This document shows, piece after piece, positions 1 through 64,000 of a stretch of DNA of 64,000 nucleotides. The stretch covers positions 128,001 to 192,000 of the forward strand of contig CAXXVO010000009.1 of NCBI GenBank assembly GCA_963422645.2. Direction: 5' to 3'. How positions within the stretch are numbered: the stretch's first letter is position 1; every line of letters starts with the position of its first letter. Source of the stretch: Alphaproteobacteria bacterium. GTDB lineage: Bacteria; Pseudomonadota; Alphaproteobacteria; UBA828. Both the position numbers and the translations under genes were made by a program. Under the pieces are notes generated by a model. The model saw nothing but the letters and a program-made list of their open reading frames with translations. It was not told the origin of the DNA and made no database searches.

Positions 1-576
1 GGGGGCGGGGCGCTGATGAAGCGCAAGCCTGCGGCCATGCGCTCGATCGGGATCGACCGCGACGAGCGGGCGCTTGAGGCCTTTGGCTGCGACTACCCGG
101 TGGAGTTGGTGCACGGCTGCGCCCATTCCTTCCTGGCCTCGTTCCCGTTTCTGGGCCCGGAGCTGGTCTACAGCGATCCGCCCTATCTGCACGCGACCCG
201 GCGTTCGTCGCAGCGCTACCGCTTCGAGTACGAGGAGGCCGACCACGTCGCGCTCCTCGAACTGCTCAAGGGTCTGCCCTGCCAGGTGATGGTCTCGGGC
301 CACCCGTCTGCGCTCTATGACGAGCTGCTGGCGGGCTGGCGCCGGCTGGCGCTGCAGGTGACGACCCAGGCCCAGGTGCGGACCGAGGTCGTGTGGTTCA
401 ACTTCGCGCCTGACCGGGTGCACTGGGCGAGCTTCGCCGGCCGGAACTTCACCGAGCGCCAGTGCATCAAGCGCAAGGCGGCCAACTGGGGCCGGCGCTA
501 CGAGGCCATGCCGGCGGGCGAACGCCTGGCGGTGCTGGCCGCGATCATGGCCGTCGAGGCCGACGAGGGTTCGTGA
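1..576 (+). CDS. DNA adenine (N6) methyltransferase, Dam/D12-like, 5' end outside window
   Basis: Catalytic DPPY motif (YSDPPY). The window opens in frame with GGGAL, the tail of an FxGxG-type SAM-binding motif. Also VMVSG..Y and RTEVVWFN motifs typical of small orphan MTases. Confidence 0.8.
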   Translation, partial: GGGALMKRKPAAMRSIGIDRDERALEAFGCDYPVELVHGCAHSFLASFPFLGPELVYSDPPYLHATRRSSQRYRFEYEEADHVALLELLKGLPCQVMVSGHPSALYDELLAGWRRLALQVTTQAQVRTEVVWFNFAPDRVHWASFAGRNFTERQCIKRKAANWGRRYEAMPAGERLAVLAAIMAVEADEGS

Positions 577-2114
577 CAGTGTCGCGCTGGCACGAGGACC
601 TCGCTGCCCACGACGAGGCCTTCGCGTGCCTGCAGGACCTTTTCACCCCACAATCCTTCGCAATGACCGCCGTCAAAGCCATTCGGGAATGGGGCCAGGG
701 GTTGCTGCGCCTGAGCGCGGCCCTGGTCAAGGAGAACGACGCGCTGGAGCGGGAGAACGCCCGCTTGCGCGAGCGGATCGCCGAACTCGAGCGCAGCGCC
801 GCGCTCGACAGCACCACCAGCTCCAAGCCGCCGGCCAGCGACGGTCTGAAGAAGAAGAGCGGTGACCGGGAGAAGCGCACCCGGAGCCAGCGCGGCAAGT
901 CCGACAGGCCCAGTGGCGGCCAGCCGGGCCACAAGGGAACTACCCTGGAGCGGACCGCGACGCCCGACCATGTCGTCGATCATGATCCGTCCGCCTGTGA
1001 GGGCTGCGGCGCGCCGCTGTCGGACGCTGACCGTCACGGAGCCCCCGTCTGCCGGCAGGTCTTCGATGTGCCCGAGCCGCAGCCCCTCGAGGTCACCGAA
1101 CATCGCGGCCATCGTTGCCTCTGCGCTGCCTGCGGCACCGTGACGACAGCCGTCTTCCCGAACGGCGTGAGCGCACCGGTCCAATACGGGCCGCGCATCA
1201 CCGCGTGGGTGACCTACCTGCTGCACGCTCAGTTCATTCCCGAGAAGCGGGTCGCCGAGGTCATGAGCGACCTCTTCGCGGTCAAGCTCTCAACAGCCAC
1301 CATCGTCGCCATGGGAAGGCGCACCGCCCGGCGCTTCGAGGGCTTCCTCGATCGCCTCGCGGAGATCATCCGCACCGCAGCCCCAGTCAAACACCTCGAC
1401 GAGACCGGCATCCGCATCGCCGCCCGGACCCATTGGCTCCATGTGCTGTGCACCCCGTTGCTCACCATCCTGCGCGTCGCCACCGGGCGCAGCCACATCG
1501 ACGAGAAGCTCAACGGCATCGTCATCCATGACGACTACGCCACCTACTTCGCTCTCGAGGGCGTGCGCCACGGGGCCTGCAACGCCCATCACCTGCGCGA
1601 GCTCCAAGCCCTCATCGAGATCGAGAAGGAAGACTGGGCAACGAGCACGCACCGGCTCCTCATCCGTGCCAACAGAGCCGCCCGCTTCGCCCACAAGAAC
1701 GACCGCGACGTGCCCGCCTCACTGGTGGCCCGCATCTCGCGAGCCTGGGACCGCATCCTCGAACGTGCCATCGCCTCTCACGAAGAAATGCCACCGCTCC
1801 AGACCGGAAAGCGCGGACGACAAAAGCGCCGCATCGGTCACAACCTCGCCCTCCGACTCCAGAAGTACAAGGAGGGGTGCCTGCGCTTCCTCACCGATCC
1901 GCGAACCCCCTTCTCCAACAACGAGGCCGAGCGCGACCTCCGAATGGGCAAGCTGCGCCAGAAAATCTCAGGCGGCTTCCGCTCGATACAAGGCGCCCGC
2001 GACTTCGCAAACCTGCGATCCGTCATCGCCACCGCTCGAAAACAGCGCTGGAATGTCCTCGAAACCCTGGCGCACCCCGATCCAATCCAGCTGATCCCCG
2101 TATTGCGCTTCTGA
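573..2114 (+). CDS. IS66 family transposase (single-ORF ISBst12-like); start at GTG 573 or ATG 663
   Basis: Coiled coil followed by SSKPPASD, GGQPGHKG, CxxC zinc finger, HLDETG, HDDY, CNAHHLREL and FSNNEAERDLR...KISGGFRS. Confidence 0.92.
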   Translation: MTVSRWHEDLAAHDEAFACLQDLFTPQSFAMTAVKAIREWGQGLLRLSAALVKENDALERENARLRERIAELERSAALDSTTSSKPPASDGLKKKSGDREKRTRSQRGKSDRPSGGQPGHKGTTLERTATPDHVVDHDPSACEGCGAPLSDADRHGAPVCRQVFDVPEPQPLEVTEHRGHRCLCAACGTVTTAVFPNGVSAPVQYGPRITAWVTYLLHAQFIPEKRVAEVMSDLFAVKLSTATIVAMGRRTARRFEGFLDRLAEIIRTAAPVKHLDETGIRIAARTHWLHVLCTPLLTILRVATGRSHIDEKLNGIVIHDDYATYFALEGVRHGACNAHHLRELQALIEIEKEDWATSTHRLLIRANRAARFAHKNDRDVPASLVARISRAWDRILERAIASHEEMPPLQTGKRGRQKRRIGHNLALRLQKYKEGCLRFLTDPRTPFSNNEAERDLRMGKLRQKISGGFRSIQGARDFANLRSVIATARKQRWNVLETLAHPDPIQLIPVLRF

Positions 2115-2196
2115 AATCCTGCGCTGCTCCGGGAAAGCGCCGCCTGACCCCTGGCTGGTCAGAACCATCAATCCATCACGTCCGAGTGCTCGGCAG

Positions 2197-2216
2197 AATC
2201 AGACCTGGGCAGTTAC
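2197..2216 (-). repeat. Right terminal inverted repeat of the IS66 element
   Basis: Reverse complement GTAACTGCCCAGGTCTGATT matches the left end of the IS66 at 59592 (GTAACTGCCCAGGTC). Confidence 0.85.
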
Positions 2217-2408
2217 CTTAAAATATTTTGTGGGAGCAGTACCGGAGTTGCTCGCTGGCAGTGGCTTTAGGATCGGTAGAGAGCGCCTGAGCGTGGGAAA
2301 TTCAATAATCTACAGAAGAAGTCAGCAAGATTTTGAAGGAGAACTTTCCACAGTACTCCAGCCTATTGAACGTGCGTTTCGGCGTGACCAACCCATACTT
2401 ACGCAAAT
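2217..2408 (+). pseudogene. Lower-GC gene fragment trapped between two IS ends
   Basis: Visibly more AT-rich than its flanks, with one frame open throughout. No recognisable motif. Confidence 0.25.
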
Positions 2409-3401
2409 TCAGAACTCCTGACATTACGCTGGTAAGTGATTGAATCATTGAGAATGTTTTGGGAACCGCCGGCCGACCTTCGTAATGTCAAGTGTTGAGG
2501 CGAAAAGATGCGGGACGAGCGGCAGAAAGAAGCGGTCAGAATAGCAGGGTATTCCAACTAATGTCAATGATATGGGCGCTGTAAAGGGGCCTCGTAGTGA
2601 GCAGCCGAACTCGCTTACAATGCGCGGCAAAGGGGCACAACGCGGTTCAGGAACATAGCCGATGCAGCTTCAGTTTCCGCTGTGGCCGGAAAACGCCATC
2701 GTCATCTCCGAGACGCTCGCAATGGTCGAAGAGGACGGAAGGGTCGTCTTTTTCAACAGCGCGGGCCCGATCTTCACCTATGCCGAAGACGATGCCCTCG
2801 GGAAACGCCACGCAATGGCGATGCTCACTGCACAGCGTCTGGTCTCAGCCGAAGCTCTGGCAAGGGCGATGGGTGTCAGCGGGCAGACCGTCCGGCGCAA
2901 TCGTGACAAGTATCTCGACGGTGGGCTGGAGGCGCTCATCGCGAAGCCGCGTCCAAGAAAAGGATACAAGCTGGCCGGGGCCGAGCTCACCCTGGCACAG
3001 GAGCTGCTCGACGCAGGTGCGAGCGTGTCGGCAACAGGGCGTGCCGTCGGGGTCTCGGAAGGGTGCGTCAGGGCGGCGATCAAGACCGGCAAGCTGGTGA
3101 GGCCGGGCAAGCGGACGGCGCGAGGAGGCAAGGGTGCCGGGCCGGCGCAGGGTTCGGTTGCAGCTGCACCGGCGCCGGGCGCTCAGCGAACGGAAGCGCC
3201 GGTATCGTTGTCGCTCCCACAGGGCATCCTGGAGACCGGGCCGGGACCGTCGCTGCGTTCGGCGGCGGATGCGCAGTGCAGCGCCGGTGTTGCCGTCAAG
3301 CGGATTGAGGAACGGACTCTGGCGATGGCCGGCCGCCTGACGGAGGCGCCGATGCAGGTGCAGGCGGCGGAAGCGGTGCCGGGAGCCGGTGTGCTGCTGG
3401 C
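2409..3401 (+). mobile_element. Left part of an IS encoding an HTH-led putative transposase (ORF from 2662), truncated by the Mu-like end
   Basis: End motif TCAGAACTCCTGAC at 2409 resembles the inverted TCAGACTTCCTGAC at 7485-7498. The ORF has two HTHs and is homologous to 6235..7343; similarity stops at GVLLA, where TGT (3402) begins. Confidence 0.7.
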
Positions 3402-3568
3402 TGTAGACGGACGAAAGTCGTTGTGAATCGGGTTAAGGGGTGGAATCAGGCGGAATCGGGCGGAAGGTGGCGGAATCTCAAGGGGATGCGCGGCGGCACG
3501 GTGGCGGTGCGGCGGCTGGCGGGCGGACGGAAGTCTTTGCGAATCCGGTCTGGAAGCGACCGTGAATC
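3402..3568. repeat. Mu/Tn7-type transposon end: terminal TGT plus three ~22-bp repeats
   Basis: TGTA at 3402. Repeats CGGACGAAAGTCGTTGTGAATC (3408-3429), CGGACGGAAGTCTTTGCGAATC (3524-3545) and CGGTCTGGAAGCGACCGTGAATC (3546-3568). Confidence 0.65.
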
Positions 3569-3795
3569 GGCTGGAAACGATGATTTTCGGGGCGTTTCAG
3601 GGGTGCTGAAAGGCCCGTAAATCGGGACGGTTTCGGGGTATCGGATTCGGTCGGAAAATCCGGTGCGGGGCGCGGGTCCGGCGGCGCCCGTTCTCGAGGC
3701 TGGCGGCGGCCCGCGCCGGGCTACGGAATCGGTCCTGGAGCGGCGGGCGCCGCCGCGCTAGAGTGAGCGTGGCGACGGAAGCATTCGCAATACTC

Positions 3796-5046
3796 TCATG
3801 CCTTCGGGCGAGCGCGGGGGTTGTGGCCCGCCCGGCGCCGATTATTCCCCCTGAGCGCGTTGATCCTCGTCAAGCGCCGTCGCGCGGCTTTGAGGTCGTA
3901 GGGCTGCGCCTTATGGAGGGTCGCGAGGTAGGTCTCGGAGCCGTCCTTTGTCGCCTTGACGACGGCGCGCCGCAGGCGGCCGCTGTCTTCCATGAACCCG
4001 ATGGCGACGCGCTCACCGGACGTGAACAGCTCCCCTTCGTCGAGGATGCGCTGGACGCGGGCGTAGTCCGTGGGTTCGAGGTCCGTGTGTCTGGCGGTTT
4101 GCTTTGCGGCGCTTTCGCCGGAGAGGCGGACGGTTCGGGAGCGTGCGCCGATGGCGGCGCGGACCGGGGCGGGGAGGACGGCGAGGGGCCAGTCGGCATC
4201 GGAGGCGCCGGTAAGGTGGCGGCGGAAGAGCGCCCCGTTCCAGGGTTGGCCTATGGCGGCGCGGGCGAGTTCGTCGGGGGCGGCGTCGATCTTCCGGATC
4301 AGGCGTGCGGCGCTGTCGCGCCCCGGCCGGGCCAGGCCGACGTTGTGCTGGAAGCCGGGGTCGATGCCGATCGGGACCCGGTGGATGCGGCCGGTTCGGC
4401 GGTTGGTCCAGGGCCGGGTGCGCCCGGAGAGCGGCGGCGGGCCTGACGACACTTTATAGCCGTAGCGCTCCAGGTCGTCTTCGGAGAGCTGCTGGACGAT
4501 GCAGCGGCACTTCCATCCGTTGGGCGGGTAGTGGGTCTTCCAGAAGGGGTGATCGACGGGAAGGATGGTGCCGTGCCATGCGAGGTGGTCGGGCCTGGTG
4601 CGGGCGTCCTGGACGGCGACGTAGCGGAGCCAGGGCATGGCCTCCCTGAGGCGCTCGATGCGCTCCCATCGGCCGCGGGCGTAGGCCATGCGGATGTTGG
4701 TATCGAAGATTATGCGCAGGCGGCGGACCGAGCCGAGCTGGACGATGCGCGTCTTGCCGGTGAGGGGATCGGTCATGGGCTGCCTGCCCCACCATCCCTT
4801 GCGGACCAGGGTGGGCTGCAGCTCCCTGGCGAAGGTCTCGAAGGTTGTGCCGTCCGCGATGGCCTTGTCGGCGGCGGTGCGCAGGTCCTGGAGGATGTCG
4901 AGCTTCGCGGCCTTGGCGGCGGTGAAGGAGACCAGGTGCGCGTCTGCGTCGGTATCGCGCCAGTCGAAGCCTGTGTGGAAGCCCTTGGCGCGGAAGTGCT
5001 CGACGGCCTCTGCGGGGGGTACGTCCAGGATCTCGGGCGCGGGCAT
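3796..5046 (-). CDS. Phage Mu gpF/gp30-like head morphogenesis protein with C-terminal putative PBECR-like nuclease domain
   Basis: Motifs FTAAK..KLDIL, RLRIIFDTN, D.RTRPDH..WHG..LP.DHPFW...YPPNGWKCRC and GIDPGF.HN. The ATG overlaps the portal stop (TGATG). The C-terminal extension ends AVVKATKDGSETYLATLHK. Confidence 0.88.
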   Translation of the reverse strand: MPAPEILDVPPAEAVEHFRAKGFHTGFDWRDTDADAHLVSFTAAKAAKLDILQDLRTAADKAIADGTTFETFARELQPTLVRKGWWGRQPMTDPLTGKTRIVQLGSVRRLRIIFDTNIRMAYARGRWERIERLREAMPWLRYVAVQDARTRPDHLAWHGTILPVDHPFWKTHYPPNGWKCRCIVQQLSEDDLERYGYKVSSGPPPLSGRTRPWTNRRTGRIHRVPIGIDPGFQHNVGLARPGRDSAARLIRKIDAAPDELARAAIGQPWNGALFRRHLTGASDADWPLAVLPAPVRAAIGARSRTVRLSGESAAKQTARHTDLEPTDYARVQRILDEGELFTSGERVAIGFMEDSGRLRRAVVKATKDGSETYLATLHKAQPYDLKAARRRLTRINALRGNNRRRAGHNPRARPKA

Positions 5047-5694
5047 CAGCCCTCGCCCTCGTCGAGGCCTGCGTCGCCGGAGAGGCGGGCGGAGAATGCG
5101 GTGCGGCGGAGGCGGCGGGCGATGCGGTCTGCGTTCATGTCCTCCCAGAGCTGGCGCTCGTCGAGCGCGGCACGGAAGCGGCCGAAGCTGTCGGCGTTCT
5201 CTGCGGCCTCGAGCACGGGGGCGACGGCCGGCTCCACGAGGGGCTGCCAGTCTGCGGCGATCGCGTCCACGGCGTCGTCGATGGCGTCGTCGTCGCGGGG
5301 CGCCGGACCGGCGAGGCGCGCGGGGCGGGGATCGCCGCCTGGCGTCGGGGGCGCGTCGGGGGCTTTCTCCCATTCTCCGCCGTAGACCTGCTCGACATGG
5401 GCGGGGGTGGGGCGGAGGCCCGAGGTTCGGGCGACGGTCTCCTCGCGCCTGGCGCGGGCCACGAGGTCCTCGGGGGGCGCGGTGTTGCGGGCGAGTTCGG
5501 GCACGTCTGCGCCGGGGAAGTTCCATTGGGTGAGCCAGGCGGCGACGGAGTTGCGCAGCGCGGCGGAGAGCCGTCGGGCGTCGGCGGCGACGAGGCGCTC
5601 CAGCACCTTGGCCTGGACTTCGGCGGTGCCGCGCCAGGGTCCGATCTCGGAGGTTGCGCGCTGGCCGAGGACGGCGTCCGCGATCATGCCGTCG
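5046..5694 (-). pseudogene. C-terminal fragment of Mu gp29/DUF935-like portal protein
   Basis: AVLGQ..TS, AEV......ADARRL and WNFPG motifs directly upstream of MuF. The 5' part is replaced by IS4 sequence. Confidence 0.75.
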
Positions 5695-6234
5695 CCCAAG
5701 GCCTGGAGCGTCGCGGAACTGGCCGAGCTCTATCACGCGCGCTGGGGAATCGAGGAACTCTACAAGACCTCGAAACAGGCCATGGCCGTCGAGGCCTTCC
5801 ACAGCCAGACCGAGCGCGGCGTCCGCCAGGAGCTCTTCGCCCACTTCAACCTCATCGCCATGACCCGGCTCTTCACCAACCGCAGCAACGCAAGCCTCGA
5901 CGCCGAGCGCCCTGCCGACGGCAAGCCGGCGATGAAAGCCAACTTCAGCAACGGCCTCGCCACCGTCGCGCGCAACCTCGAAGCGCTGCTGCTGCGCCAT
6001 ACGGCGATGGTCGCCGAAACCCTCAGCCATGTCCTCTCCTGCATCAACCAGGCGCGTCAGCGCCCGCGCCCCGGCCGGTCCTGCGAACGCAGGTCGCGCA
6101 AACCCCGCGGCAAGTGGGCACGCGCAAAGCGGGCCGTCGCCTGAACACCTGAACGACAGAAACGCACGCAACCGACAGCGCAAGAACACGACTCCTTAAG
6201 TGAACAGTCGAAAACCGCTAAGTGAATGCCATTG
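5695..6234 (+). mobile_element. 3' fragment and right IR of the IS4-family element (copy of 48880..~49419)
   Basis: Identical by inspection to the reverse complement of the end of the 48880..54178 element. YHARWGIEE (IS4 YREK-like) motif; ends in GTGAATGCCATTG. Confidence 0.92.
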
Positions 6235-7498
6235 CCTTGCGGCCGGAGTAGACCTTGACGTGCCCGTCGATGGCCAGCGTCGCCCAGAGCTCCGGCTCGT
6301 CGGCCTTGCCAGCGCCTGGCAAGGGCGAGCTGCCACGCCCGCACGCCGGCCTCGTCGTCGGCGATGAGAGCGATCTTGCGGCGCAGCGTCTTGACCTCGG
6401 GGCAGCGATCGAGGCCGAGAATGGCGCCCCATTCGCCCGGCGCCTGGTAGCGCAGGCTCTCGGGGTTGCGCACCCGCGCCAAGGTCATGAAGGCCAGGAA
6501 GAGCAGGATCGTAGGCAAGCCGTAATAGCCCTTCGGCAGCAATGGCAGGAGACCGGTCTCGGAGAGAAGACCTTCCTTCAGCAGGGCCGGCAGGGCGGCG
6601 AGCACGCCGCCGAAGCGGACACCGCGGGCGGCGGCGGCGAACTGCGGTTCGACCGGCCCCGCCTGTCCACAACTGGCCAGAACCCGAGCCGGAACATCGC
6701 AAGTCGCACGCCCCATCGGCGCCTGCCGGTCCCGCCGATCGCGCGCGCTGCGATCCGTTTGCGGCTGCGCTTCCAGCCCCGGCGCCGTCTCCGGCCCCGG
6801 GGCACCGGTACTCTCTTCATCGACACGGCCTTCAGGAGCCGCACCCGCGTCAGGCGGCGCAGCCAGCGCTGAGCGTCCGGGCTCCCCATCCGCCTCCGTG
6901 TTGCCGATCAGTCCCTGACGGCGCCACTTGTTGACCGATGGCGCTGACACGCCGAGAACCCGGGCCGCCGCAGAGCCGCTCAGGCCCGATGCCAGCAACG
7001 CCGTCGCCTTCTCCGCCAACTCCGGAGTGAACACCGACGGCCCGCGACCGCGCCGGGGCTTCATGAACCCCGCTTCGCCCTCGGCCAGGTAGCGCCGTCG
7101 TGCGCGCTGCACCGTCGCGCGCGAGACAGCGAAAGCGTCAGCCAGTTCCTGCGGCGAGACCGCGCTGATCGCCGCGAGGCGGCCGATCCGCAAGAGCATG
7201 GCCGTGCGGTCATCGGCGGCGTGGCTGTCAAAGGGAATGAGGTTGGAAAAGTAGGTGAAGGTGTCGTCCGAGATCAGGACGGCGAAGCAGCTGTTGCCGA
7301 TCGAGACCGCCTCTGGAGGGCACATTGGGAGGGTACTGGGCATGGTTGAGACCGTGCAATTGGTATCAAATTATAATATCAGACCTCGGGCGCGACACCC
7401 AGCGAAAAACCGCCTGAAACAACCGAAATGTATCAGAATTCAAGGAGTTCCCGGCACGCTGCCCAGAACAGCCAGCATCACGAGGTCAGGAAGTCTGA
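6235..7498 (-). mobile_element. Left part of an IS with HTH-led putative transposase pseudogene (ORF from 7343, frameshift ~6307, cut by IS4 end)
   Basis: GVLAALPALL..GL, PGEWGAILGLDRCPEVKTLRRK, and IDGHVKVYSG in a shifted frame. End motif at 7485-7498. Confidence 0.75.
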
Positions 7499-7505
7499 GG
7501 TTAGA

Positions 7506-9477
7506 CTGAACTTCCGGAGCGGATATTGAGCTAAGCCATTGCGGTTGCTTTGGAAAGCACCGTTTCGCGGAGTCGCGTACTGGGTACGCTACAGGCTGAC
7601 GCCGAGCAGGTCGAGCGCCTGGCGCTGCAGCTTCGTCGGTTTGGTGACCAGGTCGAAGGGCGGTGCTCCGGGCAGTTTCGGCTGAACTCTGTTCCTGGCG
7701 ATGGTCGCCAGGTCTTCGAGGAGGGTGCGGAAGCTATGCACCGGCACGCCGTCTGGTGTGCGCTTGGCGGCGGCCTTGCGCCGGGCCGAAGGCGAGGGCT
7801 TTGCCGGTGCGACGATGGAGGCGCGCGCGGCGTCCGCGCCCGCCGGGTCGTCCTCGTCGAACAGGATGGGGGCGAGCCTTTGGCGCATGTGCCACTCGAC
7901 ATGGTAGGCGAGCATGCACAGCAGGACGTGGGCGCGCACGCGCTCAGGCCGATAGTGGTGGATGGGCCGCACCTTGAGGTCGACCGTCTTGACGCTTCGG
8001 AAGGCGCGCTCGATGCGGCTCAATCCCTTGTAGGCGCGCACCGTGTCCTCGGCCCCGAGCTCGCGCTCGGACAGGCTGGTGCGGATGACGTAGAGGCCAT
8101 CGAGCGCCGCCTCTTCGGCGATCCGCTCTGCGTTGCGCCGCCAGGCGAAGCCGTCATCGGCGATCTCCAGGTCGAAGTGCTTTCCGACCTTGTGCTTGCC
8201 GATGACCTTGCCCACGCGCAGCCCGATCTTGTCCTTGCCGGCGAGACGGCGCTTGTCGCGCCGGGTTGCCGCACGGATCGCGTCGAGATCGCTCTCGGTG
8301 GCCTGGAGCAGGGCCTCGCGCTTGCGCGCGCGCTCTTCGGCGAGCAGCGGGTTGCGGCAGGCGATCAGGCGCTCGCCGGGGAAGTCGGGATGATGGATCT
8401 CGGCCAGGGCGCGCTCGTCGAAGAGCGAGAGCTGCAGCGTCCCGCCGGAGGCCAGCTCGCGGATCGCCGGCGCCCGCAGCGCGCTGATCCACTCCAGCCC
8501 GGCCGGCTTCACCTCCTCGCGGATGCGCGCCTCGGTGAGCATGCCGCGATCGCCCACGAGAACGACCCGCGAAAGCCGGAAGCGCCGGCGCAGCTTGTCG
8601 ATCTGCGTGCCCAGTGTGGCCGGATCGGCGGTGTTGCCCTCGAACACCTCCACCGCCACCGGGCAGCCCTGCGCGTTGCACAGAAGCCCGAACACGATCT
8701 GCAGCTTGCCGCGCTTGCCGTCGCGGGAGTAGCCGTGACGCGCCAGCGGACAGCAGCGCCCCTCCAGCCAGGTCGAAGTGACGTCGTAGAGCACCAGCGC
8801 GCCGTCCTCGAGATGACGCTCGGCCAGACCCCGCTCGATCCTGGGCTGGCGCTGCAGTAGCCAGTCCATCGCCTCGTAGAGCTCGTCTTCGCCGACCTCG
8901 CCCAGGGCGAGCGCCTCGCCGAGGCCGTGGCCAAGCGTGTCCTCGCTGAGCCCGCGCGCGGTGGCGAGCTTCGAGCGCGGCGCCACGATGCGGGCGACGA
9001 TCATGGCCACCACGAGATCGCGCAGCCGCGAGCGCCTGGCGCCGATCAGCCGTTCCAGACCGAGGCCGCGCAGGGCGCCGAGCACCGCTGCCACATGGCC
9101 GAAGGGACGCGAGCGGGTGATGTCGAAGCCGTCGTGCTCGCGGATCGTCTCGCCTCGGGGCACTGCGGTTCCGCCGCGCAGCAGGATGCGCAGACCGTCG
9201 ATCAGGTGCGGCGGCCACTTGGACAGATTGGCCAGGGTGCGTTTTCTGATTTTTCCGCCCGCGCGCCATGATTCGCGCAGGAGGATTGCGGGCGGGGAGT
9301 TCCGGTTTGGGACGCTCTCGATATACATGGGGACGGAACATAGCCCACCTCCCGCCTCATATCAACCACCTCTCTCCATTTACATGGGTACACTTTGCAT
9401 CTGCGCCGAAGGCCGATACGCCCGTAAGATCAACGGCTTAGCCCCGAAAATCAGCCCATTTCCGGGGGGAAGTTCGG
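7506..9477 (-). mobile_element. IS1634-family insertion sequence
   Basis: IRs C(T/C)GAACTTCC. 6-bp target duplication GTTAGA at 7500-7505 and 9478-9483. Confidence 0.9.
7589..9328 (-). CDS. IS1634-family transposase
   Basis: LYDVTS, GYSRDGK, FEGNTAD, VGDRGM, and YK.L..IERAFR..K....VRPIHH...RVRAHV motifs. Confidence 0.93.
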   Translation of the reverse strand: MYIESVPNRNSPPAILLRESWRAGGKIRKRTLANLSKWPPHLIDGLRILLRGGTAVPRGETIREHDGFDITRSRPFGHVAAVLGALRGLGLERLIGARRSRLRDLVVAMIVARIVAPRSKLATARGLSEDTLGHGLGEALALGEVGEDELYEAMDWLLQRQPRIERGLAERHLEDGALVLYDVTSTWLEGRCCPLARHGYSRDGKRGKLQIVFGLLCNAQGCPVAVEVFEGNTADPATLGTQIDKLRRRFRLSRVVLVGDRGMLTEARIREEVKPAGLEWISALRAPAIRELASGGTLQLSLFDERALAEIHHPDFPGERLIACRNPLLAEERARKREALLQATESDLDAIRAATRRDKRRLAGKDKIGLRVGKVIGKHKVGKHFDLEIADDGFAWRRNAERIAEEAALDGLYVIRTSLSERELGAEDTVRAYKGLSRIERAFRSVKTVDLKVRPIHHYRPERVRAHVLLCMLAYHVEWHMRQRLAPILFDEDDPAGADAARASIVAPAKPSPSARRKAAAKRTPDGVPVHSFRTLLEDLATIARNRVQPKLPGAPPFDLVTKPTKLQRQALDLLGVSL

Positions 9478-9796
9478 GTTAGACCAGATTGAAGATGAAT
9501 TCGGGAACGACCGTGTTTTCCTCGCTGAGAACGCATGGGAGGAGATCGAAACCTGGGCTCTCGCGGGACTCACCCTACCCAGAGATTGGCGTTGGGCAGA
9601 CATTCGCGCTGAGGTGCATGTCAAAGAGCGCTACTTCAAGATTTTGGCGGAAGAGCGCCGCGTGACCGACCGCCCGGGCGGTGGCCGCAAGGCGTTGGGC
9701 GAAGAGGCAGCACGCCGTATCGACGCAATCCGCTTGAAGTGCCCCGAGGACTTCGACAACCTGACCCGACGAATCGAGGCCAAGGTCGCTGTGTAG
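9478..9796 (+). pseudogene. C-terminal remnant of a hypothetical protein (possibly a DUF4276-like ATPase partner)
   Basis: Frame is open from the IS junction (LDQIEDEFG...WEEIETWALAG...CPEDF) to TAG 9796. The family guess rests only on the EIETW motif. Confidence 0.45.
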
Positions 9797-9839
9797 AGGG
9801 CACGGAGCGCGGGCACGACTTCAGAAACACGCCTCTTGT

Positions 9840-10985
9840 TCAGAAACACGCCTCCAGCAGCTTTCGGGTGTTTTCCGCCGTCATGGGGACCGGGTTGCCG
9901 CCGGCTGTGGGGTCGTCGAGGGCCATGGCGGTGAGGTCGTCGAGACGGTCTGCTGTGACGTCCATCGCGCTGAGGGTCTTGGGGATGCCCAGTGTCTCGC
10001 GCAGCTCCAGCACGCGCTCGTGGAAGGCCGGATAGCCGCCCTTGAGCCCGAGATAGGCGGCGGCATGGGTGAGCCGTTCCTCCACCGCAGGGCGGTTCAT
10101 GTCGAGCACGTAGGGCATGACGCAGGCGTTGGTGGTGCCGTGGTGGGTGTCGAAGACAGCGCCAACCGGATGACTCAGCGCGTGGATCGCGCCGAGGCCC
10201 TTCTGAAACGCGGTCGCGCCCATGCTGGCAGCGGCCATCATGTGGCCCCGCGCCTCCAGATCGCTCCCGTCGGCGTAGGCGCGGCACAGGTTCTCATGCA
10301 CGAGGCGCATCCCCTCGAGCGCGATGCCCTGCCCCATGGGGTGATAGAAGGGCGAGCAATAGGCCTCCAGGCAGTGGGCCAGGGCGTCCATTCCCGTGCC
10401 AGCCGTGATCGGCTTCGGCATGCCGACGGTCAGCTCGGGGTCGGCGATGACCACCGTGGGCAGCACCTTGGGGTGGAAGATGATCTTCTTCACCCGCGTC
10501 TCGGAGTTGGTGATGACGCTGGCGCGGCCGACCTCGGACCCGGTGCCGGCGGTGGTGGGAAGGGCGATACTGGGTGCAATGGCGTCCGCATCGGCACGGG
10601 CCCACCAGTCGCCCACATCCTCGAAGTCCCAGACCGGGCGGGACTGGCCGGCCATGAAGGCGACCATCTTGCCGAGGTCCAGCGCCGAGCCGCCGCCGAA
10701 GGCGACCACGCCGTCGTGGCCGCCTGCGCGGTAGGCGACGACGCCGGCATCGAGGTTCTTCTCGGTGGGATTGGCGTCGACTTCCGCGAAGACCGCGCGG
10801 CCGAGACCGCCCTCCTCCATGACGTCGAGGGCGGCTTGCGTCATCGGCAGCGAGGCCAGGCCCCGGTCGGTCACGAGCAGGGGCCTCTGGATCTTTGCAT
10901 CGGCGCAGGCGGCCGGCAGCTCGGCGATGCGGCCCGCGCCGAAGCGGATGGCGGTGGGGTATGACCAGTTGGCGGTGAGCGTCAT
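9840..10985 (-). CDS. Iron-containing alcohol dehydrogenase
   Basis: GGGSALD, PTTAGTGSE, GMDALAH..E, HALSH and HHG iron-ligand motifs. Confidence 0.93.
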   Translation of the reverse strand: MTLTANWSYPTAIRFGAGRIAELPAACADAKIQRPLLVTDRGLASLPMTQAALDVMEEGGLGRAVFAEVDANPTEKNLDAGVVAYRAGGHDGVVAFGGGSALDLGKMVAFMAGQSRPVWDFEDVGDWWARADADAIAPSIALPTTAGTGSEVGRASVITNSETRVKKIIFHPKVLPTVVIADPELTVGMPKPITAGTGMDALAHCLEAYCSPFYHPMGQGIALEGMRLVHENLCRAYADGSDLEARGHMMAAASMGATAFQKGLGAIHALSHPVGAVFDTHHGTTNACVMPYVLDMNRPAVEERLTHAAAYLGLKGGYPAFHERVLELRETLGIPKTLSAMDVTADRLDDLTAMALDDPTAGGNPVPMTAENTRKLLEACF

Positions 10986-11032
10986 GGGATGACCTTCCTG
11001 GAGTGGAGAGGCTGGAACTGGACACGGGCGGA

Positions 11033-11563
11033 CTATCCAGCGTCCGACGAAGACCTTCCATACAGCGCCTCGGTGATCACGGCGAGGGGAAGGATGAGCT
11101 TGAGCGGATCGTCCAGCAGCCGCAGGGCGCCGAAGCGCCGGTACCACTGCGCGGCGTTCCGATCCTGCGCGTCGATGGCAAGCGCCACACCGCCGACCTC
11201 TGCCGCAACGGCCAACGCACGCGCGCCGGCGGCCAGCAGCAGATCGCCGCCGAGCCCCCGGCCCTGTGCGGATCGATCGACCGCGAGACGCCCGAGCCGG
11301 AATACGGGCACTTCGTAGCGGCCGAGCCTCTTGGTCAGGCTCTCCGGCACATCGGCGAACGCGATGGCGCCGGGACTGATCGTGTAGAAGCCGAGAATGT
11401 GTGTTGGTTCCGTTGTCGACACGGCGACAAAGGTCTTGGCGCCGCCTGACTCGTGGTTCTGCCGGGCGTAGCGGCGGAGATAGGCGTTGAGGTCCTCAAC
11501 CCCGCAATCGAAGCTCTTGCGGTCGTGATGGCGGCCGATGGGCTCTTCCCGCCAATCCACCAA
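11033..11563 (-). CDS. GNAT acetyltransferase toxin (AtaT/TacT-like)
   Basis: FDCG...LN.YL, LGRLAVD...QGRGLG and WY.RFG. Lies downstream of a DUF1778 antitoxin. Confidence 0.9.
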   Translation of the reverse strand: MVDWREEPIGRHHDRKSFDCGVEDLNAYLRRYARQNHESGGAKTFVAVSTTEPTHILGFYTISPGAIAFADVPESLTKRLGRYEVPVFRLGRLAVDRSAQGRGLGGDLLLAAGARALAVAAEVGGVALAIDAQDRNAAQWYRRFGALRLLDDPLKLILPLAVITEALYGRSSSDAG

Positions 11564-11568
11564 CGCGA

Positions 11569-11847
11569 TTACGTCCTGGCGGCACGGCGGCGCGCGGCTT
11601 CCATCAGGGCAGGCGTGGGTTCGGGAGGATTCTCCAGCAGTGACAACACGCGCGCACTGTCGCGTTCGGAGAGAACGATGCGCTCGGCGCGGTCCATCAC
11701 GTCCCGTGCGGCGGGAAGCGTGTTGCGCATGATGAAGCTGGTGAGGTCCAGCCGCTCGTGCGCGGCGGCGGCGGTCAGCAGCCGCTTTTCCTCCCTGGTC
11801 GCCCGCAGTTCAATCCGCTCTCCGCGCGGCGCAGCGGTCGCCGTCAT
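11569..11847 (-). CDS. DUF1778 (RHH) antitoxin, TacA/AtaR-like
   Basis: ERIELR....EK..L..AA.....LTSFI, then LSERD.....LLENPP.P.PAL. Confidence 0.9.
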   Translation of the reverse strand: MTATAAPRGERIELRATREEKRLLTAAAAHERLDLTSFIMRNTLPAARDVMDRAERIVLSERDSARVLSLLENPPEPTPALMEAARRRAART

Positions 11848-12399
11848 GGCCCCTTCCTCATTTCCCCAATTATGTACGGAAGAGATACGGACAATAAGGG
11901 CCGAGTCAAGATGCGTCGGCTGACCGCACGGCCCGGAACTCACATAGTGGCCGGAAATTAGGGACGACTGCCTCCGATCGATGAAGGCAGCCGTCCCCCC
12001 TCGCTGGGCCCGCGTTCTGTCCTGGGCCCGGTTCCTGGTGTTCGTCTACGCGTGGAGCTCGATGTCTATCGGGACCGGGTCAGCCGATGTGCGATCCTGT
12101 CGCGTCCGGTTGCCTCGCTGCGCGAGGCAGGATGGATCGCTCTATCGTCTCCTCGGCTCGCCAGCGCCTCCTACGTCGGGGCGCCGACCACGAGATGCCT
12201 TTTTGTGCTCCACCTCCTGTCGCCGGGCTGCACTTGATGGCGGCGTTCAGCGACGCGGTCGAGAGTGCCTGCCTGGCGAGATCGCGTCCAATACCGAATT
12301 CTCATAATTGGCATAAGAGCCGCTTATGCCGTGGCAGCATCGCCCCGAGAGGTCGTTGTGATGGCTATGTGGGAGTAGGTCGCGCGGTATTCCTGCCGC

Positions 12400-13761
12400 T
12401 TACTCCTCGCGCATTGAGCGGTAGAAGAAGTCCGTCACCGGCTTGACCAGATAGCTCATCACCGAGCGCTCTGAGGTACGGATGTGCGCCTCGACCGGCA
12501 TGCCGGGGGTCAACGCCAGATCCCCGGCCACCTGGATTGCTCCCGCCGAATTGCCCGTCTCATCCGCGCCACTCTCCCCGCCGGGGCCGAGCGGCCCATC
12601 CAGCGCAAGCTCGACCTCGTACCAGGAGGCTCCGCTCTCGGTATCGCGTACCGCGTCCGGCGAGACCCGCACCACGTGGCCGTCGAACTCCGGCGTCACG
12701 CGCGCGGGGAAGGCCGAGAAGCGCAGCTTCGCCGCCTGCCCCGGATAGACTTGGTCCACGTCGATCGGGTTGAGCTGCGCCATCACCACCAGCCCGGCAT
12801 CGTCCGGCATGATTTGCAGGATCGGCTCGCCCGGCCGCACCACCTCCTGCGGCGCGAACACCGCGAGCCCGAACACCTCGCCCGAGACCGGCGCCCGCAC
12901 CTCCATCCGGCCCAGGCTGTCGCGCACCGAGGCCAGGCGTTCCTCGACCTCGTTCTCCTGCGCCTGCACGTCGCGGGCCTGCGCCTCCGCCTGCTCGATG
13001 AGCCCTGCGTCGATTTGCAGAATCTGGATTTCGTACTCGGCTATCTTGCCCCGTGCGCGGGCGATGGAGGCCGTGACGGACCCCATCCGGCCCTTGAGAT
13101 CTTCGGCGGCGCGCTCGACCGCCAGCAGCCTGTCCAGCCGCGTGAGTTGCTTGTCGAAGAGCGTGCGCTGGGCCTCCAGCTCGCGGTCGACCAGCCCGAC
13201 CTGTTCCTGCAACGAGGCCGACTGGGCTTCGAGGCCGGCGATTTCCTCCTGCGCCTGCCCGATCCGCTCGCGGAACTGCGCCACCTCGCCGGCACGGGCA
13301 GCAGCCCGCGCCGCGAACAACCGCTCCTGGCCGTCGAGGATGTCCCGCGCCCGGGGGTCCGCCGCCGCCGTCGCCGCTAGCTCAGCGTCCCAGACGATGG
13401 CCGCCGCGCCCTAAAACTCGGCCTCCAGCCGGTTCCGCCGCGCCACGAGCTCGGCATGTTGGGCTTCGAGGATGGCTGCCTCCGAGCGCAGCCTCCCGTC
13501 GCTGAAGCACAGCAACACGTCGCCCTCGGCCACGCGGTCGCCGTTGCGCACCAGGATCTCGCTGACCGTGCCGCCCTCGATGTGCTCGACCACCTGGTTG
13601 TGGTTCTCGACCTCGACCCGGCCGCTGGCGACAACCGCGCCAGAGATCGAAGCGAGCACGCTCCAGCCCACGAGGCCGACGACCAGCACCACCACGCTGG
13701 CGAACCCGAGCACCAGCGCCCGCCCGGCCGAGAAGCGCCTGCGGGACGTGCGCGCCGTCAT
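12400..13761 (-). pseudogene. HlyD/PrtE type I secretion adaptor with a single in-frame TAG (13411-13413)
   Basis: N-terminal TM and lipoyl-like half (V.H.EGG.V..I.VRNGD.V..GD), then RAPVSG and L.PGMPVE...T.ERS..SYL.KP. The frame continues unbroken across the TAG. Confidence 0.85.
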
Positions 13762-15542
13762 GGTGCGCTCTCCCCGATCAACTGGCTGACCGTGGCGGCG
13801 ATCTGCTCGTCAGGGCTCTGCGCGGGAGCGGGCAGAGAGTCTCCCCTCTTCCTCACGCTCACCGGCAAGCGTTCGACGGGCGCCTTGCGGTCGCGCGCGG
13901 CGGGCACCGGACGCCCGCCCTCCATCAGATAGACTTGGCCGCACTGCGCGAAGGCGCTTTGACGATGGGCGACGACGACCGCCGCGCCGCCCCGCTCCTT
14001 GTGTCCCTGGACCGCGCGGGCGAGCGCCATGGTACCGACCGCATCCAGGTTGGAATCGGGCTCGTCCAGCACCACCACCACGGGCGAGCCATAGAAGGCG
14101 CGGGCCAGCGCGATGCGTTGGCGCTGCCCGCCCGAGAGCGCCGCGCCGCCCGCCGAGATCTGAAAGTCATAGCCGTCCGGCAGCCGCAGGATCATCTCGT
14201 GCGCGCCGGTACGCTTCGCGGCATCGACCACGTCCTCGTCCCTGGCGGCGGGCGAGAAGCGGGCGATGTTCTCGGCGACGGTGCCCCCGAAGAGCACCAC
14301 TTCCTGCGGCAGGTAGCCGACGTGCTGGCCCAGCGTCTGGCCGTACTGATCGAGCGCTGCGCCGTCGAGCCGCACCGTGCCGCCTATCGGCCGCCAGACG
14401 CCCGCGAGCGCGCGGGCGAGCGTGGACTTGCCGGACGCCGACGGCCCCGCGATCCCCATCGCCTGCCCCGGTTCGAGCCGGAACGACGCGCCGCGCACCG
14501 CAGGCGCCCTCGCGCCCGGCGCCGCAACCGTGAGCGCCTGGGCTTCCAGGATGGCGCAGGGCTGGGGCAGCTCCGTGCGATGCTGCTCCGGCGGCGTTTT
14601 TTCCAGGAGTTCCGCCAGAGAGCGACGCGCCGCCAGCACGCGCTGCAGCTGCGGCCACTGCGCCACCGCCTGATCGATCGGCGCAAGCGCGCGGCCCAGC
14701 AGGATCGAAGCGGCGATCATCACCCCAAAACTCACCTGGCCGTGGATTGCGAGCCAGGCGCCGAGCCCCAGCATCATGGACTGGAGGAAGAGCCGGAGCG
14801 TCTTGGAGGTGACGTGGAAGAAGCCACTCCGGTCGGACGCCGCTAAGGTCCGCTCGAGCAACTCGTCCCTGTATTCGTCGGAGCGCGCGATCACCGCGTC
14901 CTGCATGCCGAGGCCGTGCACGGTCTCGCTGCCGGCCCGCATCTGCTCGACGAAGTGCGCGGAGCGGTTGTGCGCCTCGCTCACCTCGTGCTGCAGCCGC
15001 GCCGTCCGCGCCTGGTTGAGCAGGGCGATGAGCAGCAGCAGGATGCCCGAGAACACCGCCAAGGCGCCCAGCATCCAATGGAACATGAAGAGCGCGCAGA
15101 GGAACACCGGCGTCCACGGCGCATCGAAGAAGGCGAAGGGCCCTGAGCCCGCGAAGAAGCGCTGGATCGCTTCGAGATCGCGCACCCCGGTCGCGGGCCG
15201 GGACCGCTCGGCGGGTGCAATGGCGCGGGTCAGGATTGCCCGCAGCACTCGCGAATCGAGCCTGGCCTGAAGCCGGGCTCCGGCGCGAGCCAGCACGCGG
15301 CCGCGCGCGTGATCCAGAATCCCCATCATCAGGAAGAGGAAGGCGACGATGCCGATGAGCGTGACCAGCGTCGCCTCCGAGCGCGAGGCCAGCACCCGGT
15401 CGTAGACCTGGAGCATGAAGAGCGGCCCGGTCAGCATCAGGATGTTCACGAAGACGCTGAAGAGGCCGACCGAGACGAAGAGGCGCCGGCTCTCCGCTAG
15501 TGCGCCTCTAATCTCCCGATCGCCGTTCCGGCTCTCCGACAT
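13758..15542 (-). CDS. Type I secretion ABC permease/ATPase (PrtD/AprD family)
   Basis: MLQVYDRVL.SRS, FDAPW.P, Walker A GPSASGKST, LSGGQRQR and LDEP.SNLD. Confidence 0.93.
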   Translation of the reverse strand: MSESRNGDREIRGALAESRRLFVSVGLFSVFVNILMLTGPLFMLQVYDRVLASRSEATLVTLIGIVAFLFLMMGILDHARGRVLARAGARLQARLDSRVLRAILTRAIAPAERSRPATGVRDLEAIQRFFAGSGPFAFFDAPWTPVFLCALFMFHWMLGALAVFSGILLLLIALLNQARTARLQHEVSEAHNRSAHFVEQMRAGSETVHGLGMQDAVIARSDEYRDELLERTLAASDRSGFFHVTSKTLRLFLQSMMLGLGAWLAIHGQVSFGVMIAASILLGRALAPIDQAVAQWPQLQRVLAARRSLAELLEKTPPEQHRTELPQPCAILEAQALTVAAPGARAPAVRGASFRLEPGQAMGIAGPSASGKSTLARALAGVWRPIGGTVRLDGAALDQYGQTLGQHVGYLPQEVVLFGGTVAENIARFSPAARDEDVVDAAKRTGAHEMILRLPDGYDFQISAGGAALSGGQRQRIALARAFYGSPVVVVLDEPDSNLDAVGTMALARAVQGHKERGGAAVVVAHRQSAFAQCGQVYLMEGGRPVPAARDRKAPVERLPVSVRKRGDSLPAPAQSPDEQIAATVSQLIGESAP

Positions 15543-15829
15543 TGAACTGCTTCCCTATGGATTGACCGACCGTGTCATCTTTCTCAGCGCTCCTGCCGGC
15601 GCCCCCGCGCCCCTTGTTCCGGGTGGATCGAATGCTGTCTCTCTTGGAATTGGCGCCGGCGTGAGCGCCTTCAACGCCGGCCCGGGAATTATATTCTTAT
15701 GGTTGCCCTAATATGCCTTAGCGGCAGTCCCGCGCCGGTGTGCGGTCCCGTCGCGTTGCGGCGGGGGCGGGGCGGACGCAGAATGGAATGGGCCGATGCG
15801 GGCCTCGCAAAGGGAGCGGAGAGCCTTTC

Positions 15830-17056
15830 ATGGCAGGAGCGATGATCGACATTCCCGTCGCCGGCGGCGGCGAGTTCAGGGGCTATATGACGGTGCCGGA
15901 AGCGGGCAGCGGGCCGGGCCTGCTGATCGAGCAGGAGATTTTCGGGGTCAACGCGAGCCTGCGGGCGATCGCCGACCTTTACGCCGAGGAAGGCTATGTC
16001 TGCCTCGTGCCCGATCTCTTCTGGCGGATGGAGCCGGGCGTGGACCTCGGCTACGACCAGGCCGACTTCGCCAAGGCCTTCGGGTATTACCAGCGCTTCG
16101 ACGTGGACCAGGGAGTCGCCGACGTCGGTGCCGCGGTCGAAGCCTTGCGGGCGCGGCCGGAGTGCACGGGCCAAGTGGCGGCGATGGGCTTCTGCCTCGG
16201 CGGCAAGCTCGCCTACCTCACCGCCACGCGGCACGACGTGGACGCGGCGGTCTCGTTCTACGGCGTCGGCATCGAGGAGGCGCTGGACGAGTCAGGGGGT
16301 ATCGCTTGCCCCATGCTCATGCACTTCGCCGGCGAGGATGGGTTCGTCCCGCAGACGGCAGTGGATGCCATCTCGGACCACTTCGCCGATCGGCCGGAGG
16401 TGCGGATCCACGTCTATCCCGGCGTGGATCATGCCTTCTACAACCACGATCGGAGCGAGGTTTACCACCGACCGTCGGCCATGGTCGCTCATTCGCGCAC
16501 CATCGCGCTGCTGCGGGGTGCGATCGGCCCCGCTTACGACCTCGAGAGGCTGTGGGATCGTCACCTCGACTACGAGTTCGCGACGCGGGACACCGACAAG
16601 ACCATGGCCACCATGGTGGCCGAGCCCTACGTCAACCACATCCCGACAATGACCGGCGGCACCGGCGCCGACGCGCTGAGCCGCTTCTACGCCGAGCACT
16701 TCATCCCGAAGATGCCGAAGGACACGACGCTGACCCCGCTTTCGCGCACGGTGGGCGCGGACCGGGTGGTGGACGAGCTGATCTTCAGCTTCACCCACAA
16801 CGAGGAGATCGACTGGATGCTCCCCGGCGTGGCCCCCACGGGCAAGAGGGTCAGCGTGCCGCTGGTCGCCATCGTGGCCTTCCGCGGCGACAGGCTCCAT
16901 CACGAGCACATCTATTGGGATCAGGCCTCGGTGCTGGTGCAGATCGGTTTGCTGGAGCCGCAGGGGCTGCCTGTCGGCGGCGTCGAGACCGCGCACAAGG
17001 CCGCCGACGAGTCGCTGCCGTCGAACCGCCTGATCCCCGGCTGGTCCGACGACTAG
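15830..17056 (+). CDS. Dienelactone hydrolase fused to a SnoaL/NTF2-like domain
   Basis: QEIFGVN, nucleophile GFCLGG and HVYPGVDHAF. The C-terminal domain has PYVNHIPT and HEHIYWDQASVL. Confidence 0.88.
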   Translation: MAGAMIDIPVAGGGEFRGYMTVPEAGSGPGLLIEQEIFGVNASLRAIADLYAEEGYVCLVPDLFWRMEPGVDLGYDQADFAKAFGYYQRFDVDQGVADVGAAVEALRARPECTGQVAAMGFCLGGKLAYLTATRHDVDAAVSFYGVGIEEALDESGGIACPMLMHFAGEDGFVPQTAVDAISDHFADRPEVRIHVYPGVDHAFYNHDRSEVYHRPSAMVAHSRTIALLRGAIGPAYDLERLWDRHLDYEFATRDTDKTMATMVAEPYVNHIPTMTGGTGADALSRFYAEHFIPKMPKDTTLTPLSRTVGADRVVDELIFSFTHNEEIDWMLPGVAPTGKRVSVPLVAIVAFRGDRLHHEHIYWDQASVLVQIGLLEPQGLPVGGVETAHKAADESLPSNRLIPGWSDD

Positions 17057-17099
17057 AACGCCCGAGGCCGATGGCGGCGCACGCTCGGGCCAGCGAGGC

Positions 17100-19535
17100 A
17101 TGAGCACGCTCGGCACAGCGTTGGAACGAGTCGAGGATGCGGCGCTGCTCATGGGCTGCGGCCGCTATATCGACGACATGCCGGTTGCGCCCGGCACGGG
17201 CCACGCCGCCATCCTGCGCTCGCCCCACCCCCATGCGCGCCTCTTGAGCATCGACACGGCGGCGGCAGAGGCGCTGCCGGGCGTGCATGCCGTGGTCAGG
17301 GGAGAGGACGCGCGCGCCTGGTCCACGCCCTTCCTTGTTGGTGTGCGCCAGCCCATGGAGCACTGGTGCATCGCCACCGACCGGGTGCGCTACGCCGGCG
17401 AGCCGGTGGCCATCGTGGTGGCGGAGGACCGCTACCGCGCCGAGGACGCGCTCGTGCTCATCGACGTGCGCTACGAGCCGCTGGACGCCATCGTCGATCC
17501 CGAGGCAGCGCTTGGCGCAGATGCGCCCGTGCTGCACGAGGCTGTCGGCAGCAACCTCATCAGCGAGCGGAGGTTCCGCTACGGCGAGCCGGAGGCGGCG
17601 TTCGAGGCGGCGGCGCACAAGGTCGCGACCACGGTGCGCTACCCGCGCAATTCCTGCACCCCCATCGAGTGCCTCGGCCTGATCGCCGCCTACGACCCAG
17701 GCGAGGACGCCTACGACGTGCTCTCTCACTTCCAAGGGCCACTCACGCTGCATCCGGTCATGGCGCGGGCGCTCAAGGTGCCGGGGCCGCGCTTCCGGCT
17801 GCGCTCTGTACCGGATTCCGGCGGCAGCTTCGGGGTCAAGCAGGCGGTCTTCCCTTACATCGTCGCGATGGCGCTGGCGGCGCGAAAGGCCGCGCGGCCG
17901 GTCAAGTGGATCGAGGATCGGCTGGAGCATCTGCTGGCGGCCACCTCGGCGACCAACCGGGTGACGCGGATCGAGGCGGCTGTGGAGGCGAACGGCAGGG
18001 TCACGGCGCTCCGCCTCGACCAGCTCGAGGATTGCGGCGCCTACCTGCGCGCGCCCGAGCCCGCGACGCTTTACCGCAACCACGGCAACCTCACGGGCCC
18101 CTATCAGATCGCCCATCTCGCGGTGAGGAACCGTGTGGTCGTGACCAACAAGACGCCCACAGGGCTCAACCGGGGTTTTGGGGGACCGCAGCTCTACTAC
18201 GCGCTGGAGCGGCTGATGCAGCGCGTCGCCACAACCTTGAGCCTCGATCCGCTGGCGGTGATCCGGCGCAATCTGGTGCCGGCCGACGCCATGCCCTATC
18301 GCGCCGCCGCCGGCGCGGTGCTCGATGCCGGCGACTTTCCCGCCACCGTGGATTACGGCGCCGTCGAGGGAGCGCTCGACGCGCTGCGCGCCAAGCGCGA
18401 CGCGGCGCGGGCGGAGGGGCGGCTCTACGGTATCGGCTTCGCCGCCGCGGTGGAATCCAGCATCTCCAACATGGGCTACATCACCACCGTGCTCAGCGCC
18501 GAAGAACGCCGCAAGGCGGGACCCAAGGACGGCGCCGTCAGCTACGCCACGGTGGCGGTGGATCCTCTCGGCGCCGTGACCGTGACCGCCGATTCGATCC
18601 CGCAGGGTCAGGGCCACCGCACGGTGCTGGCGCAGGTGGTGGGCGACGCGCTGGGCCTCGCGCCGGAGCAGATCACGGTCGCACTGGAGCACGACACCCA
18701 GCGGGACCCATGGTCCATCGCCGCCGGCAACTATTCGAGCCGTTTCTCGGGCGCGGTCGCGGGTACCGCGCACCTCGCGGCGGTACGGGTGCGCGAGCGC
18801 CTCGCGCGGATCGCAAGCCAGCAGCTCAACGCGCGGCCTGAGGACGTGCGCTTCGAGCAGGGGCGCATCTTCGCCGCCGGCAACCCGGGCAACGATCTCG
18901 ACTTCCGCCGGGTGGCGTCGCTCGCCCACTGGTCGCCGGGCAGCCTTCCGGAGGGCGTGCCCCCTGCGCTGCGCGAGACCGCGCGCTGGACCCCGCCGGA
19001 GCTCACGCCGCCCGATGAGGACGACCGGGTCAACAGCTCGGCGGCCTACAGCTTCATCTTCGATTTCTGCGGGGTGGAGGTCGACCGTGCGACCGGCGCC
19101 GTCGCCATCGACCGCTACGCCACCACCCACGACGCCGGCCGTCGCCTCAACCCGGCGCTGGTGGACGGCCAGATTCGAGGCGCCTTCGCCCACGCGGTGG
19201 GCGCTGCGCTCTACGAGGAACTCGCCTATTCCGAGGACGGCAGCTTCCTCTCGGGCACCCTTGCCGATTACCTGGTGCCGACCGCCTGCGAGGTGCCGGA
19301 CCCGCTCATCCTGCACCGCGACACCCTGAGCCCGGTGACGCCGCTCGGCGCCAAGGGCGTCGGCGAAGGCAACTGCATGACCACGCCCGTCTGCCTCGCC
19401 AACGCCGTGGCGGACGCGCTGGGAGCGGAGTGCCTGGACCTGCCGCTCACGCCGGCCCGCATCGGCGCCTTGATCCACGGGCCCGAGAGGCCAGAGCCGG
19501 CGGCCACGGGTTTGGAACAGAACTCAGGGCTATAG
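17100..19535 (+). CDS. hmfA: Xanthine dehydrogenase-family Mo subunit, likely 2-furoyl-CoA dehydrogenase large subunit
   Basis: RVED..L..G...Y.DD, GGSFGVK, RGFGGPQ, QGQGH.T and GAKGVGE. Context of hmfB-E-like genes. Confidence 0.8.
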   Translation: MSTLGTALERVEDAALLMGCGRYIDDMPVAPGTGHAAILRSPHPHARLLSIDTAAAEALPGVHAVVRGEDARAWSTPFLVGVRQPMEHWCIATDRVRYAGEPVAIVVAEDRYRAEDALVLIDVRYEPLDAIVDPEAALGADAPVLHEAVGSNLISERRFRYGEPEAAFEAAAHKVATTVRYPRNSCTPIECLGLIAAYDPGEDAYDVLSHFQGPLTLHPVMARALKVPGPRFRLRSVPDSGGSFGVKQAVFPYIVAMALAARKAARPVKWIEDRLEHLLAATSATNRVTRIEAAVEANGRVTALRLDQLEDCGAYLRAPEPATLYRNHGNLTGPYQIAHLAVRNRVVVTNKTPTGLNRGFGGPQLYYALERLMQRVATTLSLDPLAVIRRNLVPADAMPYRAAAGAVLDAGDFPATVDYGAVEGALDALRAKRDAARAEGRLYGIGFAAAVESSISNMGYITTVLSAEERRKAGPKDGAVSYATVAVDPLGAVTVTADSIPQGQGHRTVLAQVVGDALGLAPEQITVALEHDTQRDPWSIAAGNYSSRFSGAVAGTAHLAAVRVRERLARIASQQLNARPEDVRFEQGRIFAAGNPGNDLDFRRVASLAHWSPGSLPEGVPPALRETARWTPPELTPPDEDDRVNSSAAYSFIFDFCGVEVDRATGAVAIDRYATTHDAGRRLNPALVDGQIRGAFAHAVGAALYEELAYSEDGSFLSGTLADYLVPTACEVPDPLILHRDTLSPVTPLGAKGVGEGNCMTTPVCLANAVADALGAECLDLPLTPARIGALIHGPERPEPAATGLEQNSGL

Positions 19536-19581
19536 CGCCCCGTTGTCGAAGTTCGTATCCACTCGCGCACCATCACATCAC

Positions 19582-19678
19582 GTCATGGCCGGGCTTGTCC
19601 CGGCCATCCATGGCATCGTCTCGCCGTCTCGGGGAAGGGCGCAACCACATGGATGCCCGGATCAAGTCCGGGCATGAC
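19582..19678. repeat. Alphaproteobacterial REP-like palindromic doublet
   Basis: GTCATGGCCGGGCTTGTCCCGGCCATCCA...TGGATGCCCGGATCAAGTCCGGGCATGAC. A second copy lies at 33120. Confidence 0.85.
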
Positions 19679-19695
19679 AGCGTGTGTGTGGTTAA

Positions 19696-21313
19696 CCCCA
19701 ATTATTCACGGCGTGTCTGATTTTGGGGTGGCGGACGTAGCGTAAGCCGTTGCCATCGGGTAGGAATTCGTTGTCCGAGCGTCTTCCTCTCCGAACAACG
19801 AAAACGCCACGCCCGCCATGACCGACGATAGCCTTCTCCCCTTCGATCTGCCAAGCGTCCAACGCAAGAAGGTGAGTGCCGCCTTCGATGGTGGCCTGAT
19901 CTCGTCTGACGGCGGCCTCGTCCTGTTGCGCGGGGCGGAGCGCCGCTTGCGCCTCGCCGAGACCCTGGCAGGCTGCATCCGCGACCGGCGCAATCAGGCG
20001 CAGGTGGTCCACTCGCTCTCGGCCATGCTGCGCTTTCGCATGCTGGCGATCGCCTGCGGTTACGAGGATGCCGACGACTGCGACGCGCTCCGCACGGACC
20101 CCCTGTTCAAGCTCGCCGCGGGCCAGGCGCCGGAGAGCGGGGGCGCGCTCTGCTCGCAGCCGACCATGAGCCGCCTGGAGAACGCACCGTCCCGCATCGA
20201 GGTGGCGCGCATGACGGCGGCGCTGGTCGATCTCTTCTGCCGCTCCTTTCCCGCCCCTCCCGCCGCCATCACCCTGGATATCGACGACACCTGCGATGCC
20301 GTGCACGGCCACCAGCAGCTCTCGCTCTTCCACGCCCATTACGACACGCGCTGCTTTCTCCCCGTCCACGTCTACCATGTGGAGAGCGGCAAGCCGGTGG
20401 CGGTCCTCCTGCGCCCGGGAAAGACGCCGTCCGGGCCTGAGGTCCGCACCCTGCTGAAGCATCTGGTCCGCCGTATACGCCGCCACTGGCCCCGCACCCG
20501 GCTCACCTTCCGCGGAGATTCCCACTACGGCCGCCCGCAGGCCATGGCCTGGTGCGAGGAGAACGGCGTCGACTACATCTTCGGCCTCGCGGGCAATCGC
20601 GCGCTGCATGCCCTCGCCTACGAGGTGGCCGACGACCTCAAGGTGCGCCGCGCCGAGGCCGGCGCAGACAGGATGCGCAGCTTCGCCGCCTTCGCCTACG
20701 CCGCCCGCTCCTGGGGCCGCGAACGCCGGGTCGTCGCCAGGCTAGAGGCGAGCACGCGCGGCTTCGACGCCCGCTATATCGTCACCTCGCTCAGCGGCGA
20801 GCCCCGCCATCTCTACGAAGTCCTCTACTGCGCCCGCGGCCAGGCCGAGAACCTGATCAAGCTGCACAAGGGCCAGCTCGCCTCGGACCGGACCTCTTGC
20901 CAAAGCCCGCTCGCCAACCAGCTCAGGCTGGTCCTGCACACCGGCGCCTACTGGCTCATGCTCGCCCTGCGCGACGCCATTCCCCGTGCTGCGCCGCTCG
21001 CCCGCGCCGAGTTCGCCACTCTCAGGCTGCGCCTGCTCAAGATCGGTGCCCGCGTCATCGAAAAGGCCGCCCGCATCCGTATCCACTTCTCCTCTGCCTG
21101 CCCGGACGCCGCCCTCTTCCGCCTGCTCGCAGGGCGCCTCGCAGCAGCAGGCCCCTGACCGCCGGGGCGCCGTGCCCCGTAAACCCGAACTCCCCCTCAA
21201 CCCCCAACGCCTGTCACAACAAAGCTCGAAACCGGATGCCTATGGCGTCAGGGGGAAAGCTCACGCCGTGCCATCGTGACCTCCAAAGGCAACGCAGGAT
21301 GAAGTAGGTCAGG
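19696..21313 (+). mobile_element. IS1380-family insertion sequence
   Basis: CC...GG ends with an imperfect IR. TTAA duplication at 19692-19695 and 21314-21317. Confidence 0.85.
19818..21158 (+). CDS. IS1380-family transposase
   Basis: FDGG.ISSDGG, GYED.DD, SQPTMSRLEN, LDIDDT, RGDS and Y.ARG.AEN.IK. Confidence 0.93.
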   Translation: MTDDSLLPFDLPSVQRKKVSAAFDGGLISSDGGLVLLRGAERRLRLAETLAGCIRDRRNQAQVVHSLSAMLRFRMLAIACGYEDADDCDALRTDPLFKLAAGQAPESGGALCSQPTMSRLENAPSRIEVARMTAALVDLFCRSFPAPPAAITLDIDDTCDAVHGHQQLSLFHAHYDTRCFLPVHVYHVESGKPVAVLLRPGKTPSGPEVRTLLKHLVRRIRRHWPRTRLTFRGDSHYGRPQAMAWCEENGVDYIFGLAGNRALHALAYEVADDLKVRRAEAGADRMRSFAAFAYAARSWGRERRVVARLEASTRGFDARYIVTSLSGEPRHLYEVLYCARGQAENLIKLHKGQLASDRTSCQSPLANQLRLVLHTGAYWLMLALRDAIPRAAPLARAEFATLRLRLLKIGARVIEKAARIRIHFSSACPDAALFRLLAGRLAAAGP

Positions 21314-21407
21314 TTAAATCGCTCGGAGAGCGCGCGGAGCGGTTCACCTGGATCCGAACCTCAAGAACCGCACAACTATTCCGACCCGTCGATTCTCGCG
21401 CTCTTCT

Positions 21408-21557
21408 TCAAGCGCTCAGGCAGCCTTCGACCGCCTCATAGAGGTTGCTCAGCAGTTCCTCGAAGGTCTCGCCCTGCGTCGCGCAGCCGGGGATTGCGGG
21501 CACCTCGGCCCAGTATCCCCCCTCTTCCGCCTCATGCACGATCACCTTCAATTTCAT
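21408..21557 (-). CDS. Short orphan HicB-like antitoxin (49 aa, possibly truncated)
   Basis: EEGGYWAEVPAIPGCATQGETFEE...N..EA motif. No hicA adjacent. Confidence 0.75.
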   Translation of the reverse strand: MKLKVIVHEAEEGGYWAEVPAIPGCATQGETFEELLSNLYEAVEGCLSA

Positions 21558-21647
21558 GGCTCGCTCCTCGCGGATACCGCCCTGCCGGCGGGCTCGGGGG
21601 ACCGCGCCATGATACCAACGCGCCCCCGATCCGGGTATAGGGACGCC

Positions 21648-22475
21648 ATGAAGCCTGCGCCCTTCGATTATCTGCGGCCGGACGACGAGGAGGAGGCGCT
21701 GGAGGCCCTTGCCGAGGCGGGGGACGACGCGCGGCTGCTCGCCGGTGGCCAGACTCTGATGCCGATGCTCAACATGCGGCTGGTGGAGCCGGCGGTGCTG
21801 ATCGATATCTCTCGCCTGTCGGGACGCGCCGGTATCTGCGACGACGGGAGCCACATCGAGGTCGGTGCGGCAGCGACCCAGGCCGATCTGGAGACCTGGC
21901 CCGCACTCGGCCGGCGCGCGCCGCTGCTGGCCCAGGCGTTGCCCCTGTTGGGCCACGTGCAGACCCGGAGCCGGGGCACGGTGTGCGGCTCCATCGCGTT
22001 CGCCGACCCGAGCGCGGAACTGCCGCTCTGCCTGGCCGTGCTGGGGGGCGAGGTCATGTTGCGCTCGCGCGCGGAAACGCGAACGCTGCAAGCCGCCGAG
22101 TTCCAGACCGGGATGCTGTCCACCGCGTGCCGCGAGGACGAGATGGTGGCGGCGGTGCGCTTCCCTACCGCAGAGCCGGGCGCGGGCTACGCCTTCACCG
22201 AGTTCGCGCGCCGGCACGGGGACTTCGCCATCGTCGCCGTTGCCGCCATCGCGCAGGCGAAGGGCATCAGGATCGGTGTGGGCGGTGTCGCCGAGAAGCC
22301 GGCGGTGGAGGAGTGGCCGGCACTTGCCGGCAGCGCCCTGGACGATGCGCTGAACGCGCTGGCCTGGTCGCTGGATGCCGCCGACGATGTCCACGCCAGC
22401 GGCCGCTACCGGCGCGAGCTGGTACGAAATCTCGGCAAGCAGGTGGTGCTCGCGGCGCAGGAGGCGCGGCCGTGA
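21648..22475 (+). CDS. hmfB: FAD-binding subunit (CoxM-like), furoyl-CoA dehydrogenase
   Basis: MKPAPFDY.RP, LAGGQTL.PMLN.RL, GH.QTR.RGT.CGS...ADP.AE and RRHGDFA. Confidence 0.8.
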   Translation: MKPAPFDYLRPDDEEEALEALAEAGDDARLLAGGQTLMPMLNMRLVEPAVLIDISRLSGRAGICDDGSHIEVGAAATQADLETWPALGRRAPLLAQALPLLGHVQTRSRGTVCGSIAFADPSAELPLCLAVLGGEVMLRSRAETRTLQAAEFQTGMLSTACREDEMVAAVRFPTAEPGAGYAFTEFARRHGDFAIVAVAAIAQAKGIRIGVGGVAEKPAVEEWPALAGSALDDALNALAWSLDAADDVHASGRYRRELVRNLGKQVVLAAQEARP

Positions 22476-22972
22476 AGCGGCTCGGCCAGGAGAGCCGCCA
22501 TCGGGTGGCGCTCACCCTCAACGGCCGCGAAGCCCAAGGCTGGGCGGAACCGCGCATGCTGCTGAGCGATTTCCTGCGCCACGAACTCGGTGCCACCGGC
22601 ACTCACGTGGGCTGCGAGCACGGGGTCTGCGGCGCCTGCACGGTGCGCCTCGACGGGGCCCCGGCGCGGGCCTGCCTGACGCTCGCGGTGCAGGCAGCGG
22701 GCCGGCGCGTGGACACGGTGGAGGGGTTGGCGCCGGAGGGCGAGCTGAACGACCTGCAGAAGGCGTTCCGCCGCCACCACGCGCTGCAATGCGGCTTCTG
22801 CACCGCCGGCATCCTGATGTCCCTCGACGCCTGGCTCGAAAGCCGGCCCACGCCGGACGAGGGCGAAGTCCGGGCGCTGCTCAGCGGCCACCTTTGCCGC
22901 TGCACCGGCTATTCGGGGATCGTCGCGGCGGCGCTGGACGTCGCGGAAGCGCGGCGGCGCGGGGATGACTGA
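22472..22972 (+). CDS. hmfC: 2Fe-2S subunit (CoxS-like)
   Basis: GCEHGVCGACT, QCGFCT and CRCTGY. GTGA overlap with the upstream gene. Confidence 0.82.
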   Translation: MKRLGQESRHRVALTLNGREAQGWAEPRMLLSDFLRHELGATGTHVGCEHGVCGACTVRLDGAPARACLTLAVQAAGRRVDTVEGLAPEGELNDLQKAFRRHHALQCGFCTAGILMSLDAWLESRPTPDEGEVRALLSGHLCRCTGYSGIVAAALDVAEARRRGDD

Positions 22973-24509
22973 TCTGGGCCGCACGCTGATCGCGGCGGCG
23001 GAGCGGAACCCCCGTGCGCTTGCCGTGGTCGATGGCGAGCGGCGCTTCGACTATGCCGCGTGGCTCGATAGGGCCGCGCGCCTCGCCGCGGGCCTCGGCG
23101 GCCTCGGGCTCGCGCAGGGCGACCGGCTCGCGGTCATCATGCAAAACCGGTGGGAGATGGCGGCGCTCCACTGGGCCAGTCAGCTTGCGGGCGTCGTCGT
23201 GGTGCCGCTCAACTGGCGAAGCGGTGCGGAGGAACTGGATTACTTCCTTGAGGATTCGGGGGCTGCGGCCTTGGCGTTCGACGAGAGTGCTGCGGCTGCC
23301 GTTGCGGGCTCGGCCTGCGCGGTCCAGCTCCGCCGTATCGCGGTGGGCGCCTCTCCCGGCGGCACGGTCGATTTCGGCGACCTGCTGGCGGCCCCGGCAG
23401 AGGCCACGCCGCGCGCAGGCGAAGACGACCTCTCGCTCATGCTCTACACGTCGGGCACCACCGGGCGCGGCAAGGGCGTGCCGCGCACGCACCGCGCCGA
23501 GCGTGCCTCGGCACTCGCCCACATCGCGCAGAACTGCTATCGCGCGGGCGAGCGCACGCTCGGCGTCATGCCGCTCTACCACACCATGGGCGTGCGCTCG
23601 CTGCTCGCGATGGCGCCGGTGGGCGGTGCCTTCGTCTGCCAGCAGCGCTTCGACGCGGCCGGTGCGCTGCGGCTAATCGAGGCGGAGCGGATCACCGCCC
23701 TCTACCTGGTGCCGACGCTCTACTACGACCTGCTGAGCAGCCCGGGGTTCGACGGCGCTGATGTCTCCTCGGTGCGCAAGCTGGGATTCGCCGGGGCGCC
23801 GATGGCCGAGGGGCTGCTGCGCCGGGTCGCCGATGCCTTCCGGCCCGAGCTCTTCGTCAACCACTACGGCTCGTCGGAAATCTACACCTTCACCATCGAC
23901 CAGAACGCGGCGGCCAAGCCGGGCTCGGCGGGCAAGGCAGGCATCAATCAGCGCATCCGCGTGGTCGAGATCGGCACCGACGACCCGGAGCGCACCGTCG
24001 ACGCGGGCGTCGAAGGCGAGGTGATCGCGAGCCTGGAGAGCGAGGAAGCCTTCGCGGGCTACTGGCAGCGGCCGGACGCGGACGCGCGCGCGCTGAAGCA
24101 GGGCTGGTATTTCACCGGCGATGTCGGCTATTGCGACGGCGACGGCGATCTCTTCGTGACGGGGCGGGTCGACGACATGGTGATCACCGGCGGCGAGAAC
24201 GTGCTGCCCGCCGAAATCGAGAGCGTGCTCTCGGTCCACCCGGCGGTGGCGGAGGCGGCGGTCGCGGGGCTCGCGGACGAACGCTGGGGGCAGAAGGTCG
24301 CGGCCTTCGTGGTGCGTAGCGGCATGGTGGACGCGGCGGCGCTCGACGCACACTGCCGCGCCTCGGTGCTCGCCGACTTCAAGCGGCCGCGCGCCTACGT
24401 CTTCGTCCGCGCCATCCCGAAGTCCCCGGTAGGCAAGGTGCTGCGGCGCAAGCTGATCGCGGGCGAGTACGACGAGGACAGTGAGTGCGGGGGCGGGAGA
24501 GGCGCGTGA
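22965..24509 (+). CDS. hmfD: Acyl-CoA synthetase, likely 2-furoate-CoA ligase
   Basis: YTSGTTGRGKG, NHYGSSE, FTGD, GRVDDM.I.GGEN and PKSPVGK. Confidence 0.8.
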   Translation: MTDLGRTLIAAAERNPRALAVVDGERRFDYAAWLDRAARLAAGLGGLGLAQGDRLAVIMQNRWEMAALHWASQLAGVVVVPLNWRSGAEELDYFLEDSGAAALAFDESAAAAVAGSACAVQLRRIAVGASPGGTVDFGDLLAAPAEATPRAGEDDLSLMLYTSGTTGRGKGVPRTHRAERASALAHIAQNCYRAGERTLGVMPLYHTMGVRSLLAMAPVGGAFVCQQRFDAAGALRLIEAERITALYLVPTLYYDLLSSPGFDGADVSSVRKLGFAGAPMAEGLLRRVADAFRPELFVNHYGSSEIYTFTIDQNAAAKPGSAGKAGINQRIRVVEIGTDDPERTVDAGVEGEVIASLESEEAFAGYWQRPDADARALKQGWYFTGDVGYCDGDGDLFVTGRVDDMVITGGENVLPAEIESVLSVHPAVAEAAVAGLADERWGQKVAAFVVRSGMVDAAALDAHCRASVLADFKRPRAYVFVRAIPKSPVGKVLRRKLIAGEYDEDSECGGGRGA

Positions 24510-25297
24510 CAACCAAAAGTCCTCTTGACGATCTCGACGGTTTCCGGGTGGAGGTCGACCACGCGGCGGCGCGCGCCGACATCGTGCTCGACCGCCCGCC
24601 GCTCAACGTCGTGCGCATGCCGCAGCGGGACCAGCTTGCCGCCGTCTTCGCCGCGCTCGATGCCGACGAGGCCGTGCGCGTGATCGTGCTCCGGGCTGAG
24701 GGGAAGCACTTTTCCAGCGGCGGCGACATCCCCGGCTTCATGACGCGCGCGCCGGAGCAGCTCGCGGTACTGGCGCGCAACGTGGCTGCGCCGGAGCGCT
24801 GTCGCCAGCCGGTGATCGCGGCGATCCACGGCTACTGCTTCGGCGTCGCGTTCGAGCTGTCGCTGGCCTGCGACTTCCGCATCGTGACGGAGAGCGCGCT
24901 GCTCGGGCTGCCGGAGCAGCGAATCGGCATGATCCCGGGCTCCGGCGGCTCGGCCCGGCTGGCCCGGATGATCGGCATCGGGCGCACCAAGGATATGGTG
25001 ATGCGGGCGAGGCGGCTCGCGGGCGCGGAAGCGCATGTCTGGGGCATCGCGCTCGACTGCGTGCCGGAGGATCGGCTTGCGGCCGTGACCGACGCGCTGG
25101 TGGACGAGCTCAAGGCGTTCTCGCCGCTCGCCCAGCGCACCGCGAAGAAGCTCCTCAACGAGGCCGAGGACGCGCCGCTCAGCGTCGCCATCGCCCTGGA
25201 AGGCGAGGCCTATGGTAGGCTGCGCTCATCGGCCGACTTCGCGGAAGGCGTCGCTTCCTTCACTGAAAAGCGCAAGCCGGTCTTCAAGGGAGAGTAG
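24506..25297 (+). CDS. hmfE: Crotonase-family protein, 2-oxoglutaroyl-CoA hydrolase-like
   Basis: LDGF.VE.D....RADIVLDRPP.NV..MPQRDQL, HFSSGGDI, PEQR.G.IPGSGGSARL and FSPLAQRTAKKLLN closely match HmfE as recalled. Confidence 0.82.
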   Translation: MTTKSPLDDLDGFRVEVDHAAARADIVLDRPPLNVVRMPQRDQLAAVFAALDADEAVRVIVLRAEGKHFSSGGDIPGFMTRAPEQLAVLARNVAAPERCRQPVIAAIHGYCFGVAFELSLACDFRIVTESALLGLPEQRIGMIPGSGGSARLARMIGIGRTKDMVMRARRLAGAEAHVWGIALDCVPEDRLAAVTDALVDELKAFSPLAQRTAKKLLNEAEDAPLSVAIALEGEAYGRLRSSADFAEGVASFTEKRKPVFKGE

Positions 25298-25304
25298 CGG
25301 TCGC

Positions 25305-26573
25305 ATGGACGACGCACCGCCCCCCGCAGCGACGGGCGCCGACACGGACGTGTCGGAAGGTTCGGCTTCGCCCGCCCGCCTCCGGCGCTTTCACCTCGAT
25401 CCGGTGGGCGGCATCGCCGGCGACATGTTCGCCGCGGCGCTGCTCGACGCCCGGCCCGCGCTTGCCGACGGCCTGCGCGCGACACTTGCCGGCCAGGACT
25501 TGCCGGCCTCTGTCGAGATCGCCATCGACCCGCATCGGGATTCGGCGCTGGCCGGTGTGCGCTTCAACGTGACGGCGCCGGAAGACGACGGGCACGGCCA
25601 CGTGCGGCTGGCGGAGGTGCGCGCGCGGCTGGAGGCCGCCCGCATCGAGCCTGCCCTGCGCTCGCGGGCGCTCGCGATCTTCGTGTTGCTCGCCGAGGCC
25701 GAAGGCGCGGTGCACGGGGTGGACCCGGCGGAGGTCACCTTCCACGAGGTGGGTGAGTGGGATGCGACCGTCGATATCGTCGCTGCCGCATACCTGATCG
25801 AGGCGCTGGGCCCGGCCCGCTGGTCCGTCGGTCCCGTCCCGCTTGGCTCGGGCCGGGTGCGCTGCGCTCACGGCCTGCTGCCGGTGCCGGCGCCTGCCGT
25901 GGTGCATCTCCTGCGGGGGCTGGTCACACACGACGACGGCATCGAGGGCGAGCGGGTGACGCCCACCGGCGCGGCCATTCTCAAGCATCTTGCGCCGGAC
26001 CCGGCGCCGGCAAGAGCGCCGGAGACGCTGGCGGGCGTCGGCACAGGCTTCGGCAGCCGCGCCTTGCCCGGCCTCAGCAACGTGCTGCGCGTTCTGGAGT
26101 TCGCGCCCGTCGCGCCGGCCGCAAGGCAGGAAGGGGTCGCGGTGCTGCGCTGCGAGATCGACGACCAGACACCGGAAGACCTCGCATTGGGTCTCGATCG
26201 TCTGCGGTCGCGCCCCGGCATCCTCGATGTCCTGCAATGGCCGGCCTACGGCAAGAAGGGCCGTATGGTGGCCGCGGTCCAGGTGCTTGCCGAGGCGGAC
26301 GCGCTCGACGGGGCGCTCGATGCGGTCTTTGACGAGACCACCACGCTCGGCGTGCGCTGGTCCACGGTTGCCCGCAGCGCGCTCGCGCGGGATGCGGCCT
26401 CCCACAGCGATGCGCTCGGCACGGTCCGGGTGAAGCGCGCGCGCCGGCCGGCGGGCACCGTGACCGCCAAGGCGGAGCTCGACGACCTCGCAGGCAGCGC
26501 GGGCCACGCGGTGCGCGAAGAGCGCCGGCGCGATGCGGAGGCAGCGGCGCGTGGACGGGGCGGCGATGACTGA
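25305..26573 (+). CDS. larC: Nickel-pincer cofactor nickel insertase LarC-like
   Basis: D...GIAGDM, AE..VHG.....V.FHEVG..D..VDIV, CAHG.LPVPAPA, E.VTPTGAAI, E.DD..PE, KKGR and ETTTLGVR. Confidence 0.9.
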   Translation: MDDAPPPAATGADTDVSEGSASPARLRRFHLDPVGGIAGDMFAAALLDARPALADGLRATLAGQDLPASVEIAIDPHRDSALAGVRFNVTAPEDDGHGHVRLAEVRARLEAARIEPALRSRALAIFVLLAEAEGAVHGVDPAEVTFHEVGEWDATVDIVAAAYLIEALGPARWSVGPVPLGSGRVRCAHGLLPVPAPAVVHLLRGLVTHDDGIEGERVTPTGAAILKHLAPDPAPARAPETLAGVGTGFGSRALPGLSNVLRVLEFAPVAPAARQEGVAVLRCEIDDQTPEDLALGLDRLRSRPGILDVLQWPAYGKKGRMVAAVQVLAEADALDGALDAVFDETTTLGVRWSTVARSALARDAASHSDALGTVRVKRARRPAGTVTAKAELDDLAGSAGHAVREERRRDAEAAARGRGGDD

Positions 26574-27387
26574 GCCGGCTTCCTCAGGCGCAGGCGCGCT
26601 GGGCGCGGTGCTCGACGGCGTTGGCCGCGCGGCGGTCGCGGTCAGCGGCGGAGTGGACAGCATGACGCTCGCGCTGCTCGCCGGACGCCGCCTGGGCCGA
26701 GAGAGCGCGATGTTCCACGCCGTCTCGCCTGCGGTGCCGCCGGAAGCGACCGAGCGGGTGCGCGCCTTCGCCGCGCAAGAGGGATGGCGGCTCACGGTCC
26801 TCGATGCCGGCGAGTTCGACGATCCCACCTATCGCGCCAACCCGGCGAACCGTTGTTATTATTGCAAAACAAACCTTTACGGCGCGCTTGCCGCCCGCAC
26901 TGACGCCACCCTGCTCTCCGGGACGAACCTGGACGATCTGGGCGACTGGCGGCCGGGGCTCAAGGCCGCCGGGGAGCACGGCGTGCGCCATCCCTTCGTC
27001 GAGGCCGGCATCGACAAGGCAGGGGTCCGCGCCATCGCGGCGGGCTTAGGCTTTGACGACCTGTCGCAGCTGCCGGCCGCGCCCTGCCTCTCCAGCCGCG
27101 TCGAGACCGGGCTTCGCGTGGAGGCGGACGACCTCGCCTCGATCCACGCCGCCGAGCGCTATCTCACCCGGCAGCTTCGGCCCGAGACGGTGCGCTGCCG
27201 CCGGCGCAAGGCCGGCATCGTGATCGAGCTCGACGCACCGACACTCTATGCGCTGAGCGAGAGCCGCCGCGCCGCGCTCGGCGACACCGTCGCCGGCATG
27301 TTCGCCACGGGCGCCGAGGCCCGGCCGGTCAGCTTCGCCCCCTACCGGGTGGGAAGCGCCTTCCTGAGGCCTGCGCAGCCGGCGTGA
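26566..27387 (+). CDS. larE: ATP-dependent sulfur transferase LarE-like
   Basis: PP-loop SGGVDS, NP.NRCYYCK, GTNLDDLGDWRPG and PCLSSR. Confidence 0.9.
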   Translation: MTEPASSGAGALGAVLDGVGRAAVAVSGGVDSMTLALLAGRRLGRESAMFHAVSPAVPPEATERVRAFAAQEGWRLTVLDAGEFDDPTYRANPANRCYYCKTNLYGALAARTDATLLSGTNLDDLGDWRPGLKAAGEHGVRHPFVEAGIDKAGVRAIAAGLGFDDLSQLPAAPCLSSRVETGLRVEADDLASIHAAERYLTRQLRPETVRCRRRKAGIVIELDAPTLYALSESRRAALGDTVAGMFATGAEARPVSFAPYRVGSAFLRPAQPA

Positions 27388-28055
27388 GCACGCCCACCGC
27401 CATCACCCTCGATCTCGAGCGCCGCGCGCGCATCGGCATCGAGGAGGCCGTGCTCTGCGAGGGCAAGACGGCGGAGCAGCTGGCAGACATCCTCGCGCGG
27501 GCGGAGGAGGCGGAGCGGAGCCTGCTGCTGACCCGTCTCGCCGCGGCCCAACTCGACGCCCTGCCCGCGGCGCTGGCCGGGCGCATCGACTACGAGCCGC
27601 TGTCGCGCACCGGTGTCTTCGGCACGGTCGCGGCTCCAGAAGGGGCTCCGCGGGTCGCGATCGTCTCCGCCGGGACCTCGGACCAGCCGGTCTGCCGCGA
27701 GGCCGCCCGCACTCTCGCCTATCACGGCCACGCTTCCGCAGAGATCGGCGATGTGGGGGTGGCCGGCCTGTGGCGGCTGATGGACCGGATCGACGAGATC
27801 AGAGCCTATCCCGTCGTCATCGTGGTCGCCGGCATGGACGCCGCGCTGCCCTCTGTGGTGGGCGGGCTGGTACCGGGCTTGGTGATCGCGGTGCCGACGT
27901 CGACCGGCTACGGCGTCGCAAGCGGCGGGTCGGCGGCGATGATGGCCATGCTCGCCTCCTGTGCGCCAGGGGTGGCGGTGGTCAATATCGACAACGGCTA
28001 CGGCGCCGCCTGCGCCGCACTGCGCGCGCTTCCGCTACTCGCCCGGGAAGATTAG
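27384..28055 (+). CDS. larB: NaAD carboxylase/hydrolase LarB (PurE-like)
   Basis: D..R..R.G..E.V.CEGK, AGTSD, DVGVAGL.RL, AGM..ALPSVV.GL, VPTS.GYG and NIDNGYGAA. Confidence 0.92.
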   Translation: MSTPTAITLDLERRARIGIEEAVLCEGKTAEQLADILARAEEAERSLLLTRLAAAQLDALPAALAGRIDYEPLSRTGVFGTVAAPEGAPRVAIVSAGTSDQPVCREAARTLAYHGHASAEIGDVGVAGLWRLMDRIDEIRAYPVVIVVAGMDAALPSVVGGLVPGLVIAVPTSTGYGVASGGSAAMMAMLASCAPGVAVVNIDNGYGAACAALRALPLLARED

Positions 28056-28103
28056 AGCGCCTCCGTCACTGACGGTCGCGCGACAGGCCGTGAGCGATAA
28101 AGG

Positions 28104-28895
28104 TCAGCCCGCGAGGGCGCGGGCGGCGGCGGTGCGCTCGTGCAGCCCGCGCAGCGCGCGCAACTCGTCCGCAGTCGGTGCCGGGGTCACGGTGAGGTCG
28201 TCGGCGACCTTGAGCGGCCAGCCGGTGGCGGCCAGCACGTCGTCGAGTGCCACGCCTGGATGGGTGTGGGTGAGAACCAGCTCGCGGCTCTCCGCATGGG
28301 GTTCGAGCACGCCGAGATCGGTGATGACCGTGCTGGGCCCGCGGCCGGGGAGACCTGAACGCTCGCGCCAGTCGCCGCCGGTCAGGTGGCCGGCCGAGGT
28401 CACGAACTCCACCTTCTCCACGAAGCCGCGCTTCGACTGGCGCATGATGACGAAGACCTCGCCGGCGAGCCCGGCGATCTCCGGCGCGCCGCCGGCGCCG
28501 GGAAGCCGGGTCCTGGGCTGCGCGTAATCGCCGATCACGGTCGTGTTGATGTTGCCGAAGCGGTCGATCTGCGCTGCGCCGAGGAAGCCCACCGTGATGC
28601 GCCCGCCCTGCAGCCAGTAGCGGAAGATCTCGGCGGTGGAGACCACGAAGTCGGCGGTCTCGGCGAGCTCGCTGTCGCCGATGGAGAGCGGCAGCACGGC
28701 GGGCTTCGCGCCGACGGTGCCGGACTCGTAGATCAGCACGGCGTCGGGCGCGTGGCTGACCCGGGCGAGGTTGGCGGCGGCGCTCGGCAGGCCGATGCCC
28801 ACGAAACACACGGTGCCGTTATCGACGAGCCGCGCTGCGGCGACGGTCATCATCTCGTCGGAGGAGAAGGGTTGCTCAGTCATGGGCGCAGTCAT
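28104..28895 (-). CDS. Family I CoA-transferase beta subunit (CatJ/GctB-like)
   Basis: FVGIGLP, LIYESG (catalytic Glu), GFLGAAQIDRFGNINTT and RLPGAGGA. Confidence 0.88.
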   Translation of the reverse strand: MTAPMTEQPFSSDEMMTVAAARLVDNGTVCFVGIGLPSAAANLARVSHAPDAVLIYESGTVGAKPAVLPLSIGDSELAETADFVVSTAEIFRYWLQGGRITVGFLGAAQIDRFGNINTTVIGDYAQPRTRLPGAGGAPEIAGLAGEVFVIMRQSKRGFVEKVEFVTSAGHLTGGDWRERSGLPGRGPSTVITDLGVLEPHAESRELVLTHTHPGVALDDVLAATGWPLKVADDLTVTPAPTADELRALRGLHERTAAARALAG

Positions 28896-29029
28896 AGCCG
28901 CGCAGAGCCCGACCGCGAAAGGGCGAATTTGTCCGCGCCCGGCGCCGCCCTTGCCCGCGCTCGGCCGTTGCGATAGGGAGACCAGCGAGCGGCGGACGCG
29001 GCGCGCCGCGCACGGCGGGACGAGGGGCG

Positions 29030-30010
29030 GTGGCGCTGCTCACGGTCGAGAATCTGACCAAGATCTTCACGGTCGGCAAAGACGAGGACCTGATCGCGGT
29101 CAACAACGTCTCGTTCACGCTTGAGCGCGGCGAGACGCTGGGCTTGGTCGGCGAGAGCGGCTCGGGAAAGACCACGGTCGGCCGCTGCGTGCTGCGCCTG
29201 ATCGAGCCTACCGAGGGGCGGATCGCGCTCGGCGACCAGCAGATCAGCGAGCTCGACCCGGCCGGACTCCGGGCGCTCCGGGCGCGGATGCAGCTCGTCT
29301 TCCAGGACCCCTTCGGCTCGCTCAACCCCAGACTCACGGTCTACCAGACGGTGGACGAGCCGCTCGCGCTGCACGACGTGGGGCGCGCCGAGCGCAGGCC
29401 CCGGGTCGGCGCGATGCTGGAGCGCGTGGGGCTCGGCAGCGACGTCTTCAACTACTATCCGGCGGACCTGACCGCGAGCGAGCAGCAGCGGGTGGGGATT
29501 GCGCGCGCGCTGGTCACCGAGCCCGAGTTCGTGGTGCTCGACGAGCCGACCTCGATGCTGGACCCCTCGGCGCGGGCCGAAATCCTGGACCTGCTCAAGG
29601 CGATCCAGAACGAGACCGAGACCGCCTACATCTTCATCTCCCACGACCTGACCTCGGTTGCGAAGATCAGCCACCGCATCGCGATCATGTACCTCGGCCA
29701 CATCGTCGAGCACGCGCCCACCGACATCATCATGGAGAGCCAGCGCCACCCCTACAGCCGCGCCCTTCTCTCCGCCGTGCTCTTCCCCGATCCGCACCGC
29801 CGGCCCGACCCCTACGTGATCGAGGGCGAGATCCCGACGGCGATCAACCCGAAGCCCGAATGCCCGCTCTACGGCCGCTGCCCGATCCGCGAAGACGCCT
29901 GCCAAGACGCGGTACCGCCGCTGGTTGAGGTGGAGGCGGTGCACTATTCTGCCTGCCGGCGCTGGGACGACGTCGCGGCCTCGATGGCGGACGCGCGCGG
30001 TGCTGCGTAG
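29030..30010 (+). CDS. Peptide/nickel ABC transporter ATP-binding protein
   Basis: GESGSGKT, LDEPT, ISHDL, HPY and a C-terminal Cys cluster. The signature is degenerate (LTASEQQR). Confidence 0.9.
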   Translation: MALLTVENLTKIFTVGKDEDLIAVNNVSFTLERGETLGLVGESGSGKTTVGRCVLRLIEPTEGRIALGDQQISELDPAGLRALRARMQLVFQDPFGSLNPRLTVYQTVDEPLALHDVGRAERRPRVGAMLERVGLGSDVFNYYPADLTASEQQRVGIARALVTEPEFVVLDEPTSMLDPSARAEILDLLKAIQNETETAYIFISHDLTSVAKISHRIAIMYLGHIVEHAPTDIIMESQRHPYSRALLSAVLFPDPHRRPDPYVIEGEIPTAINPKPECPLYGRCPIREDACQDAVPPLVEVEAVHYSACRRWDDVAASMADARGAA

Positions 30011-30188
30011 CAAAGCCTGGAGCGGTGAGGCGGGCTGGTTCGCACCCGTCGATGACAAAATCGTTACCGCCAAATTTGAACGAGCGCTTGTTTCAATTTT
30101 CTTCTAATATCCGGCCGCGTGCCGGGACGCGCGCACCTGCGCGCGCGGGCCGACCCTGCGGTGCAGAGGGAGACTGAGGAGAGACGAC

Positions 30189-31856
30189 ATGACCTTGGGT
30201 GACATCACGAGACGCGGCCTCGCGGTCGCAGCCACTGCAGCGCTCGCCGCGCTGGTGGCAGCGGCACCGCCGAAGCCGGCCGCCGCCAATCAGGACACGA
30301 TGGTGATTGCCATCGGCGCCCTGCCGCAGGGCATCGACCTCGACAAGCACGTGAGCCCGCAGACCTGGAGCATGGGCGCACAGGTGCTGGAGGACGGTAT
30401 GAACTGGGAGTCGATCGACTTCCCCTTCTCGACAGGCGACGCCTGGGACCCCTCCACCATCCCGGGCTTCATGTATCCAGACTACATGGGCCAGAAGACC
30501 CTGGTGCCCGGCATCATCGAGAATTGCGAAATGGAGCCGGACGGCAAGCGCGCCGTCTATCACCTGCGCAAGGGCGTGATCTCGCCCTGGGGCAACGAGT
30601 TCACCGCCGACGACATGCTCTGGCGGATCGAGCGCGGCAAGGCCACGGGGGCGATCAACAATTTCCTCGAGTTCCTGCTCAACATGCCGGGCCAGACGAT
30701 CAATCCGCCTGAGAGCGGCGGATACGCCAAGATCGACGACCATACCGTCGAGGTCACCTCGTCCGCGCCCATGCCGCTCGCCTGCAAGGGGCTGACCAAC
30801 TACTACAACGCCTGGCTCGACTCCACCGAGATCATGAAGAACGCCACGGAGGAGGATCCCTGGGGCGACAAGTGGGTGTCGACCAACGGCGGCGGCTTCG
30901 GCGGCTACCGGGTGAGCGAGTGGACCGCCGGCAAGCGGGTCGTCATGGAGGCCAACGAGAACTACTGGCGCGGTGCGCCGGAGATCAAGCGCATCATCTA
31001 CCTGGTGGTGCCGGAATCGGCCAACCGCGTGGCGCTGCTCAAGCAGGGCAAGGTGCACATGGCCGAGGGGCTGTCGCCGGACGAGATCGTAGCGCTCGCT
31101 GACGATCCGAACGCGCGCGGCGTCGCCGTACGCGGCAACCAGTCCATGTGGATGATGATCAACAACACGCTGCCGCCCTACGACAACGTGAAGGTGCGTC
31201 AGGCGATGAATCACCTCATCAACCAGGAGGCGATCATCCGCGACATCTACCACGGCATGATGAACCGCTGGCAGGGCGTGATGCCCAGCACCTATCCGGG
31301 CTACGAAGCGCACCTCAAGTACGACTTCAACCCGGAGAAGGCGAAGGCGCTCCTCGCCGAGGCGGGCTATCCTGACGGCTTCGACGCCGAGCTCTCGTTC
31401 GACGCGGCCGTTTCGGCAATGGAATCCATCGGCGTCCTGCTGCAGAGCGACTTCAGGAAGGCCGGCATCAACCTCTCGCTGAGGAAGCTGCCGACCGCCG
31501 CGAACTCGGACAACGTGATGGGCAAGCAGGGCTCGCTCGCGCTCTGGACGGACATGCCGATTCAGCCGGACATCAACTACGCGCTGAAGCTGGTGTGGCC
31601 GACCAACGCGCTCGTCAACTACCACAACTTCACCGACTCCAAGGTCGACCAGGTGCTGAAGGACGGCGAAGGCGTGGTGGACGCGGAAGCGCGCATCGCA
31701 GCGCACGGCGGCATCCAGGAGTATATTCACGACCTGGCGCCGCTGGGCTGGATCGGCGAGCACTATTTCGCCGTTGGCCTCTCGCGCAAGGTCAGCAACT
31801 TCCGCTGGTACACGACGCAGTACTACCACGTGGCGGAAATGAGCATCGCCGACTGA
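30189..31856 (+). CDS. ABC substrate-binding protein family 5, probable Tat signal
   Basis: TRRGL followed by a hydrophobic signal ending AAA. Also LRKGV...GNEFTADD, VRQAM...IN and EKAKALLAEAGYPDGF. Confidence 0.9.
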   Translation: MTLGDITRRGLAVAATAALAALVAAAPPKPAAANQDTMVIAIGALPQGIDLDKHVSPQTWSMGAQVLEDGMNWESIDFPFSTGDAWDPSTIPGFMYPDYMGQKTLVPGIIENCEMEPDGKRAVYHLRKGVISPWGNEFTADDMLWRIERGKATGAINNFLEFLLNMPGQTINPPESGGYAKIDDHTVEVTSSAPMPLACKGLTNYYNAWLDSTEIMKNATEEDPWGDKWVSTNGGGFGGYRVSEWTAGKRVVMEANENYWRGAPEIKRIIYLVVPESANRVALLKQGKVHMAEGLSPDEIVALADDPNARGVAVRGNQSMWMMINNTLPPYDNVKVRQAMNHLINQEAIIRDIYHGMMNRWQGVMPSTYPGYEAHLKYDFNPEKAKALLAEAGYPDGFDAELSFDAAVSAMESIGVLLQSDFRKAGINLSLRKLPTAANSDNVMGKQGSLALWTDMPIQPDINYALKLVWPTNALVNYHNFTDSKVDQVLKDGEGVVDAEARIAAHGGIQEYIHDLAPLGWIGEHYFAVGLSRKVSNFRWYTTQYYHVAEMSIAD

Positions 31857-31909
31857 CGGCGAGATTGTAGAGCGTCCCTCGGGACGAGCGCCGATGAAGG
31901 CGCCCGGCG

Positions 31910-31943
31910 GGGGCGGCGGGAGGAACCCGCCGCCCCGGCTTTC
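31910..31943 (+). terminator. GC-rich hairpin after the SBP gene (attenuator or mRNA stabiliser)
   Basis: GGGGCGGCGGG-AGGAA-CCCGCCGCCCC followed by GGCTTT. Confidence 0.5.
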
Positions 31944-32016
31944 GTGCCCGCCTGCCGCTCTGGCGGCGGGCGCAGCATCCGCCCTGCGCGGCGTCGCGGG
32001 TTAGGCGGGCCAGGCC

Positions 32017-33072
32017 ATGCGTCTCGCACTCTATATCGGGCGAAGATTTCTCTTCCTGATTCCCCAGGTCTTTCTGATCTCGTTCATCACCTTCGTGCTG
32101 GTGCGCCTGCTGCCGGGCGATCCGGCGCGGCTTTCGCTAGGCCCGCTTGCGCCCGAATCCTCGGTCGAGGCGCTGCGCGCCAAGATGTATCTGGACCGGC
32201 CCATCCCTGAGCAATACGTGATCTGGCTGGAGAACGCCTTTCAGGGTGATTTTGGCGAATCCTGGGTCAACAACACGGAAGTGGCGGACGATCTGATCAG
32301 CCGCATTCCGGTGACCCTGGAGCTCATCTTCCTCTCACTGTTCGTCGTCTTCCTGGTTCTGGTTCCGCTCGCCATCATTACCGCGAGCCGCACCAGAAAC
32401 TGGATCGTGCGGATCTTCCAGAACGCCACCTTCGGCTACGGCATGCTGGCCGGTGCGCTGCCGGACTTCCTGCTCGGCCTGGTGCTGATCTTCTTCCTCT
32501 TCGCCGGCGCGGCTGGGCTGATGCCGGCGGAGATTCTGCCGGGCCCGGAGGGCCGGCTCGGCATCCTCGACTTCGAGCCGCCCTTCGTGACCGGCTCGAT
32601 CCTGATAGATGCGGCGCTGGCCGGCGACTTCGAAATCTTCTGGTCGGGCTTCATGCACCTGATCATGCCGGTCTTCACCCTCGCCTTCGTTTACGGCGCT
32701 CCGATCTTCAAGATGCTGCGGAGCCAGATGGAGGGCGCGCTCAAGGCCGACTACACGACCTATGCGGAGGCCGTGGGCCTCGCGCCCACGATCGTGCTCA
32801 CACGGGCCGCCCGGGTCGCCGCCGGGCCGACGCTGGTGATTACCGGCGTCGTGGTGATGTTCCTGCTCGGCGGCGCGGTCCTGGTGGAGCGCGTATTCAA
32901 CTACGTCGGGCTCGGCCAGTACGCGATCAACGGCATCGTCACCGCCGATTACGCGCCCATTCAGGGCTTCGTCTGCTTCGCCGCGATCTTCACGATGCTG
33001 GTCTATCTCGCCGTGGACCTGATCCACTTCGCGATGGACCCCCGCATCAAGATCGGCGGAACCCAGGCCTAG
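32017..33072 (+). CDS. ABC permease (DppB/OppB-like)
   Basis: LLPGDPA, GDFGES, EAA-like loop, GAVLVE.VF...GLG and DPRI. Confidence 0.9.
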   Translation: MRLALYIGRRFLFLIPQVFLISFITFVLVRLLPGDPARLSLGPLAPESSVEALRAKMYLDRPIPEQYVIWLENAFQGDFGESWVNNTEVADDLISRIPVTLELIFLSLFVVFLVLVPLAIITASRTRNWIVRIFQNATFGYGMLAGALPDFLLGLVLIFFLFAGAAGLMPAEILPGPEGRLGILDFEPPFVTGSILIDAALAGDFEIFWSGFMHLIMPVFTLAFVYGAPIFKMLRSQMEGALKADYTTYAEAVGLAPTIVLTRAARVAAGPTLVITGVVVMFLLGGAVLVERVFNYVGLGQYAINGIVTADYAPIQGFVCFAAIFTMLVYLAVDLIHFAMDPRIKIGGTQA

Positions 33073-33119
33073 GGGCGGGTCCCGGAGCCGAAGATGAATA
33101 GGACCAGCATCCCCCTCGC

Positions 33120-33207
33120 GTCATGGCCGGGCTTGTCCCGGCCATCCACAAGAGCGCCCCGGTCTCGCCCGGCACCACTGGATGCCCGGAACCAGTCCGG
33201 GCATGAC
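33120..33207. repeat. Second REP-like palindromic doublet
   Basis: Same arms as 19582..19678 with a different spacer. Confidence 0.85.
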
Positions 33208-33267
33208 GATGTGGGGCCAACGGTCCTCTCGCGCATTCGCGGGTTGGGACACTAGGGGCGGCGCGCG

Positions 33268-34998
33268 ATGTTCTGGCTCCGCATCAAGCGCACACTCTGG
33301 GCGCTGCCGAAATGGCAGCTCGCCGTGCTGGTCATGTTCTTCGGGTGGATCTTCCTCACCATCTTCGGCCCCTATCTCGCGCCCTTCCCCACCGAGGTCG
33401 CCGAACCCACCACCCGCCTGCTGCCGCCCAGCGGCACCTACCCCTTCGGCACCGACGAGAACGGCATCGACATCTTCTCCCGCGTGCTGGCGGCGCCCCG
33501 CACCGACGTGGTGATCGGCGTCGTCGCCACCGCGATCTCGGTCTTCATCGGCACGCCGCTCGGCGTCATCGTCGCGCTCTACGAGAGCCGCGGCGGCGCC
33601 GGGTCCACCGCATTCGCCGAGACCTTCATGCGCGTGCTGGAGGTGATCCAATCCTTCCCCGTGTTCGTCTTTGCGATGGTGCTGGTGGCGGTCTTCGGCG
33701 GCAGCGTGACCAACATCATCATCGCCATCGCCTTCGTTAACACGCCAGTGTTCGTGCGCATCGTGCGCTCGGACGTGCTCTCGCTGGTGCAGCGACCCTT
33801 CGCCGAGGCCGCGCGCGCCGTCGGCAACCGCGAGGTGCGCATCGGCTTCCGCCACGTGCTGCCCAACGCCTTGCCGACGGTGATCGTGCAGGTCTCGGTC
33901 ACGGTGGGCTTCGCCATCCTGCTCACCGCAGGCCTGAGCTTCGTGGGCGCCGGCGTCAAGCCGCCGACGCCCGAGCTTGGCGCCATGATTGCGTCCGGCG
34001 CGAAGTTTCTGGAGATCGGGCAGTGGTGGGCCGCGTTCTTCCCCGGCGTCGCACTTGGGCTGATCGTCTTCTCCTTCGGCATCTTCGGCGAGATCATGAC
34101 CCGGGTGATGGAGCCGCGCGCAGTGAGGCGCGAGACCGACCGCCGCCGCGAGCACGCGCTGGAGACGGGCGGCGACGAGCCCGAAGTGCCCGAGGCCCCT
34201 ACCCTCACTCTCTCACACATGAGCGAGCCGGTGCTCGCGGTCGAGCACTTGGGTGTCGTCGCGGTCGACTCGCGCCAAGCGCTGCTGAGCGAAATCCATC
34301 TCGCGCTCGAGGCCGGCCACAGCATGGGGATCGTGGGCGAATCCGGCTCGGGCAAGTCTGTGCTGGTGAAGGCTCTGCTGCAGCTGCTGCCGCCGGAGCT
34401 TGCCGTCACCTCGGGCTCCGTGCGCTACCTCGACCACGACCTGCTCACGATTGGCAAGGGCTCGATGCGGGCGATGCGCACGACGCAGATCGCGGCGATC
34501 CTGCCCAACGCGAAGTCGCAGCTGAACCCGCTCACCAACGTCGGCGACATGCTGCGCAGCGCGCTGCAGGCACACGAGAAGATCAGCGCGAAGGAGGCGC
34601 AAGTTCGCTCGATCCAGCTGCTGGAGATGGTGGGCATCGTCGATCCGGCGCAGCGGCTGAGCGCCTTCCCCCACGAGCTGAGCGGCGGCATGGCCCAGCG
34701 GGTGTGTCTCGCCATGGCGCTGATGTACCGGCCCAAGCTGCTCATCGCGGACGAGCCGACCGCAGGGCTCGACGTGACGATCCAGCGCCAGGTGCTCGAC
34801 CTCACCCGCACGCTTGCCGAGGAGGCCGGCACGGCACGCCTCCTGATTACCGGCGACCTCGGCATCGCCGCGCATTACTGCGACACCGTCGCGGTGATGC
34901 AGGCAGGCAGGATCGTCGAAATTAACGAGACCGACCGTCTGTTCGACGCCCCCCGCCATCCCTATACCCAGCATCTGCTGGAGTGCGTGAGGGTATAG
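33268..34998 (+). CDS. Fused ABC permease (DppC-like) and ATP-binding domain (DppD-like)
   Basis: FGTD..G.DIFSR, EAARAVG and HVLPN, then GESGSGKS, LSGGMAQR and ADEPT. The H-loop reads ITGDL. Confidence 0.9.
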   Translation: MFWLRIKRTLWALPKWQLAVLVMFFGWIFLTIFGPYLAPFPTEVAEPTTRLLPPSGTYPFGTDENGIDIFSRVLAAPRTDVVIGVVATAISVFIGTPLGVIVALYESRGGAGSTAFAETFMRVLEVIQSFPVFVFAMVLVAVFGGSVTNIIIAIAFVNTPVFVRIVRSDVLSLVQRPFAEAARAVGNREVRIGFRHVLPNALPTVIVQVSVTVGFAILLTAGLSFVGAGVKPPTPELGAMIASGAKFLEIGQWWAAFFPGVALGLIVFSFGIFGEIMTRVMEPRAVRRETDRRREHALETGGDEPEVPEAPTLTLSHMSEPVLAVEHLGVVAVDSRQALLSEIHLALEAGHSMGIVGESGSGKSVLVKALLQLLPPELAVTSGSVRYLDHDLLTIGKGSMRAMRTTQIAAILPNAKSQLNPLTNVGDMLRSALQAHEKISAKEAQVRSIQLLEMVGIVDPAQRLSAFPHELSGGMAQRVCLAMALMYRPKLLIADEPTAGLDVTIQRQVLDLTRTLAEEAGTARLLITGDLGIAAHYCDTVAVMQAGRIVEINETDRLFDAPRHPYTQHLLECVRV

Positions 34999-35046
34999 TC
35001 CGGCACGAAGGGCGGCGAGACGACAAGCGAAGCGGACGAGACGACC

Positions 35047-36240
35047 ATGACGCGACATGTGGAGATCGCGGGCGGCGGGTTTACCGGGCTCGTCATGGGA
35101 ACGGCGCTGGCCCAGGCCGGCTGGACCGCGCGGGTTCACGAGCGCACGGAGGAGATCCGCGCCTTCGGTGCCGGCATCTGGATCTGGGACAACGGCGTGC
35201 GTGTGCTCAAGGCCATCGGCGCGGCGGACGACGCGCTGGAGGGCTGCACCGAGGCGCCGACCTACATCAGCCGCGACGCCAGGGGCCGCTACATCGACGA
35301 GGTGCCCTTTGCGCCCATCACCAGCACCGACCGCTCGCGCATGTTCTGCATCACGCGCCAGCGGCTCCTGAGCGCGATCCTGGGCGCGGCACAGCGCGCG
35401 GGCGTGGAAATCATCACCAGCTCGCAGGCGACCGGCGCGCGGCCCGAGGGTGTGCTGATCACCGAAGGCGGGCGCGAGTGGCCGGCGGACCTGGTCATCG
35501 GCGCGGACGGGATCAACTCGAACGTGCGGGACTCGCTGGGCCTGTTGAAGAGCCGCAAGCCCCACGTGGATGGCGCCATCCGCGTACTCGTGCCGCACGA
35601 GCCGGGCTATGCCGATACCGAAGAGGGCCGCACCATCCGCGAATGGTGGAAGGGCTACCGGCGGGTGCTCTACACGCCCTGTAACCGCGAGGTGTTCTAC
35701 CTCTGCTTCACCATGCTCGCGCGGGACAATGAGGCGAGCCAGATCCCCCTGCCGCGGGCGGTCTGGACCGAGGCCTTTCCGCACCTCGAATCGATGATCG
35801 GCCGCGTGCCGGACGAAGGACGCTACGACCGCTTCGAGACCATCAAGCTCAACGCCTGGAGCAAGGGCCGGGTGGCGATCGTGGGCGATTCGGCGCACGC
35901 GATGTCGCCGGGGCTGGGCCAGGGCTGTGGCACGGCGATCTCGAACGCCCTCTCGCTCTCCAACATGCTGCGCGAATCCGACGACATCGAGAACGTTCTG
36001 AGGCGCTGGGAGAAGCGCCAGCGCTCGATCTCCGAGCACACGCAGCTCTGGTCGACCATCACCTGGCCGCTCACGCTCTGGCCCCACTGGGCGGCGCGGA
36101 TCTATTACAACATGCCGATCCTGCATCCCTGGATGCTGGAGCAGCGGCGCAAGCCGTCGGAGTTCTACGCCTACGGCACCGAGACGCAGGTGCGCTGGAT
36201 GCCGCCTCATATGCGCCCAGAGGCCGAGGCGGCCGCGTAG
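35047..36240 (+). CDS. FAD-dependent oxygenase similar to 2-methyl-3-hydroxypyridine-5-carboxylate oxygenase (copy 1)
   Basis: EIAGGGF.GL, HER..EIRAFGAGI..W.NG.RVL, GADG, DG.IR..VP, R.LY.PC, RYD.FET.KL..W and GDSAHAM.P.LGQG. Confidence 0.8.
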   Translation: MTRHVEIAGGGFTGLVMGTALAQAGWTARVHERTEEIRAFGAGIWIWDNGVRVLKAIGAADDALEGCTEAPTYISRDARGRYIDEVPFAPITSTDRSRMFCITRQRLLSAILGAAQRAGVEIITSSQATGARPEGVLITEGGREWPADLVIGADGINSNVRDSLGLLKSRKPHVDGAIRVLVPHEPGYADTEEGRTIREWWKGYRRVLYTPCNREVFYLCFTMLARDNEASQIPLPRAVWTEAFPHLESMIGRVPDEGRYDRFETIKLNAWSKGRVAIVGDSAHAMSPGLGQGCGTAISNALSLSNMLRESDDIENVLRRWEKRQRSISEHTQLWSTITWPLTLWPHWAARIYYNMPILHPWMLEQRRKPSEFYAYGTETQVRWMPPHMRPEAEAAA

Positions 36241-36266
36241 AAGAGACGGCTCGGCGCGAAGAGACC

Positions 36267-37460
36267 ATGACGCGACACGCGGAGATCGCAGGCGGCGGGT
36301 TCACCGGCCTCACCATCGGTGCGGTGCTCGCCCGAGCCGGCTGGACGGTGCGCGTGCACGAGCGCACGGCGGAGATCCGCGCCTTCGGTGCGGGCATCTG
36401 GATCTGGGACAACGGCGTGCGTGTGCTGAAGGCGATCGGCGCCGCCGACCACGCGCTCGACGGCTGTACCGAGGCGCCGACCTACATCAGTTGGGACGCC
36501 AGGGGCCGCTACATCGACGAGGTGCCCTTCGCGCCCATCACCAGCACAGACCGCTCGCGCATGTTCTGCATCACCCGCCAGCAGCTCTTGAGCGCGATCC
36601 TGGGCGCGGCGGAGCGCGCAGGCGTCGAAATCGTCACGCGCTCGACGGCGACCGGCGCGCGGCCGGAGGGCACGCTCATCACCGAGGACGGGCGCGAATG
36701 GCCGGCGGACCTCGTCATCGGCGCGGACGGAATCAACTCCAAGGTGCGCGACTCTCTCGGCCTCTTGAAGAGCCGCAAGCCCCACGTGGACGGCGCCATC
36801 CGCGTGCTCGTGCCGCACGAGCCAGGCTACGCCGACACCGAGGAGGGCCGCACGATCCGCGAGTGGTGGAAGGGCTATCGCCGGGTGCTCTACACGCCGT
36901 GTACCCGCGAGGTCTTCTATCTGGCCTTCATCATGCTCGCGCGCGACACCGAGGCGTCGCGGCTGCCCCTGGCGAAAGCGCTCTGGACCAAGGCCTTCCC
37001 GCACCTCGAATCGATGATCGACCGGGTGCCGGACGAGGGGCGCTACGACCGCTTCGAGACCATCAAGCTGAAGGCCTGGAGCGCGGGCCGGGTGGCGATC
37101 GTGGGCGATTCGGCGCACGCCATGTCGCCGGGGCTTGGCCAGGGCTGCGGCACGGCGATCTCCAACGCCCTCTCGCTCGCCAACATGCTCCAGGAATCCG
37201 ATGACATCGACCGGGTGCTCGCGCGCTGGGAAGCGCGCCAGCGGCCGATCTCCGAACACACGCAGCTTTGGTCGACGATCACCTGGCCGCTCATTCTCTG
37301 GCCGCACTGGGCGGCGCGGATCTATTACAACATGCCGATCCTGCACCCCTGGATGCTGAAGCAGCGGCGCAAGCCGTCCGAGTTCTACGCCTACGGCACC
37401 GAGGGTCAGGTCCGCTGGATGCCGCCCTACCTGCGCAAAGAGGTAGGAACCGTGGCATAA
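36267..37460 (+). CDS. MHPCO-like FAD-dependent oxygenase (copy 2, tandem paralogue)
   Basis: Same length (397 aa) and mostly identical to copy 1. Confidence 0.8.
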   Translation: MTRHAEIAGGGFTGLTIGAVLARAGWTVRVHERTAEIRAFGAGIWIWDNGVRVLKAIGAADHALDGCTEAPTYISWDARGRYIDEVPFAPITSTDRSRMFCITRQQLLSAILGAAERAGVEIVTRSTATGARPEGTLITEDGREWPADLVIGADGINSKVRDSLGLLKSRKPHVDGAIRVLVPHEPGYADTEEGRTIREWWKGYRRVLYTPCTREVFYLAFIMLARDTEASRLPLAKALWTKAFPHLESMIDRVPDEGRYDRFETIKLKAWSAGRVAIVGDSAHAMSPGLGQGCGTAISNALSLANMLQESDDIDRVLARWEARQRPISEHTQLWSTITWPLILWPHWAARIYYNMPILHPWMLKQRRKPSEFYAYGTEGQVRWMPPYLRKEVGTVA

Positions 37461-37514
37461 CAGGCCCCGGCAGGCGAGCGACCAAGCGCTTGCGATGTGC
37501 GGGAACATCGGCTC

Positions 37515-37826
37515 ATGAGCGACGACGATGATCGTGTGGAGTCTATGCTGAACCCGCCGCACCTGGGTGAACTGATCCGCGAAAGCATGGAAGAGGTCGG
37601 CTGGAACGTCACGGAGACGGCGAGCCGCATCGGCTGCGAGCGTGGGACATTATCGCGTCTGCTGAATGGCAGAGCTGGCGTCTCGGCAGCCATGGCCCTG
37701 GCCCTGGAAGACATCGGCTGGGGCACGGCCGAGCACTGGATGCGGATGCAGGCGAGCTACGAACTGGCGCAAGCGCGGCGGCAACGGGCCGTTGCTCTTC
37801 AAGCAGCGGGGAGCGGGGTCGCCTGA
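37515..37826 (+). CDS. higA: HigA-family antitoxin (orphan)
   Basis: NPPH.GELIRE, HTH, LSRLLNGRAGVS..MAL.L and W.RMQ..YEL. No higB upstream. Confidence 0.8.
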   Translation: MSDDDDRVESMLNPPHLGELIRESMEEVGWNVTETASRIGCERGTLSRLLNGRAGVSAAMALALEDIGWGTAEHWMRMQASYELAQARRQRAVALQAAGSGVA

Positions 37827-37884
37827 AGTCGGCTTCAGCGTCTCTGCGTTGGCCGCCGCGGAGCGCTAATCCGCAGAGGGTGGA

Positions 37885-40251
37885 TCAGGCGCGGCGCCGT
37901 GCCTGGTCGACGCAGGCGAGTGCGGCCATGTCGAGGATGGCGTCGGTATCGATCCGGTGCTTGGCGTAGAGCGCCGGAATGTCGCCGGATTCGCCGAAGC
38001 CCGTGACGCCGAGCGGATAGGCGCGGTGGCCGGCGACCGTACCGAGCCAGGAGAGCGCCGCCGGGTGGCCGTCGAGCACGGTGATGAGAGCCGCGTCGGG
38101 CGGCAACCGGCCGAGCAGGGCTTCGGCGTGGGTCGGCGGCACCGCCTCGCCCCTTGCGCGGGCCTGGGTCGCGTCCATCAAGTCGCCGTAGAGCCGGTCG
38201 GCAGAGGTGACGGCGAGCAGACCAACGCCCGGTATCTCGTCGGCCAGCGCCGCGTGGGCCTCCTGCGCCTCGGGCCCGATGGCGCCGGAGAAGGCCAGCG
38301 CCAAGGGGGCGTCCGGCGCGGGCTCCACCAGCCAGTAAGCGCCAGCCAGCAGATCGCACCGGAGCGCCGCGTCGATCTCGCGCTCGGGCTGGTCGATGGT
38401 GCGGGTGGAGAGGCGGCAGTAGAGCGCGCCGCCGTCCGGCTCCTGCAGGTGGCCGAAGCCCCAGAGCATGATCTCGGCGACCTCGTCGGCGAAGGCCGGC
38501 TCGAAGGAGATGAGCCCCGGCTGGCCCATGCCTAGCAGCGGCGTGCCGACCGACTGGTGCGCGCCGCCCTCGGGCGCGAGCGTGATGCCCGAGGGCGTGC
38601 CGGCCAGCATAAAGCGCGCGTCCTGATAGCAGGCGTAGTTCAGCGCATCGAGGCCGCGCGCGATGAAGGGGTCGTAGACCGTGCCCACCGGCAGCAGCCG
38701 GGCGCCGAAGAAGTCGTCGCTCAGCCCGAGCGCGGCGAGCAGGAGGAAGAGGTTGTTCTCCGCGATCCCGAGCTCGACGTGCTGGCCGTTCCGACTGAGC
38801 GTCCACTTCTGCATCGAGACCACCTTCTCGGAGCGGAAGACGTCCTCGCGGTCGGCGCGGTCGAAGATGCCGCGCTGGTTCACCCAGCCGCCGAGATTGG
38901 TCGAGACCGTGACATCGGGCGAGGTGGTGACGATGCGTTCGGCGAGCGGGCCCTCGCCCTTGCCGAGCTCGTTGAGGATGCGGCCGAAGGCCTCCTGCGT
39001 GGACATGCGGGGGCCGGGGCGGAAGGGCAGCGCGTCGGGCAGCGGCACGGCCAGCGCCGAATGCCGGCCCGGCTTGCGGTTGAAGGGGGCTGCCCCGATG
39101 AACGCCTCCAGGGTCTCATCGTCGAGCCCGAGGCCCGCGAAGCGCGACCATTCGGCGCCTTCGTCCACGTCCATCGCGGCCCGAAAATCGACCATCTGCT
39201 CTTCGTTCATGATGCCGGCGTGATTGTCCTTGTGGCCGGCGAAGGGCAGCCCGAAGCCCTTGATCGTGTACGCGATGAAGCAGTGGGGAAGGTCAGAATC
39301 GACCTCGCGCAGCGCCTCCAGTACCGCCTCCATGTCGTGGCCCGCGAGGTTGGTCATCAGATCCTGCAGGCCGCCGTCGTCGTAGTCCGCGAGCAGCGCC
39401 TTCATGCCTGCGACGTGGCCGATGTCCTGGCCGAGGCGTTCGCGCCAGGCGGCACCGCCCTTGAAGGTGAGCGCGCAGTAAAGCTCGTTGGGACAGTCGT
39501 CGATCCACTGGCGGAGCGCTTCGCCGCCGGGCTTGGCGAAGGCCGCCTGCTGGCGGAGGCCGTATTTGAGGATCACCACCTTCCAGCCGACCGCCTGGAA
39601 GAAGTCCTTGATCTTCTGAAACAATCGATCGGAGACGACACGGTCGAGGCTTTGGCGGTTATAGTCGATGATCCACCAGAGGTTCCGCACATCGTGCTTC
39701 CAGCCCTCCAGCAGCGCCTCGAAGACGTTGCCCTCGTCGAGCTCCGCGTCGCCCATGACGGCGATCATGCGGCCGAGCGGGCGCTGGTCGGGCGAGAGCT
39801 TGTGGGAGCGCACGTAGTCCTGGACCATGGAGGCGAAGAGCGTCATACCCACCCCGAGCCCGACCGAGCCGGTGGAGATGTCGACGTCGTCGCTGTCCTT
39901 GGTGCGCGACGGGTAGCTCTGGGCGCCGCCGAAGGCCCGGAAGTCTTCGAGCTTCTCGCGGGACTGATTGCCGAAGAGGTACTGGATCGCGTGGAATACC
40001 GGGCTCGCATGGGGCTTTACGGCGACCCGGTCGTTCGGCCCGAGCACGTCGAAGTAGAGCGCCGTCATCAGCGTCGCCACCGAGGCGCAGGACGCCTGGT
40101 GACCGCCCACCTTGAGCCCGTCGCGCACGGGGCGCAGATGGTTGGCGTTGTGCACCATCCACGACGACAGCCACAGCACCTTGCGCTCGAGCGCGTTGAG
40201 GCAGGCGAGGGTCTCCGGCGCGACGGCCGGCCTGTTGACGAGCTGGCTCAT
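37885..40251 (-). CDS. ThDP-dependent AceE/transketolase-like 2-oxoacid dehydrogenase E1
   Basis: KVGGHQAS, KPHASP, QSYP, STGSVGLG, ThDP motif GDAELDEG..N, ELGIAE and EGGAHQ. Confidence 0.88.
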   Translation of the reverse strand: MSQLVNRPAVAPETLACLNALERKVLWLSSWMVHNANHLRPVRDGLKVGGHQASCASVATLMTALYFDVLGPNDRVAVKPHASPVFHAIQYLFGNQSREKLEDFRAFGGAQSYPSRTKDSDDVDISTGSVGLGVGMTLFASMVQDYVRSHKLSPDQRPLGRMIAVMGDAELDEGNVFEALLEGWKHDVRNLWWIIDYNRQSLDRVVSDRLFQKIKDFFQAVGWKVVILKYGLRQQAAFAKPGGEALRQWIDDCPNELYCALTFKGGAAWRERLGQDIGHVAGMKALLADYDDGGLQDLMTNLAGHDMEAVLEALREVDSDLPHCFIAYTIKGFGLPFAGHKDNHAGIMNEEQMVDFRAAMDVDEGAEWSRFAGLGLDDETLEAFIGAAPFNRKPGRHSALAVPLPDALPFRPGPRMSTQEAFGRILNELGKGEGPLAERIVTTSPDVTVSTNLGGWVNQRGIFDRADREDVFRSEKVVSMQKWTLSRNGQHVELGIAENNLFLLLAALGLSDDFFGARLLPVGTVYDPFIARGLDALNYACYQDARFMLAGTPSGITLAPEGGAHQSVGTPLLGMGQPGLISFEPAFADEVAEIMLWGFGHLQEPDGGALYCRLSTRTIDQPEREIDAALRCDLLAGAYWLVEPAPDAPLALAFSGAIGPEAQEAHAALADEIPGVGLLAVTSADRLYGDLMDATQARARGEAVPPTHAEALLGRLPPDAALITVLDGHPAALSWLGTVAGHRAYPLGVTGFGESGDIPALYAKHRIDTDAILDMAALACVDQARRRA

Positions 40252-40351
40252 GGGGCCTCCCCTCCGCCAAGTCTAGCGCAGACGCACCGTCGCGGCCATC
40301 GCGGCGCCGGAACACGCCGGTGAGCAGGATGGCGCGCGACGAGATGACCCG

Positions 40352-41011
40352 ATGAGCGCGCGCCTTCGCGGCGACGACGCGGCGGCGCGGGAGGCCGCCG
40401 CCATCACGCTCGCGGAATACGACAGCATGGCGGAGGCCTACCGCCGCGGCACGGCCGACCACGACGTGAGCCAGAACATCGGGGCCCTGCTCGACGCCAT
40501 CGCGGGCGCACCGCCCTACGCGATTCTCGATCTCGGCTGCGGGCCGGGCCGCGACCTGCGCGTCTTCACCGAACTCGGGCACGAGGTCACGGGGCTAGAC
40601 GGTGCGGCCGAACTGGTCGCCCTCGCCCGCGCGAAGACCCACTGCCCGGTGCTGCTGCAGGACTTTCTGGCCCTCGACCTGCCATCCGCGCAATTCGACG
40701 GGATCTTCGCCAACGCCTCGCTCTTCCACGTGCCGAGCAGCCAGATCGCGCGCGTGCTCGCCGACCTCGCGGCGGCGCTGAAACCCGGTGGCGTGCTCTT
40801 CTGCTCGAATCCGCGCGGCGACAACCAGGAGGGCTGGGTCGGCGGCCGCTACGGCTGCTTCTACGACCTGGAGACCTGGCGCGCCTACTGCACGGCCGCC
40901 GGCTTCGCCGAGCTCCACCACTACTATCGGCCGCCTGGCCGCCCGCGCCACGAGCAGCCCTGGCTCGCGACCGTCTGGCGCAAGCCCGAGGCCATCCAGA
41001 CGACAGCCTGA
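40352..41011 (+). CDS. Class I SAM-dependent methyltransferase
   Basis: ILDLGCGPGRD, GLDG, FDGIFANASLFHVP and LKPGG. Confidence 0.9.
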   Translation: MSARLRGDDAAAREAAAITLAEYDSMAEAYRRGTADHDVSQNIGALLDAIAGAPPYAILDLGCGPGRDLRVFTELGHEVTGLDGAAELVALARAKTHCPVLLQDFLALDLPSAQFDGIFANASLFHVPSSQIARVLADLAAALKPGGVLFCSNPRGDNQEGWVGGRYGCFYDLETWRAYCTAAGFAELHHYYRPPGRPRHEQPWLATVWRKPEAIQTTA

Positions 41012-41039
41012 CCTGATCGACCTTCACCGGGAGAAAGCC

Positions 41040-42038
41040 ATGCGAGTACAGATCATCCCTGCATGGGGCGGGGCCGAGAACTTCGAGGCCGCGACCCTGC
41101 CCGATCCCGTACCGGGCCCCGGCGAGGTGCTGGTGCAGATCGCCGCCAGCAGCGTCAACCCCGCCGACTACAAGCTGCGCCAGGCCGGGCCGCCGATCGC
41201 GCCCGAGCTGCCGGCGGTGCTCGGCTGCGACGCGGCGGGGCGCGAGCTGGCGGTGGGCGACGGCGTGGAGGGCTTCGCGCCGGGGGATGATGTCTATGGC
41301 TGCGTCGGCGGCGTGCGCGGGGTGCCGGGCTGCTACGCAGAGATGATCGCGGCCGACGCGCGGCTGCTCGCGCCCAAGCCTGCGTCGCTCACGCTCCGCG
41401 AGGCGGCGGCGCTGCCGCTGGTCACCATCACCGCGTGGGAGGGGCTCGGCCGGGCAGGCGTGCGCGAAGGCCAATCGGTGCTGGTTCACGGCGGGGCGGG
41501 CGGGGTCGGCCACGTGGCGATCCAGCTCGCGAAGGCGCGGGGCGCCGTGGTCTCCACCACCGTCTCCTCGGAGGCGAAGGCGGCGCTGGCCCACAAGCTC
41601 GGCGCCGATCACACCATCGACTATCGGGCCGAGTCGGTGGACGACTACGTCGCGCGGCTCACGGAAGGCACGGGCTTCGACGTGGTCTACGACGCCACCG
41701 GCGGCAGCGACATCGCCGCGTCCTTCCAGGCGGCGCGGCTCAACGGGCAGGTGGTCGCCATCGTCTCGCGATACGACGCCAACCTTGCGCCCATGCACAT
41801 CAAGGGGCTCACGCTCCACGTGGTGTTCATGCTCCTCCCGATGCTGCACGATGTGGACCGCGCCGAGCACGGGCGCATCCTGCGGGAGGCCGCAGCGCTG
41901 GCCGTTGCCGGCAGGCTCCGCCCGCATCTGGACCCGCAGCGATTCGACCTCGCCTCGGTCGCCGACGCCCACCGCCACCTCGAAAGCGGGCACGCCGTGG
42001 GCAAGGTGGTGATCGACGTGGCGGAGGGTCTGGCTTAG
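41040..42038 (+). CDS. MDR-family NADPH:quinone oxidoreductase-like protein
   Basis: SVNP.D, AAALPLV.ITAWE, VLVHGGAGGVG and GKVVI. Confidence 0.88.
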   Translation: MRVQIIPAWGGAENFEAATLPDPVPGPGEVLVQIAASSVNPADYKLRQAGPPIAPELPAVLGCDAAGRELAVGDGVEGFAPGDDVYGCVGGVRGVPGCYAEMIAADARLLAPKPASLTLREAAALPLVTITAWEGLGRAGVREGQSVLVHGGAGGVGHVAIQLAKARGAVVSTTVSSEAKAALAHKLGADHTIDYRAESVDDYVARLTEGTGFDVVYDATGGSDIAASFQAARLNGQVVAIVSRYDANLAPMHIKGLTLHVVFMLLPMLHDVDRAEHGRILREAAALAVAGRLRPHLDPQRFDLASVADAHRHLESGHAVGKVVIDVAEGLA

Positions 42039-42215
42039 CCCGCATTTCTTACACCGGACGATGGTGCGGTGGACGGCGGGGGTGGAGGGCGCAACATGCC
42101 GGCATGAGACGTGTGACCCTTGTGACAGGACCGATCCGGCGACCCGGACGTTGCAGGCGTATCGCAGGTGCCTCAATCTGCCCCTCGAACAACTGCGATT
42201 AACCCCCCTCCGCGG

Positions 42216-42333
42216 CCCGTTTTGCACCGCTTTGGCCCGCCATGAGCCACTTTGAGCCGCTCGCTTCGGACCACCTTGGGTCACTTTGGACCACTTTGAG
42301 CCACCTTGAGCCGGAATAAGCCGGAATAGGCCG
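42216..42333. repeat. Degenerate 10-bp-period tandem repeat
   Basis: Units near CCAC(T/C)TTG(A/G)(G/A) in two phased blocks, ending in CCGGAATA(A/G)G x2. Confidence 0.7.
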
Positions 42334-42437
42334 CCAAAACATGTTTGGGCTTGTCCGCTCCGGGCCGGCGGCGCTCACCGGTGGCCTGAGGTTAGGCCGA
42401 AGCCTTACAATGGAGCGATCGAACAGGACGGCGGACC

Positions 42438-43475
42438 ATGATCTTTCGCCAGCTCTATCACATGACCTCGGGCACCTATACCTACCTGCTGGGTGGCCGC
42501 GCGGGCGGCGAGGCGCTCATCATCGACCCCGTGCAGGAGCAGGTGGAGCGCTACCTCGCGCTGCTCGACGAGCTCGATCTCAGCCTCGCCAAGGTGGTGG
42601 ATACCCATGTCCACGCCGACCACATCAGCGGCATGCCGGATCTCCGGGACCGCACGAAGTGCGTCACCGTCATAGGCCGGGAGGCACCGGTGGACGTGGT
42701 CTCGATGCGGGTCGGCGACGGCGATCCGGTCGAGATCGAGGGCGTCAGCCTGCGCGCGCTGCACACGCCGGGCCACACGGCCGAGTCCTACAGCTTCGCC
42801 ATGGAGGACCGGGTCTTCACTGGGGATACCCTGCTGATCCGGGGCACCGGCCGCACCGACTTCCAGAACGGCGATCCGCTGCAGCAGTACGACTCGCTCT
42901 TCAACAAGCTGCTCACGCTGCCCGACGAAACGCTGGTCTACCCCGGCCACGACTACAAGGGTGACACGGTCAGCACCATCGGCGAGGAGCGGCGCTTCAA
43001 CCCGCGCCTGCAGGTCGCCTCGCCCGCCGACTATGCGGCGCTGATGAAGGGCCTCAACCTCGCCAACCCCAAGATGATGGACGTGGCGGTGCCGGCGAAC
43101 CTGCGCGTCGGCCGCGGCCAGGCGGACGAGGCGCACCCGGAGTGCGCGATGACCGCGCAGGAAGTCATGCACGGCCAGCGGCCCGACGACATCCTTGTCG
43201 ACCTGCGGGAGGAAGGCGAGCGCGAGCGGGAAGGGGCGATCCCGAATTCCGTTCACGCACCCTACGGCCAGCTCACAGGCATGATCGGCTCGGGCGGGGC
43301 ATTGCGCGCGCTGGCGGCGCGCCCCGGGCATCGGCTGGTCTACTACTGCGCCTTCGGCGAGCGCTCGGCGATGGCGGTCGACGCCTCGCGCGAGAGCGGG
43401 CTGGGGAACGTCTGCCACGTGATCGGCGGCATCGCCGCCTGGCGAGAGGCCGGCGGCACGACCGAAGAGTGCTGA
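42438..43475 (+). CDS. Persulfide dioxygenase (ETHE1-like MBL)-rhodanese fusion
   Basis: TYTYLL, DTHVHADHISG, TPGHT, FTGDTLLIRG.GRTDFQ and YPGHDY. Rhodanese loop CAFGER. Confidence 0.9.
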   Translation: MIFRQLYHMTSGTYTYLLGGRAGGEALIIDPVQEQVERYLALLDELDLSLAKVVDTHVHADHISGMPDLRDRTKCVTVIGREAPVDVVSMRVGDGDPVEIEGVSLRALHTPGHTAESYSFAMEDRVFTGDTLLIRGTGRTDFQNGDPLQQYDSLFNKLLTLPDETLVYPGHDYKGDTVSTIGEERRFNPRLQVASPADYAALMKGLNLANPKMMDVAVPANLRVGRGQADEAHPECAMTAQEVMHGQRPDDILVDLREEGEREREGAIPNSVHAPYGQLTGMIGSGGALRALAARPGHRLVYYCAFGERSAMAVDASRESGLGNVCHVIGGIAAWREAGGTTEEC

Positions 43476-43560
43476 CCCTGCACCGGTATCGGCCGGGACC
43501 TGCGCTTGCCCGCAACCGTCACTCCATGTTTCAGTCCGGCCGGGTCATGGGGGGAGCGGA

Positions 43561-44673
43561 ATGAAGCTCGGCATGTTCATGATGCCGGTGAACGATCACC
43601 GGCGGGACACCCACACGGTGCTCAAGGAGGACGTGGAGATCGCGGTCGCCTGCGATCGCCTCGGCTTCGACGAGTTCTGGATCGGCGAGCACTACACCAC
43701 GCTGAGCGAGCCGGTGACCTGCCCCTTCATGTTCCTCTCCAACCTGATCGCGCGCACCGAGCGCATGAAGCTCGGCACCGGCGTGGTCAACCTGCCCCAG
43801 CGCCACCCGGTGCAGACCGCCGCCCACGCCGCGCTGCTCGACCACCTGAGCGACGGGCGGTTGATCCTGGGCGTGAGCCCCGGCGGGCTGGTCAGCGACT
43901 TCGAGATGTTCGGCGTGACCGACCTCCAGGTTCGCCGTGAGATGGCGGGCGAAGCCATCGAGACCGTGCTCAAGCTCTGGTCCACCGAGCCGCCCTACGA
44001 CATCCGGGGCAAGTACTGGACCCTCAGGCTCGAGGACTATCACTGGCCGGACCTCGGCGTCGGCGCCATGATCAAGCCCTACCAGAAGCCGCATCCGCCG
44101 CTCGTGGCCTCGGCCATGAGCCCGGATTCTGGCGGCGTGCGTTCCGCCGCGGCGCGGGGCTGGGGCGTGATCTCAGCGAATTTCGTGCCGGAGTCCACCA
44201 TCAAGAACCACTGGCAGGGCTTTTCCGACGGCTGCGCGCGGGCCGGCCGCGAGCCCATGCCGGCCGACTGGCGCGTCGCCCGCTCGATCTTCGTTGCCGA
44301 GGACGATGCCTGGGCCAAGGCCTATGTGCGCGACCCCGAGGGGCCCTTCGCCCACTACTACGGCTATTTGGTGACGCTGGTCAGGCGCGCCGCCTTCCAC
44401 GCCATCATGAAGAGCGGGCCTGAGATGGCGGACGAGGACGTGACGCCGGAGTACGCCTGCGACGCCTTCTCCGTCGCTGGCGATCCGGACTCGGTGGCCG
44501 AGCAGATCCTCGCGCTGCGCGAGGAGGTGGGGCCCTTCGGCACCATCCTGATGACGGCGACCGATTGCCTGAACGAGACCCACAAGGCGCACCAGCTCAG
44601 GTCGATGCGGCTCATGGCCGACGAGGTCATACCCAGGCTCCGGCGCGCCCTCGGCGACCGGGCGGCGGCTTAG
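43561..44673 (+). CDS. Luciferase-like (LLM) flavin-dependent oxidoreductase
   Basis: GFDE.WIGEH, KLGTGV.NLP..HP, LDHL..GR.ILG and KPYQKPHPP. Confidence 0.9.
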   Translation: MKLGMFMMPVNDHRRDTHTVLKEDVEIAVACDRLGFDEFWIGEHYTTLSEPVTCPFMFLSNLIARTERMKLGTGVVNLPQRHPVQTAAHAALLDHLSDGRLILGVSPGGLVSDFEMFGVTDLQVRREMAGEAIETVLKLWSTEPPYDIRGKYWTLRLEDYHWPDLGVGAMIKPYQKPHPPLVASAMSPDSGGVRSAAARGWGVISANFVPESTIKNHWQGFSDGCARAGREPMPADWRVARSIFVAEDDAWAKAYVRDPEGPFAHYYGYLVTLVRRAAFHAIMKSGPEMADEDVTPEYACDAFSVAGDPDSVAEQILALREEVGPFGTILMTATDCLNETHKAHQLRSMRLMADEVIPRLRRALGDRAAA

Positions 44674-44723
44674 GCCGCAGCATCGGCGCCGAACGCGGCC
44701 GGCGCACCGGTCCACCAAGGCAC

Positions 44724-45389
44724 ATGCGGACGCGGGTCAAGATCTGCTGCATCTCGAGCGTCGCTGAGGCGCAAGCCGCCGTTGCCGCCGGCGCCGATGC
44801 CATCGGGCTGGTGTCGGCGATGCCGAGCGGGCCGGGGGTGATCGAGGAGGGTCTGATCGCCGCGATCGCCGCCGCCGCACCGCCGGCCTTGGGGACCTTC
44901 CTGCTCACGTCGAAGCTGGAGCCCGCCGCCATTACCGCCCAGCAGCGCCGCTGCGGGGTCAACACGATCCAGCTCTGCGACGCTCTCGACGCGAGCGCCT
45001 ACCCGGCGCTGAGAGAGGCGTTGCCCGGCATTGCGCTGGTGCAGGTGATTCACGTGCGAAGCGAGAGCGCGGTCGCGGAGGCGCTGGACGTGGCCCCCAT
45101 GGTCGACGGACTGCTGCTCGATTCCGGCAATCCGACCGCCCCGGTGAAGGAGTTGGGCGGCACCGGACGGGTCCACGACTGGGCGCTGAGCCGGCGTATC
45201 GTGGTGGAGGCCCCCTGCCCCGTCTTTCTCGCCGGCGGGCTCAACCCCAACAACGTGACCGAGGCAATACGCCACGTGGGCCCTTACGGGGTCGATCTGT
45301 GCACAGGCGTCCGCACCGAAGGCGCCCTCGATGCCGCGAAGCTCGCCGCCTACATGGGCGCGGTTGCCACGGCGGACGCGGGGCGATGA
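44724..45389 (+). CDS. trpF: Phosphoribosylanthranilate isomerase-like protein
   Basis: RVKIC.I, GADAIGLV, LLLDS, GGTG.VHDW, LAGGLNP.NV and GVD...GV. Confidence 0.8.
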   Translation: MRTRVKICCISSVAEAQAAVAAGADAIGLVSAMPSGPGVIEEGLIAAIAAAAPPALGTFLLTSKLEPAAITAQQRRCGVNTIQLCDALDASAYPALREALPGIALVQVIHVRSESAVAEALDVAPMVDGLLLDSGNPTAPVKELGGTGRVHDWALSRRIVVEAPCPVFLAGGLNPNNVTEAIRHVGPYGVDLCTGVRTEGALDAAKLAAYMGAVATADAGR

Positions 45390-45474
45390 CTCCCAAGTTC
45401 GCGCAAAAGCACGTATTGATGGATCAACAGTCACAGTCTCGGCCCCTTGAATGGCCGCTTCGGGGAGATGGACC

Positions 45475-45728
<254 letters not shown>

Positions 45729-45847
45729 TGTTGTTAAGCGTGGAAAAGTGACCCCCTATTGGGGGTGATCGGCGTCCAAAATTGACCCCCTTGGATTTGT
45801 GTCCATGAACACACCTCGTCGTTTGGACGGACGGGGTGGTGGGGGAG

Positions 45848-47362
45848 ATGCTGGTTGTGGAAACGATCGCGAAGATCCGTCGGGATCATCTGGTGAAGGG
45901 CGTTCCGATCAAGAAGCTCGCCCGGGATTTGAGGGTTTCCAAGAACACGATACGCAAGGTGGTGCGGGGCGATGCGACCTCGCACAGCTACGAGCGCAAG
46001 ATCCAGCCGATGCCGAAGCTTGGGCTGTGGGTGGAGGAGCTTGAGCGCCAGCTGAAGGCCAACGAGAAGAAGGCACGCAAGGATCGGCTGTCTCTTCTGC
46101 GGATTCATGAAGACCTTGTGTCGCTGGGCTACAAGGGCGGCTATGACGCGGTTCGCCGCTATGCCAGGGCCTGGCGGCGCCGGTGGCGGCTGTTGTCGCC
46201 GGCGCAGGCCTATGTGCCGCTGATCTTCGATCCCGGCGAGGCCTACCAGTTCGACTGGAGCCACGAGTACGCGCGTCTGTCGGGCGCGACGACCAGGGTG
46301 AAGGCGGCGCACATGCGGCTGTGCCACAGCCGGATGTATCTGGTCCAGATCTTTCCCCGCGAGAGCCAGGAGATGGTCTTCGAGGCGCACGAGCGTGCCT
46401 TCCGCTTCTTCGGCGGGGTCTGCCGGCGGGGCATCTACGACAACATGAAGACGGCGGTGAGCACGATCTTCGTGGGCAAGAAGCGGGACTACAACCGCCG
46501 CTTCCAGGAGCTGTGCTCGCACCATCTGGTGGAGCCTGTGGCGTGCACGCCAGGGGCTGGCTGGGAGAAGGGGCAGGTCGAGAAGCAGGTGGGTGACCTT
46601 CGCGGCCGCCTGTTCGTGCCCATCCCGCGGGGCCGCTCCTACGCCGAGATCAACGAGTGGCTGATGGATCGGTGCATCGAGGACGCCAAGAAGCATCCGC
46701 ATCCGACAATCCCGGGCAAGACGGTGTGGCAGGTGTTCGAGGAGGAGCAGCCCTTCCTGATGGCGTATCGCGGCCCCTTCGACGGCTTCCATGCCAGCGA
46801 GGTGTCGGTCTCGAAGACCTGTCTGGTGCGCTTCGACAACAACCAGTACAGCGTCGCGGCCCGCGCCGTCGGCCGGCCGGTGGACGTGCGGGCCTATGCC
46901 GATCGGATCGTCATCCGCCAGGACGGCGAGACCGTTGCCGAGCACCCCCGCAGCTTCGGGCGCGGCCGGTTCGTCTACGATCCGTGGCATTACGTGCCGA
47001 TCCTGACGCGGAAGCCCGGCGCGCTACGCAATGGCGCGCCCTTCAAGGACTGGCAGTTGCCCAACGCGCTCGGCCGCCTGCGAACCCGGCTCGCGGGCCA
47101 CGACGACGGCGACCGGCAGTTCGTCAAGGTGCTCGCGGCGGTGCTGGAGGACGGACTGGAGGCGGTTGAGGCGGCCTGTGCCGAGACGCTCGACTGCGGT
47201 GCCTGCAGCGCCGACGTGGTGCTCAACATCCTCGCCCGGCAGCGCCAGCCGGCACCGCCGGCAATCATCCCGACGCCCGAGGGCCTGCAGCTTCGCCACA
47301 AGCCGGTAGCCGACTGTCAGCGCTACGACAGCCTGAGGGAGGCCGGTCATGGAGCGTCATGA
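45848..47362 (+). CDS. istA: IS21 transposase IstA
   Basis: [20 protein letters not shown] and GWEKGQVE. Confidence 0.93.
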
Positions 47363-48077
47363 TGTGCTGGAGATGATGACCCAGCTGAAGCTCGCAGGTA
47401 TGCGCGCCGCTTACGACGACATCCTTGCCGACGGGCTCAAGCGCCGCCATCCGGTGCAACAGATCATCGGTACGCTGCTGCAGGTCGAGATCGCCGACAA
47501 GAGGGCCCGCTCGATCAAGTACCAGATGGCCTCCGCCAAGCTGCCGACGGTCAAGGAGCTGGCCGACTTCGACTTCGCCGCCTCGCCGGTCAACGAGCCC
47601 CTGATCCAGGAGCTCGCCGGCGGCGGCTTCCTCGAGGGCAAACGCAACATCGTGCTGGTCGGCGGCACCGGTACCGGCAAGACCCATCTCGCCGTCGCCA
47701 TCGCGCGGTCCTGCATCCGCAAGGGCGCGCGCGGCCGGTGCTACAACGTCGTCGACCTGGTCAACCTCCTCGAGGCCGAGCTTCGCGCCGGACGCCAGGG
47801 CCGCACTGCAGACCAGCTCGTCCGCCGCGACTTCGTCATCCTCGACGAGCTCGGCTACCTGCCCTTCGCCCAGGCCGGTGGGCAGCTGCTCTTCCATCTG
47901 ATGAGCCGGCTCTACGAGCGCACCTCGATCGTCATCACCACAAACCTCGCCTTCGGCGAATGGCCATCCGTCTTCGGCGACCCCAAGATGACCACAGCGC
48001 TGCTCGATCGCCTCACCCATCATTGCGAGATCATCGAGACCGGCAACGAGAGCTGGCGCTTCAAGAACCGCTCCTGA
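47349..48077 (+). CDS. istB: IS21 helper ATPase IstB
   Basis: [22 protein letters not shown] and LLDRLTHH. Confidence 0.95.
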
Positions 48078-48279
48078 CCCGCCGCCGGCCTCCCTTGCGG
48101 CCCGGTTGCCCCGGTGGGCCAACAGGGACCCCCCACGCGGCTTCGCTCCGCGTAGCGCAGGGCGCCACACGAAGCCGCGCGGGTCCCCCCTATTGGCTAC
48201 CGGGACAACCTCCGCCGTGCCACTCAGGGGGGTCAATTTTGCACGCCGATCGGGGGTCAGTATTGAAAGCCGATTGACA

Positions 48280-48446
48280 GTCTCGGCGTCGTCGGGCGAT
48301 TGCGGCCCTTCGTCGGCACGGGGAGACGGCGGGGGAACCGGCGTCTCCTCGGCCTGCGGTCCCTCTTCCTGGGCGGCGGCCGGCAGGGAGAGGAACAGCG
48401 CGAGCGCGGCGAGGAGAAGGCTGCGCCGCAGCGAGGTAAGCGTCAT
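48280..48446 (-). pseudogene. 5' remnant of an exported protein gene (signal peptide), truncated by IS21; possibly Slam-like
   Basis: Signal peptide MTLTSLRRSLLLAALALFLSLPAAAQ. The Slam guess comes only from its position after a TbpB-like lipoprotein gene. Confidence 0.5.
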
Positions 48447-48478
48447 CGAGGGACCTTGGACTGCGCGCGGAGGGTCGG

Positions 48479-48508
48479 AAAAAGAGGGGCGGCCCGAGGG
48501 CCGCCCCG
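48479..48508 (-). terminator. Rho-independent terminator after the lipoprotein gene
   Basis: Minus strand GGGGCGGCCC-TC-GGGCCGCCCC followed by TCTTTTT. Confidence 0.7.
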
Positions 48509-48539
48509 TGCACTCCGGTCATCTCCGGTTCGTCAGTTG

Positions 48540-48879
48540 TTACTCGTCCTTTGTCGCGCCGAAGGCGCCGACAACGGCCGTGACTGGGTTTTCGTCAGCG
48601 TCGCTATCATCAGGATCCGCAGTCTCGGCCCAGAACTGCCCGGCCACACCGCTCGGGGCGATAGCATCCCCAGCCGCATCGGCGGCCGGCCCGAAGAACA
48701 TACCGTTCCACATTCCGGTCCAGGACACGCCGTCCGCCGAGCCGGTGGTAGCGGTAGCCCCAATGACCATATCGGTATTTCCATCCTGGGTCGTACCACC
48801 AAAGTCGAATGTGCCCAGCTCGACGACCCAGTCGTTCTCGCCACGACCTTGCGGATTTGCCATGTCCCCGGTATCGGCC
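48540..48879 (-). pseudogene. 3' part of a TbpB-like beta-barrel surface lipoprotein gene
   Basis: W.G.W.G.FFGP....APSGVAGQF and terminal VVGAFGATK. Rejoins 54179 across the duplicated GGTATCGGCC. Confidence 0.7.
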
Positions 48880-48969
48880 CAATGGCATTCACTTAGCGGT
48901 TTTCGACTGTTCACTTAAGGAGTCGTGTTCTTGCGCTGTCGGTTGCGTGCGTTTCTGTCGTTCAGGTGT

Positions 48970-50472
48970 TCAGGCGACGGCCCGCTTTGCGCGTGCCCAC
49001 TTGCCGCGGGGTTTGCGCGACCTGCGTTCGCAGGACCGGCCGGGGCGCGGGCGCTGACGCGCCTGGTTGATGCAGGAGAGGACATGGCTGAGGGTTTCGG
49101 CGACCATCGCCGTATGGCGCAGCAGCAGCGCTTCGAGGTTGCGCGCGACGGTGGCGAGGCCGTTGCTGAAGTTGGCTTTCATCGCCGGCTTGCCGTCGGC
49201 AGGGCGCTCGGCGTCGAGGCTTGCGTTGCTGCGGTTGGTGAAGAGCCGGGTCATGGCGATGAGGTTGAAGTGGGCGAAGAGCTCCTGGCGGACGCCGCGC
49301 TCGGTCTGGCTGTGGAAGGCCTCGACGGCCATGGCCTGTTTCGAGGTCTTGTAGAGTTCCTCGATTCCCCAGCGCGCGTGATAGAGCTCGGCCAGTTCCG
49401 CGACGCTCCAGGCCTTGGGGTCGAGGAGGGTGGTGGCGAGGATGAAGACCGTGCTGCCGATGCGGTAGCGGACCAGTCGCAGGCGCAGCGGGGTGGCGTC
49501 GACGTGCGGCGTCTTGCGGCGCAGCTTTCTCAGGGTGTCCTTTCCGGGAGCGACGGTGATCGGCGCGTCCGTGCGGCCGTCGGCGATGAAGGCGTCGAGG
49601 GCGGCGCCTGCCTTCTTCTTGATCCGGAACACGGGGTGCAGGCCGCGGGCGACATGGGCGTGCAGCATCTCCCAAGAGTAGTAGCCGCGGTCATAGACCA
49701 CGATGTCGTTGGCCGAGAGCGCCTTGAGGTGGGCGAGGGCGGCCCTTCTTTCGTCGCCGTGCGCGACCAGGTCGAAGTCCACCGGGATGTTCGCGTGCAG
49801 CCGGTAGAGGCAACTCAGCAGGCCCTGCGGGTAGTGGGCCGCCTCGGAGGGCGTGCGGTAGCCGGCCTTGAGCAGCGGCCGCGGCAGGTTGAGCTTGGAG
49901 CCGTCGACCGCGAACACGCGGTGGCCCTTCCAGGCCGGGCCGTCGGCGCGCTTGAGGATCTCGGCGTGCAGCGTCTTGAACACCGCCTCGTCGACCTTGG
50001 CCCGCGCCATGCACATCGCCGAGGCCGAGACCGGCGCCGGCTGCGGCAGTGCGACGCCCAGGACCCGGCACTGCTCCCACAGCCCGGCCAGCGTCGTGGC
50101 GTAGCCCGCGCGGCCGTTCGAGAACGCCAGCCGGAAGATGAAGAGCATGACGAGAAGGGTGTCGAGGACCCGCCGGCGGCTCTGCCACACCCGGTCGTGA
50201 TCGGCGGCCACCGCCGCCAGTGCGCCGATCAGGTCCTGCCACAGCGCCACGAAGGGATCGTCCGGCGCCAGCGCTGCCGGCCGTGTCCTGTTCCCGCGCC
50301 GCGCCGGCCGCGGGCCTTCGAGCAGGATCGAGCGGAAGTCCGGCGTCAGCGGGTAGACGTAGACGCTTTTGCGGGTCTTGCCCTTGCCGCCCCCGGTCTC
50401 GCCGAGACAGCGCCAGTTGGCCGCGCGGTAGCAGGCGCCGTCGAAGAGGCTGGGGTCCACGAAGGTCTCCAC
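48970..50472 (-). pseudogene. 3' part of DUF4338-IS4 transposase fusion
   Basis: ETFVD...F.G.CYRAANW..LGET (end of DUF4338), then AVDGSK, VYDRGY and YHARWGIEE. Confidence 0.88.
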
Positions 50473-50492
50473 GAACGTCACAGACTACTATC

Positions 50493-50924
50493 TTGCAGGC
50501 TTCCGAGGCTCCTGAGCCCGTTCGCATTCGACGCTACAAGCATCCTTTCGACGGTGAGGCGATCGAGATTCTCGATCGGCGCAAAGGAGGTTACGGGGGC
50601 CGGACTCTGAAGGTTCGGATGCCGGACGGCAGCTGTTGTTGGATACCAGCGGCATGGACGAGCCTTGGAGCCCGTCCCGAGGATGCACCACGCCTGATCG
50701 GAGAGTTGTCTGATTTCCTCACCCTCCTTAATCTTCTGAATGACCTTGATGAGAGGGAACTCAGGCGCGATGGATGCGGAGCAGGAGTTGGCGCTGATCG
50801 CGCTGATGGAGTGGGAGGAGCGCCGGGACCGGTGGCTGGCGTTTCCGGCTCCGGACCGGGATCGCGTCGTGCAGGGTCTGGCCGATCTGATGGTTCGGAT
50901 TGCGGATCGGGAGGCGGCCGATGA
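50493..50924 (+). CDS. DUF5372/Y4bD-like small protein; frame open through the left junction, only a TTG start in the integrated state
   Basis: VRI...HPF.G.......R and MPDGS...IPAAWT motifs. The stop overlaps the recombinase ATG (ATGA). Confidence 0.6.
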   Translation: MQASEAPEPVRIRRYKHPFDGEAIEILDRRKGGYGGRTLKVRMPDGSCCWIPAAWTSLGARPEDAPRLIGELSDFLTLLNLLNDLDERELRRDGCGAGVGADRADGVGGAPGPVAGVSGSGPGSRRAGSGRSDGSDCGSGGGR

Positions 50925-50961
50925 CGGTCGATCCGTCGAAGATCACCCAGCGTCATCTTGA
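50771..50961 (+). CDS. Small hypothetical protein overlapping the recombinase start
   Basis: W...P...R..VV..LA.LM.R pattern resembles small ORFs recalled upstream of such recombinases. Overlaps its neighbours. Confidence 0.4.
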
Positions 50962-53101
50962 GCGTCTTGCAGTTGTCTACGTTCGCCAGTCGACACCCTT
51001 GCAAGTGAACGCGCACCAGGAATCGCAGCTGCGCCAATACGCGCTTGGCGAGCGTGCCCGGGAGATTGGCTGGCCGGCCGAGCGGATACGGACGATCGAC
51101 GCCGATCTTGGCGAGAGCGCAAGCGAGAAGGCGCGCGGCGAGCGTGGCGGCTTTCGGGAGATGTGCGACCTGATCGCCCGGGACCATGTCGGGGGCATCT
51201 TCGGGATTGAGGTTTCGCGGCTCGCCAGGAACACGATGGAATGGTTTCAGCTTCTCGATCTATGTCGCAGGCACGACACGGTTCTGGTTGAGGACTGCCA
51301 CATCTACTGCCCGAGCCGGGACGACGACTCCCTTGTCCTGGGGATCAAGGGAACCGTGAGCGCCGCTGAGCTGTCTCTTATTCGCGCCCGGATGGAGGGC
51401 GGAAAGCGGAACAAGGCGCTTCGTGGCGAGTTGTACTCGCGCGTTCCGATCGGATTTGTGCGGGATGGCTCGACTTTGCGGAAGGATCCGGATGCCCGGG
51501 TTCAGGCGGCGATTGCAACGGTCTTTGCGCGTTTTCGGCAAGCCGGTTCGGCCCGCCAGGCGACGATGCTGCTGCGTGAGGCGGGCGAGGATGTTCCCTC
51601 TCGCCGGCACCCGGGGGCAGCATTGGAATGGGGCCCGGCGCGCTATGAACGGGTGTACCGCATCCTCACCAACCCGGCGATGGGCGGCGCCTATGCCTAC
51701 GGCTTCAAACGCGGCGTTGGTCACGGTGCGCCGCTGCGGCCGGTCCAGGAGCGCTGGGATATTCTTCAGCCGGAGAAGCATGAGGGATATGTCAGTTGGG
51801 CAGAATGGCTTGAAGTACAGGAGCAGCTGGCCCGCAACCACATGGCTCCGGACGGAGCCCGCGGCGCGGCGCGGGAAGGGTCGGCTCTGCTCCAGGGTCT
51901 CGCGGTCTGCGGCGGCTGCGGATTGCCGATGACCGTCTACTACAGCAAGACGGGCTGGGGGTATGAGTGCCGCAAGCGCGATGCTGCGCGCCGGCGCGGC
52001 GGTTGTTGGTCGACAGGCGGCAAGCGCGTTGATGCGGAAGTTGCCCGTCTGTTTCTCGATGCGGTCACGCCGGCGGGGGTGGAGGCGGCCCGGCAGGCGG
52101 CTTGTGATGTTGCTGAACGCGGCCTGCGCGCGTTGCGCCGTTGGGAGCTGGATCTTGAGCACTGCCGGTACGAGGCGCGGCTTGCCGAGCGGCGCTACAA
52201 GCAGGTCGATCCCGACAACCGTCTGATTGCGGCAACGCTGGAGCGCGAGTGGGAGAAGGCGCTTCGCGCCGAGAAGGCTGCACAGGAAGCGCTTGAGGCG
52301 GCACGGGCGCGTCAGCCCGCGGCCCCTGCCCCGGCGGTTTTCGAGGGTCTCGGCGCGCGCCTGTCGCAGGTCTGGGGGGCGTCGTCGACGACCATGCGCG
52401 AGCGCAAGCGCCTGCTCGCCTGCCTCCTCGACGAGGTGACGATCGAGCTTGCGCGACAGGAGCGTGAGATCATGGCAACATTGCGCTGGCGTGGCGGGCA
52501 GATCGACGAGATCACTTTGCCGATGCTCGCGGGCTCTCCGACACCCCGGCGCGATGAGCGCAGCACGGTCGAGCTCGTGCGCAAGCTGTCATGCTTTTAC
52601 AACGACCGGGAGACCGCGAAGGTTCTCACCCGCCAGGGACGGCGCACAGCACGGGGTCTGGATTTCACGGCCGAGCTTGTTGGCAGCCTGCGTCGCCGCC
52701 ATGGCATTGCGCCCTACCAGCCCGACGGGGACGAGCCGGTGCTCATGGGCGTTGCCGATGTGGCGAAGGAGATCGGAGTCTCGGATGACACCATCTATCG
52801 CTGGATCCGCGAGGGGCTGGTTCCGGTTGCCCAGCCCGATATCGAAGGTGCTCCTCTTCGGATCCGGATGACCCCGACCTTGCGCGAGCGCTTTCGTGAG
52901 GCGCCTCCGGAGGGGTTTGTTCCCCTCGCTGTGGCAATGGATCGTCTGGGTGTCACGCGGCAGACGGTCTGGGAACGGATCAAGGCGGGCAGGCTGGACA
53001 GCTGCCATGTGACCCGCGGCAAGACGCGCGGACTGTATGTGCGTTTGCCGGTCGAGGACGAACTGCCGCTGCTGCGCGGGCTCAACGGTGATGGGGGGTG
53101 A
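50921..53101 (+). CDS. Large serine recombinase with C-terminal HTH extensions
   Basis: YVRQST catalytic Ser, D.DLG.S, EVSRLARN, recombinase domain, LLQGL.VCGGC zinc ribbon, VDPDNRL coiled coil and HTHs. GGAGG RBS. Confidence 0.92.
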   Translation: MTVDPSKITQRHLERLAVVYVRQSTPLQVNAHQESQLRQYALGERAREIGWPAERIRTIDADLGESASEKARGERGGFREMCDLIARDHVGGIFGIEVSRLARNTMEWFQLLDLCRRHDTVLVEDCHIYCPSRDDDSLVLGIKGTVSAAELSLIRARMEGGKRNKALRGELYSRVPIGFVRDGSTLRKDPDARVQAAIATVFARFRQAGSARQATMLLREAGEDVPSRRHPGAALEWGPARYERVYRILTNPAMGGAYAYGFKRGVGHGAPLRPVQERWDILQPEKHEGYVSWAEWLEVQEQLARNHMAPDGARGAAREGSALLQGLAVCGGCGLPMTVYYSKTGWGYECRKRDAARRRGGCWSTGGKRVDAEVARLFLDAVTPAGVEAARQAACDVAERGLRALRRWELDLEHCRYEARLAERRYKQVDPDNRLIAATLEREWEKALRAEKAAQEALEAARARQPAAPAPAVFEGLGARLSQVWGASSTTMRERKRLLACLLDEVTIELARQEREIMATLRWRGGQIDEITLPMLAGSPTPRRDERSTVELVRKLSCFYNDRETAKVLTRQGRRTARGLDFTAELVGSLRRRHGIAPYQPDGDEPVLMGVADVAKEIGVSDDTIYRWIREGLVPVAQPDIEGAPLRIRMTPTLRERFREAPPEGFVPLAVAMDRLGVTRQTVWERIKAGRLDSCHVTRGKTRGLYVRLPVEDELPLLRGLNGDGG

Positions 53102-53290
53102 CCATGCCCGGACCGTCAGGCAAAACGCCCGATGCAGATCCGCACCTCCAACGTGCGATACTGGAAAATCACGTCCGGCACGATGTAAAGGTCGCCGCGG
53201 CGGCAACAACGGAATCCAAACCGCCTTTTCTATCAATGCGGTAGAAACGCCCGCCCACCTGCACAACGGAGAAGCATTATGAAGCCTTCA

Positions 53291-54009
53291 TCTCCACCAG
53301 AACCGGGCGCGCTCCGAAGCGCGCCTCCCAGTCGCCGGGCAGCTGGCGCAGCGCCATCGACAGCGCTTTCGACGCCAGGTTGTCGACCCGGACCCAGGGA
53401 AAGATCAGGAAACGCGTGTGACCCACGACCAGATCGAGGTGCTTGCGGAAGCCTTCCGCCGGCCACCCGATCCACTCGTCGCGGCAGGGCAGCGTGCGCG
53501 ACGCCCGGGCAAACAGAAGGCAGCCCAGAGGCCGCCCGTGGCGGTCCAGGAGAAAATAGCGCAGATGCGCGCCGACCAGACGATGCAGCCCGAGATAGTG
53601 GTGGCGCGCGACGAACTCGTTCCACAGCCCGCCCTCCTCCTTGCCCGCCGCAATCGACAGGCGCAGCGGCATCAGCGCGGCCAGGTCCTCCGCGATCGCC
53701 GCGGCCGGCGCCGTCCGCTCGCTCCGGGCCATCGCCTCCTGCGGCCCCCGCACCTGCGCCTCGTCCCGCGCCGGCAGGGTCAGGATGCCCAGCCGCTCCA
53801 ACTCCTCCAGCATCCGCAGGCAGACCGCGACACGGTTCCGCCCGCTCGGCGCGCGCCAGTTCAAATGCTCGCAGATCGTGTGCCCGAGCTCGTTGCGGCT
53901 GATCGCCGGAAACAGCGCCACCGTCTCCTGGATGTCGGCAATCTGCCGGCGGGTCAGACGTCTGCCGAAAAAGGTCGTCGACTTCAGCGCGGTGATGCGG
54001 GGGTCCATG
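53291..54009 (-). pseudogene. 5' part (DUF4338/DruA-like domain) of the IS4 fusion gene
   Basis: FFGR, SR.EL...IC..L.W, WNEFV.RHHYLG...VG..LRY, RD.WIGW and RFLI.PWV...NLAS..L. Confidence 0.85.
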
Positions 54010-54178
54010 GGCCGGCTCCACTGACAGGGGGACAGCCACAGTGTGCCAAAGCACACGCCGCCGGTCAATCCCCCTCGTGCGGGAAACGCCGAGACCGACA
54101 ATCCACACAAGAAATCAACTCGTTACGACACCACCAAAAAAACCCCGGAACAATCTTCGCGCCAAATGAATGCCATTG

Positions 54179-54692
54179 GGTATCGGCCCCCAGAGCCACG
54201 CCATCGGTGCCCCGGAAGTTGTCGATGCGGCCGGAGATCATGTAGTCGACGTCCGGAGTGTTCGGGTCCACGCCATCGCTCGCCTTGTCGAAACCCGCTG
54301 TGCGAGACGTCAGCCGTTCCGGCTCCGAGTGTCTGGCTCGACCACGTCGCGACGATCGTGTCGGCACTGTTCGTGAGGGTGACCGTGCAGTCGTAATCGC
54401 TGTCGCACATGAACGTCACGCCCGCCCGCTCCGCGGTCATGCCGGCGGTAATCGGCACGTCGGTGGTGTCGCCGTTGAGCGGCAACGCCTCCAACAGCGC
54501 CGCGTGTTGCAAGGCCGTCAACATGATGTCCCCCGAGGCGGGCACGGGCACGGGCTCCATGGGCTCCATGGGCTCGACCATCGGCTCTGCCGGGTCGTCC
54601 CCACCACTGTGGACACAGCCGTACATGACGGCGGTGAGGGCGACGATCGAGCACGCCGCCATCAAACTGCGAGTCAGCTTCGTCTTTTTCAT
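54179..54692 (-). pseudogene. 5' part of the surface lipoprotein gene, with frameshift/internal deletion near 54305
   Basis: Signal peptide with lipobox MYGC and a Pro/Glu/Met linker. The frame changes before AGFDKASDG...ISGRIDNF. Confidence 0.75.
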
Positions 54693-55262
54693 GGCTCCGA
54701 GGCTCTCCTTTGAAGAGGCCTCAATCTATAGGTCCCTCCCGAGGCCGACCTTCTATTGTTCTATCGCGCCAATCCCACGCCGGAATGCACACCAGTGTAT
54801 TAACTCGCCGTTTTCGCGACTCTTTTTAGCCTCCCCGCCGTGACGACCCTGGAGCTTTCGCACCACAAACACGCCCTCGAACGCACTTCGACATGATGAC
54901 GGTCGCTTGCGTAATGATGACGGCAGTACTGCGTTCAACCTCTGTTGGTTTCCTTCAACGACCGCTCCCTTCACCCGGGAGCGCTCCCACCCCTATGCCC
55001 TGCGGGCATAAATTTTGCCCAAATCGGCATTTTCATTTTTTCCCATAAGCCACTAATCGGCACGGTCCTGCTCGTGGCGCAGCCGGCTTCCTCGGCCGGC
55101 TAGCAGGACATCGGCGGACATTGCGTCAGAGACGTCACGGATCCCGCCGGTGAGACCGATGCGGCGCCGGCTTCGTTTGCGTAGCCGCAATGACCGGCGC
55201 CGCGCGCCCGATCCGTCCGCGCCACCGCATCCGCATCTCGACAATGCCGGGGCCAGCACGCC

Positions 55263-56444
55263 ATGACCAAACGCACCGACCTCACCATCTCCAAGCGAAC
55301 CGTCGACTCGCTTTCCGCCGAAACTCGGGACACGGTCTACTGGGATCGTGACCTGCCCGGCTTCGGCGTCCGCGTCTACCCCTCAGGACGAAAGGTCTAC
55401 GTCGTCCAGTCTCGCGCGCGGGGCGCGCCCAAGCGTGTCTCCCTGGGCCGCCATGGCGAGATCACTCCGGATCAGGCGCGCAAGGAGGCCGCTGTCGTGA
55501 TCGACCGCATCAAGAGGGGCATGGACCCGATGAACCCGCCGCCTGCGCCCGAGATCACCGTCGCCGATCTCGCCGAGCGATACATGAGTGGCCATGTGGC
55601 CCTGAACTGCAACGCCCACACCGCCGGCATCTATCGGGGCTCGCTTGAGAACCACATCCTGCCGGCTCTCGGCGCGATGCCGATCAGCGCGGTCGACGGC
55701 GGGCATGTGTCGGCGCTGCACTACGGGATGCGCGACACCCCCCGTGCCGCCAACCGGGCGCTTATGATCCTGAAGAATATGTTCTCCCTGGCGGTGGCCT
55801 GGGGCCTAGCACCAGAGGGCAGCAACCCCTGCCGGGCGGTGCGCAAATACAAGGAGCGCAAGCGCGAGCGCTTCCTGACGGTGGAGGAGTATCGTCGACT
55901 GGGCCGGGCGCTTACCGAGGCCGAAGCGAATGGCACGGTCTCGCCCTACGCGGTGGCGGCGCTACGTCTGCTGATGCTGACCGGGTGCCGACTGACCGAG
56001 GTCCTTACCCTGCGATGGGACGATGTGGACCGGACGGCGGGGGAGTTCCGGCTGCGTGCCGGCAAGACCGGGGCGCGCATGGTGCCGCTGACGCCTACCG
56101 CCGAGCGGGTGCTGGCGGGCATCCTCAGCGTTCCGGGCAACCCTTGGGTGATCGTAGGCAAGACACCTGGGGTCCGTCTGTCGAGCCTGACCCGGGAGTG
56201 GTATCGGCTTCGGGCGCTGGCCGGGCTTGAGGACGTGCGCATCCACGACTTGCGGCATTCCTTCGCCAGCCGCGCGCTGGCGCTGGGCGAGAGCTTGAGC
56301 ATGATCGGCGGGCTGCTCGGCCATGCGGGCCTGGAGAGCACGGCGCGCTACGCCCATCTGGCGCGGGACACGGAGAGGGCTTCGGCGGCCAGGGTCGGCG
56401 CCAGCATCGGCGCCGACATCATGGCGGCGGCCGGCAGGGAATGA
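55263..56444 (+). CDS. Tyrosine integrase with N-terminal arm-binding (DUF4102-like) domain, 1
   Basis: WD..LPGFGVRV..SG.K, LTGCR..E, KTG, HDLRHSFAS, LLGH and RY. Confidence 0.92.
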   Translation: MTKRTDLTISKRTVDSLSAETRDTVYWDRDLPGFGVRVYPSGRKVYVVQSRARGAPKRVSLGRHGEITPDQARKEAAVVIDRIKRGMDPMNPPPAPEITVADLAERYMSGHVALNCNAHTAGIYRGSLENHILPALGAMPISAVDGGHVSALHYGMRDTPRAANRALMILKNMFSLAVAWGLAPEGSNPCRAVRKYKERKRERFLTVEEYRRLGRALTEAEANGTVSPYAVAALRLLMLTGCRLTEVLTLRWDDVDRTAGEFRLRAGKTGARMVPLTPTAERVLAGILSVPGNPWVIVGKTPGVRLSSLTREWYRLRALAGLEDVRIHDLRHSFASRALALGESLSMIGGLLGHAGLESTARYAHLARDTERASAARVGASIGADIMAAAGRE

Positions 56445-57700
56445 GGCCGGTTGGGGTGGCGAGGTTGCAAGGGCGGTCGATCACGCAGCGCACGGTCGAG
56501 GCGCTATGGGTGGCAAAGGACACTGTGTTCTGGGACGCCGCGCTGCCTGGATTCGGGGTGCGGGCTTATCCGTCGGGGTCCAGGTATTACATGGTGCAAG
56601 CGAGAGGGCCGGATGGTTCGAAGAGGGTGACGCTGGGCCGTCACGGAGTAATCACCGCCGATGAGGCGCGCCGGCGGGCGGCGGTGATCATCGCCCGCAT
56701 CAAGGCGGGCGATGACCCCATTGCCTCGCCGACCGTGGCGACGCCTGGAGACGAGGCGACGGTGGCGGCTGTCGCGGCGCGTTATCTGCGCGAGCATGTG
56801 GCGGTACGCTGCAAGCCGACGACGGCGGCTGAATACAGGCGGGTGGTCGACATGCACCTCGTGCCGGCGCTCGGAGAGCTGGCGATCACGGCGGTCGGGC
56901 GGACGCATGTTGCCGACCTGCACTACGGGCTGCGCGACCGGCCGTCTACGGCGAACCTGGTCGTCGCGACCCTGTCGCGACTCATCGAGGCAGCGGCGGC
57001 CTGGGGAGTGGCGCCGGCAGGGAGCAACCCGTGCCGACACGTGCGGAAGTACCGGGTGGGCAGGCGGGAGCGGTTCCTGACGGACGCGGAGTTCCGTCGG
57101 CTCGGTCGGGTGCTGAGTGACTTGGAAGCCGAGGGGCGTGTGACGACGCATGCGGCGGCGGCGATCCGCCTGCTGATGCTGACCGGGTGCCGGCGCAACG
57201 AGATCCTGACCCTGCGTTGGGAGGACGTGGACCTGGAAGCGAAGGAGCTTCGGTTGCCAGACAGCAAGACGGGTCCTCGAGTGGTTTCCCTGTCGCCGGC
57301 GGCGGCGGCGGTTCTGGCGGCACTGCCGCGCGTTGCCGGCAATCCCTGGGTGATCCCCGGCCGCAAGCCTGGCGCGCGGCTGTCGGACATCTCCAAGCAC
57401 TGGTCCCGAGCGCGAAGGCGTGCGGGTCTTGAGGACGTGCGCATTCATGACCTGCGCCACTCCTTCGCCAGCCGTGCGCTGGCGCTCGGTGAGAGCCTTC
57501 CGGTGATTGCCAGACTGTTGGGGCACGCCCAGGTTCAGACCACGGCGCGCTATGCACATCTGGCGCGGGACTCGGTCAAGGCGTCGGCGGCCCGTGTCGC
57601 GGCCAGCATCGGGGAGGATATCCTGCCTGCGGACTTCGGGCTGGATGCCGCCCCGGCGCCGATCGGGTCCGATGCCGTCTCTCCGGGCCGAGGGCTGTGA
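56441..57700 (+). CDS. Tyrosine integrase with arm-binding domain, 2 (tandem paralogue)
   Basis: Same motifs with all catalytic residues present. ATGA overlap with integrase 1. Confidence 0.92.
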   Translation: MRPVGVARLQGRSITQRTVEALWVAKDTVFWDAALPGFGVRAYPSGSRYYMVQARGPDGSKRVTLGRHGVITADEARRRAAVIIARIKAGDDPIASPTVATPGDEATVAAVAARYLREHVAVRCKPTTAAEYRRVVDMHLVPALGELAITAVGRTHVADLHYGLRDRPSTANLVVATLSRLIEAAAAWGVAPAGSNPCRHVRKYRVGRRERFLTDAEFRRLGRVLSDLEAEGRVTTHAAAAIRLLMLTGCRRNEILTLRWEDVDLEAKELRLPDSKTGPRVVSLSPAAAAVLAALPRVAGNPWVIPGRKPGARLSDISKHWSRARRRAGLEDVRIHDLRHSFASRALALGESLPVIARLLGHAQVQTTARYAHLARDSVKASAARVAASIGEDILPADFGLDAAPAPIGSDAVSPGRGL

Positions 57701-57783
57701 GGGCCGGGCTGTGAGATTCTATGGGGTGGGCGACGAGGTTGCATCACGTCGCCTTCGACTGACCTGAAGAAGGAGACCGCCCC

Positions 57784-58949
57784 ATGTCTGGAACGAATGA
57801 CCTGAGCCGCTCGCCCGTCGCCCTGGACGAGGGTAGCACGTTGATCGTGGTGGTCGAGATGAGCCAGTCGAGCTGGCTCGTCGCCGGCCTGCTGCCCGGC
57901 ATCGGGCGCCGCCCGCTGAAGAAGCTCTGGCGGTCGACGAGGACGCGCTGTTGTCGCTTCTGCAGCGTTGGCGGGATGAAGCGGCGAAGGCGGGGCACCC
58001 GATCAAGCGCATCTGCGTGGCCTACGAAGCCGGGCGCGACGGCTTCTGGCTGGCGCGCTGGCTGCGAGCGCGGGGGATCGAGGCCTATGTGATGCACGCG
58101 AGCAGCATCCCGGTGAAGCGGGAGCACCGCCGCGCCAAGACGGACCGGCTGGACTGCCGCCTGCTGAAGCGCGCCTTTGTGGGCTGGCTTCGCGGCGAGG
58201 CCGAGCATTGCTGCATGGTAGCGATCCCCTCGCCTGCGCAGGAGGACGCCCGCCGCGCGCATCGCGAACGCGAGAGCCTGGTGGGCGAGCGCACGCGGGT
58301 GGTGAACCGGATGAAGGCGACGCTGGTCCGGCTCGGCATCCGAGGCTTCAATCCAGCGCTTCGCAAGGCGCCGGAGCGTCTCGAGGGTCTGCGCACGCCG
58401 GAGGGCGCGGCGATCCCGCCCAACACGATGGCCGAGCTGCGCCGGGCCATGGCGCGGCTTCGCTTCGTGACCGAGCAGATCAGGGAGATCGAGACGGCAC
58501 GGCTGGAGCGGCTGGCGCGGGCGCCGGGCGAGCGCCATCACGCGATGGTCCGGCAGCTGTCCCGGATCCACGGTCTCGGCATCGAGACGGCGGACATGCT
58601 GGTCGCAGAGGTGCTGTCGCGCGACATCCCCAACCGGCGGGCGCTGGCGCGCTATGGCGGGCTGACCGGCGCGCCGGACGAGAGCGGCAAGCGACGACGG
58701 GAGAAGGGCCTGGCACGGGCCGGCAACGCCCGCGTGCGGCGCGCCATGATCCAGCTCGCCTGGCGCTTCCTCAGCTTCCAGAAGGACAGCGCGTTGGCGC
58801 ACTGGTATGAGCAGCGCACCGCCGGCGGGCGCAGCGACGTGCGCAAGACCATGATCGTGGCGCTCGCGCGCAAGCTGCTGATCGCCTTGTGGCGCTTCGT
58901 CGCCCAAGGCGTCGTGCCGGACGGCGTCGTCTTCAAGGGCGCCGCATGA
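57784..58949 (+). pseudogene. IS110 DEDD recombinase with frameshift near 57927
   Basis: VEMSQSSW, YEAGRDGFWL, KTDRLD, GL.....ESG and GN.RVR. An extra CT (CTCTG) splits the frame. Confidence 0.85.
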
Positions 58950-59240
58950 GCGCTGCCCCCACCACAGGCCGGCCGGGCACGAGCTGCCCCGTCCGGCCGT
59001 GAGCGATCCGAGGTGGCGGCACCCCGCCCCGGCCCTTGGCCCTCGTGCCGCAGGAGAGAATGGGCCCGCCGCCTCGGAGCTCGGCCGCCGATGCGTATCA
59101 CTGCATCATGGTCCGGGTCGCAGACGACCCAACCGAATACAAGGGTGCGGCGCCCAAGCGGCGCCCGCGGCAGAGCTCCCCTCGGATCAGACGCCCGAAA
59201 CCCACACCGATGCCTAAACCCAGGAGCACACATCGATCCG
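58950..59240 (+). ncRNA. Putative bridge/seek RNA region of the IS1111-type element
   Basis: Stem CCGAGGTGGCGG/CCGCCGCCTCGG encloses CCCGGCCCT, the reverse complement of the right target flank. Boundaries approximate. Confidence 0.6.
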
Positions 59241-59591
59241 CTTGACAAAAAATCCCCATAAAAGGGCCGGGCGGTGGAGCGGCGCATCATGGGGCGGCAA
59301 GCACTGCGCTATATGTTAAGGAGACACCAGCGGCCCGGAGCAGTAGCCGGCGGGTGCGGTCGAGACGGTCGGTTTGGCGGGATCGCTTCTGAGCACCGGG
59401 TCATCGCCATCCGGCGCGGCAGGGCCTGGGTGCTTGACCACCCGCGATGCAGTGGATCGCCTCCGGCGCCGATCGACACCTTAGGGTCTTGCGGGGACAC
59501 CCCGATTGGACGAGCACATGGACCCGCCGGGCAACCGGCTCCGGGTTATGCGGCGCGATGTGCTTTGACCGGCGGTGTACGAGGGATTTCC

Positions 59592-61480
59592 GTAACTGCC
59601 CAGGTCGTCTGATTTGTCATTTTGGGCCAGTGGATTGAGGCGTTTCTCGTTCGGAGTTGGTGGAAAGGGCTTGACGGGAATTTCGGGAAATGACTCAACA
59701 ACGACATGAGCAATCCCGAGTCGCCGCGCGGCCCTTCGACGGGAGCAGCGCCCGAAACGCCCGCGCAGAAGATCGCCCGCCTGGAGGAGGAGAACGCCCG
59801 GCTTCGGGAGGAAAATGCCTGGCTTCGGCAGCAGAACGCGCGGCTGGAAGAGCAAGTCGCGCGTCTCGTCGAGCGCATCGAGGAGTTGGAGCGCCGTCTC
59901 GGCCTCAACAGCGGCAACAGCGGCAAGCCGCCTTCGAGCGATGGGCTGAGGAAGCCGAATTCGAAGCGGCGAACCCGAAGCCTGCGCGGCAAATCGGGCC
60001 GCAAGCCCGGTGGCCAGCCCGGCCACAAGGGCAAGACGCTGCGCCGCGCCGATCACCCGGATCGGGTGAAGGATCACGTCCCGGCTTCCTGCAAGGGATG
60101 CGGTTCGCCGCTTTCGGACGCGGCCAGGGCGGGAACGCCCGTCGCCCGCCAGGTGTTCGATCTGCCCGAGCCGAGCCCCCTGGAGGTGACCGAGCACCGG
60201 GCGCATGCCAAGTGCTGCGGGCATTGCGGGACGGTGACCCGGGCGGCGTTCCCCGACGGGGTGTCGGCGCCGGTGCAGTACGGCCCGCGCATTGCCGGGG
60301 TGGCGGTCTACCTTCAGCACGCTCACTTCCTGCCGGAGGATCGGCTGTCGCAGGTGATGGCCGAGCTCTTCGGCGCGCCGGTGACGGCTGCGACGTTGGC
60401 GACGATGAGCGAGAGGGCGGCCGAGCGGCTTGCGGGACGCGGCCTTGCACATACAGGACCTGGCGGCGGGCACGGCGCGGGTGAAACACATGGACGAGAC
60501 CGGCTTGCGGATCGGCGGTCAGACGCAGTGGCTTCATGTGATCTGCACGCCGCTGCTGGCGGCGTACCGGGTCAGCGGCAAGCGCGGCGCCCTGCTCTCG
60601 GGTGTCTCCGGCATCGTCGTGCACGATCACTGGAAGCCGTACTTCGCGATGGAAGGGGTGGAGCACGGCCTGTGCAACGCCCATCACCTGCGGGAGTTGC
60701 AGGCGCTGGTGGACATCGAAGGGGAGGCTTGGGCCCGGCGGATGCAGCAGCTCCTGCGCCGAGCCAATCACGCCGCCCGCATCGCGCTGGACAAGGATAT
60801 CGCCGTTCCGGCGAGGCTTGTGGCGCTGATCGAGCGCCGATACGACGAGATCATCGCCGATGCGCTGGCCTTTCACGAGAGCCAACCACCGTTCTCGCCT
60901 GGCAAGAGGAAGAAGCGCCGGAAGCGAAGGATCGGTCACAATCTGGCCTTGAGGCTGCGCGACCACAAATGCGCGGTGCTCCGGTTCCTGATCGACCTCG
61001 AGGTCGGGTTCACGAACAACGAGGCCGAGCGCGACCTTCGGATGATGAAGCTGCGCCAGAAGATCTCCGGGGGCTTCCGGTCCGCGCAGGGGGCCGAGAA
61101 CTTCGCCATCCTGCGCAGCGTCATCACCACCGCCAGAAAGCAGGGCTGGAATATCATCGAAGCCCTGACCAGCCCATCGGATCGGCTCATCGCCACCGTC
61201 AAGTGCGCGTAAGCTCACCTGGCACGGGTTCTCCAACAGCGGAGCCATTCTCATAAACGATCATGGTCGACGCCGTGCTGGACCACCCCATAGAATGAAA
61301 ATCGGTGCCCGTCGCGCGGGCGGACTTCGGGCCACATCGGGGTAGCTTACCGGTCGCAGTCCGCAAGAGGGGCATCGTGAGCTGTGAAACCCGGCGACCC
61401 CAGAGGAGCACACGGGCGTCGCGTGGGTAGCGTTGTGCCGAATCCCAGAGAATTTTCACAGCAAGAACCTGGGCGGTTAC
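59592..61480 (+). mobile_element. IS66-family (ISBst12-like) element
   Basis: IRs GTAAC(T/C)GCCCAGGT. 8-bp duplication GGATTTCC at 59584-59591 and 61481-61488. Confidence 0.93.
59706..61212 (+). pseudogene. IS66 transposase with frameshift near 60430
   Basis: The N-half (SGKPPSSD, GGQPGHKG) and the C-half (HMDETG, CNAHHLREL, TNNEAERDLR) are in different frames. Confidence 0.88.
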
Positions 61481-62105
61481 GGATTTCCTTGCGGCAAATT
61501 TGCGGAGGGCCTTGATTTTTGGGCTTGCATTGGCGGCTTGCTTGTGGCGTGCTTGTTGGACGGCACACTGGACGGCAAGGAGGATGCCGTAAGGATGTGC
61601 ATGGAGGCTGCGGCGACACGGGGCGGAGACCCTGGACGGCCTTGGGTGGGTTCCATGGTTTCCCGGCATGACGGGCGGCGGAGACTGTCTGCTATGGTTC
61701 GGGGTATCTCTGGGAAGGACCTCTTGGAGGTACTGTGTTGATTTGCAACGCTATGGACATTGCCCGAGTCGTTATGTACGCTGGCGGTTGGAGTTCAACA
61801 ATGCGAGGCCTCCGGGCGAGGCCTCTTCAAAGGAGAGCCTCGGGGTAGGGAATAAGGTACGCCCCGTGATTTCCAAGTGAAGTCAGCCACTTAGCCACAG
61901 AATCCACCCCTCTCATCGGCCCCCGGAATCGCCCGCCGTAATCACTGCGCAAGCGAGTGAATTCCAACTCCAGCGTAGCCCAGCGTACGCCTGTCGTGCC
62001 GAACCCGCTTCGCAAACCCGGAATGTAAGCGTTCCGAGAAGCCGTGGAGCGGGGCCTGCGCTTAGCGGCACGCCAACGTGCGGCCGATCATGACCGAGTG
62101 AGATT

Positions 62106-62987
62106 CTAACGGTTCAGGGCACGTTTCCAATCCCGTCGCAGAGGCCTTAGCCAGATGTCTTTCCTGGGTTTGTCGTAGAGCTTGTCCCGGTCGTAGCGCC
62201 CACGCCCCTGGGTGGTCCCGACGGGGATCCAGCCCGAGGCCCTGTAGACGGCGCCGGTGTAGCGCGGGGTCTCGACGAAGGTCTCGATGAGCACGGGCGT
62301 GGTGTTGTAGCGCTCGGTCCAGTCCTCAGGCAGGCGGCGGCGCACGAGAGCCAGGATGTGTGAGCCGAGGTTGGGAATCTCGATCCACGGCAGAATCAGG
62401 AACCTGGGGTTGTCCACCACCAGGGGGAGGTTCTTCTCGCGCTTCTGCGCCGTCCATCCGATGAAGTTGTCGCGCGGGGCGAGCTTCCAGGCGGCGGTGG
62501 AGAAGCCAAGCATGGCCAGCGGCCAGCCGTTGCGATCATGGACGGCGTAGCGCATCTGGGCGCCGACCAGGGTCTTGTATCCGAGGTAGTGGTAGCGGGC
62601 GACGAACTCGTTCCACAGCTTGCCCTCGCGCGTCTCGCGCACGACGGTGCGCAGGTCGAGCGGGCGGACCTCGCCGAGGGTGGTCGGTGCCGGGAACAAC
62701 GGCGGCTCGGTTTCCGGTCCGAAGACGATGGGTCTGGGCCGGTGCTTCCGCCCCCTCGGCGGCGGCAGGGCGATCACGCCGTCGCGGTCCATGGCGAGCA
62801 TGGTGACCCGGGCCATCATGTCCTTGAGGCCGCCGTCGGGCTTGAACCAGCCGATGCGCCGGCAGAACTCTCTCGACAGGGCCGCTCGGGTGGGCTGCGG
62901 ATCGGTGGCGATCAGGGCGCGCAGCAGCGCCATCTCATCGGCGGTGAAGTCGCGTCCGTAGTAGCGGCACTCGACGGCGCCGCTCAT
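62106..62987 (-). CDS. DUF4338 (DruA-like) domain protein
   Basis: RYYGRDF, WNEFVARYHYLGY...VGAQMRY, RD.FIGW, RFLILPW and PVLIETFVE...YTG..YRASGW..VG.T.GRGR. Confidence 0.88.
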   Translation of the reverse strand: MSGAVECRYYGRDFTADEMALLRALIATDPQPTRAALSREFCRRIGWFKPDGGLKDMMARVTMLAMDRDGVIALPPPRGRKHRPRPIVFGPETEPPLFPAPTTLGEVRPLDLRTVVRETREGKLWNEFVARYHYLGYKTLVGAQMRYAVHDRNGWPLAMLGFSTAAWKLAPRDNFIGWTAQKREKNLPLVVDNPRFLILPWIEIPNLGSHILALVRRRLPEDWTERYNTTPVLIETFVETPRYTGAVYRASGWIPVGTTQGRGRYDRDKLYDKPRKDIWLRPLRRDWKRALNR

Positions 62988-63406
62988 TTCGGCGCCATGA
63001 ACTCGCGCTTGCGCTCCTCGCTCATCGACCATGGCAGCCACGGCTCGAGGTCCTCGGGCGGCTGTCGACCGTTCTCGGCGCAGGCCTTCAACCACGCCTC
63101 CAGCCAGCGCAGCACGTCAATGCCGTTCATCGAGAGCGTGCCGACGACCGAGTACATCATCGCCGTGAACTCGGCACCCTTCTCGCTGTCGGAACCGAAG
63201 CTGAGCCCCCGCCCTATTGCCGGAGCGCGCAAGACCCTCTCGGCAAAATTATTCGTCAGAGGCACTTGCGGGTGGTCGACGAAGACGCACAGCCCCTCGC
63301 GATGGTTGAGAAGCGAGCGCAGTGCCTTGCCTTCGCGCGCGTGCTCCGGCAGAGCGGCCAGCTCTGCCTTGGCGTGAGCAAACAGGCTGTCGAGCGCCTT
63401 CTTCAG
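62984..63406 (-). pseudogene. IS66 TnpC C-terminal fragment
   Basis: NHREGL.VF...P.VPLTNNFAERVLR...IGR..SFGS.S..GA and terminal WLPW. Confidence 0.85.
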
Positions 63407-64000
63407 TGTTGTTAAGCGTGGAAAAGTGACCCCCTATTGGGGGTGATCGGCGTCCAAAATTGACCCCCTTGGATTTGTGTCCATGAACACACCTCGTCGT
63501 TTGGACGGACGGGGTGGTGGGGGAGATGCTGGTTGTGGAAACGATCGCGAAGATCCGTCGGGATCATCTGGTGAAGGGCGTTCCGATCAAGAAGCTCGCC
63601 CGGGATTTGAGGGTTTCCAAGAACACGATACGCAAGGTGGTGCGGGGCGATGCGACCTCGCACAGCTACGAGCGCAAGATCCAGCCGATGCCGAAGCTTG
63701 GGCTGTGGGTGGAGGAGCTTGAGCGCCAGCTGAAGGCCAACGAGAAGAAGGCACGCAAGGATCGGCTGTCTCTTCTGCGGATTCATGAAGACCTTGTGTC
63801 GCTGGGCTACAAGGGCGGCTATGACGCGGTTCGCCGCTATGCCAGGGCCTGGCGGCGCCGGTGGCGGCTGTTGTCGCCGGCGCAGGCCTATGTGCCGCTG
63901 ATCTTCGATCCCGGCGAGGCCTACCAGTTCGACTGGAGCCACGAGTACGCGCGTCTGTCGGGCGCGACGACCAGGGTGAAGGCGGCGCACATGCGGCTGT
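63407..64000 (+). mobile_element. istA: IS21 element copy 2 (left end and 5' istA; runs off the window)
   Basis: Identical by inspection to the sequence starting at 45729. Confidence 0.93.

Follow-up and report, generated by a model that had tools for sequence, protein, structure and literature searches.

Nickel-pincer cofactor genes larC-larE-larB joined to the 3' end of an hmfABCDE-type furoate cluster, with LarA-family proteins encoded elsewhere in the genome

Gene content of the locus

The window analyzed here, a stretch of 64,000 nucleotides (C10:128001-192000), contains a region that, judging from its predicted gene products, is an orthologue of the hmfABCDE cluster of 2-furoate (furoyl-CoA) catabolism with a hydrolase gene placed in front of it. 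All its genes lie on the plus strand unless stated otherwise. The leading gene (15740-17056) is predicted to encode a 438-aa fusion of dienelactone hydrolase and SnoaL domains (Pfam DLH, 155.9 bits; SnoaL_2; SnoaL) and lies 43 nt upstream of hmfA; it is kept in this position in L008, L009, L011, L016 and G053 at 73-93% identity, and its product is a candidate lactone hydrolase or tautomerase of the furoate route. The hmfA-like gene (17100-19535) would specify the 811-aa molybdopterin-binding large subunit of a furoyl-CoA-dehydrogenase-type hydroxylase (Pfam Ald_Xan_dh_C, MoCoBD_1, MoCoBD_2), whose relatives at 68-79% identity bear the JGI name "2-furoyl-CoA dehydrogenase large subunit"; unlike many of its relatives, it is not fused to a C-terminal CoxG-type extension. 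The predicted FAD-binding subunit, hmfB-like (21648-22475; Pfam FAD_binding_5, CO_deh_flav_C), has its start placed by homology to L008, and its stop overlaps by 4 nt the GTG start of the hmfC-like gene for a putative 2Fe-2S subunit (22472-22972), which is matched by NCBIfam gamma-subunit models with scores under their cut-offs. These are followed by an hmfD-like gene (22965-24509) for a predicted acyl-CoA (furoyl-CoA) synthetase of the AMP-ligase type (Pfam AMP-binding, AMP-binding_C), and an hmfE-like gene (24485-25297, with a TAG stop) for an enoyl-CoA-hydratase-family protein, probably of the 2-oxoglutaroyl-CoA hydrolase type (Pfam ECH_1).

The order A-B-C-D-E, comprising a three-subunit molybdenum hydroxylase, a CoA ligase and an ECH-family hydrolase, and the five gene types themselves, are those of hmfABCDE in Cupriavidus basilensis HMF14 and its proteobacterial orthologues, where the gene order is described as highly conserved (PMC3223595, PMC8091172). 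A published criterion for clusters of this kind asks that HmfA, HmfD and HmfE be encoded near one another and that each reach 40% similarity or more to its C. basilensis HMF14 counterpart (PMC3223595). With the C. pinatubonensis HN-2 cluster as a proxy for HMF14, the identities are 63.9% for HmfA, 62.5% for HmfD and 66.4% for HmfE, and HmfA-HmfE as a whole share the order and 55-73% identity with the hmfABCDE-type cluster on a plasmid of C. pinatubonensis. That cluster is followed by a transporter and XdhC, whereas larCEB follows here. The locus further differs from known hmf clusters in the upstream DLH-SnoaL gene and in an insert that is the sole break in the gene order.

This insert, on which the earlier note was silent, makes up a spacer of about 2.1 kb between hmfA and hmfB that is absent from close relatives, the corresponding gap in L008 being 6 nt. 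It includes an IS1380-family insertion sequence of 1,621 bp (19693-21313; transposase ORF 19818-21158; NCBIfam transpos_IS1380, 404.5 bits against a cut-off of 180), whose ends are set by four further full copies in the genome (on C6, C7, C8 and C9) at 99.8-99.9% identity, and which is missing from this site in L008 and L016. Beside it, on the minus strand, lies an apparent 49-codon remnant of a hicB/UPF0150-like antitoxin gene (21408-21557), recognized from its translation and weak Pfam matches to UPF0150 and HicB_lk_antitox, and homologous to an insert of about 500 nt at the same site in L011. A recent IS1380 insertion thus appears to separate hmfA from the rest of the cluster, and all hmf ORFs are intact despite it.

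Joined to the 3' end of the hmf cluster, in the same direction, are three genes predicted to act in the synthesis of the nickel-pincer nucleotide (NPN). The first, larC (25305-26573), combines LarC1 and LarC2 parts in one gene and would function in nickel insertion into the cofactor (Pfam Ni_insertion, 316 bits); larE (26533-27387) specifies a putative sulfur transferase, and larB (27384-28055) a putative carboxylase/hydrolase of cofactor synthesis. All score above the curated NCBIfam equivalog cut-offs: LarC1 180.6 against 90 bits, LarC2 104.6 against 50, LarE 235.2 against 150 (TIGR00268) and LarB 255.3 against 175 (NF033503). In an alignment with Lactiplantibacillus plantarum LarE (5UDQ, 6B2O), the predicted LarE has a cysteine in "PCLSSR" where the deposited variant has alanine, and a CxxC lies upstream of it; we take these to be the sulfur-donor or cluster site. 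The genome has one lar set, its LarB being single (the only other match, at 40 bits, is under the cut-off), and these would be its only NPN biosynthesis genes.

The close packing described in the earlier note is borne out by the coordinates. As hmfE ends at 25297 and the larC ATG lies at 25305, a gap of 7 nt on the same strand provides no space for a terminator; the larC stop (26571-26573) overlaps larE by 41 nt or 8 nt, depending on whether the latter starts at the ATG at 26533 or at 26566; and larE and larB overlap by 4 nt (GTGA at 27384-27387). This arrangement suggests that hmf and larCEB are co-transcribed. Downstream and convergent with larB is a predicted CoA-transferase-family gene (28104-28895, minus strand; Pfam CoA_trans), kept at the same place in L006, L007, L008, L011 and L016, which we do not count as part of the hmf-lar system. 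It is followed by genes for a putative Opp/Dpp/Nik-type ABC transporter (29030-34998, plus strand; ATPase, binding protein, permease and permease-ATPase by Pfam), conserved 3' of lar in the closest relatives only. The transporter's binding protein scores far under the cut-offs of both nickel and peptide models; the transporter may take part in nickel uptake.

Conservation and recurrence of the hmf-lar junction

The linkage of hmf and lar on which the earlier note was built is real, tight and conserved. It occurs in 6 of 80 LarC-related loci and persists down to 64% LarC identity. In G053, a genome of the same family, hmfD-hmfE-larC-larE-larB are still together after their separation from hmfABC by rearrangement. 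A second lineage, represented by an Aestuariivirgaceae metagenome-assembled genome (L045), carries the junction behind a separately descended hmf cluster: its HmfA, HmfD and HmfE each branch with those of an unlinked cluster, outside the clade of the window (SH-aLRT 99-100), its hmf and lar genes overlap by 1 nt, and its upstream hydrolase belongs to Amidohydro_2, in place of the DLH-SnoaL fusion of the window's lineage. Of the metagenome hmfE loci, 51 extend 1 kb or more downstream, and in one of these, the independent contig L148, larC lies behind hmfE. All relatives found are metagenome-assembled genomes. Lar genes were found near hmfA orthologues in 0 of 29 fetched places, and G309 and G166 carry both gene sets unlinked. 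The junction is not random, and is an unusual, recurring gene arrangement; given the LarA-type cofactor users encoded elsewhere in the genome (see below), it does not prove that furan breakdown includes a new nickel-dependent step.

The distribution of the hmf clusters bears on whether their products use the cofactor. LarB is missing from ten of 12 genomes of other families that carry an orthologous hmf cluster, the completeness of these LarB-less genomes being 91-100%, which indicates that the furoyl-CoA route is independent of the cofactor. Comparison of lar-linked HmfA, HmfB, HmfC and HmfE with their unlinked orthologues yielded no residue that sets them apart, and HmfD showed a single one, Gly99; no lysine or histidine is specific to the lar-linked Hmf proteins. 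Eight hmf genes alone confer the use of furfural and HMF on Pseudomonas putida S12 (PMC3223595), and C. pinatubonensis JMP134 grows on furoate with hmfABCDE only (PMC8091172).

LarA-family proteins encoded in trans

A search of the whole genome with Lar_N (PF09861) found three places, on C15, C8 and C10, all outside the window. This confirms the earlier observation that the window has no LarA-like ORF, and at the same time removes the premise that the lar set is an orphan, at least two LarA-family genes being present on other contigs. Both C8 and C15 carry copies of the insertion sequence found in the window, which places them in one genome with it; where relatives have closed chromosomes, a single replicon bears the LarA genes together with the hmf-lar locus. 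LarA homologues are present in all seven genomes with the hmf-lar junction, the outcome that the earlier note had named as counting against its interpretation.

The C15 protein is, by its sequence features, a canonical two-histidine LarA: it combines Lar_N and LarA_C domains with both catalytic histidines and the anchoring lysine (residue roles from PMC12393405), and it matches the broad-spectrum racemase 9EID with an E-value of 8e-95, the GLHRP and EPHxMAGxSGGRK stretches being retained (GLHRP and EPHFMAGWSGGRK in the alignment). Orthologues of this LarA (58-70% identity) lie within about 10 kb of larC in 25 of 80 LarC-related loci, directly beside larCEB wherever positions were listed, so that larA next to larCEB looks like the usual arrangement. 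In the junction genomes, unlike most relatives, no LarA homologue adjoins the lar genes.

The C8 protein (471 aa; Lar_N, 109.5 bits) is atypical. Aligned with L. plantarum LarA, it retains the equivalents of Lys184 and His200, the cofactor-anchoring lysine and the nickel-binding histidine, and its GGGGK and ESNH motifs are invariant or nearly so in 120 listed relatives. It lacks the two catalytic histidines: where His108 would align, 119 of the 120 listed family members have Val or Ile, and the His174 position, compared with four different solved proteins and the 120 listed relatives, is Asn followed by an invariant His. It shares the Asn at the His174 position, the anchoring lysine and the nickel-binding histidine with the single-catalytic-histidine LarA homologues of Group 17 (9Q2U, 9Q3J; PMC12393405), but matches these weakly (E 4e-10 and 2e-09) and differs from them in also lacking His108, in the invariant His after the Asn, and in being about 30 residues shorter. 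The third match is a 607-aa distant relative further along C10.

The 471-aa type is found in 7 of 7 junction genomes (G000; G001-G004 and G053 at 87-91% identity; G005 at 71%), in 0 of 28 other lar-bearing genomes (23 LarB-positive in the class sample, 4 from neighbouring LarC clades, and G432) and in 0 of 400 genomes of the phylum sample. Its gene never adjoins hmf or lar, and its neighbourhood varies, with an old-yellow-enzyme-type flavoprotein gene in the window's family and different genes in G002 and in G005. In metagenomes the family comprises 1,094 proteins at E <= 1e-30; identity is 71% or more for the 120 listed, among which are proteins from Gaiellaceae and Competibacterales.

The lar system of L. 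plantarum shares with this genome equivalog-level LarB, LarE and LarC, a LarE that aligns to the solved enzyme, and a canonical LarA with Lar_N and LarA_C. It differs in that the genome studied here has a single-gene larC, no adjacent larA but users scattered over other contigs, and a set joined to the catabolic operon of another pathway. The L. plantarum lar operon also has larD, and that organism has a separate nickel transporter operon.

Functional interpretation of the junction

Given the above observations, the earlier interpretation stands as regards the linkage; its orphan premise and its proposal of an operon protein as the cofactor's client are not supported. We consider it likely that this is an hmf cluster to which larC-larE-larB became joined at the 3' end, that the NPN made by the Lar enzymes goes to members of the LarA superfamily encoded in trans, and that the Hmf enzymes work without it. 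The users would be the canonical C15 LarA, the atypical 471-aa C8 homologue and possibly the 607-aa C10 relative. With the NPN users in trans and Hmf enzymes free of NPN, the fusion would give co-expression of cofactor supply with furoate-type catabolism. Several features sit awkwardly with this explanation: the junction is tighter (7-nt gap; 1-nt overlap in L045) and more persistent than hitch-hiking predicts, the hmfDE-larCEB block was retained in G053, the junction exists in a second lineage, and no LarA lies beside lar.

It is highly improbable that NPN serves a protein of the operon itself, whether HmfABC, HmfD, HmfE or the hydrolase encoded in front of them, or that the Lar enzymes have been turned to some other carboxylation, sulfur transfer or metal insertion within heteroaromatic catabolism. 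The tight same-strand packing from hmfB to larB is consistent with this idea, and proteins with folds other than that of LarA have been found to use the cofactor (PMC13524815). With LarC, LarB and LarE and no LarA nearby, the locus would also pass the filter for clusters having no LarA within 20 genes applied by Semersky et al. 2026 (PMC13524815). Neither a LarA, nor an aldo-keto reductase (PF00248; sole genome match on C16) as in the NPN enzyme NphT described there, nor an ornithine-cyclodeaminase-type gene (PF02423; matches on C6, C7 and C15) is present in the window; the main text of that study mentions none of molybdenum, xanthine, enoyl and crotonase. Against such a client stand the orthologous hmf clusters in LarB-less genomes, the want of a Lys or His specific to the lar-linked Hmf proteins, the LarA-family clients in every linked genome, the dissimilar upstream hydrolases of the two lineages, and the Lar proteins themselves, which are unremarkable members of their equivalog families, the cysteine of LarE included.

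It is conceivable, though on balance doubtful, that the junction has no function, the lar genes having landed behind hmfE by rearrangement and being expressed from a promoter of their own or through harmless read-through, and kept by inertia. The rarity of the linkage among both hmf and lar clusters, the unlinked sets of G309 and G166, and the abundance of mobile elements in the window (IS66, IS4-like, IS1380 and IS21) would fit this; its survival to 64% LarC identity and through the G053 rearrangement, its recurrence behind a separately descended hmf cluster and on contig L148, and its co-occurrence with a rare LarA homologue argue against it. Which LarA homologue benefits from the placement of the lar genes is something that we infer, and here an adaptive origin of the fusion may be entertained as a minority view: the 471-aa homologue would perform an NPN-dependent step on a metabolite of furoate-type catabolism, for example a 2-hydroxy acid or lactone-derived side product related to 2-oxoglutarate, and lar would be switched on with hmf. 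A cofactor-dependent step linked to the pathway, as the earlier note had sought, might then exist outside the operon, a possibility we hold only tentatively. The restriction of the 471-aa type to the junction genomes in our samples favours this; so do the junction's having arisen or been kept behind two separately descended hmf clusters, and genus g3 of the window's own family, which has lar and neither an hmf orthologue nor the 471-aa protein. On the other side, only two lineages are independent, the remaining genomes being kin; the 471-aa gene is never beside hmf or lar and has varying neighbours; its family has many metagenome members; the canonical route to 2-oxoglutarate requires no such step; and a shared habitat or gene-transfer pool could yield the same pattern. 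Speculatively, the 471-aa protein may represent a nickel-pincer enzyme of a new kind whose activity belongs with furoate-type (furoyl-CoA) catabolism, lar having been fused to or kept behind hmfDE at least two times and the cofactor being induced with the pathway. In line with this suggestion, the 471-aa type is the only Lar_N gene of G005, among whose relatives lar is rare (2 of 41), and between G000 and G005 the 471-aa protein is more conserved (71% identity) than its partners HmfA (60%) and LarC (50%).

Architecture of the hmf-lar gene block

The window (G000:C10:128001-192000), with a G+C content of ~68-72%, carries a run of plus-strand genes that begins with a dienelactone hydrolase-SnoaL (DLH-SnoaL) fusion (15740-17056) and proceeds through an hmfA-like molybdopterin large subunit (17100-19535), an IS1380-family transposase (19818-21158), an hmfB-like FAD subunit (21648-22475), an hmfC-like 2Fe-2S subunit (22472-22972), an hmfD-like AMP-forming ligase (22965-24509) and an hmfE-like member of the enoyl-CoA hydratase family (24485-25297) to larC (25305-26573), larE (26533-27387) and larB (27384-28055). 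The linkage reported in the earlier note is correct, given that only 7 nt separate the hmfE stop from the larC start, that larC overlaps larE and larE overlaps larB, and that LarC, LarE and LarB each score above the NCBIfam equivalog cut-offs. A scan for promoters and terminators returned counts no higher than those in shuffled sequence, and a small share of the stretch is present in one RNA run. Besides the Cys at the sulfur-donor position, LarE (26533-27387) contains a CxxC motif (NRCYYCK), a pattern which we take to be that of the [4Fe-4S]-dependent, non-sacrificial type; the NCBIfam model that it matches is named "sacrificial".

The five Hmf proteins show 55-73% identity, in the same gene order, to those of a Cupriavidus pinatubonensis plasmid cluster with the organization LysR-hmfABCDE-MFS-XdhC, and proteins related to the large subunit (68-79% identity) bear the JGI label "2-furoyl-CoA dehydrogenase large subunit". 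According to the excerpted text of a survey of hmf-bearing proteobacteria (PMC8091172), C. pinatubonensis JMP134, with hmfABCDE only, grows on 2-furoate. A sample of 400 other genomes of the class shows a clear gap in identity: hmfA orthologues (48-76%) occupy 29 places, spread over 22 genomes, and the next matches are paralogues at no more than 40%. Homology to the C. pinatubonensis cluster points to a putative furoate cluster of the hmfABCDE type, the substrate of which would be 2-furoate or another heteroaromatic acid. Eight hmf genes gave Pseudomonas putida S12 the use of furfural and HMF, and the lactone opening in the pathway might be either spontaneous or catalysed, as described in excerpts of a review (PMC3223595). 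The gene upstream of hmf encodes the DLH-SnoaL protein in the window and an Amidohydro_2 protein in L045, a locus from an Aestuariivirgaceae metagenome-assembled genome (MAG), and both hydrolases would fit such a lactone-opening step. In L045, genes for CoxD-like AAA, CoxE-like VWA and Amidohydro_2 proteins (403-3331) precede the hmf cluster, and HmfA, at 980 aa, has a CoxG-type C-terminal extension.

Approximately 2.1 kb, absent from the earlier note, separates hmfA from hmfB. Most of this is an IS1380-family element of 1,621 bp (19693-21313, bounds from BLAST against its own genome), of which the genome has five near-identical full copies (the window and contigs C6, C7, C8 and C9; 99.8-99.9% identity) as well as partial and diverged ones, and which appears to have been recently active. 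The remaining spacer is a hicB/UPF0150-like remnant on the minus strand (21408-21557), lacking ~220 nt beside the element, with a counterpart in the related locus L011 (5821-6329). This cassette is absent from two other related loci, L008 and L016, where hmfA lies directly against hmfB. Every hmf reading frame in the window is intact, and the element may possibly exert polarity on hmfBCDE-larCEB. The window as a whole is dense in mobile elements, with IS66 and DDE_Tnp_1 types and an IS21 pair (462-2114, 5407-6144, 7589-9328 on the minus strand, 45836-48077, and 48970-50481 on the minus strand) and a Mu-type portal fragment (5046-5699, minus strand).

Recurrence of the junction

In six of the best 80 of 320 LarC-related loci, larC follows directly on hmf genes. 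Five of these (L007, L008, L009, L011 and L016) have LarC proteins with 69-92% identity to that of the window, while in the sixth, L045, identity is 51% for LarC and 60% for HmfA; the contig of L006, the nearest relative of the window, opens shortly ahead of larC. L045 has a 1-nt overlap between hmfE and larC and its contig stops after larC, and a separate 2-kb contig of the same genome starts inside larE and continues into larB. In the same-family genome G053, hmfD-hmfE-larC-larE-larB form one opposite-strand block ~8.6 kb from DLH-hmfABC. The order hmfE-larC-larE was also found on one (L148) of 51 metagenome contigs whose hmfE is 67-83% identical to that of L045 and is followed by 1 kb or more of sequence.

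In trees of HmfA, HmfD and HmfE alike, L045 pairs with the unlinked cluster L105 (SH-aLRT 99-100), apart from the window clade, whereas the LarC tree puts it in the group sister to that clade, alongside two loci without an hmf link. These placements therefore require at least two gains or losses. The possibility that hmfDE-larCEB passed between the lineages as a single unit was considered and rejected, given the pairing of all three L045 Hmf proteins with the unlinked cluster. All relatives are MAGs, and the junction lineages are effectively two, their close kin not being independent.

LarA-family proteins encoded elsewhere in the genome

The earlier note treated the lar genes as a set without larA. 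This does not hold for the whole genome, in which Lar_N (PF09861) matches occur on contigs C15 and C8 and further along C10, the contig of the window, and in which the window larB is the only one. Nor are such genomes devoid of larA, as Lar_N genes away from the junction were found in all five further junction genomes and in G053. Contamination (8.5% for the genome) was rejected as the source of the C8 and C15 contigs because both carry copies of an IS also present on C10 and because closed-chromosome relatives have the same gene set.

The C15 protein (428 aa, Lar_N plus LarA_C) aligns with the Isosphaera broad-spectrum racemase 9EID (E 8e-95), and in that alignment the stretches that hold the two catalytic histidines and the anchoring lysine are conserved. 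Its orthologues (58-70% identity) occur within ~10 kb of larC in 25 of the 80 LarC-related loci, directly adjoining larCEB in every locus with positions listed and likewise in genomes G309, G166 and G432. In the source genome itself (G000:C15:372582-381276; L129) the gene has glutamate-synthase-like genes (GATase, GXGXG/Glu_synthase, Fer4_20 plus Pyr_redox_2) on one side and an aldehyde:ferredoxin oxidoreductase on the other, which is an unusual setting for a 2-hydroxyacid racemase.

The C8 protein (G000:C8:761350-762672; L128 8350-9675), whose relatives are 471 aa long, has the malate racemase Mar2 as its best solved relative (E 3e-30). All seven junction genomes have this type, with identities of 87-91% inside the family and 71% for the second-lineage genome G005, where it is the only Lar_N gene. 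Elsewhere in the class sample the sole orthologue is that of G053; the remaining 13 matches belong to different LarA types (25-29% identity). The 471-aa type did not turn up in 23 further LarB-positive genomes of that sample, in four more genomes from neighbouring LarC clades, in G432, in any of 400 other genomes of the phylum sample or in a plasmid collection, the genome sets being samples in which "not found" is not equivalent to absence. A same-family genus (g3) has lar, with both the hmf orthologue and the 471-aa protein missing. Compared with four different solved LarA proteins (Lactiplantibacillus plantarum numbering), it has Val at the His108 position and Asn followed by His at the His174 position, and keeps the equivalents of Lys184 and His200; 119-120 of 120 listed relatives (at least 71% identity), Gaiellaceae and Competibacterales MAGs among them, share these states. 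The protein thus represents a LarA subfamily that is strongly conserved, as yet uncharacterised and non-canonical in its active site. Its gene never adjoins hmf or lar and its neighbours vary between lineages; in the window's family it is divergent from an old-yellow-enzyme plus Pyr_redox_2 flavoprotein gene. An IS21 pair with Pfam scores identical to those in the window also lies beside it.

Clients of the cofactor and the meaning of the linkage

The earlier note suggested that the client might be one of the operon's own proteins. This is very improbable, since LarB is missing from 10 of 12 other-family genomes with complete or near-complete hmfABCDE (91-100% completeness, one of the ten with 7% contamination), and a single HmfD column (Gly99) is fixed in linked and absent in unlinked orthologues, with no such column in HmfA, HmfB, HmfC or HmfE. 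The two LarB-positive exceptions, G309 and G166, have larC-larE-larB-larA far from hmf. No lar genes lie in the 29 places fetched around orthologues of hmfA, and LarB occurs in 25 of 401 class-sample genomes, counts that take in one unpublished genome, G245, on which no claim rests. We consider it probable that lar supplies cofactor in trans to LarA-family enzymes, the Hmf enzymes not being clients. For the cause of lar joining hmfDE, which we infer, a physiological tie to furoate catabolism through the 471-aa enzyme is a tentative proposal, favoured because the junction recurs and because it co-occurs with a rare LarA subfamily. Neutral rearrangement in this IS-rich region is an equally tentative alternative. 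An ABC system downstream of lar might possibly be a nickel transporter, but its binding protein falls far below the nickel-model cut-offs and it is kept only in the closest relatives.

Which enzymes beyond LarA racemases use the nickel-pincer cofactor is an active question, an aldo-keto-reductase family having joined them only in 2026 (PMC13524815). The present locus is of the "lar without larA" type caught by searches for new users; with clients encoded elsewhere and the pathway cofactor-free in most genomes, the whole genome must be checked in such cases. A full-text literature search found no joint mention of lar genes and furoyl-CoA among the matches listed. The word "nickel" does not occur in the survey of 99 hmf-bearing proteobacteria (PMC8091172), nor do molybdenum, xanthine, enoyl or crotonase in the main text of the 2026 LarC-neighbourhood study, the supplements of which may list these families (PMC13524815). 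The concrete lead is a non-canonical LarA subfamily that accompanies the hmf-lar fusion in two lineages; a functional link would bring a nickel-dependent reaction into the catabolism of furan and heteroaromatic acids, and give the LarA fold a non-racemase chemistry.

A further candidate cofactor user is the 607-aa protein on C10 (G000:C10:343247-343753; L003 904-2727), ~151 kb past the window end, which resembles Lar_N and DUF362 only weakly and matches no solved protein by sequence. Its homologues (38-55% identity) occur within ~10 kb of larC instead of LarA in 12 of the 80 LarC-related loci, and in L078 the gene is immediately upstream of larC.

Follow-up and report, generated by a model that had tools for sequence, protein, structure and literature searches.

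The window, a 64,000-nt stretch of an alphaproteobacterial contig, contains at positions 50466-53297 a mobile element of 2,825 bp, which is inserted in a gene for an IS4-type transposase. The element carries three genes in the order DUF5372, orf2 and large serine recombinase, and the locus comprises the following features:

48970..50465, minus strand: C-terminal half of the interrupted target, IS4-family DDE transposase (DDE_Tnp_1, 3.9e-21; transpos_IS4_1, 2.5e-46)
50466..50472, no strand: left core TCTCCAC (attL), the 7 nt by which the 13 empty sites overlap
50472..50924, plus strand: body of the first gene, with a DUF5372-like domain at ~50541-50744 followed by a tail that overlaps orf2
50770..50961, plus strand: orf2, small and conserved, read in the +1 frame with respect to DUF5372, with an acidic C-terminus
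50909..50914, plus strand: ribosome site GGGAGG of the recombinase, 6 nt before its ATG
50921..53101, plus strand: large serine recombinase of 726 aa, with excisionase-type HTH motifs at the C-terminus
53102..53267, plus strand: right-end spacer, missing from most relatives, in which the outward start lies within ~25 nt of the recombinase stop
53268..53271, plus strand: GGAG, Shine-Dalgarno-like (SD), 7 nt before the outward-facing ATG
53279..53297, plus strand: start and first codons (MKPSS...) of the split gene, running to the right end; read through the core, this frame continues at 50472
53291..53297, no strand: right core TCTCCAC (attR), from the same comparison with empty sites and paralogous targets
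53298..54110, minus strand: N-terminal half of the interrupted target, DruA/DUF4338 domain (DruA, 9e-28)

The original prediction described an element bounded by TCTCCAC, and its ends could be fixed exactly by a BLAST search of the element's own genome, which returned 13 uninterrupted copies of the target where the left and right flanks overlap by exactly this heptamer. Insertion was conservative, with a single core in each of the 13 empty sites, the core at both ends of the insert and no target duplication; insertion without duplication was also found in the related families G440, G443 and G011. Seven full copies of the element were recovered from the genome, four in this insertion sequence and three in paralogous targets, and both kinds of target yield an identical junction sequence. 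The right core reads TCTCGAT in two of the three paralogous-target copies (L006 and L007), and the crossover falls within TCTC, the only part shared by the two ends in these targets. Without the element, the restored target frame reads ...ARPVLVETFVDPSLF..., and the insertion point is a conserved coding motif, PVL[VI]ETFV, of the DruA-domain/IS4 transposase gene. In every case examined, the element was antisense to the target gene.

The first gene of the element is split by the attachment site. The sequence from ATG 53279 reads ATG AAG CCT TCA TCT CCA C and ends at the right end of the element, 178 nt separating this outward SD and ATG from the recombinase stop. At the left end, the frame from 50472 is open as far as its stop codon, TGA 50922-50924, shared in part with the recombinase ATG at 50921 (ATGA), and the sole in-frame ATG, GTG or TTG between the core and the DUF5372 motif is a TTG at 50493 with no purine-rich stretch ahead of it. 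When the ends are joined, 63 nt lie between the ATG and the domain start, an exact multiple of three, with no stop. The outward GGAG-7 nt-ATG, the in-frame join through the core to a start-less DUF5372-like reading frame and the lack of an ATG or ribosome site before the left motif had thus all been correctly recognized. The proposed 156-aa product stood in part: the overlap of its stop with the recombinase ATG holds, but its tail coincides with orf2, a better conserved gene in another frame that had been missed earlier.

The orf2 gene ends 40 nt inside the recombinase gene, also has its own ribosome site and has no match in Pfam or NCBIfam. Most of the 85 loci listed have a counterpart immediately ahead of the recombinase, and orf2 is better conserved than the overlapping DUF tail in 9 of 12 pairs. 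The DUF5372 frame reaches the recombinase start in all 43 compact elements, with an ATGA or GTGA overlap in 35, TAATG in one and an end within a few nucleotides in seven, so that the stop-start overlap noticed in the window is a conserved arrangement. With the orf2 codons shuffled, the DUF5372 frame stays open with P-values of 0.0085-0.80 per locus; their product, 10^-31.8, is overstated, as the loci are related.

The recombinase matches Resolvase (PF00239, 8.5e-17, residues 17-170), Recombinase (PF07508, 2.4e-10) and HTH_17 (4.9e-10); for Zn_ribbon_recom it scores 24.1 bits, slightly below the cut-off of 25.3. Residues R22, Q23 and S24 are invariant in six aligned recombinase relatives, and the cysteines C330, C333, C350 and C362 are likewise invariant in the aligned relatives. 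With its predicted N-terminal resolvase catalytic domain and catalytic serine, the protein is by sequence a large serine recombinase. Its gene carries a good ribosome site and may thus be expressed in the integrated state as well.

To follow the frame across the junction in relatives, we kept 80 loci among 542 confirmed stretches, spanning several phyla, and fixed the ends of families by copies in different flanks, by empty sites or by both. In all nine families with fixed ends, the right-end start joins DUF5372 in frame and with no stop, the opposite of the random frame that the original prediction had named as its refutation; the nine families are not nine independent trials, and shared descent and the geometry of recombinase binding could account for part of the conservation of ATG and frame. 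Their cores are TCTCCAC, CG, TTGTA, ACCG, GG, GG, AT, GACCGG and GG, and the start-to-domain distances are 45, 48, 48, 51, 51, 60, 63, 63 and 66 nt (six values). As the distances vary yet are all multiples of three, indels have taken place, though exclusively in steps of three nucleotides. In a tenth family (G009, L026), the join likewise proves in frame on manual reading; this family was kept outside the nine as its three copies have a common right boundary but mixed flanks, with a consistent core in L026 only.

An automated target-gene-frame test of element length modulo three placed 12 of 20 in frame and four in each of the other phases, but this test is weak, since L095, L074, L064 and L098 were called out of frame yet proved in frame on closer analysis (L095 and L074 by script, L064 and L098 read by hand). 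Taking the longest string shared between the end windows as the core was set aside: it performed about alike on real pairs (37/71) and on shuffled locus pairs (29-33/71), and its output for single loci was noisy. For L114, the 8-nt longest shared string gave an out-of-frame join and was rejected; a second insertion (L128/L129), together with the Walker-A frames restored in the two targets, sets the register one base away. Neither a second copy nor an empty site was found for L010 (G017), and no empty site for L081; L025 (G013) has a break within the recombinase and lacks the right end.

Start codons were surveyed at both ends of the relatives. An outward SD and ATG within -25 to +30 nt of the recombinase stop were present at 49 of 76 loci, compared with 1/76 on the reverse strand and 3/76 inside the gene, so the right-end start is conserved, as the original prediction required. 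At the left end, the conserved internal start that would have spoken against a split gene was not encountered: ahead of the DUF5372 domain, an ATG with a ribosome site occurs at 0 of 82 loci, 44 have no ATG, GTG or TTG there at all, 31 have a start codon without SD and 7 have a GTG or TTG with SD. Four of the nine families are without any candidate internal start. The initial observation is confirmed, and the homologues support its interpretation.

The protein encoded by the split gene is treated here as a divergent member of DUF5372 (PF17342). In this element the match scores 18.4-19.9 bits, under the Pfam gathering cut-off of 25, while among 30 aligned relatives 14 reach E ≤ 0.001, the best with 3.9e-27. 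The clusters closest to it in the Atlas are DUF5372 (0.92), which is a lead only. A word-based protein search with the small ORF gave no match, a sequence search of solved structures returned nothing below E 0.7, and in the literature searched we found no paper on DUF5372. The structural model is an SH3-like barrel (pLDDT 81.6), of which only the fold class is used, since the best Foldseek match has an E-value of 0.059. Modelled as a complex with the recombinase, DUF5372 scored 0.67, against 0.39 for the best of three controls; the mark applied to this score is reached by 58 of 80 solved complexes and by 2 of 110 mismatched pairs. Between runs, at least 70% of contacts recur; the partner pLDDT is 64-65, and the modelled interface involves recombinase residues 331-334, 381-394 and 468-528 together with the C-terminal helix of DUF5372. 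DUF5372 is thus predicted to contact the recombinase at its zinc-ribbon/coiled-coil base, the binding region of directionality factors.

We consider it probable that these are compact, site-specific elements whose first gene, split by the attachment site, becomes whole only after excision. The right end would supply the ribosome site, the start codon and the first four to five codons and the left end the remainder, so that a complete DUF5372 gene would exist only where the ends are joined, on an excised circle or in a head-to-tail tandem. Ribosomes loading at the joined start would pass through the DUF5372 domain and then through the frame overlapping orf2, to stop on the recombinase ATG (ATGA). 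As they would stop on the start codon of the recombinase, the circle-specific translation would be passed on to it, and DUF5372, a small SH3-like protein, would bind the recombinase at the base of the coiled-coil and report the excised state.

Searches for the joined form and its expression signals covered public contigs and the assembled loci. In contigs from three public runs, only the empty-site joint (50465>53291) is present; the joined ends are absent from them, but contigs drop rare forms and this is not evidence of absence. The single raw-read run contained no reads from this stretch. Among the loci examined, none has DUF5372 directly downstream of the recombinase, as an assembled junction or tandem would, and no short contigs with terminal overlaps were found. 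A scan for sigma-70-type promoters over 50300-53500 yielded no sites; as the outward SD and ATG are upstream of the join, the promoter serving them has to be in the right end itself or at some point before it. The predicted folds of the transcripts from the right end and from the joined ends are unremarkable (z = -0.6 and +1.0, respectively).

The right end could have been conserved for a different reason, namely that the outward SD and ATG are only a binding site for the recombinase, the frame being a frozen accident of half-site spacing and DUF5372 being made from an internal or non-canonical start. Several families do have their SD and ATG within an inverted-repeat half-site of the attachment site: in G439 the right-arm SD/ATG matches the reverse complement of a left-arm motif at 9 of 9 nt, and the corresponding matches are 12 of 15 columns, with one gap, in G020/G444 and 7 of 8 in G440. 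Five of the nine families place the mirrored motif 27 nt from the ATG. A TTG or GTG also precedes the domain in some families, as does TTG 50493 in this element. The spacing, however, is not fixed, with 8 to 22 nt from ATG to core across the nine families and six total distances, all multiples of three; L015 and L074 are ~83% identical overall, yet differ by 6 nt in the start-to-domain stretch. No mirror of the SD-ATG is seen in the element of this window, where, in the strongest match between the two arms, the codons immediately following the ATG align with left-arm sequence 21 nt in. Given, in addition, the absence of stops from all nine joins and the scarcity of usable starts before the domain described above, we regard a binding site alone as an unlikely explanation.

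We assign still less probability to the production of integrated DUF5372 as a fusion from a start in the flanking target DNA, with the right-end ATG merely translating outward into the flank. An ORF at 50220-50924 is indeed open across attL, extending 252 nt upstream to a GTG at 50220, and several relatives are likewise open into their flanks, but open frames in GC-rich DNA are expected by chance, the elements being antisense to their targets, and the flanks are unlike between copies and families. In L010 an in-frame stop stands right at the left boundary, with no start codon following it, and fusion to the flank would explain neither the conserved outward SD and ATG nor the match in frame. 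It is equally improbable that the elements are relics that no longer move and that the join lacks a present function. In this genome, interruptions, stops or frameshifts affect several copies, and the circle is not seen in the public contigs, with their loss of rare forms; against this, six copies retain an intact 726-aa recombinase at 99-100% identity, the intact copies occupy at least four different targets of one motif, and the layout is kept at 35-43% recombinase identity across several phyla.

A gene completed by excision has partial parallels in known systems. In SSV-type ('suicidal') integrases (SSV1, pTN3 and pT26-2), the attachment site lies in the integrase gene, which is whole only in the circular form, and the available text of a review places such self-disrupting recombinases only in archaea (PMC8371274). 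The present element resembles them in having the attachment site inside one of its genes, which is split on integration. There, the gene of a tyrosine recombinase is split mid-gene; here, the bacterial large serine recombinase (50921-53101) is intact, and it is an accessory gene that is interrupted, about five codons in, losing no more than its translation start. Junction promoters formed on circles are familiar from IS911, IS30 and Tn4451/TnpX. As described in the accessible part of one report, in the IS1111/IS110 elements ISEc11 and ISEc21 the abutted circle ends switch on element genes via a junction promoter, and some IS110-type elements target conserved codons of transposase genes (PMC11187229). 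Abutting both ends on a circle would likewise activate genes of the present element; junction promoters, though, bring together a -35 and a -10 box and act on transcription, whereas here a ribosome site and start would be brought to an ORF and act on translation. In the literature searched, which excluded subscription journals and supplements, we found no described case of a start completed by circularization. The elements would represent a translational counterpart of insertion-sequence junction promoters and a bacterial equivalent, based on a serine recombinase, of the split integrase genes found in archaeal viruses.

Recombination directionality factors (RDFs) such as phiC31 gp3 and SPbeta SprB are small, structurally diverse proteins that, in the portions of the sources available, bind the integrase zinc domain near the coiled-coil (PMC5814800, PMC11795197 and PMC11722253). 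DUF5372 is predicted in the same region of the recombinase, which gives this family a testable role. To our knowledge, known RDFs are complete genes in the integrated prophage; unlike them, a factor produced solely after excision should work in another way or in the reverse direction. The gin element also combines a serine recombinase with a small accessory gene. It is described, in the accessible text of a paper dealing with serine recombinases, as a non-prophage gene-intervening element in gerE of Bacillus cereus (PMC5595907). Unlike the present element, gin is a host-domesticated, single-site element for developmental excision, and we know of no report of a split start in it. Large serine recombinases are genome-engineering tools, and both a new class of small cofactor that reports or sets recombinase direction and compact recombinases with short, defined protein-motif targets would be useful. 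When copies are integrated, the true start of such split genes is beyond annotation pipelines.

At the right end of many relatives, the recombinase stop overlaps the split DUF5372 start (ATGA). A more extensive reading, which we put forward only tentatively and hold to be somewhat doubtful, builds on this overlap: on the circle, the recombinase stop would overlap the DUF5372 start and the DUF5372 stop the recombinase start, closing a translational ring, and the circle-made DUF5372, from a family with no function assigned before, would sense the state of the element and, as a cofactor, flip or lock the direction in which the large serine recombinase works once the element leaves the chromosome. 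The family might then form a guild of hyperparasites, homing to conserved codons in the genes of other mobile elements and inactivating these genes; candidate targets are IS4/DruA, the 'FYN' motif of IS3, the Walker A motif of IS21 IstB and the 'GRKNWLF' motif of IS66.

The start of the DUF5372 gene in the serine recombinase element at 50466-53297 had been proposed to be built where the right end is fused to the left end, as on the excised circle. The window sequence bears out the underlying reading: the core TCTCCAC, the short sequence common to both ends, occupies 50466-50472 and 53291-53297, and GGAG (53268-53271), followed after 7 nt by ATG (53279), is directed out of the right end. The left frame, from 50472, has neither an ATG nor a ribosome site before its DUF5372-like motif and is open up to the TGA overlapping the recombinase ATG (ATGA, 50921-50924). 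The insert splits a minus-strand gene, which reads ...ARPVLVETFVDPSLF... again once the insert is removed.

Features of the element and its interrupted target gene
48970-50465, minus strand, C-terminal half of the target, IS4-family DDE transposase
50770-50961, plus strand, orf2, in the +1 frame relative to DUF5372
50921-53101, plus strand, recombinase
53298-54110, minus strand, N-terminal half of the target, DruA/DUF4338 domain

BLAST of the element and its 300-nt flanks returned 45 matches in the window's own genome, among them 4 full copies within the window's IS, 3 elsewhere and several truncated or interrupted copies, as well as 13 empty IS copies in which both flanks overlap by precisely the 7-nt core. 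The 3 full copies with other flanks lie in the same motif, PVL(V/I)ETFV(D/E), of paralogous DruA-type genes; two of them carry the right core TCTCGAT, the shared part being TCTC only. Copies sharing only TCTC yielded the same junction as originally predicted, and the join is in frame and stop-free over 63 nt (12 nt from ATG to core plus 51 nt from core to domain start).

Recombinases at 35-43% identity were present in 11 of 61 related genomes, own genome counted. Scanning one genome per species yielded 542 confirmed candidate stretches; the 80 that were kept come from records under the labels Actinomycetota, Acidobacteriota, Pseudomonadota, Chloroflexota, Planctomycetota, Verrucomicrobiota, Gemmatimonadota and others. 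With a profile made from seven DUF5372-like ORFs, 109 of 127 loci (duplicates counted) proved to have an ORF of this kind ahead of the recombinase gene. Ends were assigned only given copies in different flanks or empty sites.

Families with assigned ends besides the window's element (G, family handle)
G020, ends from three flanks, core CG
G005, ends from two flanks, core TTGTA, in FYN codons of an IS3-type transposase
G011, ends from empty sites, core ACCG
G440, ends from an empty site, core GG
G441, ends from two target types, core GG, Walker-A frame restored in both
G439, ends from two copies, core AT, in the IS66-type ...RPIALGRKNYLF motif
G443, ends from an exact empty site, core GACCGG
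G444, ends from paralogous empty sites, core GG

In all nine families, including the window's element, the right-end start (8 ATG, 1 GTG) is in frame with DUF5372 and stop-free, as the original prediction expected of homologues, with distances from start codon to domain start of 45, 48, 48, 51, 51, 60, 63, 63 and 66 nt. For coding targets, every crossover position that restores the target frame gives the same junction frame, so that the result is independent of the exact dinucleotide. In a tenth family, G009, the single copy with consistent ends also joins in frame. The G009 copies at loci L026, L034 and L017 have a common right boundary, with left and right flanks that fit no single target and two left flanks resembling ssb paralogues; the mixed flanks suggest recombination between copies. 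The left core of G011 is parted from DUF5372 by a 170-bp repeat (locus L011, oriented positions 836-1005), which is bounded by 11-nt terminal inverted repeats, occurs in ~25 copies in that genome and is inserted in the conserved CTGCCC...GGGCAG palindrome close to the element's left end, on its inner side.

Among 82 non-redundant loci, scanned from 15 codons upstream of the domain start through 5 codons inside, 44 lack any in-frame ATG, GTG or TTG; in 31 a start codon is present but lacks a purine-rich site, in 7 a GTG or TTG is accompanied by such a site, and in none is an ATG. By contrast, 49 of 76 loci have an outward Shine-Dalgarno-like site (SD) with ATG in the interval from -25 to +30 nt around the recombinase stop (controls: opposite strand, 1/76; within the gene, 3/76), the ATG overlapping the stop in 9 of the 49. 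In several families this SD-ATG falls inside one half-site of an inverted repeat at the attachment site, and five of the nine families have the same 27-nt spacing to the mirrored motif. Its conservation may therefore partly reflect recombinase binding, and the nine families do not count as independent cases. Recombinase binding is probably not the whole explanation, since the ATG-to-core distance is not constant (8 to 22 nt), every length change across the junction stretch is a multiple of three, and no mirror of the SD-ATG was seen in the window's element. The observation is confirmed, and the comparison of homologous sequences supports a start built at the circle junction. In the window's element, the outward ATG lies 178 nt past the recombinase stop; the position of the outward start in most relatives is occupied by a 48-aa ORF (53098-53244, plus strand, GGGGGG-ATG) beginning immediately past that stop; this ORF could be an additional small gene or a former start that has been displaced.

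The 156-aa ORF originally described is a genuine open frame, but a composite one, its part past the DUF5372 domain overlapping orf2. The latter runs over the DUF5372 tail and into the recombinase start, giving a triple-frame overlap there, and has an acidic C-terminus, its own ribosome site in relatives and no match in Pfam or NCBIfam. In most of the 85 loci listed, the ORF immediately before the recombinase is a counterpart of orf2. Of 12 pairs, 9 show higher conservation in orf2 than in the DUF tail that it overlaps. The orf2 product is a second candidate cofactor. The DUF frame reaches the recombinase start in all 43 compact elements (35 ATGA/GTGA overlaps, 1 TAATG, 7 within a few nt). The probability that it stays open after orf2 codon shuffling is 0.0085-0.80 per locus; the loci are related, so that a product across them overstates, but the trend is clear. 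The conserved open frame and stop/start overlap support a coupling in which the recombinase would be translated by termination-reinitiation after DUF5372. In 42 other loci, of a longer type, DUF5372 has its own stop and extra sequence precedes orf2, with a helix-turn-helix gene within it in the loci inspected.

The DUF5372 model (30-sequence alignment, pLDDT 81.6) is a four-stranded barrel with a C-terminal helix. Foldseek ranks SH3, Tudor and chromo-type barrels highest for it, with weak E-values (the lowest 0.059). Its modelled complex with the recombinase scores 0.67 (best control, 0.39); among solved complexes 58 of 80 reach that mark, among mismatched pairs 2 of 110, a calibration that is only approximate because custom alignments were used. 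Runs share at least 70% of contacts, with a partner pLDDT of 64-65. In the predicted interface the DUF5372 helix meets recombinase residues 331-334, 381-394 and 468-528, which belong to the zinc ribbon and to the base of a putative coiled-coil. PMC5814800 names this region as the one bound by gp3. The model supports binding of DUF5372 to the recombinase and does not address the direction of effect.

Junction promoters of Tn4451, IS911 and IS30 affect transcription. So do those of IS1111/IS110 (PMC11187229). SSV-type archaeal integrase genes contain the attachment site and are split upon integration, and self-splitting is called exclusive to archaea in a review (PMC8371274). Our literature search, with subscription journals and supplements outside it, found no paper naming DUF5372 and no description of a translation start put together from the two ends of a bacterial element. 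The split-start arrangement would be a novel form of circle-dependent gene activation. A scan of 50300-53500 for sigma-70-type promoters found none. Contigs of three runs contained the empty-site joint alone and no joined ends, and in the part read of a raw-read run no read came from this organism.

The analysis also revealed a widespread family of DUF5372-orf2-recombinase elements homing to conserved codons of IS genes. In all cases examined (examples: the window's element and related loci L016, L055, L095, L114 and L122), the element lies antisense within a conserved coding motif of a gene that belongs to another mobile element.

Target motifs
PVL(V/I)ETFV, DruA-domain IS4 transposases (window's element)
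FYN codons, IS3-type transposase
Walker A (GPPGTGK-like), IstB-type ATPases
...IALGRKNYLF, IS66-type transposases

The recombinase C-terminus (residues ~608-690; window 52740-53010) has excisionase-type HTH_17/MerR-like motifs, which large serine recombinases do not usually carry. Nearby are an IstB-like ATPase (Walker A motif GTGKTHL; 47349-48077, plus strand) and a phage-type tyrosine integrase (55263-56444, plus strand), both of which mark the region as dense in mobile elements.
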